DNA of 60,127 nt, filler included, from Basidiobolus ranarum (GCA_040143965.1; 6 parts of 6 records of this genome joined end to end with filler, not necessarily neighbours in it); one strand, 5' to 3'; shown: positions 1 to 60,127, numbered from the whole stretch's first letter. Notes: a model not told the origin generated them from the sequence alone. A program made the numbers and translations.

Positions 1-632
1 CGATAGGTTGTTGTCTCTTTGATAGCGCAGTTAATCCTGATGGTCACATCATTTGAGAATGGAACACAGCGGATCTTGATAGGAATAATATCCCCTAATC
101 CATACACTTTCTTGTGAGTAAAGACCTCGATATTCATGAAATTAGGAATGATTTCTGACAGTATAATCGGATCGTCTTCCTCGGGACAAAACCTTTTGAC
201 TAACACTTCTTTTTTCGTGGCAAGCTTCGTCAGAAAGGGAGGTCGTTCAGCAATGGCTGTAAGTGAATAGTTGCAGCGAACCACTTGCGTGGAAATCGTT
301 TCCATCAAATCTCCACCAAGTGCGAATTCGAAGGGAAATTTATGCTTACCAGCTGGTAAAGTATGGAAACCTGAGCTAGGCTCCAATAGAACAAGTGTTA
401 CATCAATCAATTTGCTCTTGAATCGACACTTCTTATTCAGTAGGGCTGCGCTATAAATCCAATGTACATTACTCTCCCCTCCAAAGTTTAATGTTAATGA
501 TTTTATCTTAGTGTTCCTCTTGAGGTGAACGGTCACTACCCCTTTCAACGCCTTACCAGCAGAGGTTGATGGGCAGCCATAGAGGGCGAAATATGGATTA
601 TTGAGGTGGATCTCGATTGACGAATTGGGCAT
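1..632 (-). CDS. Alpha-arrestin (arrestin N-domain protein), 3' end runs off the window
   Basis: Manual translation from the ATG at 632: MPNSSIEIHLNNPYFALYGCPSTSAGKALKGVVTVHLKRNTKIKSLTLNFGGESNVHW...FHTLPAGKHKFPFEFALGGDLMETI...YSLTAIAERP...IKETTTYR. The frame stays open to position 1, has typical arrestin_N motifs and resembles the 5683-6756 paralog. Confidence 0.88.
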   Translation of the reverse strand, partial: MPNSSIEIHLNNPYFALYGCPSTSAGKALKGVVTVHLKRNTKIKSLTLNFGGESNVHWIYSAALLNKKCRFKSKLIDVTLVLLEPSSGFHTLPAGKHKFPFEFALGGDLMETISTQVVRCNYSLTAIAERPPFLTKLATKKEVLVKRFCPEEDDPIILSEIIPNFMNIEVFTHKKVYGLGDIIPIKIRCVPFSNDVTIRINCAIKETTTY

Positions 633-3600
633 AGGATTGGCGATGAAAGTTAGAAAGAGGTAAGGGAATTAAGCCGAAATTTGAGGATTCCCAACAGTGG
701 TGGGTACCTTTTATATATGTCAAATGTTCTTTGTCAACCATGTCATACAGGTTTTGCCTGCCTCGAAATCTAGTTTGGTATATAAATGTGATCTATCCCA
801 GTCTAGATGTATATTTATGATCTTTGCCAATTACTTTTCTGACTTTCCGCTGTGGTGATATCGTTTCCGAAATATCGATGGGCCATAAAATGCCACCGAT
901 GTTTCACTCACAAGGTGTGTTTCGCCTACAACATGAGCTTAATGGGCATGTATTGGCCACATTACCAATTCACACGAAAACAACACTGTTCGGTAGTTTT
1001 CTGTCAATATTTGGGCTTGAAACAATATGGCACGGAGGCGCGTACACATCCAGTAATGCATACAGTGTATGCTAGATAAAAGTATTTCTTGCTCTAAATA
1101 CCAACCAGAGTGACACTTGTTATTGTTGGTTCGGTTCGATTTATTGTTATGTCGCTAAGGTTTAAGGATTAGGAGTTTTCCTTGCATGGGCTCAAGTTTT
1201 TGACAGTTTTAGGTGCAATTCCCGCGACCGAATAGTTCGCTCTTTATCACGGGAAACCAGGGGAATGGGTTGTTATGATCTAGGGAACAAGCCCTGGCAG
1301 TTCAACTTTTGAGCCCTCCCTGAATTAATTAACCTAACGTGGTTTCACCAAGAAACTGTCAATCATAATTGCTCTACGGATCATGATTAACTTGTTTATT
1401 CCCCCAACCTGCTCATAATTCCTCCAGCATCCAACCTACATAGCAGTAGTGGATAATCCATGGGCAACAGATAGGATAGCGCCTAAAATTCAGGTAAACC
1501 ACATTAACTCTCCGCTTTGATTTATCCACCATAAATGACGTGGGAACCCCTTCTTAGCCACACTCGGTTTTTAAAACGCATAGCACTTTCACACCGAATT
1601 GGATCCTATGATCAGAAGGGTGTTTTCATACATAAGCAAGTACAACAATTGCCACTTTGAAAGAGGAAGCCTTTACACCTTCTAAACAAAAACTTGATTC
1701 AGGTTTAATGTGACAACTCTCTTTTTAAAATAACAAGAATACAACTCCACCGAAAGCATGATGAGAAAATAAGCATTCGATGCAGATAGGATATAGTGAC
1801 ACATGCTCTTATCTGATAGGATTATCGCTCCGGAGGTTGACTAATCTTATCAACAACTCGTTAATTTTAAATAAATTCAACCATGTCATGTGAATGGTGT
1901 TTGAGGTAGCACTGTGCTGGAAGTCATTGAGAACTAATCAAACTACATATTAACCGAACCCAGATTCTCTTCAAGTTTAGTCCAATAAACCGGAGAGTTT
2001 TGAAGTTGCAAAGAATACAGGATGATTTTTGACAGCTGATGCTCTCCTCACAAAAACAGCAATCAAGGACGTCCTTTCTCATTACCCTTCATGAATTGGA
2101 TTGCTCAAAGGAAATGTGAGAATAGCTGGCCAAACCTGTTATTCTGTTGTTGTTATTCGCCGAGTGGAGATTGGCGTATATTGCACTTCTCGTTTTGCCC
2201 TCGTTATAGAGCTCATCGAAATAGGGTGAATTGGAAGTTTCACTTTAAAGAAAATAGACCTTTTCAGCTGTTAGTAAGACCAAATGTCGAAATCTTCTAT
2301 ACGTTTCAGCAACCTTTTAGGCTATTTAGTAAGACAAAATGCTGAAATCTTTACGTCTCATGCAAGAGTCGTTGGTTCGTGTACACTAATTAATCCGAGC
2401 CAAGAACTGCAATATTCTCATAGTGGAAATCATTTACGCGGACGGCTTCGCTGGTGATGGGATATTGCATATAATGTTCTCATCAGTCTCCCTTCTTGTG
2501 TGGCTACTTTCTCACCTGTCAACCTGTAACTTGTGGTTCGGGTTAATCCATACTGGTTTGGATCGCTTAACAAGAGAAATTCCACATATCACCACACAAA
2601 TTAGCCAATTATTGATTTCGTTGGAATGGATCAGAACATTCCTTAGGACTTCTAATTCGCATAAAGTTAAATCGCCTTAAACTACTCATGATACCACCCG
2701 ATTTGCCTCCAGCTTATATATACTTTATTATTCTAGGCAGATCTTTACTAGCAATTTCAATCGAAGTTGTGGCATCAAATCAGTGTGAAATAAATCATCT
2801 GAACCCTAAAATTGATAATCTGAAGGACATCAAATATTCCTGATCTAATTATTACGGGATCTTTCAGGTGGAAATGCAGTCAATCAATCAAAAGATTGAT
2901 CGAATCGAATTGATCTTATAAGATATCGTGGCCACACCGACAGACAGTAAATGCAATCATATCGGATAGTGTGGGATATTCACTCACCAAGAGTTCACGT
3001 ATCAGCATAGTTTCTACGTTCTCTATGACTATCCATTCTAATCCTTCTTGACCTTCTTATGCTTGAGTTATTTAACTGCAGGAATTCTTTTTCACTCAAC
3101 ATTAGATGTAGGATACATCGTCGTGCACATCTCGCCAATGTCTATTGTAGGAGCTGCTCACCAATGACATTTTGTAATCTCCCATGATGAGTTAGTTTGA
3201 TTAAACCATTTTAGATGCCCAGCTTATCTATATACATCTTACTACTTGCATGTAACTCTTGCTAGAGATTCTGTCCATCAGTTCCTCCTCATCGACGTAT
3301 GATATCATACCATGATGTTGCTACGCATGCACTTTATAGTATTAGGGTTACTTTGGTTCAACTCCGCTTGGATTTTATGCAAGTAATTCGATCAAACGCA
3401 GGAGTACAAGTACATAGCTGTACTATATCGAACATGAGCTCCTGATAGTCGAGTCTATATTGCCATGGTGATTTGTCAACCTCAAGAACAAGCAGCTGCG
3501 ATAAGAATAGTGCTCAAACTATGGAACCTATTTGGAAATTTGTATGTTGAGTCAACAGAACTGATGTTCAAAGTGAAGTATTTGAACAAATGAGGAGCTA

Positions 3601-4042
3601 TAGTAAAGAGCAAAAATAATTCCTGCTAACTTTTTTGTATACAACCCAGGTACTGCTGGAGCTCAATTACTTTTTTGTGAGTTTCATAACAAAATAGTTG
3701 TTGTCTGTGTCTAAAAATATGGAATTAAAGTATCCTATAACCTATTCGTTGTCACAGGAAATGTTCACTTTTCTTCAGTGACCAAAAAATGCAGTCAATA
3801 GAAAACAGAGAATTCTTGTCTAAATTTCCACGCTATCTCTCACAAAGTGGTGATCTTGTTTATTGAATATGAAGTCTTATTAATGCAATATAGCATTGGG
3901 AATAACTGAGGAGATTGGAAAGAGGATGGATGCTTTGCAATATCGCAAAAAGGTCCAAGGGATTTCTAGATACCGTGGAAACATAAGAATTATCATATTA
4001 AGGAAGCACAACTTTATAGATAGTTAACAGCTCTTCCAACTT

Positions 4043-4393
4043 CTAAAGCCTATTCATCTGCCAAGATCTTAAGCCTGGATTTTGAAAGAAATTAGAACAT
4101 CCAGTATGGACTCCATTCTGCCGACTTGCTTTAATCATTTTACGTTCACGATCACGGATCATCGGGAGATATTCTTTGGTTATGTCCCGGTGCTTGGATT
4201 GAAGGTGATAGTAAAGCTTCTCAATGATTTCATAGTCAGCTAAGGTAAAAGGTTTAGGCTTATTGTCAGTAATCTCGGGTATATCGGTAATGCTTCCATC
4301 CAAGTTCAAGTACATCCAATCGTCGTCAATGGCAATGACATCTTGAGGGCTGGTCTTCTTTTGGTAAAGAAAGCTGGTAATCCATTCAAACAT
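4043..4393 (-). CDS. Small hypothetical protein (MFEWITSFLYQKK..., ~116 aa)
   Basis: ORF with protein-like composition and a TATA-like TATAAA ~110 nt upstream on the minus strand. No recognisable family. Confidence 0.4.
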   Translation of the reverse strand: MFEWITSFLYQKKTSPQDVIAIDDDWMYLNLDGSITDIPEITDNKPKPFTLADYEIIEKLYYHLQSKHRDITKEYLPMIRDRERKMIKASRQNGVHTGCSNFFQNPGLRSWQMNRL

Positions 4394-5682
4394 GCTTAGA
4401 GGGTAGATGGGGTAGGTTGAGGAGTTGAGGTAGGTAAACAGAATGTTACGTTTATTTGAGATGAGCAGATGTGTCAAAACCAACATACATTCTCTGGGCC
4501 TTTATACCGACATACCCCTTGATTTGCTCTTAATAAAATTCCCCTGGTTGCAAGTCGTGTTGTCCAAAATTCTCCAGACAACACCATCACGCATTAAGAT
4601 CGATGCTATTGCCAATCCGCTTCCATGAGTTAAATTGATTCGCGCTAACTGTCCACAAATCCAGGGGATTAGAAAAAAAGGGGCTGAGGAGTTCGATATC
4701 TACTTAGTAGAATCGCTACCACAAGACCTAAGATCTGGGATATTGGCTAACTGCTTACGGTGCAAACTATGCGTGATTACAATCACTTTAAATGTGATTA
4801 GCCCATAATAGAGTAGCATTTCTACTAGCTTGGTATGTAGAAAGCAATTGCAATTGTAATTTCAATGGAATTGATATTGTTTCTTCACAAACCTGATTTG
4901 GATCGATCTCACGTGCAGTTGCAAATCTAGTATTGTGAATATTGGCGTTGGTAATGACACAGCAAGCAGCCTGAGAATGTGCAAGCATCTTTAGTCGCAA
5001 TTGTCAAGCCACCCACATGATGCAGTTCTGCCATATGATATGGGCAGTTATCAATAAGCGACTTAGAAATCTCATGTAATAGGCTACAAAAATCACGCTA
5101 TTGAGAGTAGTTAGCCAATCACAGGTGCCGAGAAAAGCAGTGATTTGGCTCACAAATCGAAAGAGACCCAAAGTGGCTCATAATACAATAGTACAATAGT
5201 GTTTTAAACATTCAATTCATATCAAGAGGCAATCAATGCAATTTGGAGCTGATAACGCCCAAGCTTTCAGGATGATGCGAAATGGAAGGAGTGGGTCCAT
5301 AGAATGCACATTTGTTTGGAAACAAACATTTAATTTAGTTTGTACATTACTCACAATTATTCAACGCTTCCATTTACAACTAGCCGATCGGGAAATATAC
5401 TATCTCAAATAGAAAACAGATTAAAAATGATACAAGACACGGATATTTGAGCCATCAGGAGAAATCAATAAATAATTTACAAATCAGCGAATGATACAGC
5501 TCCTTGGGCGACAAGGCCACCACCACAGTGTATTGGTTGTGCGACAATAACATCGCAACCTGTGAACAGCATTTCGCGTACGACAATTGGTATTCTTGGG
5601 CTCCAGTGGCAATTAATTAGCATAATAACAATGATAGATCTGCAGCAACATCACTAGAGCTTGAGACACAGTAAAGGGTCCA

Positions 5683-6756
5683 TTACGTGCATAGTGCCAT
5701 TTCCTTCGACATGTAGGCTGGCGGTGGAGTGGCGCAAAGGTATTCCGCATTCAAATTAGAATAACTCGGTGGACTGCGCGATAATTCACATTGGATGGGG
5801 CTCTGTAATAGTATAGGTATTTCCACCATCGCTGACCATTTTCTTTTATCGGAATCAACAAATCTAGATTTTATCATTAATTTATGAGTGATAGTGATGA
5901 AGTTTGTTTCACAATCACACCCAGATATTGTTGGTATCTTCACTTTGATTTTCTCTCCCACACATAGCTCAATGTGATGCAGCAACTCCGAGAACTGTCG
6001 TATACTGTTGGCGAGTTGGGTACTCTCGGACGTTGCAATCATGGTTGTGGGGTGTCGATACGTGGTAACTTCCATTAGGCGTAAACTGATTTTGTCAAGC
6101 TTTAGGGCCGAGGATTTAAACACATATTTCGCAGTAGCTGAGAGGGTATTGCCAATGGTAACTATTCCTTGTGGAATGCTGATGTGATAATAGATAAACT
6201 TACCCCATATCCCAGACGAATAGTTAGACACCTCGGGAATTTCAGTAGGTAGATAAACACGCTCAACTCGGAAACTCTGGTGTCTTTTAATATTGGTGAA
6301 AGGAAACGGGCGAACCACTATTACTGATACCTGGTACAATATTCTTCCGTATGGCACCTCCACGGTCTCGGGAAGGTCTCCTTTGAGAGGTAGTTCGAAA
6401 TCAAAACGGTATTGTCGCTGGCCTTCAAAGCAGTGATAACCAACACTTGGGCCGAGTAATAATAGCTTGTTTTGAGTTAGAACTTTGTATGCTCCGTATA
6501 ACTCTGTACAATGTAATAAGTTAGTTTGCGAAGTGGTAAGAACCCTTATTAGGGGCGACCAACCTTGTGAGTTTTCTAAGCTAAGGGTTCCTTCAAGCTT
6601 CAAGCAGATGTAGCGAATTTTAATGGACTTTGAGGGAGTAAACAGTACAGTGCCCGATACAACTGAGCCTACAGAATCCTCAGGGCTTCCATGCATCACT
6701 ACTACGTCATTGCTTAGACGTACCTGGAGAATGTCTTCGTGAGTCATGCGACTCAT
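5683..6756 (-). CDS. Alpha-arrestin / ART-type ubiquitin-ligase adaptor with C-terminal PY motifs; probable 60-nt intron at 6504-6563
   Basis: Motifs VVSGTVLF..IKIRYICLKLEG, YRFDFELPLKGDLPETVEVPYGRILY and FITITHKL; C-terminal PPSY and PPAY (PPxY) motifs. Confidence 0.92.
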   Translation of the reverse strand: MSRMTHEDILQVRLSNDVVVMHGSPEDSVGSVVSGTVLFTPSKSIKIRYICLKLEGTLSLENSQGWSPLIRVLTTSQTNLLHCTELYGAYKVLTQNKLLLLGPSVGYHCFEGQRQYRFDFELPLKGDLPETVEVPYGRILYQVSVIVVRPFPFTNIKRHQSFRVERVYLPTEIPEVSNYSSGIWGKFIYYHISIPQGIVTIGNTLSATAKYVFKSSALKLDKISLRLMEVTTYRHPTTMIATSESTQLANSIRQFSELLHHIELCVGEKIKVKIPTISGCDCETNFITITHKLMIKSRFVDSDKRKWSAMVEIPILLQSPIQCELSRSPPSYSNLNAEYLCATPPPAYMSKEMALCT

Positions 6757-9700
6757 TACTTTAAATATAAAGAATTCTAGAGAATAACTACGAAAATTGA
6801 GTGGATTCTAGAGGATGGATTTCTTTTATAGTAGTATCTCCGTACTCCCCGATGAAACATCAAGCTGCTTTTTAAATTAACTGAGAATTTGGGGGAGGGG
6901 GATAAAGTGCTTAGTACTGCAAATTTTGATTTTGCCGTAGAAATGAGTAAATCTATACTAAAAATAATGCATTCGTCATACGGAGGCATCAACTGTCACA
7001 TGAACTGTGAATCCCGAATCTGGGATACAGTGGTTGAAAATGGCTGAATGCCTTTGTCTTTACAAACCAGCTTTTGACAGTATAAGCCAAGGTTTGATGG
7101 GAAAAATACATCATGCAAGAACCGGTGTTGATTTCGGTTTTTTTGTATGGCTGAGAGTGATTTTTGCAAAGCTAGATCCCTAATGCATGATCCTAATGCG
7201 CGGTGGATATATCGATGGGAAAATAGCCATGTACAGCTCTGGGGTTAAGCTCATAATCTCAGAACCTAGAACACGATATATTGTCATTTTATCGATCTAA
7301 CAACGCTAGAGGCATCTTGCTGCAGATATTGCACTCCAAGTGAAAACAATGAAACGATATTGAATTCATTTAGTTCATGTACAGTGGAATACAGAACCTT
7401 TCTACCCACGAGCACTAAAGTCACTAGTTTCCATTGGTGCAGGTATTAAATCTATACTAATCTGGACTTTCAATAGAGTTTGATGAATCTCTAAATTGCA
7501 CACTTGCTCCTGGTATAAGAAGCTTCCGAGTCTGATTTGAGTGATAACCGATAAGAAAGACCCATGAGGATATAACTAAACTACGCTTCAGGCTAAATCT
7601 TCCATGAACACTAGAAACCTAATACTGGATTCTGGCCAACGATTGTTCGTTGCCAGTACGTGTGAAACACCATCATTAACATCTCCATGCTTGCCAGGGC
7701 TGAGAACAGTATCAATTAACTGGTTTTAATCTCAAATTCATTCAATTTAAAATATAATCTAGGTAAGATTGCGTTTCGTACAATCGTTACCGGAAATCGC
7801 AAGAAATGAGGAGAATCAAATATCACCTGTGCGTTACACTAAAATTGCTAAACCTTATACAGACAGTCGACTGATATCCGATAGATACATCACGTGATGT
7901 GTACTCCTAAACTCAATAATAGTCTTGGATTTAATGCTACCTCAACCTTAGGCATTCAGCTACTCAATTACCATCGTTGACGTTTCGTTTTTGTCTTACT
8001 TACTTACCTGTATTTACGTAAGTAATCTAATGAAAATTGAAAGAACACTGGATCTCCTGACACCACACGAGTTTGTTCATATATTGTTTGATAATATCTT
8101 ATCCGTATAAAAGAAACCCGATTTTGCTAAAGATTAATTAGAGTTAGACCCTGACTGTTATATTGCACTTTAACATTCCCTTAATGGTGAGCTAATGTTC
8201 TGATGCCCCTTCGGTCTGAAGTATAAGCAGCAAGTAGATTGCCCTTTTTTGATCTATATTATTTTGGTGCTATATCTTTATGCTTCCATTCGCTAGGACT
8301 GTTGTACATATTGACTATACTTTACATACCTAATGCTATTCCCCAGGCGTGGGCACCTCTGCTTATCTGCTGATGTGAGCATGATTTTACAGGAGTCAGC
8401 TAGACTGGTCGCTAGAGCAAGTATAGGAGTTGAGCAAATAGCAACGAAATACTTAATTTGGTGCAGTGTCCAGCGCTGCTTTCCAATAAAGATACTTTAT
8501 TTGTAGATGGTGATAGAATAGGCACGATACAATGATAGTATTGAGTAAAAGCGAGGCAGACGCTTGATTGCACATTAATGAAATATCCAGGGAGAATCTG
8601 TTCTACCACGGAGTAACTTTCACATTCCTTGCATAATTTCGGAAAATTTTAGAGGTGTCATCCTATAAAATAACTAGGGATTGTTTTCAATTATTATTTA
8701 CAAATATTCTGTTAGTAACAGAAAAGATAGAATTCCTGCATGATGCATTATACCGTCGAAGTCAAGGTGGTTCGAAGGCGCTATAAAAGGGAATAAAGTG
8801 TTCAACAAGGCTCTCTGTAATTATTGGATACAGAGCTGAATCATTGACCTAACTTCGGCCATATTCTGCCAGTTGTCATAGCCCTGGTTACCAAATAACT
8901 CGGTATCACATGAAACAGTAATATTATCTAGGGATGTTCTTGGCCCCTGGTTATAGTACTCATTGACAAGCTCAGCAAAGACCGCTATGGTGAGAAAAAT
9001 CAGCCGTCTATTTACCCAATAAATCAACTCTGACATCGCTTTCTCTCCAATGAAGTCACACATTAGAAATGAGCCTGATTCTGTGAAAGCTATACAAGTC
9101 ACAAAACAGTTTGTGCTGAGATTTATTCTTAATTACTGACTGATTCTTAGCATTTCGTCTACGTCGAACAAGGGATATCACTTGCCTAACCAATGACGTA
9201 TCGGCACTCTACAAACCTTGGTATTAATACTGCATTTTAACCAAGTACTACTAGAACACTATTCGTTCATCTAAAATTAAGTTAGATTACAGTCGAGTCT
9301 TAAAGATGTCATTATATTATGAACGCTAAATCCTTCAAACCTTAAACAATCATAGAAATGATTACATGGCTTCCTGATGGGAGTACTAGCACAATCCTGC
9401 GTGAGAAGAGACATACTTGAGAATCAAAGCTTGAAAAACCCCATGAAAAGGTTGGTAAGATGGGTTTTTGAGATTTAGACATATGTTATATCTGCTTGGA
9501 AGACATGAGTCTTAAGAGTAGTCACTGGTTCTAGTCATTTTAGGCATTTCGAGAGCTGCTTATTACCAAAATGAAGCACAAGAATGCATATTCAAGTATC
9601 GGAATTCAGTATCAAGCACTCTCTGAATCTAATTATATGAGTCAAAAATTCTCCATTGAAACGACTGCACCAAACACTTCGGAGGTGCTCATTTGAAGGG

Positions 9701-9960
9701 TAAATCATAAAATAAACCCACTTATAGAGGAATTGGAAATTTTTATCAAAATCAAGGGTAAAATAGGAGTGCATAATTGTCCAAACACATATCACACATA
9801 ATTGATGCAGGAGTGAACTATAGGACGATGCGCTCCACAAGTTAGAATTTTACTAAACTTGTTCAGTTTTTCGCGGTTCCTTGGGATAATATGAGCTCAA
9901 GTTTACTCTCGAGTACATACAATAGAATATAGCTAATTAAGGTTTGCATCAGAGATCGTT

Positions 9961-10060
9961 NNNNNNNNNNNNNNNNNNNNNNNNNNNNNNNNNNNNNNNN
10001 NNNNTTAATTAATTAANNNNNNNNNNNNNNNNNNNNNNNNNNNNNNNNNNNNNNNNNNNN
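9961..10060. other. Artificial contig linker (N44-TTAATTAATTAA-N44)
   Basis: Identical 100-nt spacer with stops in all six frames, repeated five times in the window. Confidence 0.97.
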
Positions 10061-11258
10061 GCAAACCCTTCAACTTGGAAAATTTACTCGGTTGTATATT
10101 GAATATTAAATTATGAAGTCATCTTAAATAAACGATGCAACTGGTTATTTACTGTAAGAGTAAAGATAGTGGAAAAACACGGCGTGTGACCTTGGGTACA
10201 GTATATTGAGCGTGATATGCTCCTAATTAGAGATATCAAGTCCATACTGTAATGTGTGATGAGTTGTTCACAGGTTGTCATTGGACCCCGGTACTTACTA
10301 AATACTGTAATGATAGGTATCATGCTCAGGTGTTAGACAGTAGATATTTTGAAGGTAGTATGATGAGGAAGATTGAATTAGTCCGAGAGGGACCTGAGAA
10401 GATTAAGCACTAACATACGATTTTTTGTCTCGTCTTGTCTGTAGATTGAGGTAATCCATAGCAGGAGAGTAACTGCAGGCTTAAGTGGGGATTATTCATA
10501 TACATCAGAGATAGTTTCCAGTAAGTATTTCAGGTATTTTATTGGCAGTTGTAAGGATGACGATATCCAAAAGAGATATGGGTTGATGCATGTAGGAACT
10601 TATGAGTAGAGAATAATCCCTGGGGGTCAAGTCATATACGGGAGTGATAATAGAGATACATTCAACATAGCAATCCGGATTGTTGTGGTGCCATGAAGCA
10701 ATGCTGTTATCATCTATTTAACACTGAGGAATCCATTGAACGCAATGTTTCTTGGTAGCTTTGATTAGAAACATCGGGGCCTTAGTGAACGGCCATAAAT
10801 AAACTGCAACTTGGCTATCATAATATCGAGGAATGTGATCTAGTGTCTAGTGTATCTACTATTAGTATAAGTACAAAGCAATTCTTGTACCTGTTAATTT
10901 AACACTTTTGAGTGTAACTTGAAGCAATGCCGAAACGTTGACACTATTGAGGCATGGAGCATCATGAGTATTTAATATATGGAAGTATATTATGACTACC
11001 ATGAGATTATGTTGCTTCCGCTGTCAATTTGTGATGTTTTCAGCCAAAACTTGGGTTGTCTGATTGAGTGCAGTACCAACTCTTCAGTTGTGTTTTTCTC
11101 TTTGCCTTGAAGCATGAGTGGGAATGATTCAAAGTCTTGCTTCTTAACTCAACATCCTTAATGATAGGAAGAATAATTAGTGACAACTTCATATAGGCTC
11201 CTAATTCAGAACTCACTGTGTTCTCTAGTAGGTACTTAACTCTACAGCTCTAAACCTT

Positions 11259-11568
11259 CAGTATATTGTTGTAATTAACATAGCCTAAACATCTATGTAG
11301 ACATATATATTTGGTTATTTCATATTTCAACAAGATATCACTCACTATTCTCAAAAGGAATTTACTTGGAAGATTTTTCAACCTTGTCCTAGAGGCCCCA
11401 GACTTTTCTGGGACCTTCCTTAACACATTCTACACGCTTGTTTGTTTACCTCTTGACAAAACTATAAATATCAACTTTCCACTCAATAGATCGATAAGTG
11501 AAAAGCACAAATTCTTCTAGTTCTCCAAATCACTTCCAACAACTCCCAAAACATTTCAACATATACTG
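11259..11568 (+). mobile_element. MITE-like dispersed repeat, copy 1 (termini CAGTATAT...ATATACTG)
   Basis: Shares TAGCCTAAACA-CTAT, GGACCTTCCTTA-CA-ATTCTACA and TCTTGACAAA-CTAT-AAT-TCAACTTTC-ACTCAATAG with the other copies. Its right end is the reverse complement of the left end of copy 3. Confidence 0.7.
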
Positions 11569-12399
11569 GTTTTACCAAGCGATAACAAATGGTAGTATTG
11601 AAGCAGACTAGCTTACTGCCTTGTGCACTCTCATATCCTAGATGTAGAAATAAAAAGCTGCTTCTAACATTCTTCGCCAGAAATCCTCATGAATCCATTT
11701 GATTTGTCAATATATGGCTCAACCTGTAATTGTGATGAATAATCTTGAATCATGCAGCTTTATTTGATTAAATCCAGTGTACCTCATTTCACAGCTGAAG
11801 TTCATATACTCATATAGCTGTATATTCTACATAATTGAACTCTTTCTGCAATACAATATACATATAAAAAACATTCCAGGATTCAGAGCTAGCTTGGAAG
11901 TGTTTCAAAGAATACATCTCATCATTTGCAACATAGTATGGCACATATTTTGCAACGCTGAATGGATACTAAAGATTTATGTGATGGAGTACCGATGAGT
12001 AGACCTGTGTGATCTACTTGGACTTACACATAAAAATTCCCACTAGAAGTATGGGCTGGTGGATTTTCTCATACTGTTGCTTATAAACGTGCCCGTAGCA
12101 CACATTTAAGAGTGAGTCTAATGCTTGATTTTTGACATTAACCATGTATATCCAAATGGATTGCAAGGATCTGAAAATCACACGAGAATCACATCACTCG
12201 CCTGATTCTTCCAATTTTTCATACGCGCCAGCTGTAAAATCGATTTTTTTTTCGAATTGACGAAAAAAAGAGCCAATAAGCCGGGGTAGAATAGCCCTCT
12301 GTTTGTTGATTGGGTATCTCCCTGATCAGGTATAAAATTTTGATCATTTGGATGGCCAGATTCTTTCTCCCTGACTCTACGACCGTGTACTTGCACAAG

Positions 12400-12487
12400 G
12401 TTAGTATTGGAGCGATCAACATCCATTTCGTGATGAGTTCATCCGTCTCTAGACCGCATTGCTAACAAATTTATTCTCCTACTGTAG
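12400..12487 (+). promoter_or_regulatory. 5'-UTR intron of RPS22
   Basis: GTTAGT donor at 12400, GCTAAC branch point, pyrimidine tract and TAG acceptor at 12487, 14 nt before the ATG. A pyrimidine-rich putative start region lies near 12361. Confidence 0.8.
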
Positions 12488-12501
12488 CTTTGTAAATCAA
12501 A

Positions 12502-12894
12502 ATGGTCAGAATCTCCGTCTTGAACGATTGCCTTAAGAACATCAACAACGCCGAGAAGCGTGGAAAGCGTCAAGTTCTTATCAGACCTTCCTCCAAGGTC
12601 ATCGTTAAGTTCTTGTCTGTCATGCAAAAGCATGGTTACATCGGTGAATTCGAAGAGATTGATGATCATCGTTCCGGCAAGATTGTTATTCAACTTAACG
12701 GTCGTTTGAACAAGTGTGGTGTCATTTCCCCTCGTTTCAACATCAAGCTTACTGACGTTGAAAACTGGATCAACCAATTGTTACCTTCCCGTCAATTCGG
12801 TTACATTGTTCTCACTACCTCCGCTGGTATCATGGACCACGAAGAAGCCCGTAGAAAGCACACTGGTGGTAAAATCTTAGGTTACTTCTACTAA
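12502..12894 (+). CDS. RPS22: 40S ribosomal protein uS8 (S22/S15A)
   Basis: 130 aa [38 protein letters not shown]...[11 protein letters not shown], highly conserved and with strongly biased codons. Confidence 0.99.
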
Positions 12895-13321
12895 GTACTA
12901 TATGATATCCATATTTTTCAACCAATAAAAGTCTAACGACTGTTACACTTCAAAAATTCTCCTCATTTTTATCACAACCTGCCATCGTGTGACTACGTGT
13001 ATCAACCGAAATTTGAAAATTAACAAGGAATTGACTTTGAGGCGCAAAGCTTAACATCCAACTAATTTTTTGGAGCTCGACGGGTAACACTACGACTAGT
13101 TGACATGGAAATTGGTCAGCGTCTCGACTTCATTTTATAAATATGTTGGACACACTATGTGTGTATTATGTCAGCAAATTGGTCGATATTTATGGGAAGA
13201 AATCCTCATTACATACTACTACTGTTTGTAGGAAGAAAGAATAACGTGAATTGTAAGTAGTGTTGTTGGTTGTTATAAATGCTACTTACCTCTGACTCCA
13301 TAGTACTATCAATTCGTGAAC

Positions 13322-13595
13322 ATGGTTAGAAAAAGTGGGTTCTCAAATGCCCTTTGCTCAACCTAGAGTCACAAAATAAGCGTATGTCTTGCTCTAAGCG
13401 CTTCAACATAACAAAAAGAGCTGCTGAAAAGCATCGTAAAGATCGCAAAGACGCCAAAAGAAATCCTAGAACTAAAGGTCAGAATCTATCCAAGTAATTG
13501 CATACATATCAACTTTGAATGGCCAGTTATTTGTTGTAAAGGTTATGAATATCAAAGAACAGCTTTTAAACCAGATAGAGGAAGAGAAGATTAAG
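13322..13595 (+). pseudogene. NUG1: 5' fragment of nucleolar GTPase Nug1/Grn1/GNL3 (N-terminal basic domain only)
   Basis: Spliced reading MVRK|KSQNKRMSCSKRFNITKRAAEKHRKDRKDAKRNPRTK, then IKEQLLNQIEEEKIK, matches the GNL3L/Grn1 N-terminus. The first intron is only ~32 nt and no GTPase domain follows. Confidence 0.65.
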
Positions 13596-16500
13596 GTATT
13601 TTTCGCAATGACTTTTTCTGCACTTAGGTTACAAAGGAAAGCTACAGTTGCGTTAGCTACAATATTGGATATCGAAGATTAAAGCCTATCGCTTAAATTT
13701 CCTTCATTTTTTGATACTTCGATACGCGCAGTTTGGTTAGATGTACGCTATATTATTGAAGACCAGTTGTTTCGTAAAAATTTCATCTTATTCAGATTTC
13801 CTTTATATAATCATTTAATAGCCACTCAAAAGTTTATAAAACGGTGTTTAGGAAGTCAGCTTTGCAACCCGCACGATCAAATAAAGTATACCACTAAGGG
13901 GATGTCTCTGTACTTCAATACGATATGGGGATGTGGGGGAGGGAGAGAGATAAAGATATCAACTAGAACAGGAGAGTACGAGTCCCCTGGATCTTGATTT
14001 CTATGCGAATACAAGTCATGAGAAGTGTGATTTATGATTCTTTAGTCCCTTGAAGTTTGAGACTAGAGGTGTTGGAAATAGCACCGCAGGCACAAAGAGC
14101 CGATAATATTTTGCATTGTAACACTCAAAGTTCTTTAAAACAGGGAGAGCGTTTTGTTCGTTATGAAATGGAGGATTGGACTCAGACCATAGCCAACCTG
14201 ATTTAAAGAAGCTAATTTTGCCAACTCCCGGATCGAAACCCAGAGTTTATGTAATGAATATTTCCATGTATCAAGACCTTCTTGTGATATGATAAAGGTA
14301 CCAACAAAGGAATATCATGTATTAGGATACAAGCTTGATGATAAATGCCACCTCACCCCGTGCCTATCCTTTCACCGTTTGTCAAACCACCCACATCCAC
14401 TGGTACAAGCTGCTTGGGAAGTGTATGCTCGCTTTATTACGAAATGGTGTAGGGTTAAAGCACTGGTTTTGGAATGTACTAGCAATTGAGAATGCTCATA
14501 AGTGACTACACCCGAGATTGGTGAATTGAGACTCGGGAATTTGAGAAGTACGAGACTCATCAAACAGTGTGATTTTATTTGAAAACGTTCGAGTTCTGGC
14601 TCCAAAGGTTGATGAAACGTTCGAATTCATGTTCATTATTAGAAAATGGTTAATTTCTGGTACATAGATTGTTGAAAGCATGTACGCATGCTTGTATTAA
14701 TTAGTTTCGTGCTAAACCACTGATGCCTTAACAAGCCAAAGCAATAAATGATCTCTAAAAGAAAGATGAAAGAATGTGGACTGTGGTCACTGTGTCTTCG
14801 AATTGAGATAAAATAGTTCTAATGACTTGATATGTGAAGCCAATATTAATTCTTACCATCTGCCTCCTGCATCGGAGATGTGATGTTTGAAAGGGACAAA
14901 GGAGATCAAATTTCTGAGTTTTGGGTTAATGCTCCTATAGACAGGGCCAGAATATTTATATAAACTTTCGAACGCCTCTCTTCTGCAATCTCAGTTCTAG
15001 GTGATAAGATACTTCCCCGATATACTTTCTTCGCCCACGTCTACGATGAAAACTGAGTCTTCTCCGCTTTTCCAATTTGGCATGGGAGTTGCCTATATCG
15101 CGGGATATGTAAGTGGCCCATTATGATACTTGTTTTCCAGTTGATGGGAGTTGACATACTAAATAGCTGTAAAAATAAAGCCTAAACCTCAGCCATTAAG
15201 CACGTTCAAGACTGATTTTGCAAACTGGGTATCTAACTTGATGGATAAAGCTTGCCTTGTGTTAGCACCTGACCAAGCCCCAATACGTCCATCCAGAAAA
15301 CTACGAAATTATCTCTCAGGTCGGGGACATAATCGTGCAAAGGAAACTATTGCCATTTCATATGTTCCCAAGAAAAAAAGACGCAGTCTCAATGAAGTAC
15401 AAGCACAGTTAATTTATAATATTGAGTTTAAATGTAAGTAGAAATATGTATATATGATTCTTTTTCGAAACACTAAATACTTCACGCTAGGGCAAACAAA
15501 GGGTTATGAATCACAAATAGCTTTACCACCATCGCTTCAGCCTATTCCGAGTTCAAAAATATTCATGTGTTAACATAGCACATATGTGACAAAATGCTCC
15601 TTCTTGGAGATACTAAAGGGCTTTCTTCAAGTTTCCGTACGAGTAACTTCCGCTAGAAATATTATTGTGCTATCAGACATACCTTCCCTTTGTTCTTGTG
15701 ACTGAGTCAAAAGAGCGGCTGTCATATTTTAGAGCTTATCTTATATATATATGGCTATTTTTATGTGTTGCAATTTAGATCCATACTTTTATATATTCTT
15801 TGTAACAGACCTTGTTCATTCCCTCAAGTTGACCTTGTACCTAAAAAAACGTTTTTCTTACTGCAACTCGTATAGAAATAACGCTGTTCTCTGTTGTTTT
15901 ATTTTACTATAAGCAATAAAAAATCCTTTGTTAATTGATCCGAAAATACATAATCCTCATCAAATGTTTTCCGATAGCATTAAGCAGATTTATGCTGAAA
16001 TACCACGTAATGTGAGTTTACCAGCTATTTGAATAACAAGTGTCTAGCTATTTTCCTCAACCACCCATCTTCTTGGTTACATAGGACTTATACGAATGTA
16101 GTGAGTATAGCTACTATCAGCAGAGCTGTGATATCTAGAACATTAGGGATTGCTTGTGGAGTTGGGCTGTAGGATAGGGAGTAATTCACTGCGATCGGGA
16201 GGTCACCTACTTACTACACCTACTTATTCCAGTTACATTTATCTGGGTTGGATATGGAGGCTGGTGATTGGCTAATCCAGTGATTTACATAAATGACCCA
16301 AGAAGGTTGCAGATTTGATTATTTGGTGTGAATGATGAAACCGGTCTGTTTTATTCCTTGTAGCAGGCGTGATACCAAGACATATCCCGCAGTCTATAAT
16401 ACTTCATGTGACTGGTGAATCAGTGAGTATCCATTATGACTTATTTGGGGGCTTATAGGCGATTATCGGGGATATTGGGAGTGACTCGTCATCCATGAGA

Positions 16501-16811
16501 TTATTATTTGAATTATTGCGAATTATGCTAATTTTGAGATACGAAAAGATCATTTTCTTGGCACAATACGCATTCCAATTTCCACTGTCTAGCCCCTTCC
16601 TCCCATGTAGTCATCTAAAACTGTAGAAAGATCAAACTCAAACTAGGAAAAATTTCATCAAACGGAATCGTGACCGTTGGTTGTGACTGTTCTATTAAAC
16701 CAAGAATTCGCGGTTGATAATTCATTTCACTACTTTCTCATCTTTCGTTACAATAGTTTTATCTCGTCCTAACCCAGTATTCTTTAAACTCATCTCTTTT
16801 CAACTACAAAC

Positions 16812-17643
16812 ATGCCAGTACCCACTTATTTCATATATGGTTGTGGTATTGTTATCGGTGCTGTAGTATATGGCGTAATCGCCTTAGCTTCTCAACATCC
16901 TTTTTTCATTCCGGAACACAATGTATATGAAGAGCTTGAGAGAATACAGATGGAGACACAAGAGCGTGATGTACCTGGCAGCGAGAAAGAACCAAGCTTG
17001 GTGAGGCTCATTCACTTATTTTCCTATTATTTTGATGAGAAATCTCTAACAAGCAATTCAATAGACCGAGGAAGAGTATCAAAGACTTCTTTCTAAGAAG
17101 GAGGATATTCAGACGGAATTTTCCTATCTGAAAGCCATGGAGCAAGAGAATTCCAAGAAAAAATTGTTACTTCAAGAAGAACAAGAATTACTAGCTGACT
17201 TGGAAATTCAACTTCAAAGAAGAAAAGAACAGGTGGTAATGAGTCTGGAAAACACTCATTTTCCTTATTTCTCCTCCGTCTCTAATGACGAATCGGAAGA
17301 TGACTTTTATTTATCTGAACGTAATGAGCCAGAAGTCTCCCCTAATAGCTCCAGATATTCTGATCAACCTAGCACTGTTAAGCACCCATCCTCACCTGAA
17401 GTTTCCCTAAAAAGTGAAAGTAGCTCGGCAGTCAGTACGAGTAGCAATGCCCCGTTAGGAAACAGCATCCCTCATTTAGTTCGTAGAGGATCAACAGCTT
17501 CAGAAAACACCACTCTATCTGAAGCATCCTTTTCTAGTTGGAACGAAGCAATGCTATCATCTTCGCAGATAAGTGATGATATTGCCGATTCACTGACTCT
17601 GTTATCGTTTGACGAAACGGACATCGAGGGTCGACCAAGTTAA
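16812..17643 (+). CDS. Hypothetical protein with N-terminal TM helix, coiled coil and Ser-rich tail; exons 16812-17000 and 17065-17643
   Basis: A GTGAGG...CTAAC...ATAG intron (17001-17064) joins the two ORFs in frame. Confidence 0.8.
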
Positions 17644-18305
17644 ATCCAAGTCGGTGTAAATTCTTGAAAGAGTAAAGCGCATTCTAGATGTATTTTATGG
17701 AAACATACAATACTGTTACTAATTATTTTTTTTCGCAACTACTTCGGCAATTCACTTATCTATTGATACACACCAATATATATTTGTTGAACCATGATTT
17801 TGTCCCATTTCCGATCCACTCCCCCCCCAAATTGGCACTTACTACTTTGAATTCAGCCTATGGTTTTGACCCGTGATGCTTAATGAATTGATTAGTGAAA
17901 GATGCTGGCTCAATTGCTTGGGTATACTCCAGTGCTGACCTTGAAGTCGTGTCTTTTCAATAAATCAATTCAACCCAGTCCAGTTCGTTTGAAGATAAAA
18001 GGCAATTTATTAGTGAATATTCGACACCAACAAATTTCCCAAATAGATTAGGACTAAATTGAGGAACCCTCCCCCCTAAATGAAGAAAAGAACAGGTTGG
18101 ACAGAATACCAGAATTATAAAAGATCCAGTTTAGTAACTAACGGACTTTTTAGGGAGTGATTTGTATAGCCTGTTCTGATGTGTGATTTGGGAAGCACGT
18201 TGGGGGAGGGTGAGTTTTGGTGGGGATATAAAGAGACGACTAAGCTGAAGGAGGGAAATATTCTATTCTATAGATGAAACAACATAGATTCATCTAGGTA
18301 ATATC

Positions 18306-20016
18306 TTAGTGTCGGATATTTGGCACGCACAAAATCGTGAATATAATGGCAACGATGTTGACCACCACGAAGATACAAAATGTATAGGAGTCCAATTTGG
18401 CATTCAGTACTGGAGTGATCAACCCAACTGAGAAGGTGCATCTACGATTGGTAAAAGAAACGAAATTTAGAATTCAAGTCATCATCAAACTACGGGGAAT
18501 GTTACAAGTAGATCCGTGTAATAACAAATAATGATCTAATCATGTCGTAATCAAACAGATACTTACATCCAACCGACATTGTTGGCCATCGAGACCACCG
18601 CACTTACTGCAGATATTGGCATCATCTCTGGGATCATTACAACCGTAATCGGGCCTAAGCCGATCGCAAAAGAGGCTACAAATATAATTGCTGAACATGC
18701 ACAAGTATGAATCCGAGTTTGTGGAGGTAAAATAGAAAAATGAGATTTAGTAATTCGTCAATGATAACACCAAAATGATGAAGTTTCTGGTGTATAGGAT
18801 ACACTCAAAAACTCCGTCTAATGGTTGGATGAGATATTTGTGTAAAGTAATACTAACCTCCAGCAACAACTGCAGAATCAATAGAGTATAAGGAAGAAAA
18901 TACTAGGATAATTGACGAAAGGACCATCCCGACTTCACTTATTAAAAGTAGAGTTTTTCTACCAGCACGCTCAATAACCACCGCGGATATGAAAGTCATG
19001 ATCATGTTCATAGCAGCAATACCAACTGTCACGAATTCCGCTTTTCTTGGCCCAAAGACTCGCTCAAAAATCGCTGTGGAATAATATACGATACCAATGA
19101 TACCTGAAAGTGGTTGAAAAGCAAACAATGAGATTCCAACCAGAGCGGCACTTCTCAATTTGTGGTCGCGTAGAATTTGAAAAATATTTAGAGGTTTCAT
19201 GGTCTCAATCACAGTTACTCCTGCTTCTAGGCTAGGTCCAATTTTACTCATGCGGATCGATGTCATAGGGCCTACAGAGCTTCTGGGACTTACTGGACTC
19301 TTGAAGCTTACAGGACTTCTTGGGCTGGCGGGACATTTGAAACTAACTGGACTTCTAGGACTGACTGGGGATTTCAGGCTTATTGGGCTAGTAGGGCACT
19401 TCAGGCTTACTGGACTAGTAGGACTTTTGAGACTCATTGGGGCCTTGGGGATCACTGGACTAGCGCATGAGTTTCGAGAACATAAGGAAACGCGTGAGGC
19501 TGTTGGAACCTTTTGTGAATCGATCATCTCCTGGAATTCAAACTCAATATGATATCCTCGGCGTAATCTCTCCAATGAAGCTCGTGCTTTAGTCATATCT
19601 CCTTTAAGGATAAGAAACCGGGGAGTTTCTATGCAAAATGGCAGCAGGCAAAGCTGTAGTAAGGCTGGTCCAATTGTACCACCCATTAACCATCTCCATC
19701 CTGGAATGCCAATAAATGGAATACAAAGACCCTGAGAAACAAAAATCCCTAACATTTGAGATAGTTCCAAACCAATTCCCAATGATCCTCTGATTTTTTC
19801 AGTAGAAATCTCTGCCAAATACGCTGGTATAGCCACACCAACTACTCCACTACCAATCCCTACTAGCACTCTGCCTAGAGTAAAGATCGATATTGAAGTA
19901 CTCATTGCCAACATTAAGCCACCAATTAAGAAAAGAAAATTATTCCAGAACAGTGTTTTCTTACGACCGAATCGGGCTGTGAGACTACCAGCTAGCGTAC
20001 TTCCAATTAAACCTCC
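18306..20016 (-). CDS. MFS sugar porter (GLUT-like hexose transporter), 5' end truncated by the contig edge, at least 2 introns
   Basis: Motifs RFGRKK, GRVLVGIG, AYLAEIS..IRG, IETPRFL, FQPLSGI, ERAGRKTLLL and FAIGLGPI..PE. The last exon ends ...ILCVPNIRH*. Confidence 0.92.
19264..19450 (-). repeat. Coding tandem repeat (9/27/36-nt units) encoding (L/F)K(S/C)P(T/V/A)SP(V/I/R)S in the transporter's central loop
   Basis: Translates as SLKSPTSPVSLKCPTSPISLKSPVSPRSPVSFKCPASPRSPVSFKSPVSPRS; recurrent ACTGGACT/GGACTTCT units on the + strand. Confidence 0.9.
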
Positions 20017-20116
20017 NNNNNNNNNNNNNNNNNNNNNNNNNNNNNNNNNNNNNNNNNNNNTTAATTAATTAANNNNNNNNNNNNNNNNNNNNNNNNNNNN
20101 NNNNNNNNNNNNNNNN
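20017..20116. other. Artificial contig linker
   Basis: N44-TTAATTAATTAA-N44. Confidence 0.97.
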
Positions 20117-20490
20117 TTAAATATCTTTTTCCACCTAAAGATAAATTTTGCATTGGTCCACACAAATCTGAATGAATTAGATCCAATTTTTTGACATATT
20201 TGATTGAAACAGAGCTCTTGAACAGTTGCCTGGCTTGTTTTTCATATATACAACCCTCACAAATTTCCATTTTGTTTGGGGGGGTTAATTTGAATTCCAG
20301 AAATTAGGTAATTTTTGATCATTTTGCTCATATAATCAAGTCCAATATGGCCAAATCTCTTATGCCATAATTGAATAGTTTCTTGATTTGAATAACTTAT
20401 ATTTACACATAAACCTCTGGGATTATATGGAAGTCTGTATAAGTTTTGATCCATTTCTCCCAAAGCTAAATAATTCCCATTTTGATCAGT
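20117..20490 (-). mobile_element. Ty1/Copia LTR retrotransposon fragment (GAG-pre-integrase and start of integrase), frameshifted
   Basis: LWHKRFGHIG, ICEGCIYEKQ and LDLIHSDLCGPM..SLGGKRY occur in two different frames. Confidence 0.9.
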
Positions 20491-20810
20491 GAAGCCTCTG
20501 GAAGTGGTTTGCTGAGCCAGAGAAATTAGTGGTTTTCACTTATTGATTTGTTGAGTATTCAGTTGACATTTACAGTTTGTCAAAACATAAGCAAACTAAC
20601 TTGTAGAATGTGTTGAGGAAGATCTTAGGAACATGTGTGCAAGGTTTGGGGCTTCTAACACAAGTATTCAAAATCTATATATCTTCAAACTTCTAAGTAA
20701 ATTTCGACTGAGAATGATGGGTGATATTTTAGTTCTATATAGGAAAACTAAATACTAAGCTATATATGACTATATAGGTGTTTAGGCAATGCTAATTCCA
20801 ACACTATCGA
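20490..20810 (-). mobile_element. MITE-like repeat, copy 2 (reverse orientation), abutting the Copia fragment
   Basis: The reverse complement reads AGTGTTGGAATTAGCATTGCCTAAACACCTATATAG...CTTCCTCAACACATTCTACA...TTGACAAACTGTAAATGTCAAC...AACCACTTCCA and aligns to copies 1, 3 and 4. Confidence 0.75.
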
Positions 20811-22626
20811 AGTGAAAAGAGGTACAAAAAACTACAACAGAGTGCGTTGTTTGGACGCTAAGAAAGTTGAGGAAAAAATTGGGGAGCTTTGCACTAGTAT
20901 GAGAATTTGGTCTGTATTTCTTAAAGGATCACCTTGGCATACTAGACATGAATATTAGACATTTAAAGTTTCAGATGTACATGTTATGCTAATGGCTTAG
21001 TTGTGATGATATCCCGACGGCACGATTACTCAAAGATAGAGTTGGCTAATGTTTCCAACAGTGCAAAGGTTGTCACTTGACTTAGATAAAACTAAAGCTT
21101 CCTCATACTAAGCTTTGACGAGACAGAGGGGTTTCAGATATCCATATTTCTGGATAATATATCTTAAATATATTGATTGGATATTGACATCATTGAGTTG
21201 AAATTCTTTAATTACTTCTTCCCAAGTTATACCACTATCTATAGCTCCTGGTTTGATGGAGCAAGTCATGGATATCTTAAAGAAGTCAGAAACATAGAAC
21301 GTTGAACGAACTTTGGAGAAAGATGATTGCAAGTATAACGGTCCTTTGTCCCAGTTAGATTACTGAGGCAGTGTAGAAAACCCATGAGTGAACTAAAGAA
21401 GGAATAATACTATTCTTGATTCATACAAAGTCAAACGTCATACTAGATTGGATAATATTGGCAACTATACCAATTGATAATTCCGGATCATGTCATGCGG
21501 CTCCTAACAAGATCGGGGACATATTCACACTCTCGAGTTCGAAATCACCAATTAATCACCTCAGACTGGCTGAAGTCCTGTAGCCTGTTTAAACTGAAAT
21601 TGTTGATCCTTAGGCACATCTTAAAAGACCTATATATCCGCATCATTTTTTCAAACAGCAGATCACCCACTTAACGCCACTTGGTATTTTGAAACATCAG
21701 ATATCTGCAATTGTCAGTGTCACTTGACTAGCGTACTATTTCTGTGTGGCAGGCAGAAAACGTCTGATCATTTCTTCGTGTTTCCATTGAAACGACAGAA
21801 TCCTAATCACATAGGTATTGAACTGGAGGTCGAAAATTACTGCACGTAAATTACAAACCGAAATACTCGGACAATTTTCGAAATTTTGGATGTAGTACAA
21901 TCTCAACCTTATCCGTATTAGCGTAAAACCGTGTGCTTGAATTTAAGGTTGAAAACTCGACAATGGAATATTCTAGAGTTGTCACATTTCTATATGACAA
22001 GATTGATTAATGGGGACAGATACCTCATTAATTTGTCGAGCAAATAGTAAAGAAGTATTCCTTCCATTCGCTGAACTTGAGATTTTAAAATACACTTTGA
22101 TATAACACAAGTGTGTACAGATGATGTTTGTAGTTTTGGATATCGCTCTGTCAGGTTGATGTCTGCTCCAGCGTATTATTGTACTACTACATTTCATCCT
22201 TACCATATGAGATAGTCTATGCGGCTTTAAACGAATATCTTGGTAGAGATAGAAATAAACGTAGATATACAGTGTTGCCCTGAATTGATGGTTTATGACT
22301 AGTTATGACATTAGAGTTTTGGAGTAGAGAGGTCCTACTTGGTGTTGTATATGTCTAAATTCGAAAAGTATTTTTGTGTATCAGTATATACACGTATATG
22401 TGATCATTTATAACGACGCTTAGGAAACGACTATTTCTTCAATCTATTACATCCTTCTATTGTTTTAGGAAAGCTTGTTTCTCGTTGAGTACATGATGAT
22501 CGGATTAAGCCACCTGAGAAAAAGCCTGGCACTAGAAGATCCGACCCCTCTGACAGTATAAATACTGAGGTTTGTGCGTTGTAAAAAAATCAGAATACAT
22601 CTTCCTCTTTAAACTCAAAGATCACA

Positions 22627-23005
22627 ATGTCTAGCGATCAAAAAGCAGAAGTTACACAATATGTGGATGGAAAGTCATGGTGGAAGAAGCTTTTCACTTT
22701 GAAGAATCTTGATGGCCTCCGTACTAGAGCTGGTTAACATTGGTGTGATTATTCTTCGAATTAAGAGACCTGAGATTCCTCGTAAGTTCAAAGTTCCCCT
22801 TGGACCCTATATATTCCCAGGTCTTGGAGCTCTTATGTCTGCTGGCCTAATCATTACTGCCACACCTGCTACTCTCCTGCGTTTGTTTATTTGGATGGCT
22901 CTGGGTGTTGTTCTTTACTTCTGTTACGGTCGTACACACTCTGTGATCAACAATCCTCATCGTCAAGTGAAAACTAGTGAAATAGAGGATGATTTCAAGC
23001 TTTAA
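22627..23005 (+). pseudogene. APC/cationic amino-acid permease with a large internal deletion (N-terminus fused out of frame to the C-terminal TM pair)
   Basis: TATAAATA at ~22557. The ATG at 22627 gives MSSDQKAEV...WWKKLFTLKNLDGLRTRAG*. A second frame gives LVNIGVIILRIKRPEIPRKFKVPLGPYIFP...FIWMALGVVLYFCYGRTHS (AA_permease_C-like). Confidence 0.8.
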
Positions 23006-25284
23006 GAATTCGATACACTCCAAGTGTTCCTCAGCTATGATATTGGTATCTAGTCGACAGAGATATGTAAAAGATCATCCTTACTCTATCGCAAGAGCTG
23101 TCATTTTTGTAATCACCTTGATAGCCTTTGGCAAAATTAATAAACTGAAATTATTACCATTGAAAAGAGCTATAGTGGCATTATGAAATGAATACTGAAC
23201 ACAGAACTGACTTCCCATGACTCATCAAGAAGGCAATAATGTTATTGACCATTCCTGAACTCTGGAAGATAATCCATATTGACACAATATCCAGTGGCTT
23301 GTACGAAACGAATCTTGTACCATGGAAAAATACTTAGAGCCAAGAGGTAAATCGTTAACAATTTAGTACATAGGATACACCAGATGTGTTTGAGGATGTC
23401 ATCTCAACTCTGATTTATTTCCAGAATATTACTGGTATATAAGGTTAAGGTTGTGTGTCCAATATCCGTGTGCTGATATTCAAGCTTGGAAGCAAATCAG
23501 TGGAAATGGTTGGATCATGACTGGAATTCGATCCTTGGTATTGCCGGCTCTGGTCACTTGATGATCTGTTCCGTTCCCTCAAACATGGAAGTCTTTATCA
23601 TCATCAACACCATGAGGCACGTGAAGCATCCACAATGTGGTATCTCCTTAATTGGGCGGTTGGCCAATTTTTGTACATGTGCAGGTTTGATAATATCATT
23701 ACATATTAGTACTCACATCGACCCAATCTTGCGAATTACTCATCACTTGTATAATGGAAAGTTCCATGCTTCCAGTGTCTTAGCCTCTAGTAATAACTCA
23801 CATGACTAAGATATGCTTTCAGTCCTGTATCGGAGCGGATTACCCTAATGCTGTAGTTGTTTCTGAAGGAGATACTAAATAGGAGATTTCTTGTTGAATA
23901 CCAATAGTCGACATAACATCTACTGATGGTGAAAGCCATCGATTCGGGGGTTCGTGTGAAGAAAGCAGTGTGAAAGTTGCTTGGGATACATCGGATTGTT
24001 CTATATCTTTAGAGTATTTACCCACAAAAGGTAAAGTTTGGGCACCAATACCCTTCATTCCGAGTGGTAATATTCCATTAATTACGTATGTTACATCGAA
24101 CATTGTAGGCAAATCTTAGTTGTACGGAGATTTTGGATTCCTGAAAAAACCTTCCAAGAGTGATTTCGTTTGGGTTGGATGAACCATCGATAAATGAATT
24201 TCTATAACGTACTCCGGTTTGGGGTTATTCTGTATCTTTCATTTCTAGCTACGCAGATTGGATTGACATTATGTATATATTGTTTCTAATGTCACTAAAT
24301 CCTGAATGTTCTTTTCGTCCACGATCAAGTATCAAGTGAATTGTCATTTGAAGAGAGTAAGTCTCGCAGAAAGTATTAGATTTATCTGCATAAAGTAAAA
24401 AAAATTAGCTGTGTTCGGTGAAGCACGTTTGTAAATGACATTATAGCATGTCCGGCTCATTATCTCAAAGGAGAATCAATATCTATATGGTATACTAAAT
24501 CTCTTGATCACGCTCCCTGGTTGTATTTCCTGCTAGTAGGCTGGATTTAAAGTGCGCTGATTTATGAGCAGCTAGCTGGCTATGTAGAGGGCAATCCTTT
24601 ACTGCTCGTGGAGAAATCAGATTGCTATAATTTGGTTGGATCCCTTGATTTTCAAGTTTCCACCGGAATACTTGTATCACCTATTGTCTTTAATTTCCCA
24701 TACATTATTTCGCGGTAATGAGAACTCTGATTAATTGTTGGTTGCTTCTATTTTTCTTTGAACTCATTCGTATTGAATACTGGTGATTAATCTTAATTCC
24801 TTGGAGAGGAAGCCTGTCAGCAACTTCTCGGCAACCATTTCTCACGGATTATTAAAGTGATCACTTTTTTGTATTGATTGCAATAGCCCACTCGTGGTAA
24901 TAAATATGGTCTGAATGCCTTGGGCCTCTTTAAAACTTCAAATTTAATCAGTTGATGTTCATTATATACTATATCGAAGATAGTTATTTTAGTGAGCTTG
25001 TAAATATACTAGTGTCACTGATACAGTATTGTAATATTGATAACTCCGAGTTTGTTATCTAACAGATGACGGGTATTCTCCTAGTCAAACCTTTATCCAA
25101 AACCAACTCTTGCAACTTAAAATATCACTTGGCTTTAAATATTTTCATTTTGGTGAGGAGTACCTAAATTTATTGAAACTTTGAATACTGCCTTGAAGTA
25201 TTAATCAATGAAATATATCATATCAAAGTTATATTTGCGGCCCATTACCCAAATATTATCATGTTCAAAATTGTGGCATGCTTA

Positions 25285-25670
25285 CTGTATACATTGAAGT
25301 ATTTTGGGAGTGTGTTGGAAGTGGTTTGGAGAACCAGAAGAGTTGGGAGGAAGAGTGTTGAAATTAGCATAGCCTAGACACCTATATAGCTACATATAGC
25401 TTAGTATCTAGTTATTCCATGTTACACAAAGATATCCCCCATTACTGTCAATTGGAATTTACTTGAAATATTCTTCTCAAGTTATAAGTTCTCATATTAT
25501 AGATTTTTCAAACTTGTGCTAGAAGCCTCAAACTTTGCATACAAGCTCCTAGGACCTTCCTTAGCATATTCTACATGCTTGTTTACTTACATCTTGACAA
25601 AGCTATTAATGTCAACTTTCTACTCAATAGAGATTTCGAATTCTCCAACACTTCTTCCAATAATATCTAG
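25285..25670 (+). mobile_element. MITE-like repeat, copy 3, with the long left TIR intact and preceded by TA
   Basis: The left end CTGTATACATTGAAGTATTTTGGGAGTGTGTTGGAAGTGGTTTGGAGAACCAGAAG is the reverse complement of the copy-1 right end, and the core matches the other copies. Confidence 0.75.
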
Positions 25671-27877
25671 ACGTAAAAGATTCCAATAGGGTCTCCCTGT
25701 TGAATATACAGAAGCAAATTGATGCGATTTTGTCCTTATTGGGCTCGCTTTCTTTTATTGAGCCATATAATGATGTATATGCTCTGTTGGATTGAGTATT
25801 CCAAGTTTCGTGTAGCTCAATCTGGCACTCTAGCATGATCAATTTTAATCAGTTCGAATCTACCTGAATAAGTCAAGGTCTGATAACCCCTGGCCTGATG
25901 GAACAAGTCCATCAGTATTGCTACTTATACAGCAAATATCATATTTCAACTTAACCGTTACTGTTGTCAATATACGATGAATTGAAAGTATATAGGATGG
26001 ATAACTAGAAGAATCATGAGATTCAAACTCGATTGTTCATTGTGCTGAAACAATAAGAAATACAGTGATATATGTGGTATTAAGAATCTTGGGGAAGAAG
26101 TTTGGGAGGTACTATGAAGTGTTTTGGACCAGTTTAAAAATCCTATCTTTTCTCAAGATTCCCTTGATATATCCGAAATAATGATGGGTAAAAAGTTTGG
26201 GTTGTAAGTATCTTGGATAAAATCTACTCTAAAATTTGGTTTTCCACAAGTTGGGAATCCAAGATGCACTTTGAGCTTGGTGACTTTCGTTTAGAAAATA
26301 CTTCAGAAACAAACCTTAAATATTCAAGATGGGAATAGTAAAGTGGCTGATACTAGTATCTCAACAAATAAGCATATCCACAAAGTAGGAACACGTTAGA
26401 AAACTTTGTATCCAAGTGCTTGATATTTCGTAACAATTAGCGTACATGCCTACTACATTATGTAAATATTTTGAAAGGTGCCCGTGCATTTTCAATTATC
26501 CACAATGATACCCAGTATATACTTATAGCCAGAGAGTAGGCTGAAGTGTAGTTATTGTCACTCAAACCAAAAATTCGCAATAATAGGATGAACTCAAGAT
26601 TTGTTAGCCTTGGATATGGATGAAACTACCTATTAAGAGGTTTCTGGATATACATCTTCCTCGAACTGGGAGAGTAAGGGTTTCCCCAGGTCTACATTCC
26701 TAAGATGTACTAATATTTCAAATTGGAAGTCACTCTATAAAATTCAGCTACTCGTGAAGTTCTTGACAACTATCTCTTTCATTCGTTATTGATAAAAACA
26801 ATTGATTCCCTTCACTCTTCGCCACTTTCTTTGGGGTTTGATACCGATGAATATACTCCTATATGATGTATTGGCAATAGAGTTGCAGGTACACATAACT
26901 TACTACACAACTATACAGCAATAGGAATAGCGAATTAGAGAATATAATTTGAGTCTGTTCTACCGCTATCTATTTGTTCAACATCTGTAACCTATCTTTA
27001 GTCATCCGAACAGAGAAATTATATACTACTAAAGGCTTACTAACAATTTGAATTTAGAAATTAGAAAGAGCCTTTCAAATGAGTTGGATTGATTCCTCAC
27101 CTGACCGTATACTTTTGGTACCACGCATTGCCACTGCTCTTGATTCTACACAGATGTCACAATATACGCTCGCTTTCAAATGATGGTCAGAGGTATCTGC
27201 TGATATTACTACATCATATATGAAGCAGAGACGTATCCCGAGCGAGCGGAAGAATCAATGTAAACTACGTTTACTTTAGTATTTCCGCAATGCGCTAGCA
27301 GGCATCTGTTGCTAAACTATACGTCGCCCCATTAATTTCATATTTGGACTTTCAAAATAAAATGTCGAGTTCTTACCAGAAATATATGGTTGAAATAGAG
27401 AGTGATGTCAATATATATTGGGGAAACACTCCACACGTACTCCTCTTTGGACAAAGATCATCAGCAGTAATTCGTCGCATATAATCTATAGTATGCCTGC
27501 AATCAGTATGAATAAAATACATTGTAGGAGTCGGTGTTGAATGGCATGGCAGCAGGAGGGTAGTAGTGAGGATTATCAAAAATTCTCTACGACCATCATG
27601 ATCTGTTATATTTCCTCCACTTTCCACCTTTCTCCAAATTACTGAATTATGGATTAACACCACTGCAGCAATGATGCCAACCTTAAGTGGATTGTTCTAT
27701 CCATCAGTAAATCAGTATCTTCTATTATCCATGTGCATCGCATATCCTCATTTACCATCGGAACTTATATGCTACCTGGAGGAACTCCGCTTAGTTTAAA
27801 TAGAGTAGGATCGTCGTATGAACAGAATCAATCAACATAGTCTTCAACTCGCTACTCATTTGATTCTTGCCAAAAAG

Positions 27878-28892
27878 ATGAGTTTACTTCCAGAGCCAGT
27901 CGTCACGCCAACAAAACAGCATAAGAATCTATCCACCCTGGCTACCTCGTATTTTGTATCCCCAAGAGGTCTGGCCGTTTTTCGTGCTTTGGCTTGTATC
28001 TATACAATTGTTGTATTTGTATGTAATGTGGTCAACTATCGAAGCACGTTGCTTCATTTTTTCACTCAATTCGCTTGTTTGGCTTACCTAGGATTAATTG
28101 TATATCTATTGGTAAGCATCATTTATTAGTTGTTGGTAGCATTTCGTGTAGACAGATTACTGATTACTGCGTTACTTTTGCATTTATTGTAGATGTCCTT
28201 GTGTTTGTCATACACATATCTAAAGAACCCCAGCGACGAGCTTGAAAACTCTATCTTGAGGAGATATCCAAGTCTTCGCCTTACTCACTCTCTACTATAC
28301 ATCACAACGCAAGTCTTCCATACCGTCATCCCTGTAATATATTGGACAGCAGTCATGCGTATTGGATTTGAGTACAGAGGCAGCTACCAATTCTGGTTGA
28401 GCTTATCACTTCATGGCGGAAGCCTCATCCTTACGCTTGTCGAACTATGCCTTAACAAAATAGAGATTAGCTGGATTCAACTTCCGTTCTTACTTTTCGT
28501 AGTAGTGCTATACTTTGGCTTAACTTGGATTTACTATACATAGTAAGTAGGATATTTACCCTGATTAGTTTATATTATTCATGTATTGACTATTTTTCAG
28601 CATTGGCCACTCTATGTATGCAATAATTACCGGACAAAACACCTTAAGTGCTCTTATTGTACGATATATGCTAATGCTAGGGATATTTGTCATAATGTTT
28701 ATTGTCATTTACTACCTGCACAAGGTACGGACTAACTTTGGCAAGAATCTGGAAAAAACTGATGAGCAACCTGAAGAAACGATCACTGAAGAAATCTTTG
28801 CGGAACCTAAGCCAACATCATGGAACAACCATTCAGTAATCCCTCCATCTAGTCAAGCACAAACGTTCAGCCATATCTTGACCTTCTTTTAA
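27878..28892 (+). CDS. Multi-pass membrane protein (fungal FAR-17a/AIG1- or rolling-stone-like), 3 exons
   Basis: Introns 28112-28192 and ~28543-28600 (GTAAGC/GTAAGT...AG) join three hydrophobic ORFs. Motifs TSYFVSPRGLAVFR, HFFTQF, VIPVIYW and SLHG. The family call is tentative. Confidence 0.8.
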
Positions 28893-30066
28893 AGTCAGTC
28901 GCACCTCAGTAATTTCATATCCAGCCAAGCATTCATACCCACACGTTATACCCAGAATTCTTCCAAATAAGTGCAGAAGCATTCAGCTTGACCTGTTTAA
29001 TTATTAGATTCGTAAGGCCTTATATTATACTTAAACCCAAGAGTGTTCTTATATTTCTTATTCAGAAATTTATTATTATGCGACCTTATTTTCATTTATT
29101 TCATTAACTCCCTTTAGACTATTGTTACCTCCATCTCTTTCGAGATAGAGAACACTTCATTTATCAATTATTAAACTTGTCTTCTTTCAAATTCTCAGAA
29201 CACCAACTTTAATATTAGGCAAGCACTTGGGGCCTGCATAGGTTATATTCAATGACAAAGAACTAAATAGGTGGTTGGTGGACAACAGTATAAAACTAGT
29301 TCAATAGATTTTTTTACGCACAAGAAGATTCAAACAGTATCCTTTTTTCAATCCAATTTCAACTCCAAATTTATATAACGTTAGAAAACCTCTATTCTAA
29401 GAACACATAATAGTACCGATAAAAACCCTCTAGCAATTACGAGATTACTCTCTAGAATCTGCTTACTCTAAATTGACTTCATTGCAACTAATTCCATTGC
29501 CAGTCTTTCTCACCAGCCCCTATAGTGAGTTCACATTAATATACTAACACACTGCAGTAATTTGATCTATTGTGCCAATTTGCCGAAGCAGAAGAAATAA
29601 ACTGTATCGGTGAGCCCTCTTCATAAATTAAATTATGTTTAATCAGTATTCCCTACATTTTTGTGACAATTTTATGTTCCTCTCGATAAAGCCTCACTTT
29701 CAAACTTCCTATATCCCTATGGTAATACATCTGAATATTTGCTTTTACTTATCTACTTTATTAAAGGACACTCATTGGGCCTAAATTAAACCTAAAATAA
29801 TTAGAATATCCAAATAATTTTTGAGCGAGACTTCAAACCAATCAGAATATATATATTGACTATAGTGAAGAGAATTTAAGAATTGATTTTTCTTGGTGAT
29901 TTACCAAGTAAACTCGTCCGAAATGTTTCGAGTCTTTAGCAGGACGCGTATGTATGGGTGTGGGCACCGGCGCACTCCTTGTAGGAGAAAACGATATTTT
30001 TAGCAATTTTTCGAGGATTATTCAAGAACGTGCTTTATGAACTCGAAATATTTTTAGACTGTTGGA

Positions 30067-30166
30067 NNNNNNNNNNNNNNNNNNNNNNNNNNNNNNNNNN
30101 NNNNNNNNNNTTAATTAATTAANNNNNNNNNNNNNNNNNNNNNNNNNNNNNNNNNNNNNNNNNNNN
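30067..30166. other. Artificial contig linker
   Basis: N44-TTAATTAATTAA-N44. Confidence 0.97.
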
Positions 30167-31568
30167 AAAGAAAACGCATCCATGGGTAGTGCCTCCTGTT
30201 TACATATGTGTTTTTGTCCACATCAGCTAAAGCCGGCAACGGCTCGGCTCCAAGCACTACTGAACCAGAGATCATGCCAAAAGACTCCCCAAATGACGTG
30301 GATATAATACTTCACACTATTGTTGGCAGATAGATCGTTTCCTGACATGGATATTCGGGAATTTCCCGAGGTGATATACATATGTATATATATATATACC
30401 CAAACAGTGTGTAAAACCAATGTATCAGATGGATTCAGCTTGTGGTTTTCCCAACGTCTATATTTATATGGAGCTTGTACTAGTTTATAATCTTACAATA
30501 TCTTTTGCCTCCCTATACAGTCCGTGGTAGTCTCATTCCCAGTGTAAATCATTATGACTTGCGTATTGTAACAATTTTATTCTTTGAGACTGTCAACTTT
30601 CTGGCCTTCTTATTACATAATCTTTTTCTCCCAATAGTCTTGATTCTACTAACCACTCGTAAGCTGATTTGTATCACTTGGATGCTGGTATACCATTTGG
30701 CATTTCATTCTTCCAGTGTGCCCTTATTCGTATTTTGACGATTTCTCTAGGGTGAGGCGTGGAAAGCGTGGAAAGTGTCAGGTGAAATTATAAAGGCATA
30801 TCACGAAAAGAGCGATGGATTATTCGATAACTTAACGTTGGTGAAGTGATTGCTCTAGACGTATTTCGCGTCATATGAAGCAGGTTATTTGAATCACACA
30901 TTAACCGTACATAAAGTATCTCATCCAAGACGAGTTCGTGCATATTCATACGATGAATTTTAAAATAGGATCTCAGAGATGCTATTTTTTTGAAAATTCT
31001 GCAACAAAGGAAGCAATCACCTCTCGGTACTCCAATGAAGTAAATAGCTCCTCACATAGTGAACATACCAAACCGAATATTCTTGTAGCTTCCAATTAGG
31101 CTATTCAATCTAATCACTTTGAGTGATTGATCACTGAGATTACCAGATGTTGATGATTTCCTCGATCAGACTTCAACATTGCCTTCATAGATCATGTCCC
31201 CCGAAACAGCAAAGAAAACAGGAGAATCCACATGAAGAGCAATCTATCTCATCCTCATCGGTATCCGTAGGCCTCTTCTACACTGACACACATGCTTATG
31301 TCAGTGAGTTTATTCTATCCTTTCAACATAGTGTGTATTCAAATTGCCTGCTCCTGGATTAAAAGAGTTTACAAAACCAATGATTATCAAAAGATGAGGT
31401 GATTTTATTGATATAGTTCATAAGCTTCGGATGATACATCAACATTGAAAAATGAAATATGACCAATATGAAGTATAGACATGTGAGGTTTGTGATGAAA
31501 TTTAAATAAATGAATGATGCTCATCCGAAATATTCTTCAGAGCCAACAGCAATGGGAGGATCAAGAAA

Positions 31569-33427
<1,859 letters not shown>

Positions 33428-36400
33428 GATATAAGTAAGTAATGAACTGAGGTAATTGACTATCGGCCAATGCGGGGTATGTACTTATATATAAACCCAC
33501 CGTCGCCCGTATCTCGCAAGAATTCCCATATTTCTATACCTGATACATGGTTCATAAACCAGTAGTTTCAACATACACCTTGTCGTAGATTTGGGATTTT
33601 GGACAGATCATATCGACCCAAAAAGGAAGCGTATTATAAATTACGTATGTTTTTCATCGATTGCTACTGGATACCCCGAAATGGATATTTCATATGAAAG
33701 CATGCGAGACATCCTTCCTAGACTTGGACGGAAGATTTGATTACTTGGGTTGCGGTTTAGACGGTAAGACGCTTATAATTCATTAGCCTTCAAACGCCAT
33801 TCCTCTCTTAGAGAGATTGACCTGGCAGCTTGACAACGAAGATGTCCTGTTCTCGAACCCATTCTCACCCTCATCCTTGCCTTCTATCTACATATCTACC
33901 TACCCATACATTCGCAAACTGTAGAAGGATCAATAACGCCTTTCACGAATGGTTATAGCTAAATATAGTAAAGACCGAAGGTCAACACAAATATAAATCA
34001 GCTACTTGAGCCACCAAAATCGCCTCTGTATTTTACGTTATTTACCTGAGACAGATATCCATCACGTCATTAAGATACCCCATATGGTCTTGACGAATAT
34101 TGACTTTTATGGAGAACTATTAAGCATAGCGTTGTTTGGTTTGCCAGGAGTACCACTAACAATATCAGAGTACATGTGATATCAACGGATAACTCCAACA
34201 ATGTCTACAGCAATTACAGTTCTAGCTAATTTCCTTGTGCTCGCTCTAGACAAAGGCTTCTAGGTGGACAGATCGGGGTATTCAATTAGTGACACTTGAA
34301 AGAGAGGAGAAACGGTAAGAGGCTTCACTGGCTCTCCCAATGAAAATCGTTTTTATCAATATAAATATGTCGATGGATTAATATCTATTTTTCGAATGAA
34401 TAGAGTGAACACGTCCATATGGCTGAATCAGCCGCGATACCGAGCCGAGTATTATACGGCATATTAATGGTATACTACAAAGATGCCCTCATGTGACTGT
34501 AGAATGTTGGGTCAGGGATAGCAGCTCTTATTCCGTGGGATATTAACCAATGCTAACCTGAAATAGGTAAATATATAACATGAAGTGCTCTAAGTAGACT
34601 TCCAAAATCCATTCGAGCTCGCTGATTATACAAGTTTAAATGAACGCAGCTTTTATGAGTGTTATGTCTTATACATTGCCAACCGAAAACAGATGGCAGA
34701 CCTGTTGTCCAGATCGTCATTTGTGTAGCCGACCTCTGGATGATTTACCCCACCCTGACTGTTTCCTTATTGGTCTACAAACATTGAATAAATTTAGAAG
34801 ATACTGGGGATTCTATTCTCTAAATCGATGTTGCTATTTAATATTGGCCACTAAAGGCTTCTGCGTTGGAGTCTTATTGAGAACAGGAATTTCAAGTAGG
34901 ACAAGAGGTTCCCTTGATTTTCAATGCGAATACAGTGCATGGAAATGCGGCCTATCGATTTTATGTGTTCTAGACATTATTCGAGGTTAAGTGGTGATGG
35001 TTAGATCGTAAAAAACATACCACTTGGGATATCTCCCTACCTAGATATGTCTCCGACTTGGCTCATGACTCAACCATTGTCCACCTTGGTTCATTGCAAT
35101 TGTCATCATAAAGCCTTAGTGAACCGCCTGTTCTTGCTTCTACAATGTAAGCTTACATAGTAGATCGTACCAGATCAAGTGATATGTTTAGGAATACCTC
35201 AATCAATAGGAAAGTACATAAATCTTTATGATAACTGGGTAGCAGGATTTTGAAGGTTCTCGAACATCATGTGCTCAATAGTGATTGATTCCAAATTATT
35301 GCCTATAATCCTCAAGTAGAATTCGGCCTTTGGCCTGAACGTACTGTTAAGATTCTATTTTCAGAGAAACATGATGATGAACGTTTTAAATGACTAGCCA
35401 GGTAGGTCAGTATTTGTTATGTGTTGAGTAAATTATAAGCAAATAGGATCTGAGAAGAGAGATATGAATAGAGTCTCTAACAGGGCCTCAGAAATCATGA
35501 TTAACTGTCCATATATTTCATTATATATACCACATATGTCTTTTTCCAACGTTCCCATAAGTGGAACCCACACCATGGTCAACTCTGGACTTGTCTCTAT
35601 GCTAATGGCTGAGATAAATTTCGAATAAACTTTTTTGTCCTTCTTCCTGGGTATAGCCTCGATCGTTAAAAACACAACCTGAAATGTGAGATATGCAATT
35701 AGCTTTAGTCAAGTGATCGCCTACACGGCGTATCTGAATACGTTCATTTCCATCGAGGTTTCAAGCTTTCTCTTTATATTCCTTCCAATAGTTCGAAAGA
35801 AAATGTCCACTAACTCAACAGAAGTTTTTGACTCGTATCAAATAGTGATTGGTAAATCACATTGACCAGGCTACCTTGAAGCAGAGAGTATTAATTTTCA
35901 ATGACCGCAACAATTATACCTGAGTTTAACGAGAAAAGATTAGGCCGCATGTGTTACGGATTTCTGTATACCAAAGAGTATGTGCATTTTCTTGGTCTAT
36001 ATTTCTATATGGATTTTTGAACTAGTGGACTTTCTTATGTAGCCCATATTTCTCTAAAGTTTTTATGGAAGACTTTCCTCTTCCCATCTGATAAACCGTT
36101 AAGTACCAATAGCTTAACGGCTTCCCTCCAAAATAACTTTACTAAACGTTTACGCATCAATGCTTTAACTGATATTGAAACTGAATTGAGGTCAAAAAAT
36201 CAACGCTATACAACTACATGATTGTCTCAATGGTCTGATGTAAAATGGGACAAGCTTATTAGGGTCGCCAAAACAAATGTATCTATTATGTGAGGTTGCT
36301 TAATAAATCAAATATTGAATGTATAGTGCAAATCGTTAAAATTTGCTACTTATGGTATTCATCATTGGTGGTGTTTATATAACATGATTATTACATGGAA

Positions 36401-38160
36401 AAAAATGCCGCTAGGATGGTTAAGCCTGTAGTTGGCAACCTTAGTTCCTTAACTTTCATGGGAGGACTAATAATTGCCGAGGTTATGACTACAGATAAAT
36501 AAGTCAAGCAAAAATGTAATGCAGTAATTGATGTGCATAAACCCAGGAGTAAGTCCACTGGATAAGTTCAAATGGATCAAAAGATAATCTGCAAATGTGA
36601 TGGGTTTTTTGGATTTAGATCTAACCTTCCAACCTAACTTGCAGAAACTTCTTTAAGCTCAAACTTCATCTACATCAATGATTTTTTTTAGTTTAATACA
36701 TGATAAATACTTTTCAGTAAGTGACAGTGGAAGTAGAAATCTCAAGAGAAGGGAAGAAACACAGAGGTCAGTAAGAAGACTTAGTGAGCCATAGAATTCT
36801 TTCAATCTAAATATCTTAAGAAAAGTTATTGTGCCTTCTACTCCCCCTACCTGACAACCATACTTCAATAGCCTTGTGAGAGCTGTAAAACATTTTTTGA
36901 AACAAAGTCGTTTATTCATATGCTATAGGAAATAGAATGTGTCTAAAATCACTAACTCTCAATTAAGTGTGAGAATTGAGAATACGTATTTGCATTATCT
37001 ACAAGTGATGAAGAAGTCTTACAAGTGGCGAGCTTGCTGTTACTACACATTACTAGTACAATATGGCGTAGCATTTTAGCACGATATTGAGTCTAATTTC
37101 TCATCATTTATCAACCGCAAGATTTTCAATATCATAAACCCTGAACACTGCCAAAACTCCAAATCAAGCTACGCCAACTATTGTGTATATTATATAGAAT
37201 ATTGCCACTTAGCAACCCCAACCTAACCCAACATATACATTTTCCTTGGCTATTGTAAACTTGCTACTTTTTGTGATCCTGTTCAAAGCTTGATGAATAT
37301 GAGCGTAAATTTCTCAACACTTTAAATCAGCCTGCGACCATATCTTACTCGCTCAAAGTGATTTCCAAGAAAAGTCACCATTCAGTTGGTCCCAATATGG
37401 AAAACATCGGCTTCCAACTATTGCAATTATACCAAAGAGGCAACGCCACATTGCTGCCAGATGTCTGTAGCTCTCGGAACCATGGTTTTTAGCATTTTTC
37501 ATATATGGAAAGAATCGTCAGCTCTAGTTATCCATCGGCTACCATCGATTACTTAAGCTCATACTGCTGATAATTAAGTTCATTGCCATATATCTGAATC
37601 TAGACATCAATACCAAGAAATAACAAAATGGAATTGTAATTCATTTCGCCACAATGTCATGTGAGATTCGTTGAACCTAAATCCACAGAAAGTAGCCTCT
37701 TGCATCTATAAATATCGTAGCAACACTTGCATAGGATGAATTTGTATTGTTACACTGTTTTACGCCGTACTTCATTTTAGGGTAATGCGCGCTAAGCTCA
37801 AATTCATACTCAAGGTATGATGGATTTCAGAAATAGAGTTGAAACTACGCTAATGATCGTGTATATTCCACTCATAATGTATACAAAAGAATTGTGCAAA
37901 TAATTCGCCTTGAATTTAAGTTATGAACGCTCTCACTTTCGTTATTTATTTATCAAGAAATCATGAACATACGTTACTGCGCAAGAAGCTGACAGATTTA
38001 TGCAAGTACCGAATGCCACACGATTTTCTGAATATTCTCACTAGTGCGAATCTATCTTCTAAAGAATAATTAAAAGTTGACTACATATTGGTTCACGATA
38101 TGATATATCAAATAATCAACTGCGAGAATGTTTATTTGTTGCTAGTTTGATGGCTTATAC

Positions 38161-38685
38161 CTACTTCATTGGTTATTTAATACTTTTGCTACAAGAGTAC
38201 TTACCTTTAAAATCGTCGGGAACATAAGTATCTCTACCTTGAACATGGAAATAGGCCCAAATTTCGTTAATAGAACCGGATTTGCATTTGAAATAAGGTG
38301 TAATTCCCAGAGCACTTTTGATAGCATCGGCCATAGAGGCTTGGGTATACGTACCACCAGGCACAACGCCAGTACTAGCTAGAGCACCGTATATATCATA
38401 CTTTGAGTGGAGGCTTAGAACACTTCGAAAGTAGTCAGTCATATCTTCATATTTCTGGTAATCAGGGCCGTAACATGTAGGACTTAGTAGAGACGCAAGT
38501 TCCATGCTTGCCCCATTCATGTGCCCTGTATTGGTGGTACTATTTGTTAAATAAAACGAACCAATTACTGATCCAGTATAATGAAATGGTGGGGGACTAA
38601 CCAGAAAGCACCATTGTCACCTTTGAATGATGGCCAATATGTATTCATTTGTTCGTAAAGACTGCTGTTAGAATTTTGAGAATTT
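38161..38685 (-). pseudogene. Ribonuclease T2 pseudogene (5' part missing, frameshift, premature stop)
   Basis: Reads LYEQMNTYWPSFKGDNGAFW|AHEWGKHGTCVST (CAS II), then a 2-nt shift to LSPTCYG...C..GSINEIW. The end IK*PMK* suggests Tyr->TAA. No CAS I (HGLWP) is found upstream. Confidence 0.82.
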
Positions 38686-40105
38686 TATACTTTTGGGCAG
38701 CTAGGAGAGACACTTTGGGATAATAAAAATTAGATTCGTACTGGTTTCTTTTATAGCTTTTGACCAGTTGTCTGTAGCTCTTGTTCACAAAGATGAATCC
38801 TCAACATGTTTGATGCTAACTAATCAATTTTCTCATTTAAGAATGTGTGAATTTCATCGAATGTAGAAAAGAAAACCAGTATTATAGATAGTTATGGTAA
38901 ATCGGTGGCAACATTCATACCAAGACTATAGTAAACAATGAGTTCGACTTATTAATTCTGTATTTGACTAGAGTGTGTTGGCTAAGAATCTCTGCGCGAA
39001 CAATGACAGAGAAAAAGTTGACTGGTGTCTCAAGTTCTCAAACACAGCTGGTCAATTTTGGGCTGGTAGTAAGGATTCTTCGATCTCCGGCTTGGGATCT
39101 TGTTTTTTGAATAGAGCTTCATTTTGTAGTATTAACGGAAATTTCAGGAATCGATTTGTCCGAGTATCTTGGTAGTGGTAATGGTAGGGTAACCACAGTA
39201 TACCCATTGAAATAGATTTCTATTAGATCATCGATGATGCGGTATCCTTCACCATAATGTACACGGTTGGCGTTGGGTTCAGAGAGAAATACTGGAGCGC
39301 TGACAATGACCTAGCAGAGGTGTGAAGTTTGTACATTTATGCAAGTTTCTTTTTCAAATTGGAATTCAAAACCAGCAATTGCTAAGATAGGTTAGGGTTG
39401 GGATTGGCTACCTTGAACTCCTAGTGTTTCAATTCATGCAAATTGATACCCAAACTAGTCATAGAACATTAACAAATGAGTAGTGTTGTGCTGTGTGAAT
39501 CAATCCAAACTCGACTGTACACTTGAACCGTTGTACTACCAAGTAACCATCGACATTAGCACCTTAGAGGCCCTCGGTCTACTGTGGCATCTCTAATTTC
39601 TGTCAGCTTCGACTGATGGGGTACAAAGAAGTAACCAACTAATTATGGTATGGTTGCTCATCTTGCCTGTCTAGCCTCTTACTCTTAGGAAATAGGCACA
39701 ATTTGAAATCTGTTACTTGATATATAACCGATAACTATGAATTATGGGATAAATGATTCAAGATCTTGAGATGTATAGAAGAAGGATTTGAGAAATGGAA
39801 GTATTGTGAGTTCGAGAAACATTTTTTGATCTTCATCAATTACTTTCTAAAGTTATATAGTCTGAGTAGCACTCTCAACAGAGCCGCTATGATATGAAAC
39901 CCACTTTACAATATCGTGCAATTGTCTAGGAATAGCAAGCAGCTAACAATGGAATTAAAAAAATAATCTGTGTTCCCTACAAATTATGCCAATTAGTGGC
40001 AACATATATATTTTGCACAGGAATAGAAGTCTCATAATTAGAGTCATTATTTCCTGGAATAATTCATTTAAGGATTCCAGAACTAGCCATCGTTAAAGCC
40101 TTTAT

Positions 40106-40205
40106 NNNNNNNNNNNNNNNNNNNNNNNNNNNNNNNNNNNNNNNNNNNNTTAATTAATTAANNNNNNNNNNNNNNNNNNNNNNNNNNNNNNNNNNNNNNN
40201 NNNNN
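40106..40205. other. Artificial contig linker
   Basis: N44-TTAATTAATTAA-N44. Confidence 0.97.
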
Positions 40206-41363
40206 ATTCTAAATAACCTTTTTACCTATTGCATAGCCATAAACAACAACTTGGGTTAGGTGAGTTGTGACCCAAAATAGTCAGTTGATTGACAAACCCC
40301 TTACCCAACAGAGCTACTTTAAGGAGGTTCCTTTAGACAGATTAATTGATGGATACCGAACACTTACCCAGGCTGACCTTTCAAGGAATAGAAATCTGAA
40401 TCATCCTAACACACCCGCTGGGTTTTTAGTGGAGAATAAGTTCGCCCTTATCGCTGTTCAGGTAATTATTCATTTGTTCGAGAAGTCAAACTGGAGATCT
40501 AGTATCGCAATCAGAAATGGGGCCATTCTATATCGATGTCTGTCAATGATAAATATTGCACTCGGCATGGTAGAAGTGATAGAACTCCACTGTCCTCGCA
40601 ATACCATAGGTATCCGGAGAAACCAGGAATCTGGGAGACATGCCTACATCTAGGAGTGCAATTATCAGGCTAAATGATTACTAGAAATATCGAGGAATTT
40701 CTAAAGAATCGCTTGTCTCAGCCTATTAGATGAGAAAATATTTTTTGCTGCGTGCATCGAATTACCGACAGGACCAAGTATGGCTACTGATTAGGCAGCG
40801 TAGATTATCGCCAATGAACTAAAAAGGGTAAAGAATCAACCATCGTCTATTATATACTCATCTTCCTGTAAATGATAGATTTTCCAAAAAAAAGGCCGTC
40901 AAATTTGCGATAATATAATCTTCATCGTAATTCTGGCATGTTGCCGGTTACCAATCCCAATTCCTTGATTCACCGATATAGTAGCCTGTGCGCAGATATT
41001 CTACCAATAGCTTTGAAGTTAGTTCGCGAGAGTTCTGTAGCTCACTTATTATCCAGTCTTTCAAATTGATTTTCTCTCTTTTTAATGACCTGTGGTTGTA
41101 ATATAGGCCATACATGGTCTACCAGATTCAATTCATAAAAAATTACTAACGGTCCATTAAGTATTTAACTCTTATTCTGGATATTGGAATAATTGATATT
41201 TGTATTAGCTTTTCATTTGCGAAATTTTACTTTTCGCCAGTAACTTCACTCCTTCCAACTTAGTCGTAACTTTCCTTCTCTCTTTTTTTATTAGTGGAGC
41301 ACCTTCTTTTTGAGAACGAGTATATCATATCAGTCTTGTTTGCATCGAAGTATAGTTATTCAG

Positions 41364-41840
41364 ATGAATACTCAAACTGCCATGAAGAGATCCAATAATT
41401 TTGGTTCTCAAGCCAAGAAATCTGTCAATTTAAATATATCGCGTCCTCCCTCTCATATCACCGCACTTCTTTCAGAGCAGCAGGAGGGTAAAGTCTATTA
41501 TATTCCTCGCGGGTATCGCCCCTTATTGGTTAGTGAAGAGAAGCTTGCGGAATTCAAAAAGCAGGGCATTAACTCGACACCCATAACTGCATACTTACCT
41601 TCTGAACGTCGCAATCAAGTGCCGAATGTGCCTGCACCAATCAAGAGTTATAAGCAAGCACCTGTGACAGTTCCATCTGCAGACCTGGAACTGGAAGGCA
41701 TGCAGCAGGCATATTCGAACTTTTATACTGCCAAGATGGAGGAATTGGCTAAATGTAACATTTATGGCGAAGATGCTTCACGTATTATTATGAGCATCTG
41801 GCAGAAGATTGACAATGAAGAAAGAGCGTTATTCCGATAA
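41364..41840 (+). CDS. Divergent HMG-box-like protein, possibly truncated by a premature TAA
   Basis: C-terminal AYSNFYTAKMEELAKCNIYGEDASRIIMSIWQKIDNEERALFR fits the HMG pattern (AY..F / ..S+.+...W..+..EE+..F/Y). It shares an N-terminal motif with the 44145-44957 HMG protein. The frame continues *IAVLP.. to 41900. Confidence 0.6.
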   Translation: MNTQTAMKRSNNFGSQAKKSVNLNISRPPSHITALLSEQQEGKVYYIPRGYRPLLVSEEKLAEFKKQGINSTPITAYLPSERRNQVPNVPAPIKSYKQAPVTVPSADLELEGMQQAYSNFYTAKMEELAKCNIYGEDASRIIMSIWQKIDNEERALFR

Positions 41841-41945
41841 ATAGCCGTGCTTCCCATGAACGCAGCTTCAAGTTTGCAGCAAGTGCTTCATTCCAACTAG
41901 AAGTTACCACGTCGCTTATATGCTTTTTATATCACTTGCGGTTTA

Positions 41946-43700
41946 GTTATACCAACACATCTTTGTATGTTCTCGCCAGGAGACTTTCGAGCTTTTCCAT
42001 TCGTGTAATACGATTTAATTCATCTTTTGTGCATTGTTTTTCATATATTTGGATCTCCACCTCTACTTACTCATTTGTTATTTTCTCACTCGATATGCTC
42101 GTACCAACATTGGTCTGTAAAGTACTCAGCCCATACCAAATCAACTATCAATTGCTACTTCTAATTCAGACCACGTAGTTCATAGAAACTCGGTCAAATG
42201 CACCATATCAGCTCCTGGAAGCATCTTCTCACATCCTGATTAATTCCACCATTTTGATACACCTAAATTCTCAACACAGGACGAGTTCTCATTTATCCCC
42301 AAAAAGCCCTATTTGTCTGGAACAATTTCATTTGCGTCACACTCTTTGTTCGTGATGATTTCGTTTTGTTTGGTCTTGTCGTTTCCTCTCTATCTGACAT
42401 TTGTGTATTCTCCACCACAACGCATCGCAAAAGAGGCCCCCATCCGGATCTTTCGTCAGAATACTGGTTGATTATTTTCAATAAATCACACGACATTAGC
42501 AATTTCCAATTTAGATCCCAAGCAGGTTTTGTCTGGATGGTCTTAATTCATCTGACTCTATTCATTAGAGACACTCACGTGATCTTTCTCACCAATGCGG
42601 TTTGGGGGAGTCATTCCAGATTGATTCAGGGTTCGTTTCATACGATTGTTCCGATTTCACTGAGCTTCAACACGCAAGGTCGTTGCCTTGCAGCCATACC
42701 AGAAGAAGAAGGGTATTTCCAACACCAACCCAATGACGTTCCACCTCTATATGAAAGTGACGCCAACATTTCCATTGAAAGCTTTCCAGATTACGGAATG
42801 ATATGGATTTCTGCATTGTGGATGGGTCAATTCACCGGAACAAACCTGCAGCATCTCTTCGCTTGCAAGTATTCATGTTCCTCTTGCCAGGCACTTGAAA
42901 CCCCCTGTCTTTCCCACGCTGATCGTTTCGCGGACTCCATCTCGAACGCAGGATCAAAAGGAGGTGGTGGAATGCCTTCCAAGAGGCGACGTCATTGCCG
43001 CATTGGCTTGGTATTCAGTCATTGAATCATTGAAAACAACCTGCTGTGCAAGTCATCTGACCTGGCAGTCTAATGATTTGAAGTTCCGAACTCATGCTGA
43101 AGCTACACAATCACTAGGGTGGATGAATGGACCTTGTCATCTTCAGTTTGAAAAAGGATGGACTAATTTGGATAAATTTGGGTGCTCTTGATTTCTACTG
43201 GAGCAGGAGGATTTCTTTGAATGTTACCTGCTTTGGTATACTTCGGCAATTTGGATTCTTTTATACTCGGTTGGGTTTGTGCAGCATCGGGATGGGTTTA
43301 GGTACGGTTTGAAGGATGCAACAGACGTTGAAATAATCATGAGTTGTCTCACTGCCATCCAAACCCACTGTTCTTTTGGTGGAATCCAAGAGTTGAATTG
43401 TAGATAATTATGTAATCTCCCATCGGAGATGTTACCTTGCATGTGGGAACCCAGTGGATTGCATGTTCCTAATGGGTTATGTAGCTAATATTGGCTATAT
43501 TGTTCGAGTACAGCTCCGAGATCAATGCATTCTCTTTCAGATTGAGGTTCGGAATAGAAAAGGTACGTTGGCACTTCATGGGCATGGCCATGGCCATGGT
43601 CCGGAGTATTCCACGGATGAAATCTGCGGGTGACATAGAGGGAGTGTATGCCGGATATGTAGTAAGTGAAAGTTAGCTACCATGACTATTCAACTCATGT
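41946..43700 (-). pseudogene. Heavily decayed coding-like region between the two HMG genes, possibly a GATA-type zinc-finger relic
   Basis: Protein-like stretches are broken by stops and frameshifts, e.g. STSILTKDPDGGLFCDA/CGG near 42410-42490 and EVEIQIYEKQCTKDELNRITRMEKLESLLARTYKDVLV* at the end. Confidence 0.3.
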
Positions 43701-44144
43701 ACCAAATATGAATCCATCCCTCCATCGGGTTGATCAGATCTCTTGATGATCGTATAGTAGTGGTGAATGATGATCTTTTGAATTTAGGAAGAACTGGTTG
43801 CTCATGACCATTTTGAATGATACCCCTTTTGGTTATATTCTGTCTCGATAATCTGATGCAACATAGAAGAAATCTGCTTGGTAGTTTTACTTCAGATAAT
43901 CATGATGATGGGGTGTAACGACATCGATTAAGTTGGGCATATCGTTCGAGGCAGTGAGGTGAGGGAGAGTCTATACAGGCATAGATGAATACATTAAATA
44001 GAACTGGTGCCTATACACCTTACTAGTTCTAGGGTGGCTGGGAAGAATTAAAATTCCTGGAATAGATATTTCCAAATGGCTGTGCGATTCAAACACGTGA
44101 AGATTTGTATATGGGTGAATTAGCTGATGGATACAAGGCAAGTG

Positions 44145-44957
44145 TTAACCATTTTCAGTAGTGAGTTTTGGGATGTAAAGGATGTGAAAGGAGTCAGGAT
44201 CGACTTTGGGGAGGCTGGGGGCAATATTGAGTGGCTGCTCAATGTATTCATTCGATGGTACAGGCTGTTGCACATCAGGTTTGATACGTTTACGACGACC
44301 TTGTTGTGGGGTGAATTTGTAATCGGGATATTTCGTTTGATGTTCCTGTTGTAGGCTGCGAGCTTTCTGGCGATATACCTCTTTCACACAATCGGGTAAT
44401 TCTTTCCATTCTTTGCCCAATGCCTTGGATACATCGTTGTTGGATAGATGTGGACTCTGTTGAAAGATCCTTCCATGGTTTTCTCGCCGGAATAGAATGA
44501 ATGCGTTGGTGGGACGTGGTGTCTTGATGTCTTTTTTCACTGTCTTTGGAGGATTAGTGGGTGCAGTTGAAGCTATAGCTGTTGGTGGATATATCTTTAA
44601 AAGATTTGGTGGATGAGGATAGTTGTGAGGTATCCAAACGGGATGATTTAATGGAATAGATTCTGAAGGTAGATTGTATTCAACTACAGAAGCCAAGGAG
44701 TCGAGCATCAATACTGGAACATATCCTGAGGGAACAAAAACGAACTCTCCTTCTTTGGGTATGGAGGAAGCGGGTTCATTTGACTGTGCCTTGCTAGGAT
44801 CAAATGCGGGGAAGAAACTCGGTGAATGCTCCAGAATGAAGTCTAAAGATATTGAATCTTGCAATGTTCGAGAGACAGATGGTTGTTGGTTTGAAGGGTA
44901 GCTTACAGTATATTCTGGCACACCTGCGAAACTACTGATGGAGGGAATGCCACTCAT
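44145..44957 (-). CDS. MATA/SOX-type HMG-box transcription factor (SexM/SexP/MAT1-2-1-like)
   Basis: Intronless ORF containing IKTPRPTNAFILFRRENHGRIFQQSPHLSNNDVSKALGKEWKELPDCVKEVYRQKARSLQQEHQTKYPDYKFTP followed by the basic RRKR tail. Confidence 0.95.
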   Translation of the reverse strand: MSGIPSISSFAGVPEYTVSYPSNQQPSVSRTLQDSISLDFILEHSPSFFPAFDPSKAQSNEPASSIPKEGEFVFVPSGYVPVLMLDSLASVVEYNLPSESIPLNHPVWIPHNYPHPPNLLKIYPPTAIASTAPTNPPKTVKKDIKTPRPTNAFILFRRENHGRIFQQSPHLSNNDVSKALGKEWKELPDCVKEVYRQKARSLQQEHQTKYPDYKFTPQQGRRKRIKPDVQQPVPSNEYIEQPLNIAPSLPKVDPDSFHILYIPKLTTENG

Positions 44958-45369
44958 TACGACTAGTTAACTTACAGTTCAAGTGGTTGATTGCCCAAAA
45001 GAAAAGCTAGGGTCAGGGTCACAGATTAAAGTTAAAGTCAGATGGAAAATGAATGCAACAAGCTGGTTGTATTATGGTTTGTCGAATGCTGATCAGTGGC
45101 CCAGTGAAGGGTTTTATAGGACCCAATAGATCCATAATTAGTATAATTTATCTTTTGGATTCCTCATTGTTCACCAATGGTACAGTGTCTTTAGTGTGTC
45201 AATAGTCAATAGTGGTTTGAATGATATCTGCATTTAGAAATCCCACAATAGGTTCGTCCAATCATCGTTATTTCAAGATTGCATAAGAGTAGTTGTTATT
45301 TTTCGAGTCAAGAAATCAATCTGCATGGATAAACCTCGGATCGCTACTTAGAATAAGAATTACTTAGAG

Positions 45370-46155
45370 AAAAGAATCCTGGTTCCAGATCTCGTCTATA
45401 CATAATCAGTTGCACACCGCGCCGTGTGAGCGATACTGTTTGCCCAACTTGAGCGGATATGGGTGGATCGTGCCTTCATCCGAATTAATGTTTTTTTGAT
45501 GGATTCATATGCATCCAGTACAATGACTAGCATAATTGGTTTAGTCTCATTATCGAGTACTGCATTGGTCGTAAAGAGTCCGATGGGCTCTCGCTTTACT
45601 TCTAGGCACCGTGACATCTGCTGTGTCCTCTTCAACAAGAGATGGTAAGTGTAAGTGCTGTAGAGCTTCTGAGTCAAACTTGACGGATTTATCGGAATTC
45701 TACGAATGGCTGCCTTTACTCGAGGCCCAACCTCATGATTTTAAGAACAATCATGGACAGTCACCACCTCTAACGTAGGAATTTCCAGTAATTGGATTTT
45801 TAACAAGGTGTGTTTGCAACATTCATTTTCTCGGGTTTCAGAGTGACTGTCAAAGTTGACTTCGAGCATATGTTTGACTATGCAATGCAAAGTCAGTTAC
45901 TGATTGAAATACATATGCTATAACCTGAATCACGTGATATGGTAACCTGGACATGTGCCAAGCCCAAGTGCATGTCAATAGCAGTAAGCGAGCGATGAGC
46001 AGATTATAGCAAGGGAGTGAACGATACCAACACTTGTTGATGCTGTCGATTAGAATATTGAGAGTATGGTACAGCCTAAGAGCTAAGAGATTGATCACGT
46101 TTCGCAACAGATCCAGTGCAACGATGGATCTCAAAAAGAACCTACGCAATCTCAT
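45370..46155 (-). pseudogene. Possible decayed gene between the HMG gene and SLA2
   Basis: 101-aa ORF MRLRRFFLRS..., then a plausible intron ending CTGAC...CATAG and a long stop-interrupted frame (KHMLEVNFDSHSE...DEIWNQDSFL*). No family recognised. Confidence 0.25.
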
Positions 46156-46393
46156 CTATGATGTCGATTAATTATTGAAGCCTCTGGTCAGCTTCAATGA
46201 CGGGACTTGTATGCTATAACTAGAGCTGTGACCGTTATAATTACGCAGTCAGGTGACGATGACTTCACTCAAATAACTCATACGAACGCCATTGGACCAT
46301 GTGAGATAAGCTACTCAAACGATTTTTTCATAGCCTTGGCGAGGAATATTAATCAATACTCTGACTTTCGTCAACGCACTAACACAACACAAG

Positions 46394-49300
46394 ATGGCTA
46401 CTTCACGTCATTCAGATAGAGACAAAGTCGAGCATGAGCTCGCCATGAACATTAAAAAGGCGGTGAACTCTGACGAGACAGCACCTAAGCAAAAGCATGT
46501 AAGAAGTAAGTCTCAATGCACCAAGTCTCCTTTTACTTTTGTCCGTTCTACTGCCTTTCTATATTGATTGACATATATTTTTGTAAAGGTTGTATTGTAT
46601 ATACTTGGGACGCAAAGAGCTCCCAGTCGTTCTGGATGGGGTTAAAAGTGCAACCATTGTTGGCTGACGAGGTTCAGTGTTTCAAAGCACTTATCACTGC
46701 CCACAAAGTTATTAGTGGTGGTCATCCCGCAGTAAGTATTACTATTAAGTTAAATAGAACATATACCAGGAAGCATAAAATAAACCAGAATATTTGTTAC
46801 TATAGACCTTACGGGAGGCTATGAATGAAATTGGATTCCTAAAAGTATTAAGCCAATCTTTTGCACAAGACAGCTTCAAAGGTTATGGAGTTCTCATTCG
46901 AGCATATGTCGACTTCTTGATTGCTAAACTTGAATATCATCGGATGCATCCTGAATTCACTGGAAACTTTGACTATGATGATTATGTAAGTGTAAAGGGC
47001 GTTGACGATCCTAACGAAGGGTAAGTATATTCGTTTGTAATATCTTGACCTTGTTAATACTCATCATAACATTTAATGTTGCTGACTTTGCTACAAAACA
47101 GTTACGAAACCATTGCCGATTTAATGAATCTACAGGATCGCATCGACGCTTTCCAAAAACTTATCTTTCGAAGTTTCCGTCCAGCTTCGGATAACGAGTG
47201 CAGGATTGCTGCATTGGTACCTTTAGTGGAGGAAAGCTTTGGTATATACGAATTTTCGACAAGAATGTTAATGGCTATGCACAGACGTAAGAAACTTGCT
47301 TGTTTAAACTCCTGATAGAATGTAAATTTGCAACCATGCTTACGCTTGAATTATAGGTGTTGAATCACATGAGCCTCTCGAACCCCTTCGTTCTCGTTTC
47401 AATGCTCAGCATTATTCCTTGAGGAAGTTCTATTTTGAGTGCTCCACCATAAAATATCTTACTAGCTTGATTACTATTCCTAAATTACCACAGGTAAATG
47501 ATTGATTTATCTTGTTTACTGTACATTTTGTGATATAGTAACATTATTTCCCTAGGACCCTCCCAATTTCCTTGCTCAAAGTCCTACTTCTGCTCCTCGT
47601 TTGCCTGCTCGCCAGGCCACGCCACCACCAGCACCGCCTCCAGAGCCCGAGGTTGATCCTAGAGAGGAGCAACAAAGACAACTTGCGTTACAGAGGGAAT
47701 ATGACGAACAGCAGCGTTTGCTAAGAGAAAGACAAATGCAGGAGCAAGCTCGAAACCGATACAACGAACTGGAGCAAGAAATTATGAACTACCGAAATCA
47801 ACAAGAGCGTGATATGATGCTTATGTCACAATATGATCAAGTATGGCCATCTTAAATATAATTTTATTTGATATTTTGGGATATCATGGAAATACCTAAT
47901 GATGAATATCTAGCGTGTCAAAGCTTTAGAAAACGAACTGGCCAGAATTGGCCTTTCGCAACAACGGAATGATGGTGATTTGGACGCGTTAATCAAGCAA
48001 CTTCAAGGTATACCTTTTGTCATATATACCCAAACGCTGATATAATCATCTCATTAATCTTTGGCAATGGATAAGCTGAAATCGCCGAATGGAAAGCCAA
48101 ATACGAAGCTCTAGCTAAGTTTTACGCAAAGCTTCGCCAGGAACATCTTGAGCTTCTTGGTAAACTTAAGCAAGTAACTCTAAGAGCGAACACTGCCACA
48201 GAAACCGCTCATAAGCTTGATCGTTTGGAATCTGAATTACGAGTAAGAAGCCACTAAAATTTGTGTAGATCTACGATCTGACTAAGAGAAATGGGTATAT
48301 TACTCATTTTGCTTTCATAGGCAAAAAACACTGAGCTGATGGATATGATTCGTGAGCGTGATCGGGCTAAGGATGAGTTAGAACGGCTGCGTGGAGTGAG
48401 TAGATAGAAATTCATCCTATAATTATTTGAACACGAACTAAATGTCTTTTCTCAGTCCGATTCTGGAGAGCTAACTCGAATGAAGCGTGAATTGGAGGAG
48501 TCAAAGGCCAAATTAGAGAAACTCATGGAGGTAAGATTAATCATACTAATGATACTACATCATCGTATTGATATCCGTATTAGTCAACTGGAGGAGAGCT
48601 CGGCGAGATGCGCAGGAAATTCGATGAAGAGCGAAATGAATTGGAAGCAGTTCTTCGTGTTAGTATTGTACTGACCTTATCAAATTAAAGTTTGACGATT
48701 CCTAATATTTTACCGACTTTAGAATCTGCGCGAAACCGAGGAAGGCATCGCCAGAGATTGGGAAATAGCAAAGAATGAATTAGATAAGATGACATCGGTA
48801 AGCCTCAAAGAGCATGCTCATTTTCCATTTGCGGTCGAGTAATCCCCTAATGTTAGGCTAAAGAAGAAGAGATTGCTATTCTTCAAGCTGGTATGGATCA
48901 AAGTCTAATGGCTCTGGCCGAGCTGCAAGAGGCAAGACACCTATTATATATTATGTTAATTAGGATCATGCTTACCTAGAGCCTGTTTCTGTAGACATCT
49001 TCTGCTACTGAATCAGAGCTTCAAAAATTTGTTGACAAGCTTCATAGTGAACAATCTAGCAAGCTCCACAATATTTTAGGTTAGTATCACGTACTAATCG
49101 ACTTGATTTCGCTCGAATTCTAACTAGATCATTATACTCTATCCAGATGCTGTATTTCGTAGTTGTATCAAGAAGCTCAATGACGCTACCTTTGAGCTCA
49201 CATCACCTGCTAGCCAAGGAAATCAATCTGCTACTGCTCAATATGTTCTATCTATGGTAGAACGCGCATATATAACGTCTAGTGAATTCGCCATTAGCTA

Positions 49301-50136
49301 CTTGCAATACCTCTCTGATTCTGAAGATCAAATCTCTGTCATCAACACTGCTACAGCCTTCGCCGAAGCCGTTTCCCAGCTTCTTAATAACGTAAAGGGT
49401 GTTACCAGACTTGCCGATGAGGATGATCAAGTCGAAGAGATAATTCGCTCGGGGCGTTACTCTGCTGAAGCTGCAGAGAAGTTCTTTACGGACATGTTAT
49501 CTTCAAATATATTAACTTCTATTGAATCTGAGCGTCCAGATGTCATTGCCAAAGGTAATCATAACATACAGGTCGCTTTGAACAGACTTATTCAGTTGAT
49601 CGAATCCCTCCTGCCTAAGGACTCTCTTACCGCCGGGCAAGAGGATTTGGCATCCTTGGTTGAACGTGAAATGTTACAAGCTGCTCGCACTGTTGAAGAG
49701 GCCACTGAAAAGCTTTCTGATATTCGAAATAAGCCCAAAATGCCAGAAATATCAACTGAAGACCATCAAATTCATACCGCTGTACTTGATACTGCTAAAG
49801 CCATGACTCAAGCAATCGTGAATTTGGTGCGTTGCGCCCATGCTTCTCAACAAGAAATTGTTGATCAAGGGCGCGGATCTTTGTCCAAAAATGCTTACTA
49901 CAAAAAAAATAGCCGTTGGACTGAGGGACTTATATCAGCAGCTCAAGGCGTTTCGTCAGCAACCAACACTCTTGTTGAGGTTGCTAATGGAGTAATACAC
50001 GTTTCGCATAATCTATAGCAATTGATTAACGCCTCCAACGATGTCGCCACCGCTACTGCTGAGTTAGTGGCAGCAGCCCGTGTCAAAGCTAACATGTATT
50101 CCAAAACGCAAGAGAAGTTGGAATTGGCTTCACGTG
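46394..50136 (+). CDS. SLA2: Sla2/End4/HIP1R endocytic adaptor (ANTH, coiled coil, I/LWEQ), 14 introns, in-frame TAG at 50016-50018, 3' end truncated by the contig edge
   Basis: Motifs ETAPKQKHVRSCIVYTWD, FKALITAHKVISGGHP, DDPNEGYETI, ECRIAALVPLVEES, LITIPKLP, WKAKYEALAKFY, YYKKNSRWTEGLISAA and *QLINASNDVATATAELVAAARVKA. Confidence 0.96.
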
Positions 50137-50236
50137 NNNNNNNNNNNNNNNNNNNNNNNNNNNNNNNNNNNNNNNNNNNNTTAATTAATTAANNNNNNNN
50201 NNNNNNNNNNNNNNNNNNNNNNNNNNNNNNNNNNNN
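50137..50236. other. Artificial contig linker
   Basis: N44-TTAATTAATTAA-N44. Confidence 0.97.
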
Positions 50237-51949
50237 TAATTCGAATTCCTACAGCAGTAAACCCAGTAATTTGCCATTTGAAAATTATATTTTTGCAAAA
50301 ATTGCTGGTTATTGAATAACGCATGCCAAATTTGAGGATCAATATTTGAACATGTATGAATACCGTTAAGATACCGTCAAGAAACCGCCGTCACACCATC
50401 AAAATCCCTGGCAGAATGCAAGCCAGCAATATTGTGATGGTTCTCTGACGGTTTTGCTATTTTGGAGGGTGGATCTGATCCGGATCAAATCAATTTTACT
50501 TTTGTTAGGGAATATTGCAGGGTAACTGCCAGATGGCTGTAAGAATTTTGATTCAGCAATGTTAATACAATGGTGAGCTCAGATGAAGTTATTGATATAA
50601 GCTTGTGTTGAATATAACCTAAACCTTGGGTAAGAAGAACTCTATAAAAATATTCAGCACAATATATCAAAGAAACTAGGATTTCAAAGGAGACAAATTA
50701 GTGTTCAAGTGGCAAATGTGTAAAATTTGAGTTACATTTTTTGCACATGTGTTGATCCATGGTTTTCTGATATTGTAGCCAATCATGTGCTACTATTTTT
50801 GCAAGATCCTGAAATTTTTACTCCTGAAACTGAAAAATTAATCAAAATCAAATCTAACTTGACAATTTTATGACAATATGTAAACAGTCAATCCAAAATT
50901 GATTAAAATTGTGATGGTTCTCCTACAATAACATTCCTCAAATTTCTGTTAGGGACTTCTTCCCAACACTTTTCACTTTCACATTCCCCTTTAACACTTC
51001 CTTTCCTTTAGTGTCAAGATATTCTTCTTGTATGAATAGGATGATAATAAAGGCTTATATTGCAATTTCATGATTGTTTTTGAAACTGTTGAAGTATTGC
51101 AATATTGAATCTCTCAGAACTCTCTTTTGTTCCACACCAAGAATATATTTCTTTTGTCAAAATCCTTATATATTCTCAAAGAAGTGACTCTTTTCTTATT
51201 TAAGTTTAAAGGATTGACTTAAAGACTGCACAGAAATAGCTAAGATTTGTATCAGGATTATTTTCCGTCACTCTCCTCACATCCATATTTTCCTTCAACC
51301 CAAAGCACACTTTAAAGTTTTCTTTAACTGTTTCTTTTAGTGCAGGGTATATCTTCTATCAATATCTTCAAGCTTCCAAAAAATATGAATTCAGCTTAGC
51401 TAGAGATTTATAGTTGAATATTAGTCTTTGCTTTTAGAAAGATTGAAAAAACACCCCCATTGCACACTACAGCACCCTTTGGACACCTCACAAAATCCAG
51501 AAGATATTGCAGCTCTAGTTGCTGCTTACACCCTAAAGCAACTACAATGCAAGGAACCAGAAGTTAGTAAACCTAAGGGAAAAGCTAAGATGCCAGTGAT
51601 AGTGGCTCTACTGTCCTGCCTACCAACTTCTTCACATCATCAAACAGACTTGTGTTTCTTCAGTTGGATATACTAGCAGGTATACTGTCAAAAAGGCTTG
51701 ATTTTATGATGTGACCAAGTACACCAGTTTGAAGAGTTTGAAAGATCAAAGTGTATTGAATACCTGTTACCTCTCAACAATCTAAAATATTAGCAAATAA
51801 AACTAATGGCTCTCCAACCTCAACTGGTACTTTTCAAAGTGTTGAAATATGCACCAAACCTAAGGACAAGCAAAAAGTCACCCAAACACCACAAAGATAC
51901 TGACTAAGTATCACACTGCAAGGATGTAAAAAAGTTAGTAAAAGTGCTT

Positions 51950-52650
51950 GAAAGTATTTTCAAAGTATCAAGGGAAGTATGCAGTAAGTGGCTTCCAAAG
52001 AAGAATATTCAACTTGACATTCAGTTTGTGGTTGACTGTGCAGATATATGGGAAGAACTTAATTCAGAGCAGCACACTATTGCAGGGTATTCATCAGATA
52101 GCTGGAAGTATATTTATTCATGAATGTGTATACAATGGTGGACTTTGATGGATATACTGATGCAAACTTGTGTCAGATAAGTGCTAAACTTGGGTATGAA
52201 TACTTTGTAACAATATTCAGGAGAATCTATCAAAGATACTAGTGATTTCATAGGTAACAACTAAGCATTCAATTGGTAAATATATATAATTAGGTTTTGA
52301 TATTTATCAAGACACATAGTAAACCAAATGATTCAGTTATCTCTTTGCAAACTGCTTTATAGCAAATAGAATTAAGCTGCTTCCATGAAATATGTTACTT
52401 CTACTGATAAAGTAGGCAAGTGAATCATGCATCAGCTGAAGTCCAGCAGTGGCAAATTATAGGTTATGAGTCTTGTGACTCATGTTGACTTGTATCTTTG
52501 TAAAAGACTCATTAGGAATTGCCAATTAGGTCTGAATCATATAATATGTTACATGAACATATAGCAGGGAGAAGAAATTAGTGCATCAGTCATGTTACTT
52601 AGGAACATGGTAAAGTCACTAAATATGGTCTGAGAGCTTGTTAACAGTGA
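51950..52650 (+). mobile_element. Highly degenerate Ty1/Copia RT-RNaseH relic
   Basis: Fragments G*LCRYMGR, EQHTIA..IR*L, GYTDAN and HVDL..FVKD appear in the Copia order. The region is almost devoid of CpG. Confidence 0.5.
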
Positions 52651-55533
52651 TTAATAACAAAGTAGTTATGGAAGTATGTTGAATAGACACAAACTCAATT
52701 ATGCATGTATATATGCTGGTGCATACTAACTTGTACTAGAAGGTGTTGCATTTTGAAGAGCTTTATCAGATTTATTGATTCAGGAAGGTTTATGGATAGT
52801 ACATAGAGTAATTACTGTTCTAGACTATGCGATCATTATCTCTAGCTCAACTAGCTCTAAGCTCCTATAGTGTATTAGCTCTTTGGTGCAACCCCAGTCT
52901 TCTATACCGTTTGTGCTTGCAATATGTTCAGTGATTGAGTTTATCACAGAAAAAAAATTGCTGACATTGGCTTCTTTCTGAGACAAGCAAAGCAGTGAAA
53001 ACTGTATAGTATTCTAACATACACAATTCATGTGTTAGTTGAGTTGTACTTCACACTCTGTATCTGTGGGCATTAGTTTGAAATAAAAAATTGTTTACCT
53101 GCTCAAAAGGGGATATCTATGGTCAGCAAGATCTATATTGAAATAAATGAATCATGTTTGTGATAGAATCATGGCTCTACTACTGCTTTATAAGGAATCT
53201 TGACCATGCAATGGAATATAGGAGCAGATGGAAAAGTTGAATGAGCATTTATAGGGGCAGATTCCTGATAGTATTAGACAGGGAATTGTAAATGCTGGTG
53301 TCCTACAAACAATGACTTAGGAGCATGCTAAATCGCTTTTATAGACTTCTCGACGATTCTTAATTCAACAAAAATACATTTCACAGAGACTAATTTGATG
53401 ACAAAGGGGTAAAATGAAAGTTTCCTAGTATTAGATTGAATAGGATTTGTGATTACCAACTCAGGTTAGTAGCACTAAATCATAGGTTTGGTGAAATGAT
53501 CAGCGATAGAAATTCATCAAACCGACCAATCGTTGAGATGATTACTTAGATTGATTTATTGATAAAAGAGATTTGGCAATATGGTTGCTCTAAGGGAATC
53601 TGTGTACTAAGCAGAGTGTATATTCAGATGCTATATGGGACAACCTAAATAAAGCTAACCTGACGGATCCTGAATGTGCATGTGCAGTTAGGATGGCAAA
53701 ACAGTGATCTCAGTTTACGTAGCTTGTTTTAATTCTAACTCCGATGGTCCTAAAATTATGAATCCATAATAGAGCATTGCATGGACATTTCAAGAATTTC
53801 CACGTAAGAGTCCGCATATACTAGATGGATTCAGGTTTCAATTACCGGTAATTCCTACACTTTTATAGTACTGATGAGAAGAACACCGAGTGCTGACTGC
53901 AAATAGTTTTCTTACAGTGGCCAGCACTTGTGATATCTAAGACACTTACTAACGCGTCCTTTGCCCATGTATATCTAGCATGACTCACTCTACTTCTTGG
54001 TCACCAAAGATCAAACCGGATGCCGATTTGATGATTTGGATTCTTCTACCATCGCACTACGAGGATCTAGATAATATGAGCTAGAAACCGACCGAAATGG
54101 ATTGCAAAGAGATCATCAGGTGGCAGGTGCGAAGCAGTATAGTTAATAATACCAATTCCTTATTGGATTAGCATTGAAACTTATGCATACAGCCTATTAC
54201 GGGCATGCACACAGCCATATTCTATTACAAGCATATACAGATCTCAGTCACACCACAAAAAGAACTCGTTTTTTTACAGCTTCATTGAAACATCTACGCC
54301 AAGTCACGACTTTGGCCTCATTTGACGCTAAATTTTCTGTATACCCATACCCATGTCTATACACTCCATAAATGGATACACCCGCATTCTATACAGTTGA
54401 GCCAACCATGCACTTCGCTCATCTATTTGGTTAGTAATGCGTCTGTCGAAGGTGTAGGTAGCAGTAGATACATTGAGTTGGTTAATCTGCATCCATTTAA
54501 TCAATCTCATATGCCAAGTTTTAACCCCGACAACCGCTACATGATTGGGTGACTCTACTAAGCAATGATTACATTTACTGCACATTAATCTAATTCTGAA
54601 GTCATAAAGCAACTTTGCATAAATAAACTGGCTGTGATTAAAGCGGTTGACGTGTTAAAGCAATATTCATTGCTGATTCGAATACTGACCGTGTATTTAC
54701 GGGAAAAAATTCTAATTGGCCCAGAGAGAACCAGCCTATTGCTATTGGTAACAAGTGCATAACCAGCCAATCCTTCTCATTTCTTCTAGGATGGAATATC
54801 AATCACTATATTCTGGAATAGCCGCTAATGAAATATCCGATTTCAATGATTGGGTGGGTTTGGAACATTAGGGTAACACATTTATTCGATGGAAGATCAG
54901 AAACATTGCCGATGTTTCGCTCTCTTATACTGTTCAACAAGGATGGCTAACAGTGCCACAAAGGTATCTTGAGGAGATAATCGTCTTGTGGTCATAATCC
55001 GATAATAACGGATTCCATTCTATCGGTAACTCTTCGCTTGTTGCATTTCAAATCTTCAGTTGTGGACTAAGGCGTGACTGTCAATAGAGGTACCCAAATC
55101 GACGTCAATCTACACTCACGTTCACAATCACTCAAGGACTCACAATCATGCTCACGCAGATGAGGCTTTGAATGGTGCATTCTCTCCATTCCATGAGCAA
55201 AACCCAATCATTGAAGAAAGTCTGGGTGATCGGCGGTTAAATTCCTGGCCGAGTTTATCAAATATTATGGTAATAGAAACAATGAGACCCTTTTAGTTTA
55301 GCACGAAAAGGGAGATCCATAAACAACCATTGGTGAAAATATCACTATAAATCCTCTTGGACTGTGACTCACTCCGAAAGGCATAAATTCAGCTCTAAAC
55401 TTTTGATAGGACAGTAACGTATGATACGCCAGCCATCAGAAAAGCTTAAAACCAGCCTTATCCACCAAGTAAAAATAAATCTGTCGTTCTTCAAGGATAT
55501 TCGCCAATATTATTTATTAACCAACTTCATACC

Positions 55534-56574
55534 ATGTCCGCAAACAATCCCCCCTTCTATCAGAAGACCGAGAGAGCCCATTCTTTACCTGATCTACCTG
55601 GCATGGCCCCTGGCCTCGAGCTAGTTGATCTACTTTCTCAATATTCCACACAGCCTGAACTATTGAAGCTTATTCTTCAGTCGAAATTACAGGAAGACAA
55701 GCGGAAAACTGAAGAGACACGACTTCGCTCTATGCAAATCGATCTGATGATCTATGAGCAGAGCAATCAACAATGCATATGGCCGGAGACCGAGATGAAA
55801 AGAGGACGAGACGAACTTTTCTCGGACTTTGCACTGAACTTAGGGAAGAATTCGCGACCACGTATCGACTCTAATCCATTCAGCATGATCGATTACCCCC
55901 AGAGTTCAGAATTCCCCGACTTGAACGATTATACAAATTATAGCAGTGCATTAACGTCGAACGGAAGGTTAGTCTTCAACTCTTACATAACACTATTTTC
56001 CAATGCTCACGAGTTTCTCCTATTAGCAGTGACACAGCATCACCTCCCATGATTTTCAGCACATTCGAGAATGAGCAATTCTTATCTCCCAATTTGGTAG
56101 ACTCTTCCCCTACTATACCTGGATTCCCTAACTTAATATCGCAGGCTACTATCGCACCTGCCCCAAGATTCGTACCAGATTCAAATCACAATTCCATCCC
56201 GGTTTCCAATCTTTCCACTCAATTTGGGCATCCCAAACCTGACAAGAAGAAACGAAACCGCAAAGCCATGCTTCCAATATCTATGATCATAGAGACCAAG
56301 GAGTTCCCCTATCCAGATAACTTTGTTTGGTTGAACAATGGCAATACCATTCAAAAGAAGACCGGTCTAAGGTAAATTCGGAATACCACCTTGAATGCCA
56401 GTCAATCTTACTTAGTTGATTTCAATCTTTAGGTCAACCTATTACAAGTGCGCCAACTGGCACAAAGGCTGTTCTGTAAATAAAACCGTTAGTAGCCAAG
56501 GAGATGGGACATATATCATTAAATACAGAGGGGAGCACCTTCCAGAGTGTGGTGTTGCTGCCAAAGTAACATAA
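55534..56574 (+). CDS. Fungal WRKY-like transcription factor; exons 55534-55967, 56027-56371 and 56433-56574
   Basis: C-terminal DNFVWLNNGNTIQKKTGLR|STYYKCANWHKGCSVNKTV...YIIKYRGEHLPEC (C-X6-C-X21-H-X3-C) with an upstream basic KKKRNRK segment and canonical splice sites. Confidence 0.88.
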
Positions 56575-58589
56575 TTGTCGTGTGAGAGCTATATAGAGGC
56601 ATCTATTTTAGAACTATCAAATCTACCAATGTTACCCTTCTCTCAATGTATATCTTCCTTTACGTTTTCTTAACTATTATTAGTGCCATATAAGCTTTAC
56701 TGCATCTCCTGACATGTAGACACTTTTTGTACACCCTGTCTTTTGCCGCTGTTAATTTTCTACCAACATATCCCTTCTTCCAATTGAAATGGCATACCAT
56801 TACGTACATTGGCTATATTGATTCTATTAAGAGATTCCAATCGGAAATATATTCCTTCAAAGGGCTTTGTTACCTACGCCAGGAACCTGTCGCACTTACA
56901 GTTGCACTGTTTCTTATAATAGTGGATTTACTATGCCAGCAAGTAGTACCAGGGGTTTGCCTAAGGTTTTTTACCGCTTGGTCTGATATCCCGTAGTACA
57001 ATATTCCGGTGCACGTCTCCCATCCTCAGGGGTTCTAATTTGTATAACATTCGCTGGGTCATTTACTCGCTGCGGCAATACACAAACCATACATGGTTCA
57101 AGGATCTTCACGATTCTTGAACTAGTTTGAATTGGTCGATATTCCCATGACACTGTGGTGATCGGAAATCATTCACGATCAGAAAATTCGATTTGTTCAT
57201 CAACATGTCATTTCAGCCGAAGAGCAAAACTATTGATGTGGAACAGGAGTATGGCATCCACAAATTTATAATGATGCAGTTAAATATTTTCGATAGGTAA
57301 TCCTTACATGACGTAAGCAAAGATATCCTATATTAGTGGGCTTTTATTGTGGTGCGTGTCTTCCATATTCCCATAAATAAGTGGATTTTGGATCCACTAA
57401 AGAGTAACGCAGAATCCTGCTTTGCCTCAAATTCTACCGGACTTAATGGCATTCATCTACAGCATTCTTTAATATTAGTATGTCTACTTGATCACAGCCG
57501 TAATCAGCCTTGGATGTTCAACCATTGACCTGAATTTATCTACATTTATCCGACTTCATTCGCCTATTCCACTTTCTTACTCAAATATCAAGTTGTTGGT
57601 CTTTATTTACATTAACCTGATCCGAACTGACCATTTCATCTTAAACAATGGAATGAAGCATCAAGCCAGAAATCAGGATAGAATGATCAACATTGTAGCA
57701 GGTTAGACATTATGATCTGTAAACACTTGTATATCTTGATCCCCAAATATCCGTAGTCATCGTATTTTACTACTACATCATCCCACAACAATGGTAAATA
57801 CAGTGAATGAAATCATATCACAACCATAGGAACTTCCTTAACCCATTGCTTCCGGATCTAGTAACCAGTTATAGCGGACTATTTACCCAGAAATCCAAAT
57901 GTGATTGAATGGCTCAAATAGAGGGACAAGATATAGTGGTGAGGACACATTACACTATTGGGTCAAATACTATATTGCGCACCATAGATATCATATGTAA
58001 ACTCTAATTTGTGCATGATGCTTAAATAACAGTAATTAGTGCCTTTTCTTGGAGGTATCTGTTGTAAGTATAGGATAGCATATCACTTATATTCTCTATT
58101 ACCATTCTAACACTATGAATGTCAATGGCAGTGATAAGAGGAGTGCTTTTGATCTATTTAAAAGAAAACATTTAATAATATTTAGAAATGATGGGAGGAT
58201 TGATATCCATGAACATTTAATATCTTCTTTGATATTCAAAGCTCATCAACCAAACCTACCATTAAATACCCAGTATGTTTTGTATATGAAGTACTCTTTC
58301 TAAGTGACAGGCATTGGGTGAAATATTCTTCACTCAGCACTGCAGCAGCTCAAGAGTATTGTGAGAATTTCAGAATTACTGAAGGAGTTTTCAGAGATGG
58401 AGTTATTGTGAGTTTAACCATATCTATGAATTGATTAAAAACAATACTTTGTTCTCTTGATAGAACACCAAAGCAAATACAAAGAATACTCTGGATCAAG
58501 CATGGTACTATTTATATAATATGTATGGGATTGGCACAAGCCATCATAGGGAAATTGGCTGGGATTTAAACCTCTGTTGAAGTTAAGAT

Positions 58590-58892
58590 ATCCAAAACAT
58601 CTATATAGTCCTATATAGCTTACAATTTAGTTATTCACTAAGATATCACCTACTGCTCTCAATTCAAAGTTGTTTAGAATATTTTTATCAACTTAGAGGT
58701 TGTGAGATACACATATTTCTAAGCTTGCCCTAGAGGTCCCAAACTTAGCATACATGTTCCTAGGACCTTTCTCAACATGTGCTACACATTTTTTTGATTT
58801 ACTCCTTGACAAGATATAAATTTCTATGTATCACCTCATGAATCAATCAGTCAAAACCATCAATACTTCTACTTCTCCAAAACACTTTGAAC
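58590..58892 (+). mobile_element. MITE-like repeat, copy 4
   Basis: AAACATCTATATAG-CCTATATAGCTTA, AAGATATCACC, CATGTTCCTAGGACCTTTCTCAACA, CTTGACAAG and TTCTCCAAA match the other copies. Confidence 0.7.
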
Positions 58893-59589
58893 TGAGTACC
58901 ATAATAATACAATGGGTTACAGGATTGCTCTCTCTCTTATCTCTACCTCTCTAACTCTGAACCTTTTCTTAGATGGAACCAAAATGAGCTTTTGAGAGTT
59001 ATAGCAGGTGAAGAAAGCAATGCAAAACTATCCAAGGCTAAAGTTTTCCTCTCAATTAAAAAGAGCCAAGTACCTTCAATACTGTTGGATAAAAAATCAT
59101 TATTCAAGAACTTAGTTAAGCATCAGTTGTGTTGCATATATCCAAAAGAGAAAGCAATGTATCTATAGCATCTATATTGTAACTAGAAATATCTCAATAT
59201 CTATATATATGTATGTCTTATTACCTCTGCTAATCTAATATATTTTACGTTACCATCTCTTGAATATCTCAATCAGTTGATTTACTTCTTTACTATATGT
59301 GTCATCATATTCTCTTGAGAACAAAGTAACCAAAACACTATCATAAGCTGCCTCTAGTATAAAAAGTCTACTGTCATTATGTTTACATCTTCCAACTAAT
59401 ACAACTTGCCTTATTGTTATAGACAAATTGCTAATTCAATGTTCAAGAGCTAGAGCTGCCAATAAGGTTTGAAAAGCCTTTGAAGACATTGCCAAGAATA
59501 CTCTGCTGCTAAAATGATGAACTTAAGACAATTCTTTGGCATGGCACTGAAGACAGTCAAATGCATGACCTTACTAAATCATAGTAATA

Positions 59590-60127
59590 ATATCTCAGCA
59601 AATAAATTAGATATCAGATTTCTTCTCTTCAAAGACATCAGCAAAGGCTTGGTATTTGGGTGGGAGCTTGTGAACCATAGGTTTTGTTGGTTTCTGCTCA
59701 TCAGCAATAATGTCAGCAGATATTGGCTTCATAGATGTTTTTAGGAGTTGGCTGGTGATGAGTTAGATACTTTGCAGGATGGAAAATATAGACTAGGAGG
59801 TGGAGTTTGCTTGATTGTCATAATCTTCTTCCAATTGATTACTCAATTGTGCTGCATGAGCCACAAGATACCAAGGATGACTGGGTGGTGAGGTGAAGAT
59901 ATGATATTAAAGGCTATTTCTTCTTGATGAGCAGTGGACATGAGTGTCATAAAGGTTGTCTCATGTGTCACAGCACCTGATGATAGTAGCCTTCTATCAA
60001 TTACTTCTACACAGATTGGACTAGATTTCTTGATTGTTGGGATAGAGTGCGATTTTACAAAGGCAGAGTCAATAAAACAGGAGGAAGCACCTGAATCAAG
60101 AAGTGCAGTTGTTTTTATTGACTTGGA
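59590..60127 (-). mobile_element. Ty3/Gypsy pol relic (aspartic protease and pre-RT linker)
   Basis: TALLDSGASSCFIDSAFVKSHSIP...VEVIDRR..SSG.VTHET...IISSPHHPVILGILWL.QHN*VINWK, then PKYQAFADVFEEKKSD, with stops and frameshifts. Confidence 0.88.

What the first reader, a model, noticed from the sequence alone, without database searches (positions are those of the whole stretch)
41364..50136. Candidate mating-type (sex/MAT) locus: HMG-box genes beside SLA2 in an early-diverging fungus
Seen: on one contig, an intronless MATA-type HMG gene starts ~1.4 kb from SLA2 and is transcribed away from it, and a second HMG-like gene lies ~2.3 kb further on. Known: SLA2 flanks MAT in many ascomycetes and lies near the HD locus in some basidiomycetes, whereas the Mucorales sexM/sexP locus is flanked by a triose-phosphate transporter and an RNA helicase. 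Inference: in a fungus with zygomycete-like traits (e.g. the WxNNGNT WRKY gene on another contig), HMG-SLA2 linkage could mark an undescribed sex locus and date the SLA2-MAT synteny to before Dikarya.
Basis: partly seen in the sequence, partly recalled or inferred. Interest (0 to 1): 0.92.

Follow-up and report, generated by a model that had tools for sequence, protein, structure and literature searches.

The report
Mating-type-like HMG gene beside SLA2
In the frog-gut fungus Basidiobolus ranarum, a gene that closely resembles the fission-yeast mating-type regulator Mc sits next to SLA2, the gene that flanks mating-type loci in ascomycetes, so it is a good but unproven candidate for the unknown sex locus of this fungal group.

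Summary
Window 40206-50136 is one whole 9,931-bp contig of Basidiobolus ranarum, which is not an ascomycete. An intronless 270-aa HMG-box gene (44145-44957, minus) starts 1,436 bp from SLA2 (46394 onward, plus) and is transcribed away from it. A 158-aa gene (41364-41840, plus) lies 2,304 bp beyond it.

The HMG box is of the SRY/SOX/MATA type. The protein also carries a short motif about 70 residues before the box. That motif is shared with Mc of Schizosaccharomyces japonicus and Neolecta, with Pneumocystis matMc (shown in print to complement S. pombe) and with Glomeromycota MATA-HMG proteins.

The small gene has the same motif. Its C-terminal helices resemble a truncated HMG box only weakly, and Pfam finds none.

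The SLA2-HMG-small-gene trio occurs twice in this assembly. SLA2 and the small gene share a contig twice in B. meristosporus.

Against a simple "ascomycete-type MAT" reading:
- The HMG gene lies 5' of SLA2, whereas MAT genes lay 3' of SLA2 in 17 of 17 Dikarya control loci that had any.
- There is no evidence of idiomorphs.
- The duplicates look like genome-wide homeologs.
- No other early-diverging lineage, no expression and no strain variation could be tested.

Verdict: a real and unreported locus, and a plausible homothallic MAT-like locus. Pre-Dikarya synteny is unproven.

The parts
41364..41840 (+). Gene 2: a 158-aa Basidiobolus-specific protein (stop included). It is an annotated protein in the public record.
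   Evidence: Translation. Homologs were found only in Basidiobolus: 72% to K7432_001174, and 63% and 61% to two B. meristosporus proteins. Exact sequence is in NCBI/UniRef.
41484..41531 (+). Mc-type N-terminal motif of gene 2 (residues 41-56).
   Evidence: BLASTP against the HMG protein gives E 0.002; hhalign gives E 4.7e-4. The core is invariant in 4 of 4 homologs.
41679..41837 (+). C-terminal three-helix region of gene 2 (residues 106-158), weakly like a truncated HMG box.
   Evidence: AlphaFold2 predicts helices 106-130, 135-148 and 151-157, with block-mean pLDDT 75-91 over residues 111-158. hhalign against the box gives E 0.0019. No Pfam hit.
41841..44144 (.). 2.3-kb spacer between the two convergent genes. 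No recognisable gene.
   Evidence: The 252-codon open frame 42267-43025 has no Pfam hit. Small ORFs are listed. In the paralogous locus the HMG gene and gene 2 carry consecutive locus tags.
44145..44957 (-). Intronless Mc-type MATA_HMG transcription-factor gene, 270 aa (stop included).
44307..44519 (-). HMG box (residues 147-217).
   Evidence: Pfam HMG_box E 2.7e-22. The closest solved chains are SRY/SOX at about 1e-13 to 1e-14, against about 1e-6 to 1e-8 for HMGB chains. AlphaFold2 block-mean pLDDT is 91-97 over residues 151-210.
44706..44753 (-). N-terminal Mc-type motif (residues 69-84).
   Evidence: It aligns with Mc of S. japonicus and Neolecta and with Glomeromycota MATA-HMG proteins, and the same motif pattern is present in the two Pneumocystis proteins. 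The motif pattern occurs in 23 of 159 proteins examined.
44958..46393 (.). 1,436-bp divergent intergenic region between the HMG gene and SLA2, presumably holding both promoters.
   Evidence: Sequence. Only short ORFs with no known similarity.
46394..50136 (+). SLA2 (ANTH plus I/LWEQ), with several introns, cut off by the contig end. It carries an in-frame TAG at 50016-50018.
   Evidence: tblastn of P0007 and P0008. Pfam I_LWEQ and Talin_IBS2B. Stop codon shown.

Best explanation
Anatomy. This is a real three-gene block of Basidiobolus ranarum that is conserved in the genus and duplicated. An intronless transcription-factor gene of the matMc / MATA_HMG type lies head-to-head with SLA2 and tail-to-tail with a small paralog-like gene. 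That small gene keeps the Mc-type N-terminal motif but has only a truncated, degenerate HMG-like end.

Most likely mechanism (inferred, not shown). The HMG protein binds and bends specific DNA sites through its SRY/SOX/MATA-class box and switches on sexual-development (zygospore) genes, as Mc does in fission yeasts. The N-terminal motif, about 70 residues upstream of the box, would be a docking site for a cofactor. Gene 2 lacks the basic DNA-contact strand and most of helix 3, so it would compete for or share that cofactor and modulate the HMG protein.

Because B. ranarum selfs, the locus would be a non-idiomorphic, homothallic MAT-like locus. The two copies in the assembly would be homeologs or divergent haplotypes rather than opposite mating types.

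How sure: the anatomy and the Mc-type classification are about 0.85-0.9 secure; the sexual function is about 0.45.
For: Gene anatomy and coordinates.

Box class: the best solved relatives are SRY and SOX chains (E about 1e-13 to 1e-14; an SRY-HMGB1 fusion scores 1.2e-20), ahead of HMGB chains at about 1e-6 to 1e-8.

Relatives beyond the box: in the search of 1.84 billion representatives, 7,646 proteins matched at E <= 1e-3. Hits aligned from query residue about 60-68 through the box include:
- a representative clustered with S. japonicus Mc (E 6.6e-16, query 60-223);
- Neolecta irregularis 'Mc' (7.1e-17);
- Pneumocystis jirovecii T551_02162 (1.4e-13);
- Glomeromycota proteins, one named MATA-HMG.

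Motif: it aligns across these groups. It occurs in 23 of 159 proteins examined. In the 21 where the box-start pattern also matched, it lies 58-99 residues before the box.

Phylogeny: a tree constrained to hold the 22 motif-bearing rows plus the B. meristosporus partial protein (23 rows) as one clade is 7.59 log-likelihood units better than the free quick tree, p-AU 0.577.

Linkage: the second trio has SLA2 KAK9728227.1, HMG KAK9728228.1 (K7432_001173) and gene 2 K7432_001174, all on a 46,079-bp contig. B. meristosporus gene-2 homologs sit on contigs of 47,045 and 179,213 bp, the same lengths as the contigs of its two SLA2 copies.

Biology: B. ranarum is described as at least diploid, with divergent haplotypes, and selfing (PMC3281927, passages).
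Against: - No functional, expression or strain-comparison data. The tools that could give them were not available for this window.
- The HMG-box-only tree does not by itself join Basidiobolus to Mc. The motif label needs 7 changes on the free tree, and the nearest outside rows are unnamed.
- The Glomeromycota members of the motif group are labelled MATA-HMG, but no call shows any role in mating for them.
- B. ranarum has two further paralogs (K7432_001261 and K7432_007445, 50-54% identical) whose neighbours are unknown.
- The only B. meristosporus HMG relative recovered is a 98-aa partial on a 153,078-bp contig. That length matches none of its SLA2 contigs.
- The HMG gene lies 5' of SLA2, the opposite side from MAT genes in the Dikarya controls.
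- The SLA2 copy on this contig has an in-frame TAG where both relatives have Glu, so this may be the decaying copy of the pair.
- Evidence that gene 2 is HMG-derived is weak.
Confidence: 0.45

Rival explanations
1. It is an ordinary lineage-specific HMG-box transcription factor, for example a developmental or stress regulator. It happens to lie next to SLA2 in Basidiobolus. The adjacency is a chance neighbourhood fixed before the duplications within the genus and has nothing to do with mating type.
For: - HMG-box proteins are very numerous: 7,646 representatives match at E <= 1e-3.
- The box-only tree gives Basidiobolus its own clade (SH-aLRT 98) with no supported sister.
- The gene lies on the 5' side of SLA2, unlike the MAT genes in 17 of 17 Dikarya control loci that had any.
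- None of the other usual MAT flank families was seen among the open frames of the contig that were scanned against Pfam.
- The finding was picked post hoc from a very large scan.
Against: - The protein shares an extra-box motif, at a conserved distance from the box, with functionally proven matMc proteins.
- My own rough estimate, not a computation: with two ancestral loci of this subfamily among roughly ten thousand genes, immediate adjacency to SLA2 in particular has a prior well below 1%.
- The block is kept intact in both diverged copies.
Confidence: 0.33
2. The two SLA2-HMG-gene2 loci in the assembly are the two 'sexes' (a sexM/sexP-like or idiomorph-like pair) kept together in one selfing genome. 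The window carries one mating-type version and the 46-kb contig carries the other.
For: The two copies differ much more in the HMG gene (68.3% identity) and gene 2 (72.8%) than in SLA2 (87.1%). The two B. ranarum SLA2 copies are about as far from each other as from B. meristosporus (86.3-88.7%), so the split is old.
Against: - Both copies have the same architecture, the same motif and the same box subfamily. This is unlike the sexM/sexP pair of Phycomyces, which falls in different HMG classes (PMC2999568, passage).
- SLA2 itself is 13% diverged, as expected if whole chromosomes are homeologous.
- Divergent haplotypes of unrelated genes (actin, EF-1alpha) are reported for this species (PMC3281927).
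- In B. meristosporus the two copies are much closer: SLA2 98.1%, gene 2 88.1%.
- Faster change in small regulatory proteins than in SLA2 is expected anyway.
Confidence: 0.1
3. It is an artefact: contaminating ascomycete DNA or a chimeric contig places an ascomycete MAT1-2-1-like gene beside SLA2.
For: The arrangement recalls ascomycete MAT loci. The contig is short (9,931 bp).
Against: - The SLA2 here is 86-87% identical to the Basidiobolus copies and only 38-46% identical to the SLA2 proteins of other genera listed, ascomycetes included.
- The HMG gene and gene 2 have their closest relatives only in Basidiobolus.
- The same order recurs on an independent 46-kb contig.
- G+C content is 37-42% across the contig, like the other pieces of the window.
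Confidence: 0.02

Closest known systems
matMc (mat1-Mc) of Taphrinomycotina: Schizosaccharomyces Mc, Neolecta 'Mc', Pneumocystis matMc
   Same: A single MATA-class HMG box near the C-terminus of a small intronless protein (170-300 aa). A conserved motif lies 58-99 residues upstream of the box. Alignments run from the motif through the box at E 1e-13 to 1e-16. Pneumocystis matMc also sits in a non-idiomorphic, homothallic locus (PMC5821091).
   Different: Only 34-41% identity. No matMi- or matPi-like partner was recognised on the contig. The neighbours here are SLA2 and a truncated HMG-like gene. Function is untested.
Pezizomycotina MAT locus (MAT1-2-1 HMG or MAT1-1-1 alpha-box beside SLA2 and a DNA lyase gene)
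   Same: A MATA-class HMG gene within a few kb of SLA2. A second protein possibly derived from HMG lies nearby, as alpha1 is HMG-derived according to PMC2999568. A passage in PMC3116813 describes the ascomycete cluster.
   Different: In the control set, MAT genes lay 2-8 kb downstream of the 3' end of SLA2: 16 of 30 loci with at least 5 kb of downstream flank had one, and 0 of 40 loci with at least 3 kb of upstream flank had one upstream. Here the HMG gene is upstream and divergent. Gene 2 is not an alpha box (no Pfam MATalpha_HMGbox hit; hhalign E 0.15). No idiomorphs were seen. The lyase flank cannot be checked because the contig ends.
Mucorales sex locus (sexM/sexP between a triose-phosphate transporter and an RNA helicase gene)
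   Same: An HMG-box gene as candidate sex determinant in a zygospore-forming fungus.
   Different: The flanks are SLA2 and gene 2, not a transporter and a helicase. No pair of strongly divergent alleles is known. I could not fetch SexM or SexP sequences, so there is no direct comparison.
Glomeromycota MATA-HMG family
   Same: The same N-terminal motif plus box. These are the best-scoring full-span relatives outside Basidiobolus.
   Different: The Glomeromycota proteins are longer (300-555 aa) with long C-terminal tails. Their genomic neighbours were not examined here. From recall only: they belong to a large expansion with no shown mating role.

Membership tests
HMG-box superfamily (Pfam PF00505), for the 270-aa protein | Full-length match to the HMG_box profile above the curated cut-off | tested here: met
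   79.4 bits against a cut-off of 25.4, profile positions 1-69 of 69. AlphaFold2 gives three helices with block-mean pLDDT 91-97 over residues 151-210.
Sequence-specific MATA/SOX class of HMG boxes | Closer to SRY/SOX/MATA boxes than to HMGB/UBF boxes | tested here: met
   SRY and SOX chains score E 1e-13 to 1e-14; HMGB chains score 1e-6 to 1e-8. The best named relatives are Mc and MATA-HMG proteins. CDD's MATA_HMG model itself was not available.
matMc-type mating-type HMG proteins | Conserved motif upstream of the box, shared with Mc of Schizosaccharomyces, Neolecta and Pneumocystis | tested here: met
   Alignment A3. Pattern count 23 of 159, at 58-99 residues before the box. I derived this motif here; to my knowledge it is not a published family definition.
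matMc-type mating-type HMG proteins | Forms one clade with Mc proteins in an HMG-box phylogeny | tested here: inconclusive
   On the free quick tree the motif label needs 7 changes. The constrained one-clade tree is 7.59 lnL better, p-AU 0.577, so it is not rejected. Only 78 columns were used.
matMc-type mating-type HMG proteins | Required for mating or meiosis, or complements an S. pombe mat1-Mc null strain | not testable with these tools
   This is a bench assay. The precedent is PMC5821091.
Fungal mating-type (MAT/sex) locus | Alternative alleles or idiomorphs between compatible strains, or mating-type-specific presence | not testable with these tools
   No genome is held for the window. 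Only one assembly per species was reachable, and only through protein records.
Ascomycete-type MAT synteny | SLA2 is an immediate neighbour of the MAT transcription-factor gene | tested here: met
   1,436 bp between the start codons. The adjacency is repeated on the 46,079-bp contig.
Ascomycete-type MAT synteny | MAT genes lie beyond the 3' end of SLA2 | tested here: not met
   The HMG gene lies 5' of SLA2 and is divergent from it. In the controls, MAT genes were downstream in 17 of the 17 loci that had any, and upstream in 0 of 40.
Ascomycete-type MAT synteny | A DNA lyase (APN2) or other canonical gene on the far flank | not testable with these tools
   The contig ends inside SLA2 on one side and 1.1 kb beyond gene 2 on the other.
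Mucoralean sex locus | HMG gene flanked by a triose-phosphate transporter gene and an RNA helicase gene | tested here: not met
   The flanking genes on this contig are SLA2 and gene 2. None of the 6 open frames of the contig that were scanned matched a transporter or helicase family in Pfam. Genes beyond the 9.9-kb contig are unknown.
HMG-box superfamily, for gene 2 (158 aa) | Match to an HMG-box profile | tested here: not met
   No Pfam HMG_box or MATalpha_HMGbox hit for 0 of 4 members, even at E up to 10. My own box HMM gives E 0.01-0.09 in a 4-sequence database, covering helix 2 and the start of helix 3 only.
HMG-box superfamily, for gene 2 (158 aa) | HMG-like three-helix fold | tested here: inconclusive
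   Confident helices at 106-157. Foldseek: 34 of 44 listed rows are HMG boxes, including the first 21, but every row has E >= 0.79. VIA-align: about 13 of 50 rows are HMG boxes at Z 4.0-5.1, and the top row (Z 5.2) is not one.

The most novel reading that the evidence does not exclude
The adjacency of an Mc-type MATA_HMG gene and SLA2 is inherited from the common ancestor of Basidiobolus and the Dikarya. On this reading the ancestral mating-type locus of terrestrial fungi was an HMG gene with a second, HMG-derived partner gene beside SLA2. Gene 2 would be the counterpart of the second HMG-derived MAT protein (the role alpha1 plays in ascomycetes). The Mucoralean transporter/helicase-flanked locus would be a later relocation.
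Probability: 0.15. Interest if true: 0.9.

Novelty: new variant of a known kind. Interest (0 to 1): 0.62.

Why it matters
A 2023 review states that mating genetics in Zoopagomycota is still not well understood (PMC10386755, passage). My six literature searches found no description of a sex locus in Basidiobolus, nor of HMG-SLA2 linkage outside the Dikarya.

An Mc-type HMG gene beside SLA2 gives a concrete locus to test in a lineage that branches deep among terrestrial fungi. Heterothallic Basidiobolus species can be genotyped at it. The gene can be tested in the S. pombe complementation assay already used for Pneumocystis.

If the linkage also holds in other early-diverging lineages, it would bear directly on what the ancestral fungal mating-type locus looked like. 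The upstream motif shared by Mc proteins, Glomeromycota MATA-HMG proteins and these genes is also a useful marker for picking out Mc-type genes among the many fungal HMG genes.

Tried and rejected
- Whole-genome search of the window's own assembly: no genome is held.
- Rfam scan of the window: 0 matches.
- Repeats on the contig: no direct repeats, and one 26-nt imperfect inverted pair inside SLA2. There is no sign of silent cassettes or switching repeats.
- Metagenome scan with an SLA2 alignment, meant to sample early-diverging fungi. By best named SLA2 match, 77 of the 80 loci look like Dikarya. The 3 others (L002, L032, L034) have flanks under 200 bp. The scan therefore served only as a positive control.
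- Gene 2 as an alpha-box protein: no Pfam MATalpha_HMGbox hit. hhalign against alpha1 ORFs from the control loci gave E 0.15. Rejected as unsupported.
- Complex prediction of the HMG protein with gene 2: no verdict (score 0.23 against a mark of 0.34). It says nothing either way.
- Protein atlas: HMG-box clusters appear among the hits for gene 2 at scores 0.78-0.83. A Zoopagomycota HMG cluster scores 0.75 for the N-terminal part of the HMG protein. All are below the level the tool calls more than a lead.
- Earlier scan notes: nothing on this genome or these proteins.
- Small ORFs in the two spacers: nothing recognisable. By eye, none ends with a Cys four residues from the end as a prenylated pheromone would.
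- Supplementary files of the papers were closed. Supplementary tables of the genome papers (PMC7466969, PMC10386755) could hold gene lists that bear on prior description.


Full report
WHAT THE WINDOW IS. The 60,127-base window is six pieces separated by paired 44-base N runs. The piece that holds the finding, 40206-50136, is 9,931 bp. A search with the last SLA2 exon returned a 100%-identical annotated protein, 'sla2 Src-like adaptor 2 [Basidiobolus ranarum]', recorded on a contig of exactly 9,931 bp. The piece is therefore one whole short contig of a public B. ranarum assembly. Basidiobolus is a zygospore-forming early-diverging fungus, not an ascomycete. Everything about other copies and species therefore had to be inferred from protein records.

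THE OBSERVATION. It is correct.
- An uninterrupted 270-codon frame runs on the minus strand from the ATG at 44957 to a stop at 44145-44147. Pfam HMG_box matches residues 149-217 over the full profile at E 2.7e-22.
- SLA2 starts at 46394 on the plus strand. It has several introns and runs to the contig end. It carries I/LWEQ and talin-IBS2B matches in its last exon.
- The two start codons are 1,436 bp apart and the genes diverge.
- Gene 2 (41364-41840, plus strand, 158 aa) lies 2,304 bp from the HMG stop and converges on the HMG gene.
- No direct repeats or cassette-like structures lie on the contig. There are no Rfam matches. The open frames in the two spacers match nothing.

THE HMG PROTEIN. 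Among solved structures its box is closest to SRY and SOX boxes (E about 1e-13 to 1e-14), well ahead of HMGB boxes (about 1e-6 to 1e-8). That places it in the sequence-specific class.

Its close relatives are all from B. ranarum:
- K7432_001173, 68% identical;
- K7432_001261, 51%;
- K7432_007445, 50%, a 190-aa model that ends inside the box.

An exhaustive HMMER search of 1.84 billion representatives gave 7,646 hits at E <= 1e-3. A subset of these aligns not only over the box but from query residue about 60-68 onward. I could name 20 of these representatives. Among the named ones:
- Schizosaccharomyces japonicus Mc, in the cluster of a hit at E 6.6e-16;
- Neolecta irregularis 'Mating-type M-specific polypeptide Mc' (7.1e-17);
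- Pneumocystis jirovecii T551_02162 (1.4e-13) and its P. oryctolagi counterpart;
- several Glomeromycota proteins, one labelled MATA-HMG;
- proteins of Spizellomyces, Rhizophlyctis and Calcarisporiella.

The alignment shows why these hits extend upstream. All share a short motif: a Gly, three or four hydrophobic or aromatic residues, Pro-x-Gly-[Tyr/Phe]-x-Pro-[Val/Ile]-Leu. A pattern for it matched 23 of 159 proteins examined. Where the box-start pattern also matched (21 of the 23), the motif lies 58-99 residues before the box. Pfam has no model for it.

An HMG-box-only tree of 159 rows (78 columns) puts the Basidiobolus proteins in their own clade (SH-aLRT 98). It does not join the motif-bearing proteins; the label needs 7 changes. 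However, the tree constrained to hold the 22 motif-bearing rows plus the B. meristosporus partial protein as one clade is 7.59 log-likelihood units better than the free quick tree, and it is not rejected (p-AU 0.577). I named the group from the motif, which lies outside the tree's columns, before building the tree.

I conclude that this is an Mc-type MATA_HMG protein by architecture. The phylogeny permits that reading but does not prove it.

GENE 2. It has homologs only in Basidiobolus:
- K7432_001174, 72% identical;
- two B. meristosporus proteins, 63% and 61%.

All four end at the same place. It carries the same motif as the HMG protein (BLASTP E 0.002; profile-profile E 4.7e-4). The motif sits at a similar distance from a confidently predicted C-terminal three-helix region, residues 106-157. 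That region lines up with helix 1, helix 2 and the first turns of helix 3 of the box (hhalign E 0.0019, probability 14%).

Fold comparison is suggestive only. Foldseek lists HMG boxes in 34 of 44 rows, including the first 21, but none is better than E 0.79. VIA-align lists about 13 HMG boxes in 50 rows at Z 4.0-5.1, a range the tool itself says may reflect only a common helical arrangement. Pfam finds no HMG or alpha-box match in any of the 4 members. Comparison with alpha1 ORFs taken from control loci gave E 0.15.

The fairest description is a small protein that looks like a truncated, degenerate copy of its neighbour. It keeps the motif, and it lacks the basic strand before helix 1 and most of helix 3.

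LINKAGE AND DUPLICATION.
- The paralogous SLA2 (KAK9728227.1), the paralogous HMG gene (KAK9728228.1, K7432_001173) and the gene-2 paralog (K7432_001174) have consecutive identifiers and share a contig length of 46,079 bp. The trio therefore exists twice in this assembly, in the same order.
- In B. meristosporus the two gene-2 homologs sit on contigs of 47,045 and 179,213 bp. Those are the same lengths as the contigs of its two close SLA2 copies.
- Whether an HMG gene lies between them there is unknown. The only B. meristosporus relative recovered is a 98-aa partial on a 153,078-bp contig. Its box resembles the other paralog pair.
- Pairwise identities. SLA2: window against its B. ranarum paralog 87.1%; against B. 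meristosporus 86.3% and 87.2%; paralog against B. meristosporus 88.7%; the two B. meristosporus copies 98.1%. HMG pair 68.3%. Gene-2 pairs 72.8% in B. ranarum and 88.1% in B. meristosporus.
- The two B. ranarum loci are thus about as old as the split between the species.
- B. ranarum has been reported to be at least diploid, with divergent haplotypes of actin and EF-1alpha, and to self (PMC3281927, passages). The simplest reading is therefore homeologs or divergent haplotypes, not opposite mating types.
- The SLA2 copy in the window has a TAG at 50016-50018 where both relatives have Glu, with conserved sequence continuing after it. This is either a very recent nonsense change in a redundant copy or a sequencing error.

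COMPARISON WITH THE ASCOMYCETE ARRANGEMENT. I scanned JGI metagenome contigs with an SLA2 alignment and obtained 80 loci. By best named SLA2 match, 77 look like Dikarya, mostly Pezizomycotina. The 3 others have flanks under 200 bp. The scan therefore could not sample early-diverging fungi, but it works as a control.
- HMG-box ORFs were found in 11 of 80 loci and alpha-box ORFs in 11 of 80, a union of 17 loci. One alpha-box ORF was confirmed as Pfam MATalpha_HMGbox at E 1.6e-32, and three of the four HMG ORFs submitted as Pfam HMG_box (L030's ORF gave no Pfam hit).
- In all 17 loci the MAT genes lie 2-8 kb beyond the 3' end of SLA2.
- 16 of 30 loci with at least 5 kb of downstream flank have a MAT gene there. 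0 of 40 loci with at least 3 kb of upstream flank have one upstream.
- In Basidiobolus the HMG gene is on the 5' side. The adjacency is the same as in ascomycetes but the geometry is not. If the synteny is ancient it needs at least one local rearrangement. Otherwise it may be an independent neighbourhood.

MECHANISM AND RIVALS.
- Shown: the gene anatomy, the box class, the shared motif, and the repeated linkage in the genus.
- Inferred: the protein acts like Mc, a DNA-bending activator of sexual-development genes; the motif is a cofactor site; gene 2 modulates it; and the locus is a homothallic MAT-like locus. I put this at about 0.45.
- Main rival, about 0.33: an ordinary HMG regulator that merely neighbours SLA2 in this genus.
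- The idea that the two loci are the two 'sexes' gets about 0.1.
- An artefact gets about 0.02.
- A complex prediction for the two proteins gave no verdict and is not used.

NOVELTY. Searches of the paper library found no description of a Basidiobolus sex locus and no HMG-SLA2 linkage outside the Dikarya:
- Basidiobolus + mating + HMG: 3 papers, none about a locus;
- SLA2 + mating-type + Zoopagomycota: 0 papers;
- sexM, sexP, Basidiobolus;
- SLA2 + MATA-HMG: 1 paper, on a yeast;
- SLA2, sex locus, Mucorales, synteny;
- Zoopagomycota, HMG and sex-locus terms.
In the one Mucor paper that mentions SLA2, it does so only for ascomycetes. A 2023 review says mating genetics in Zoopagomycota is not well understood. 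The library lacks most subscription journals, and supplements were closed, so prior mention elsewhere cannot be excluded.

VERDICT. The locus is a credible, previously undescribed candidate for a MAT-like locus in Basidiobolus, built around an Mc-type HMG gene. The wider claim that SLA2-MAT synteny predates the Dikarya remains an open conjecture, at about 0.15. It is cheap to test with genome data that I could not reach.

Noticed in passing
window 50016-50018: There is an in-frame TAG in SLA2 where the B. ranarum paralog and the B. meristosporus ortholog have Glu (a single-base difference from GAG). The downstream frame is still highly conserved to the contig end. The public model ends at this stop, giving 889 aa against about 998-1,000 aa, and so lacks most of the I/LWEQ domain. 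This is either a recent nonsense mutation in a redundant copy or a sequencing error.
   Followed up: partly
window 44163-44186 (residues 258-265 of the HMG protein): A second short conserved motif lies near the C-terminus: Phe-His-Ile-[Leu/Ile]-Tyr-Ile-Pro. It occurs in the three full-length Basidiobolus paralogs and is predicted as a low-confidence beta strand, like the N-terminal motif. The two strands may pair with each other.
   Followed up: no
B. meristosporus proteins P0010 and P0128 (no locus held): Basidiobolus meristosporus has a second, old SLA2 paralog pair, 53-58% identical to the first pair and about 98% identical to each other. No B. ranarum counterpart appeared among the 120 hits listed. 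Together with the two HMG paralog pairs, this fits two rounds of large-scale duplication.
   Followed up: partly
L044 against L047 (also L046, L049), about 15.5-23 kb: Metagenome contigs of one Acarospora-like ascomycete are 97-99% identical through SLA2 and then diverge. L044 carries a split HMG-box (MAT1-2-1-like) ORF. L047 carries an alpha-box ORF plus Tc3/Tc5-type transposase fragments between SLA2 and the alpha-box gene. These look like both idiomorphs of one species caught in environmental data.
   Followed up: partly
protein P0005 (K7432_007445): The fourth B. ranarum HMG paralog is annotated as 190 aa and stops inside helix 2 of the box. It is either a truncated pseudogene or a gene-model error.
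   Followed up: no
window 42267-43025 (+): A 252-codon stop-to-stop open frame (162 aa from its first ATG) lies in the spacer between gene 2 and the HMG gene. It has no Pfam match. It was not tested for conservation because the paralogous DNA could not be fetched.
   Followed up: no
window 3-668, 5686-6807, 18856-20016, 31572-32594, 38176-38616: Open frames on the other pieces of the window match two arrestin-domain proteins, a sugar transporter, an FGGY carbohydrate kinase (glycerol-kinase-like) and an RNase T2. These are ordinary housekeeping content.
   Followed up: partly
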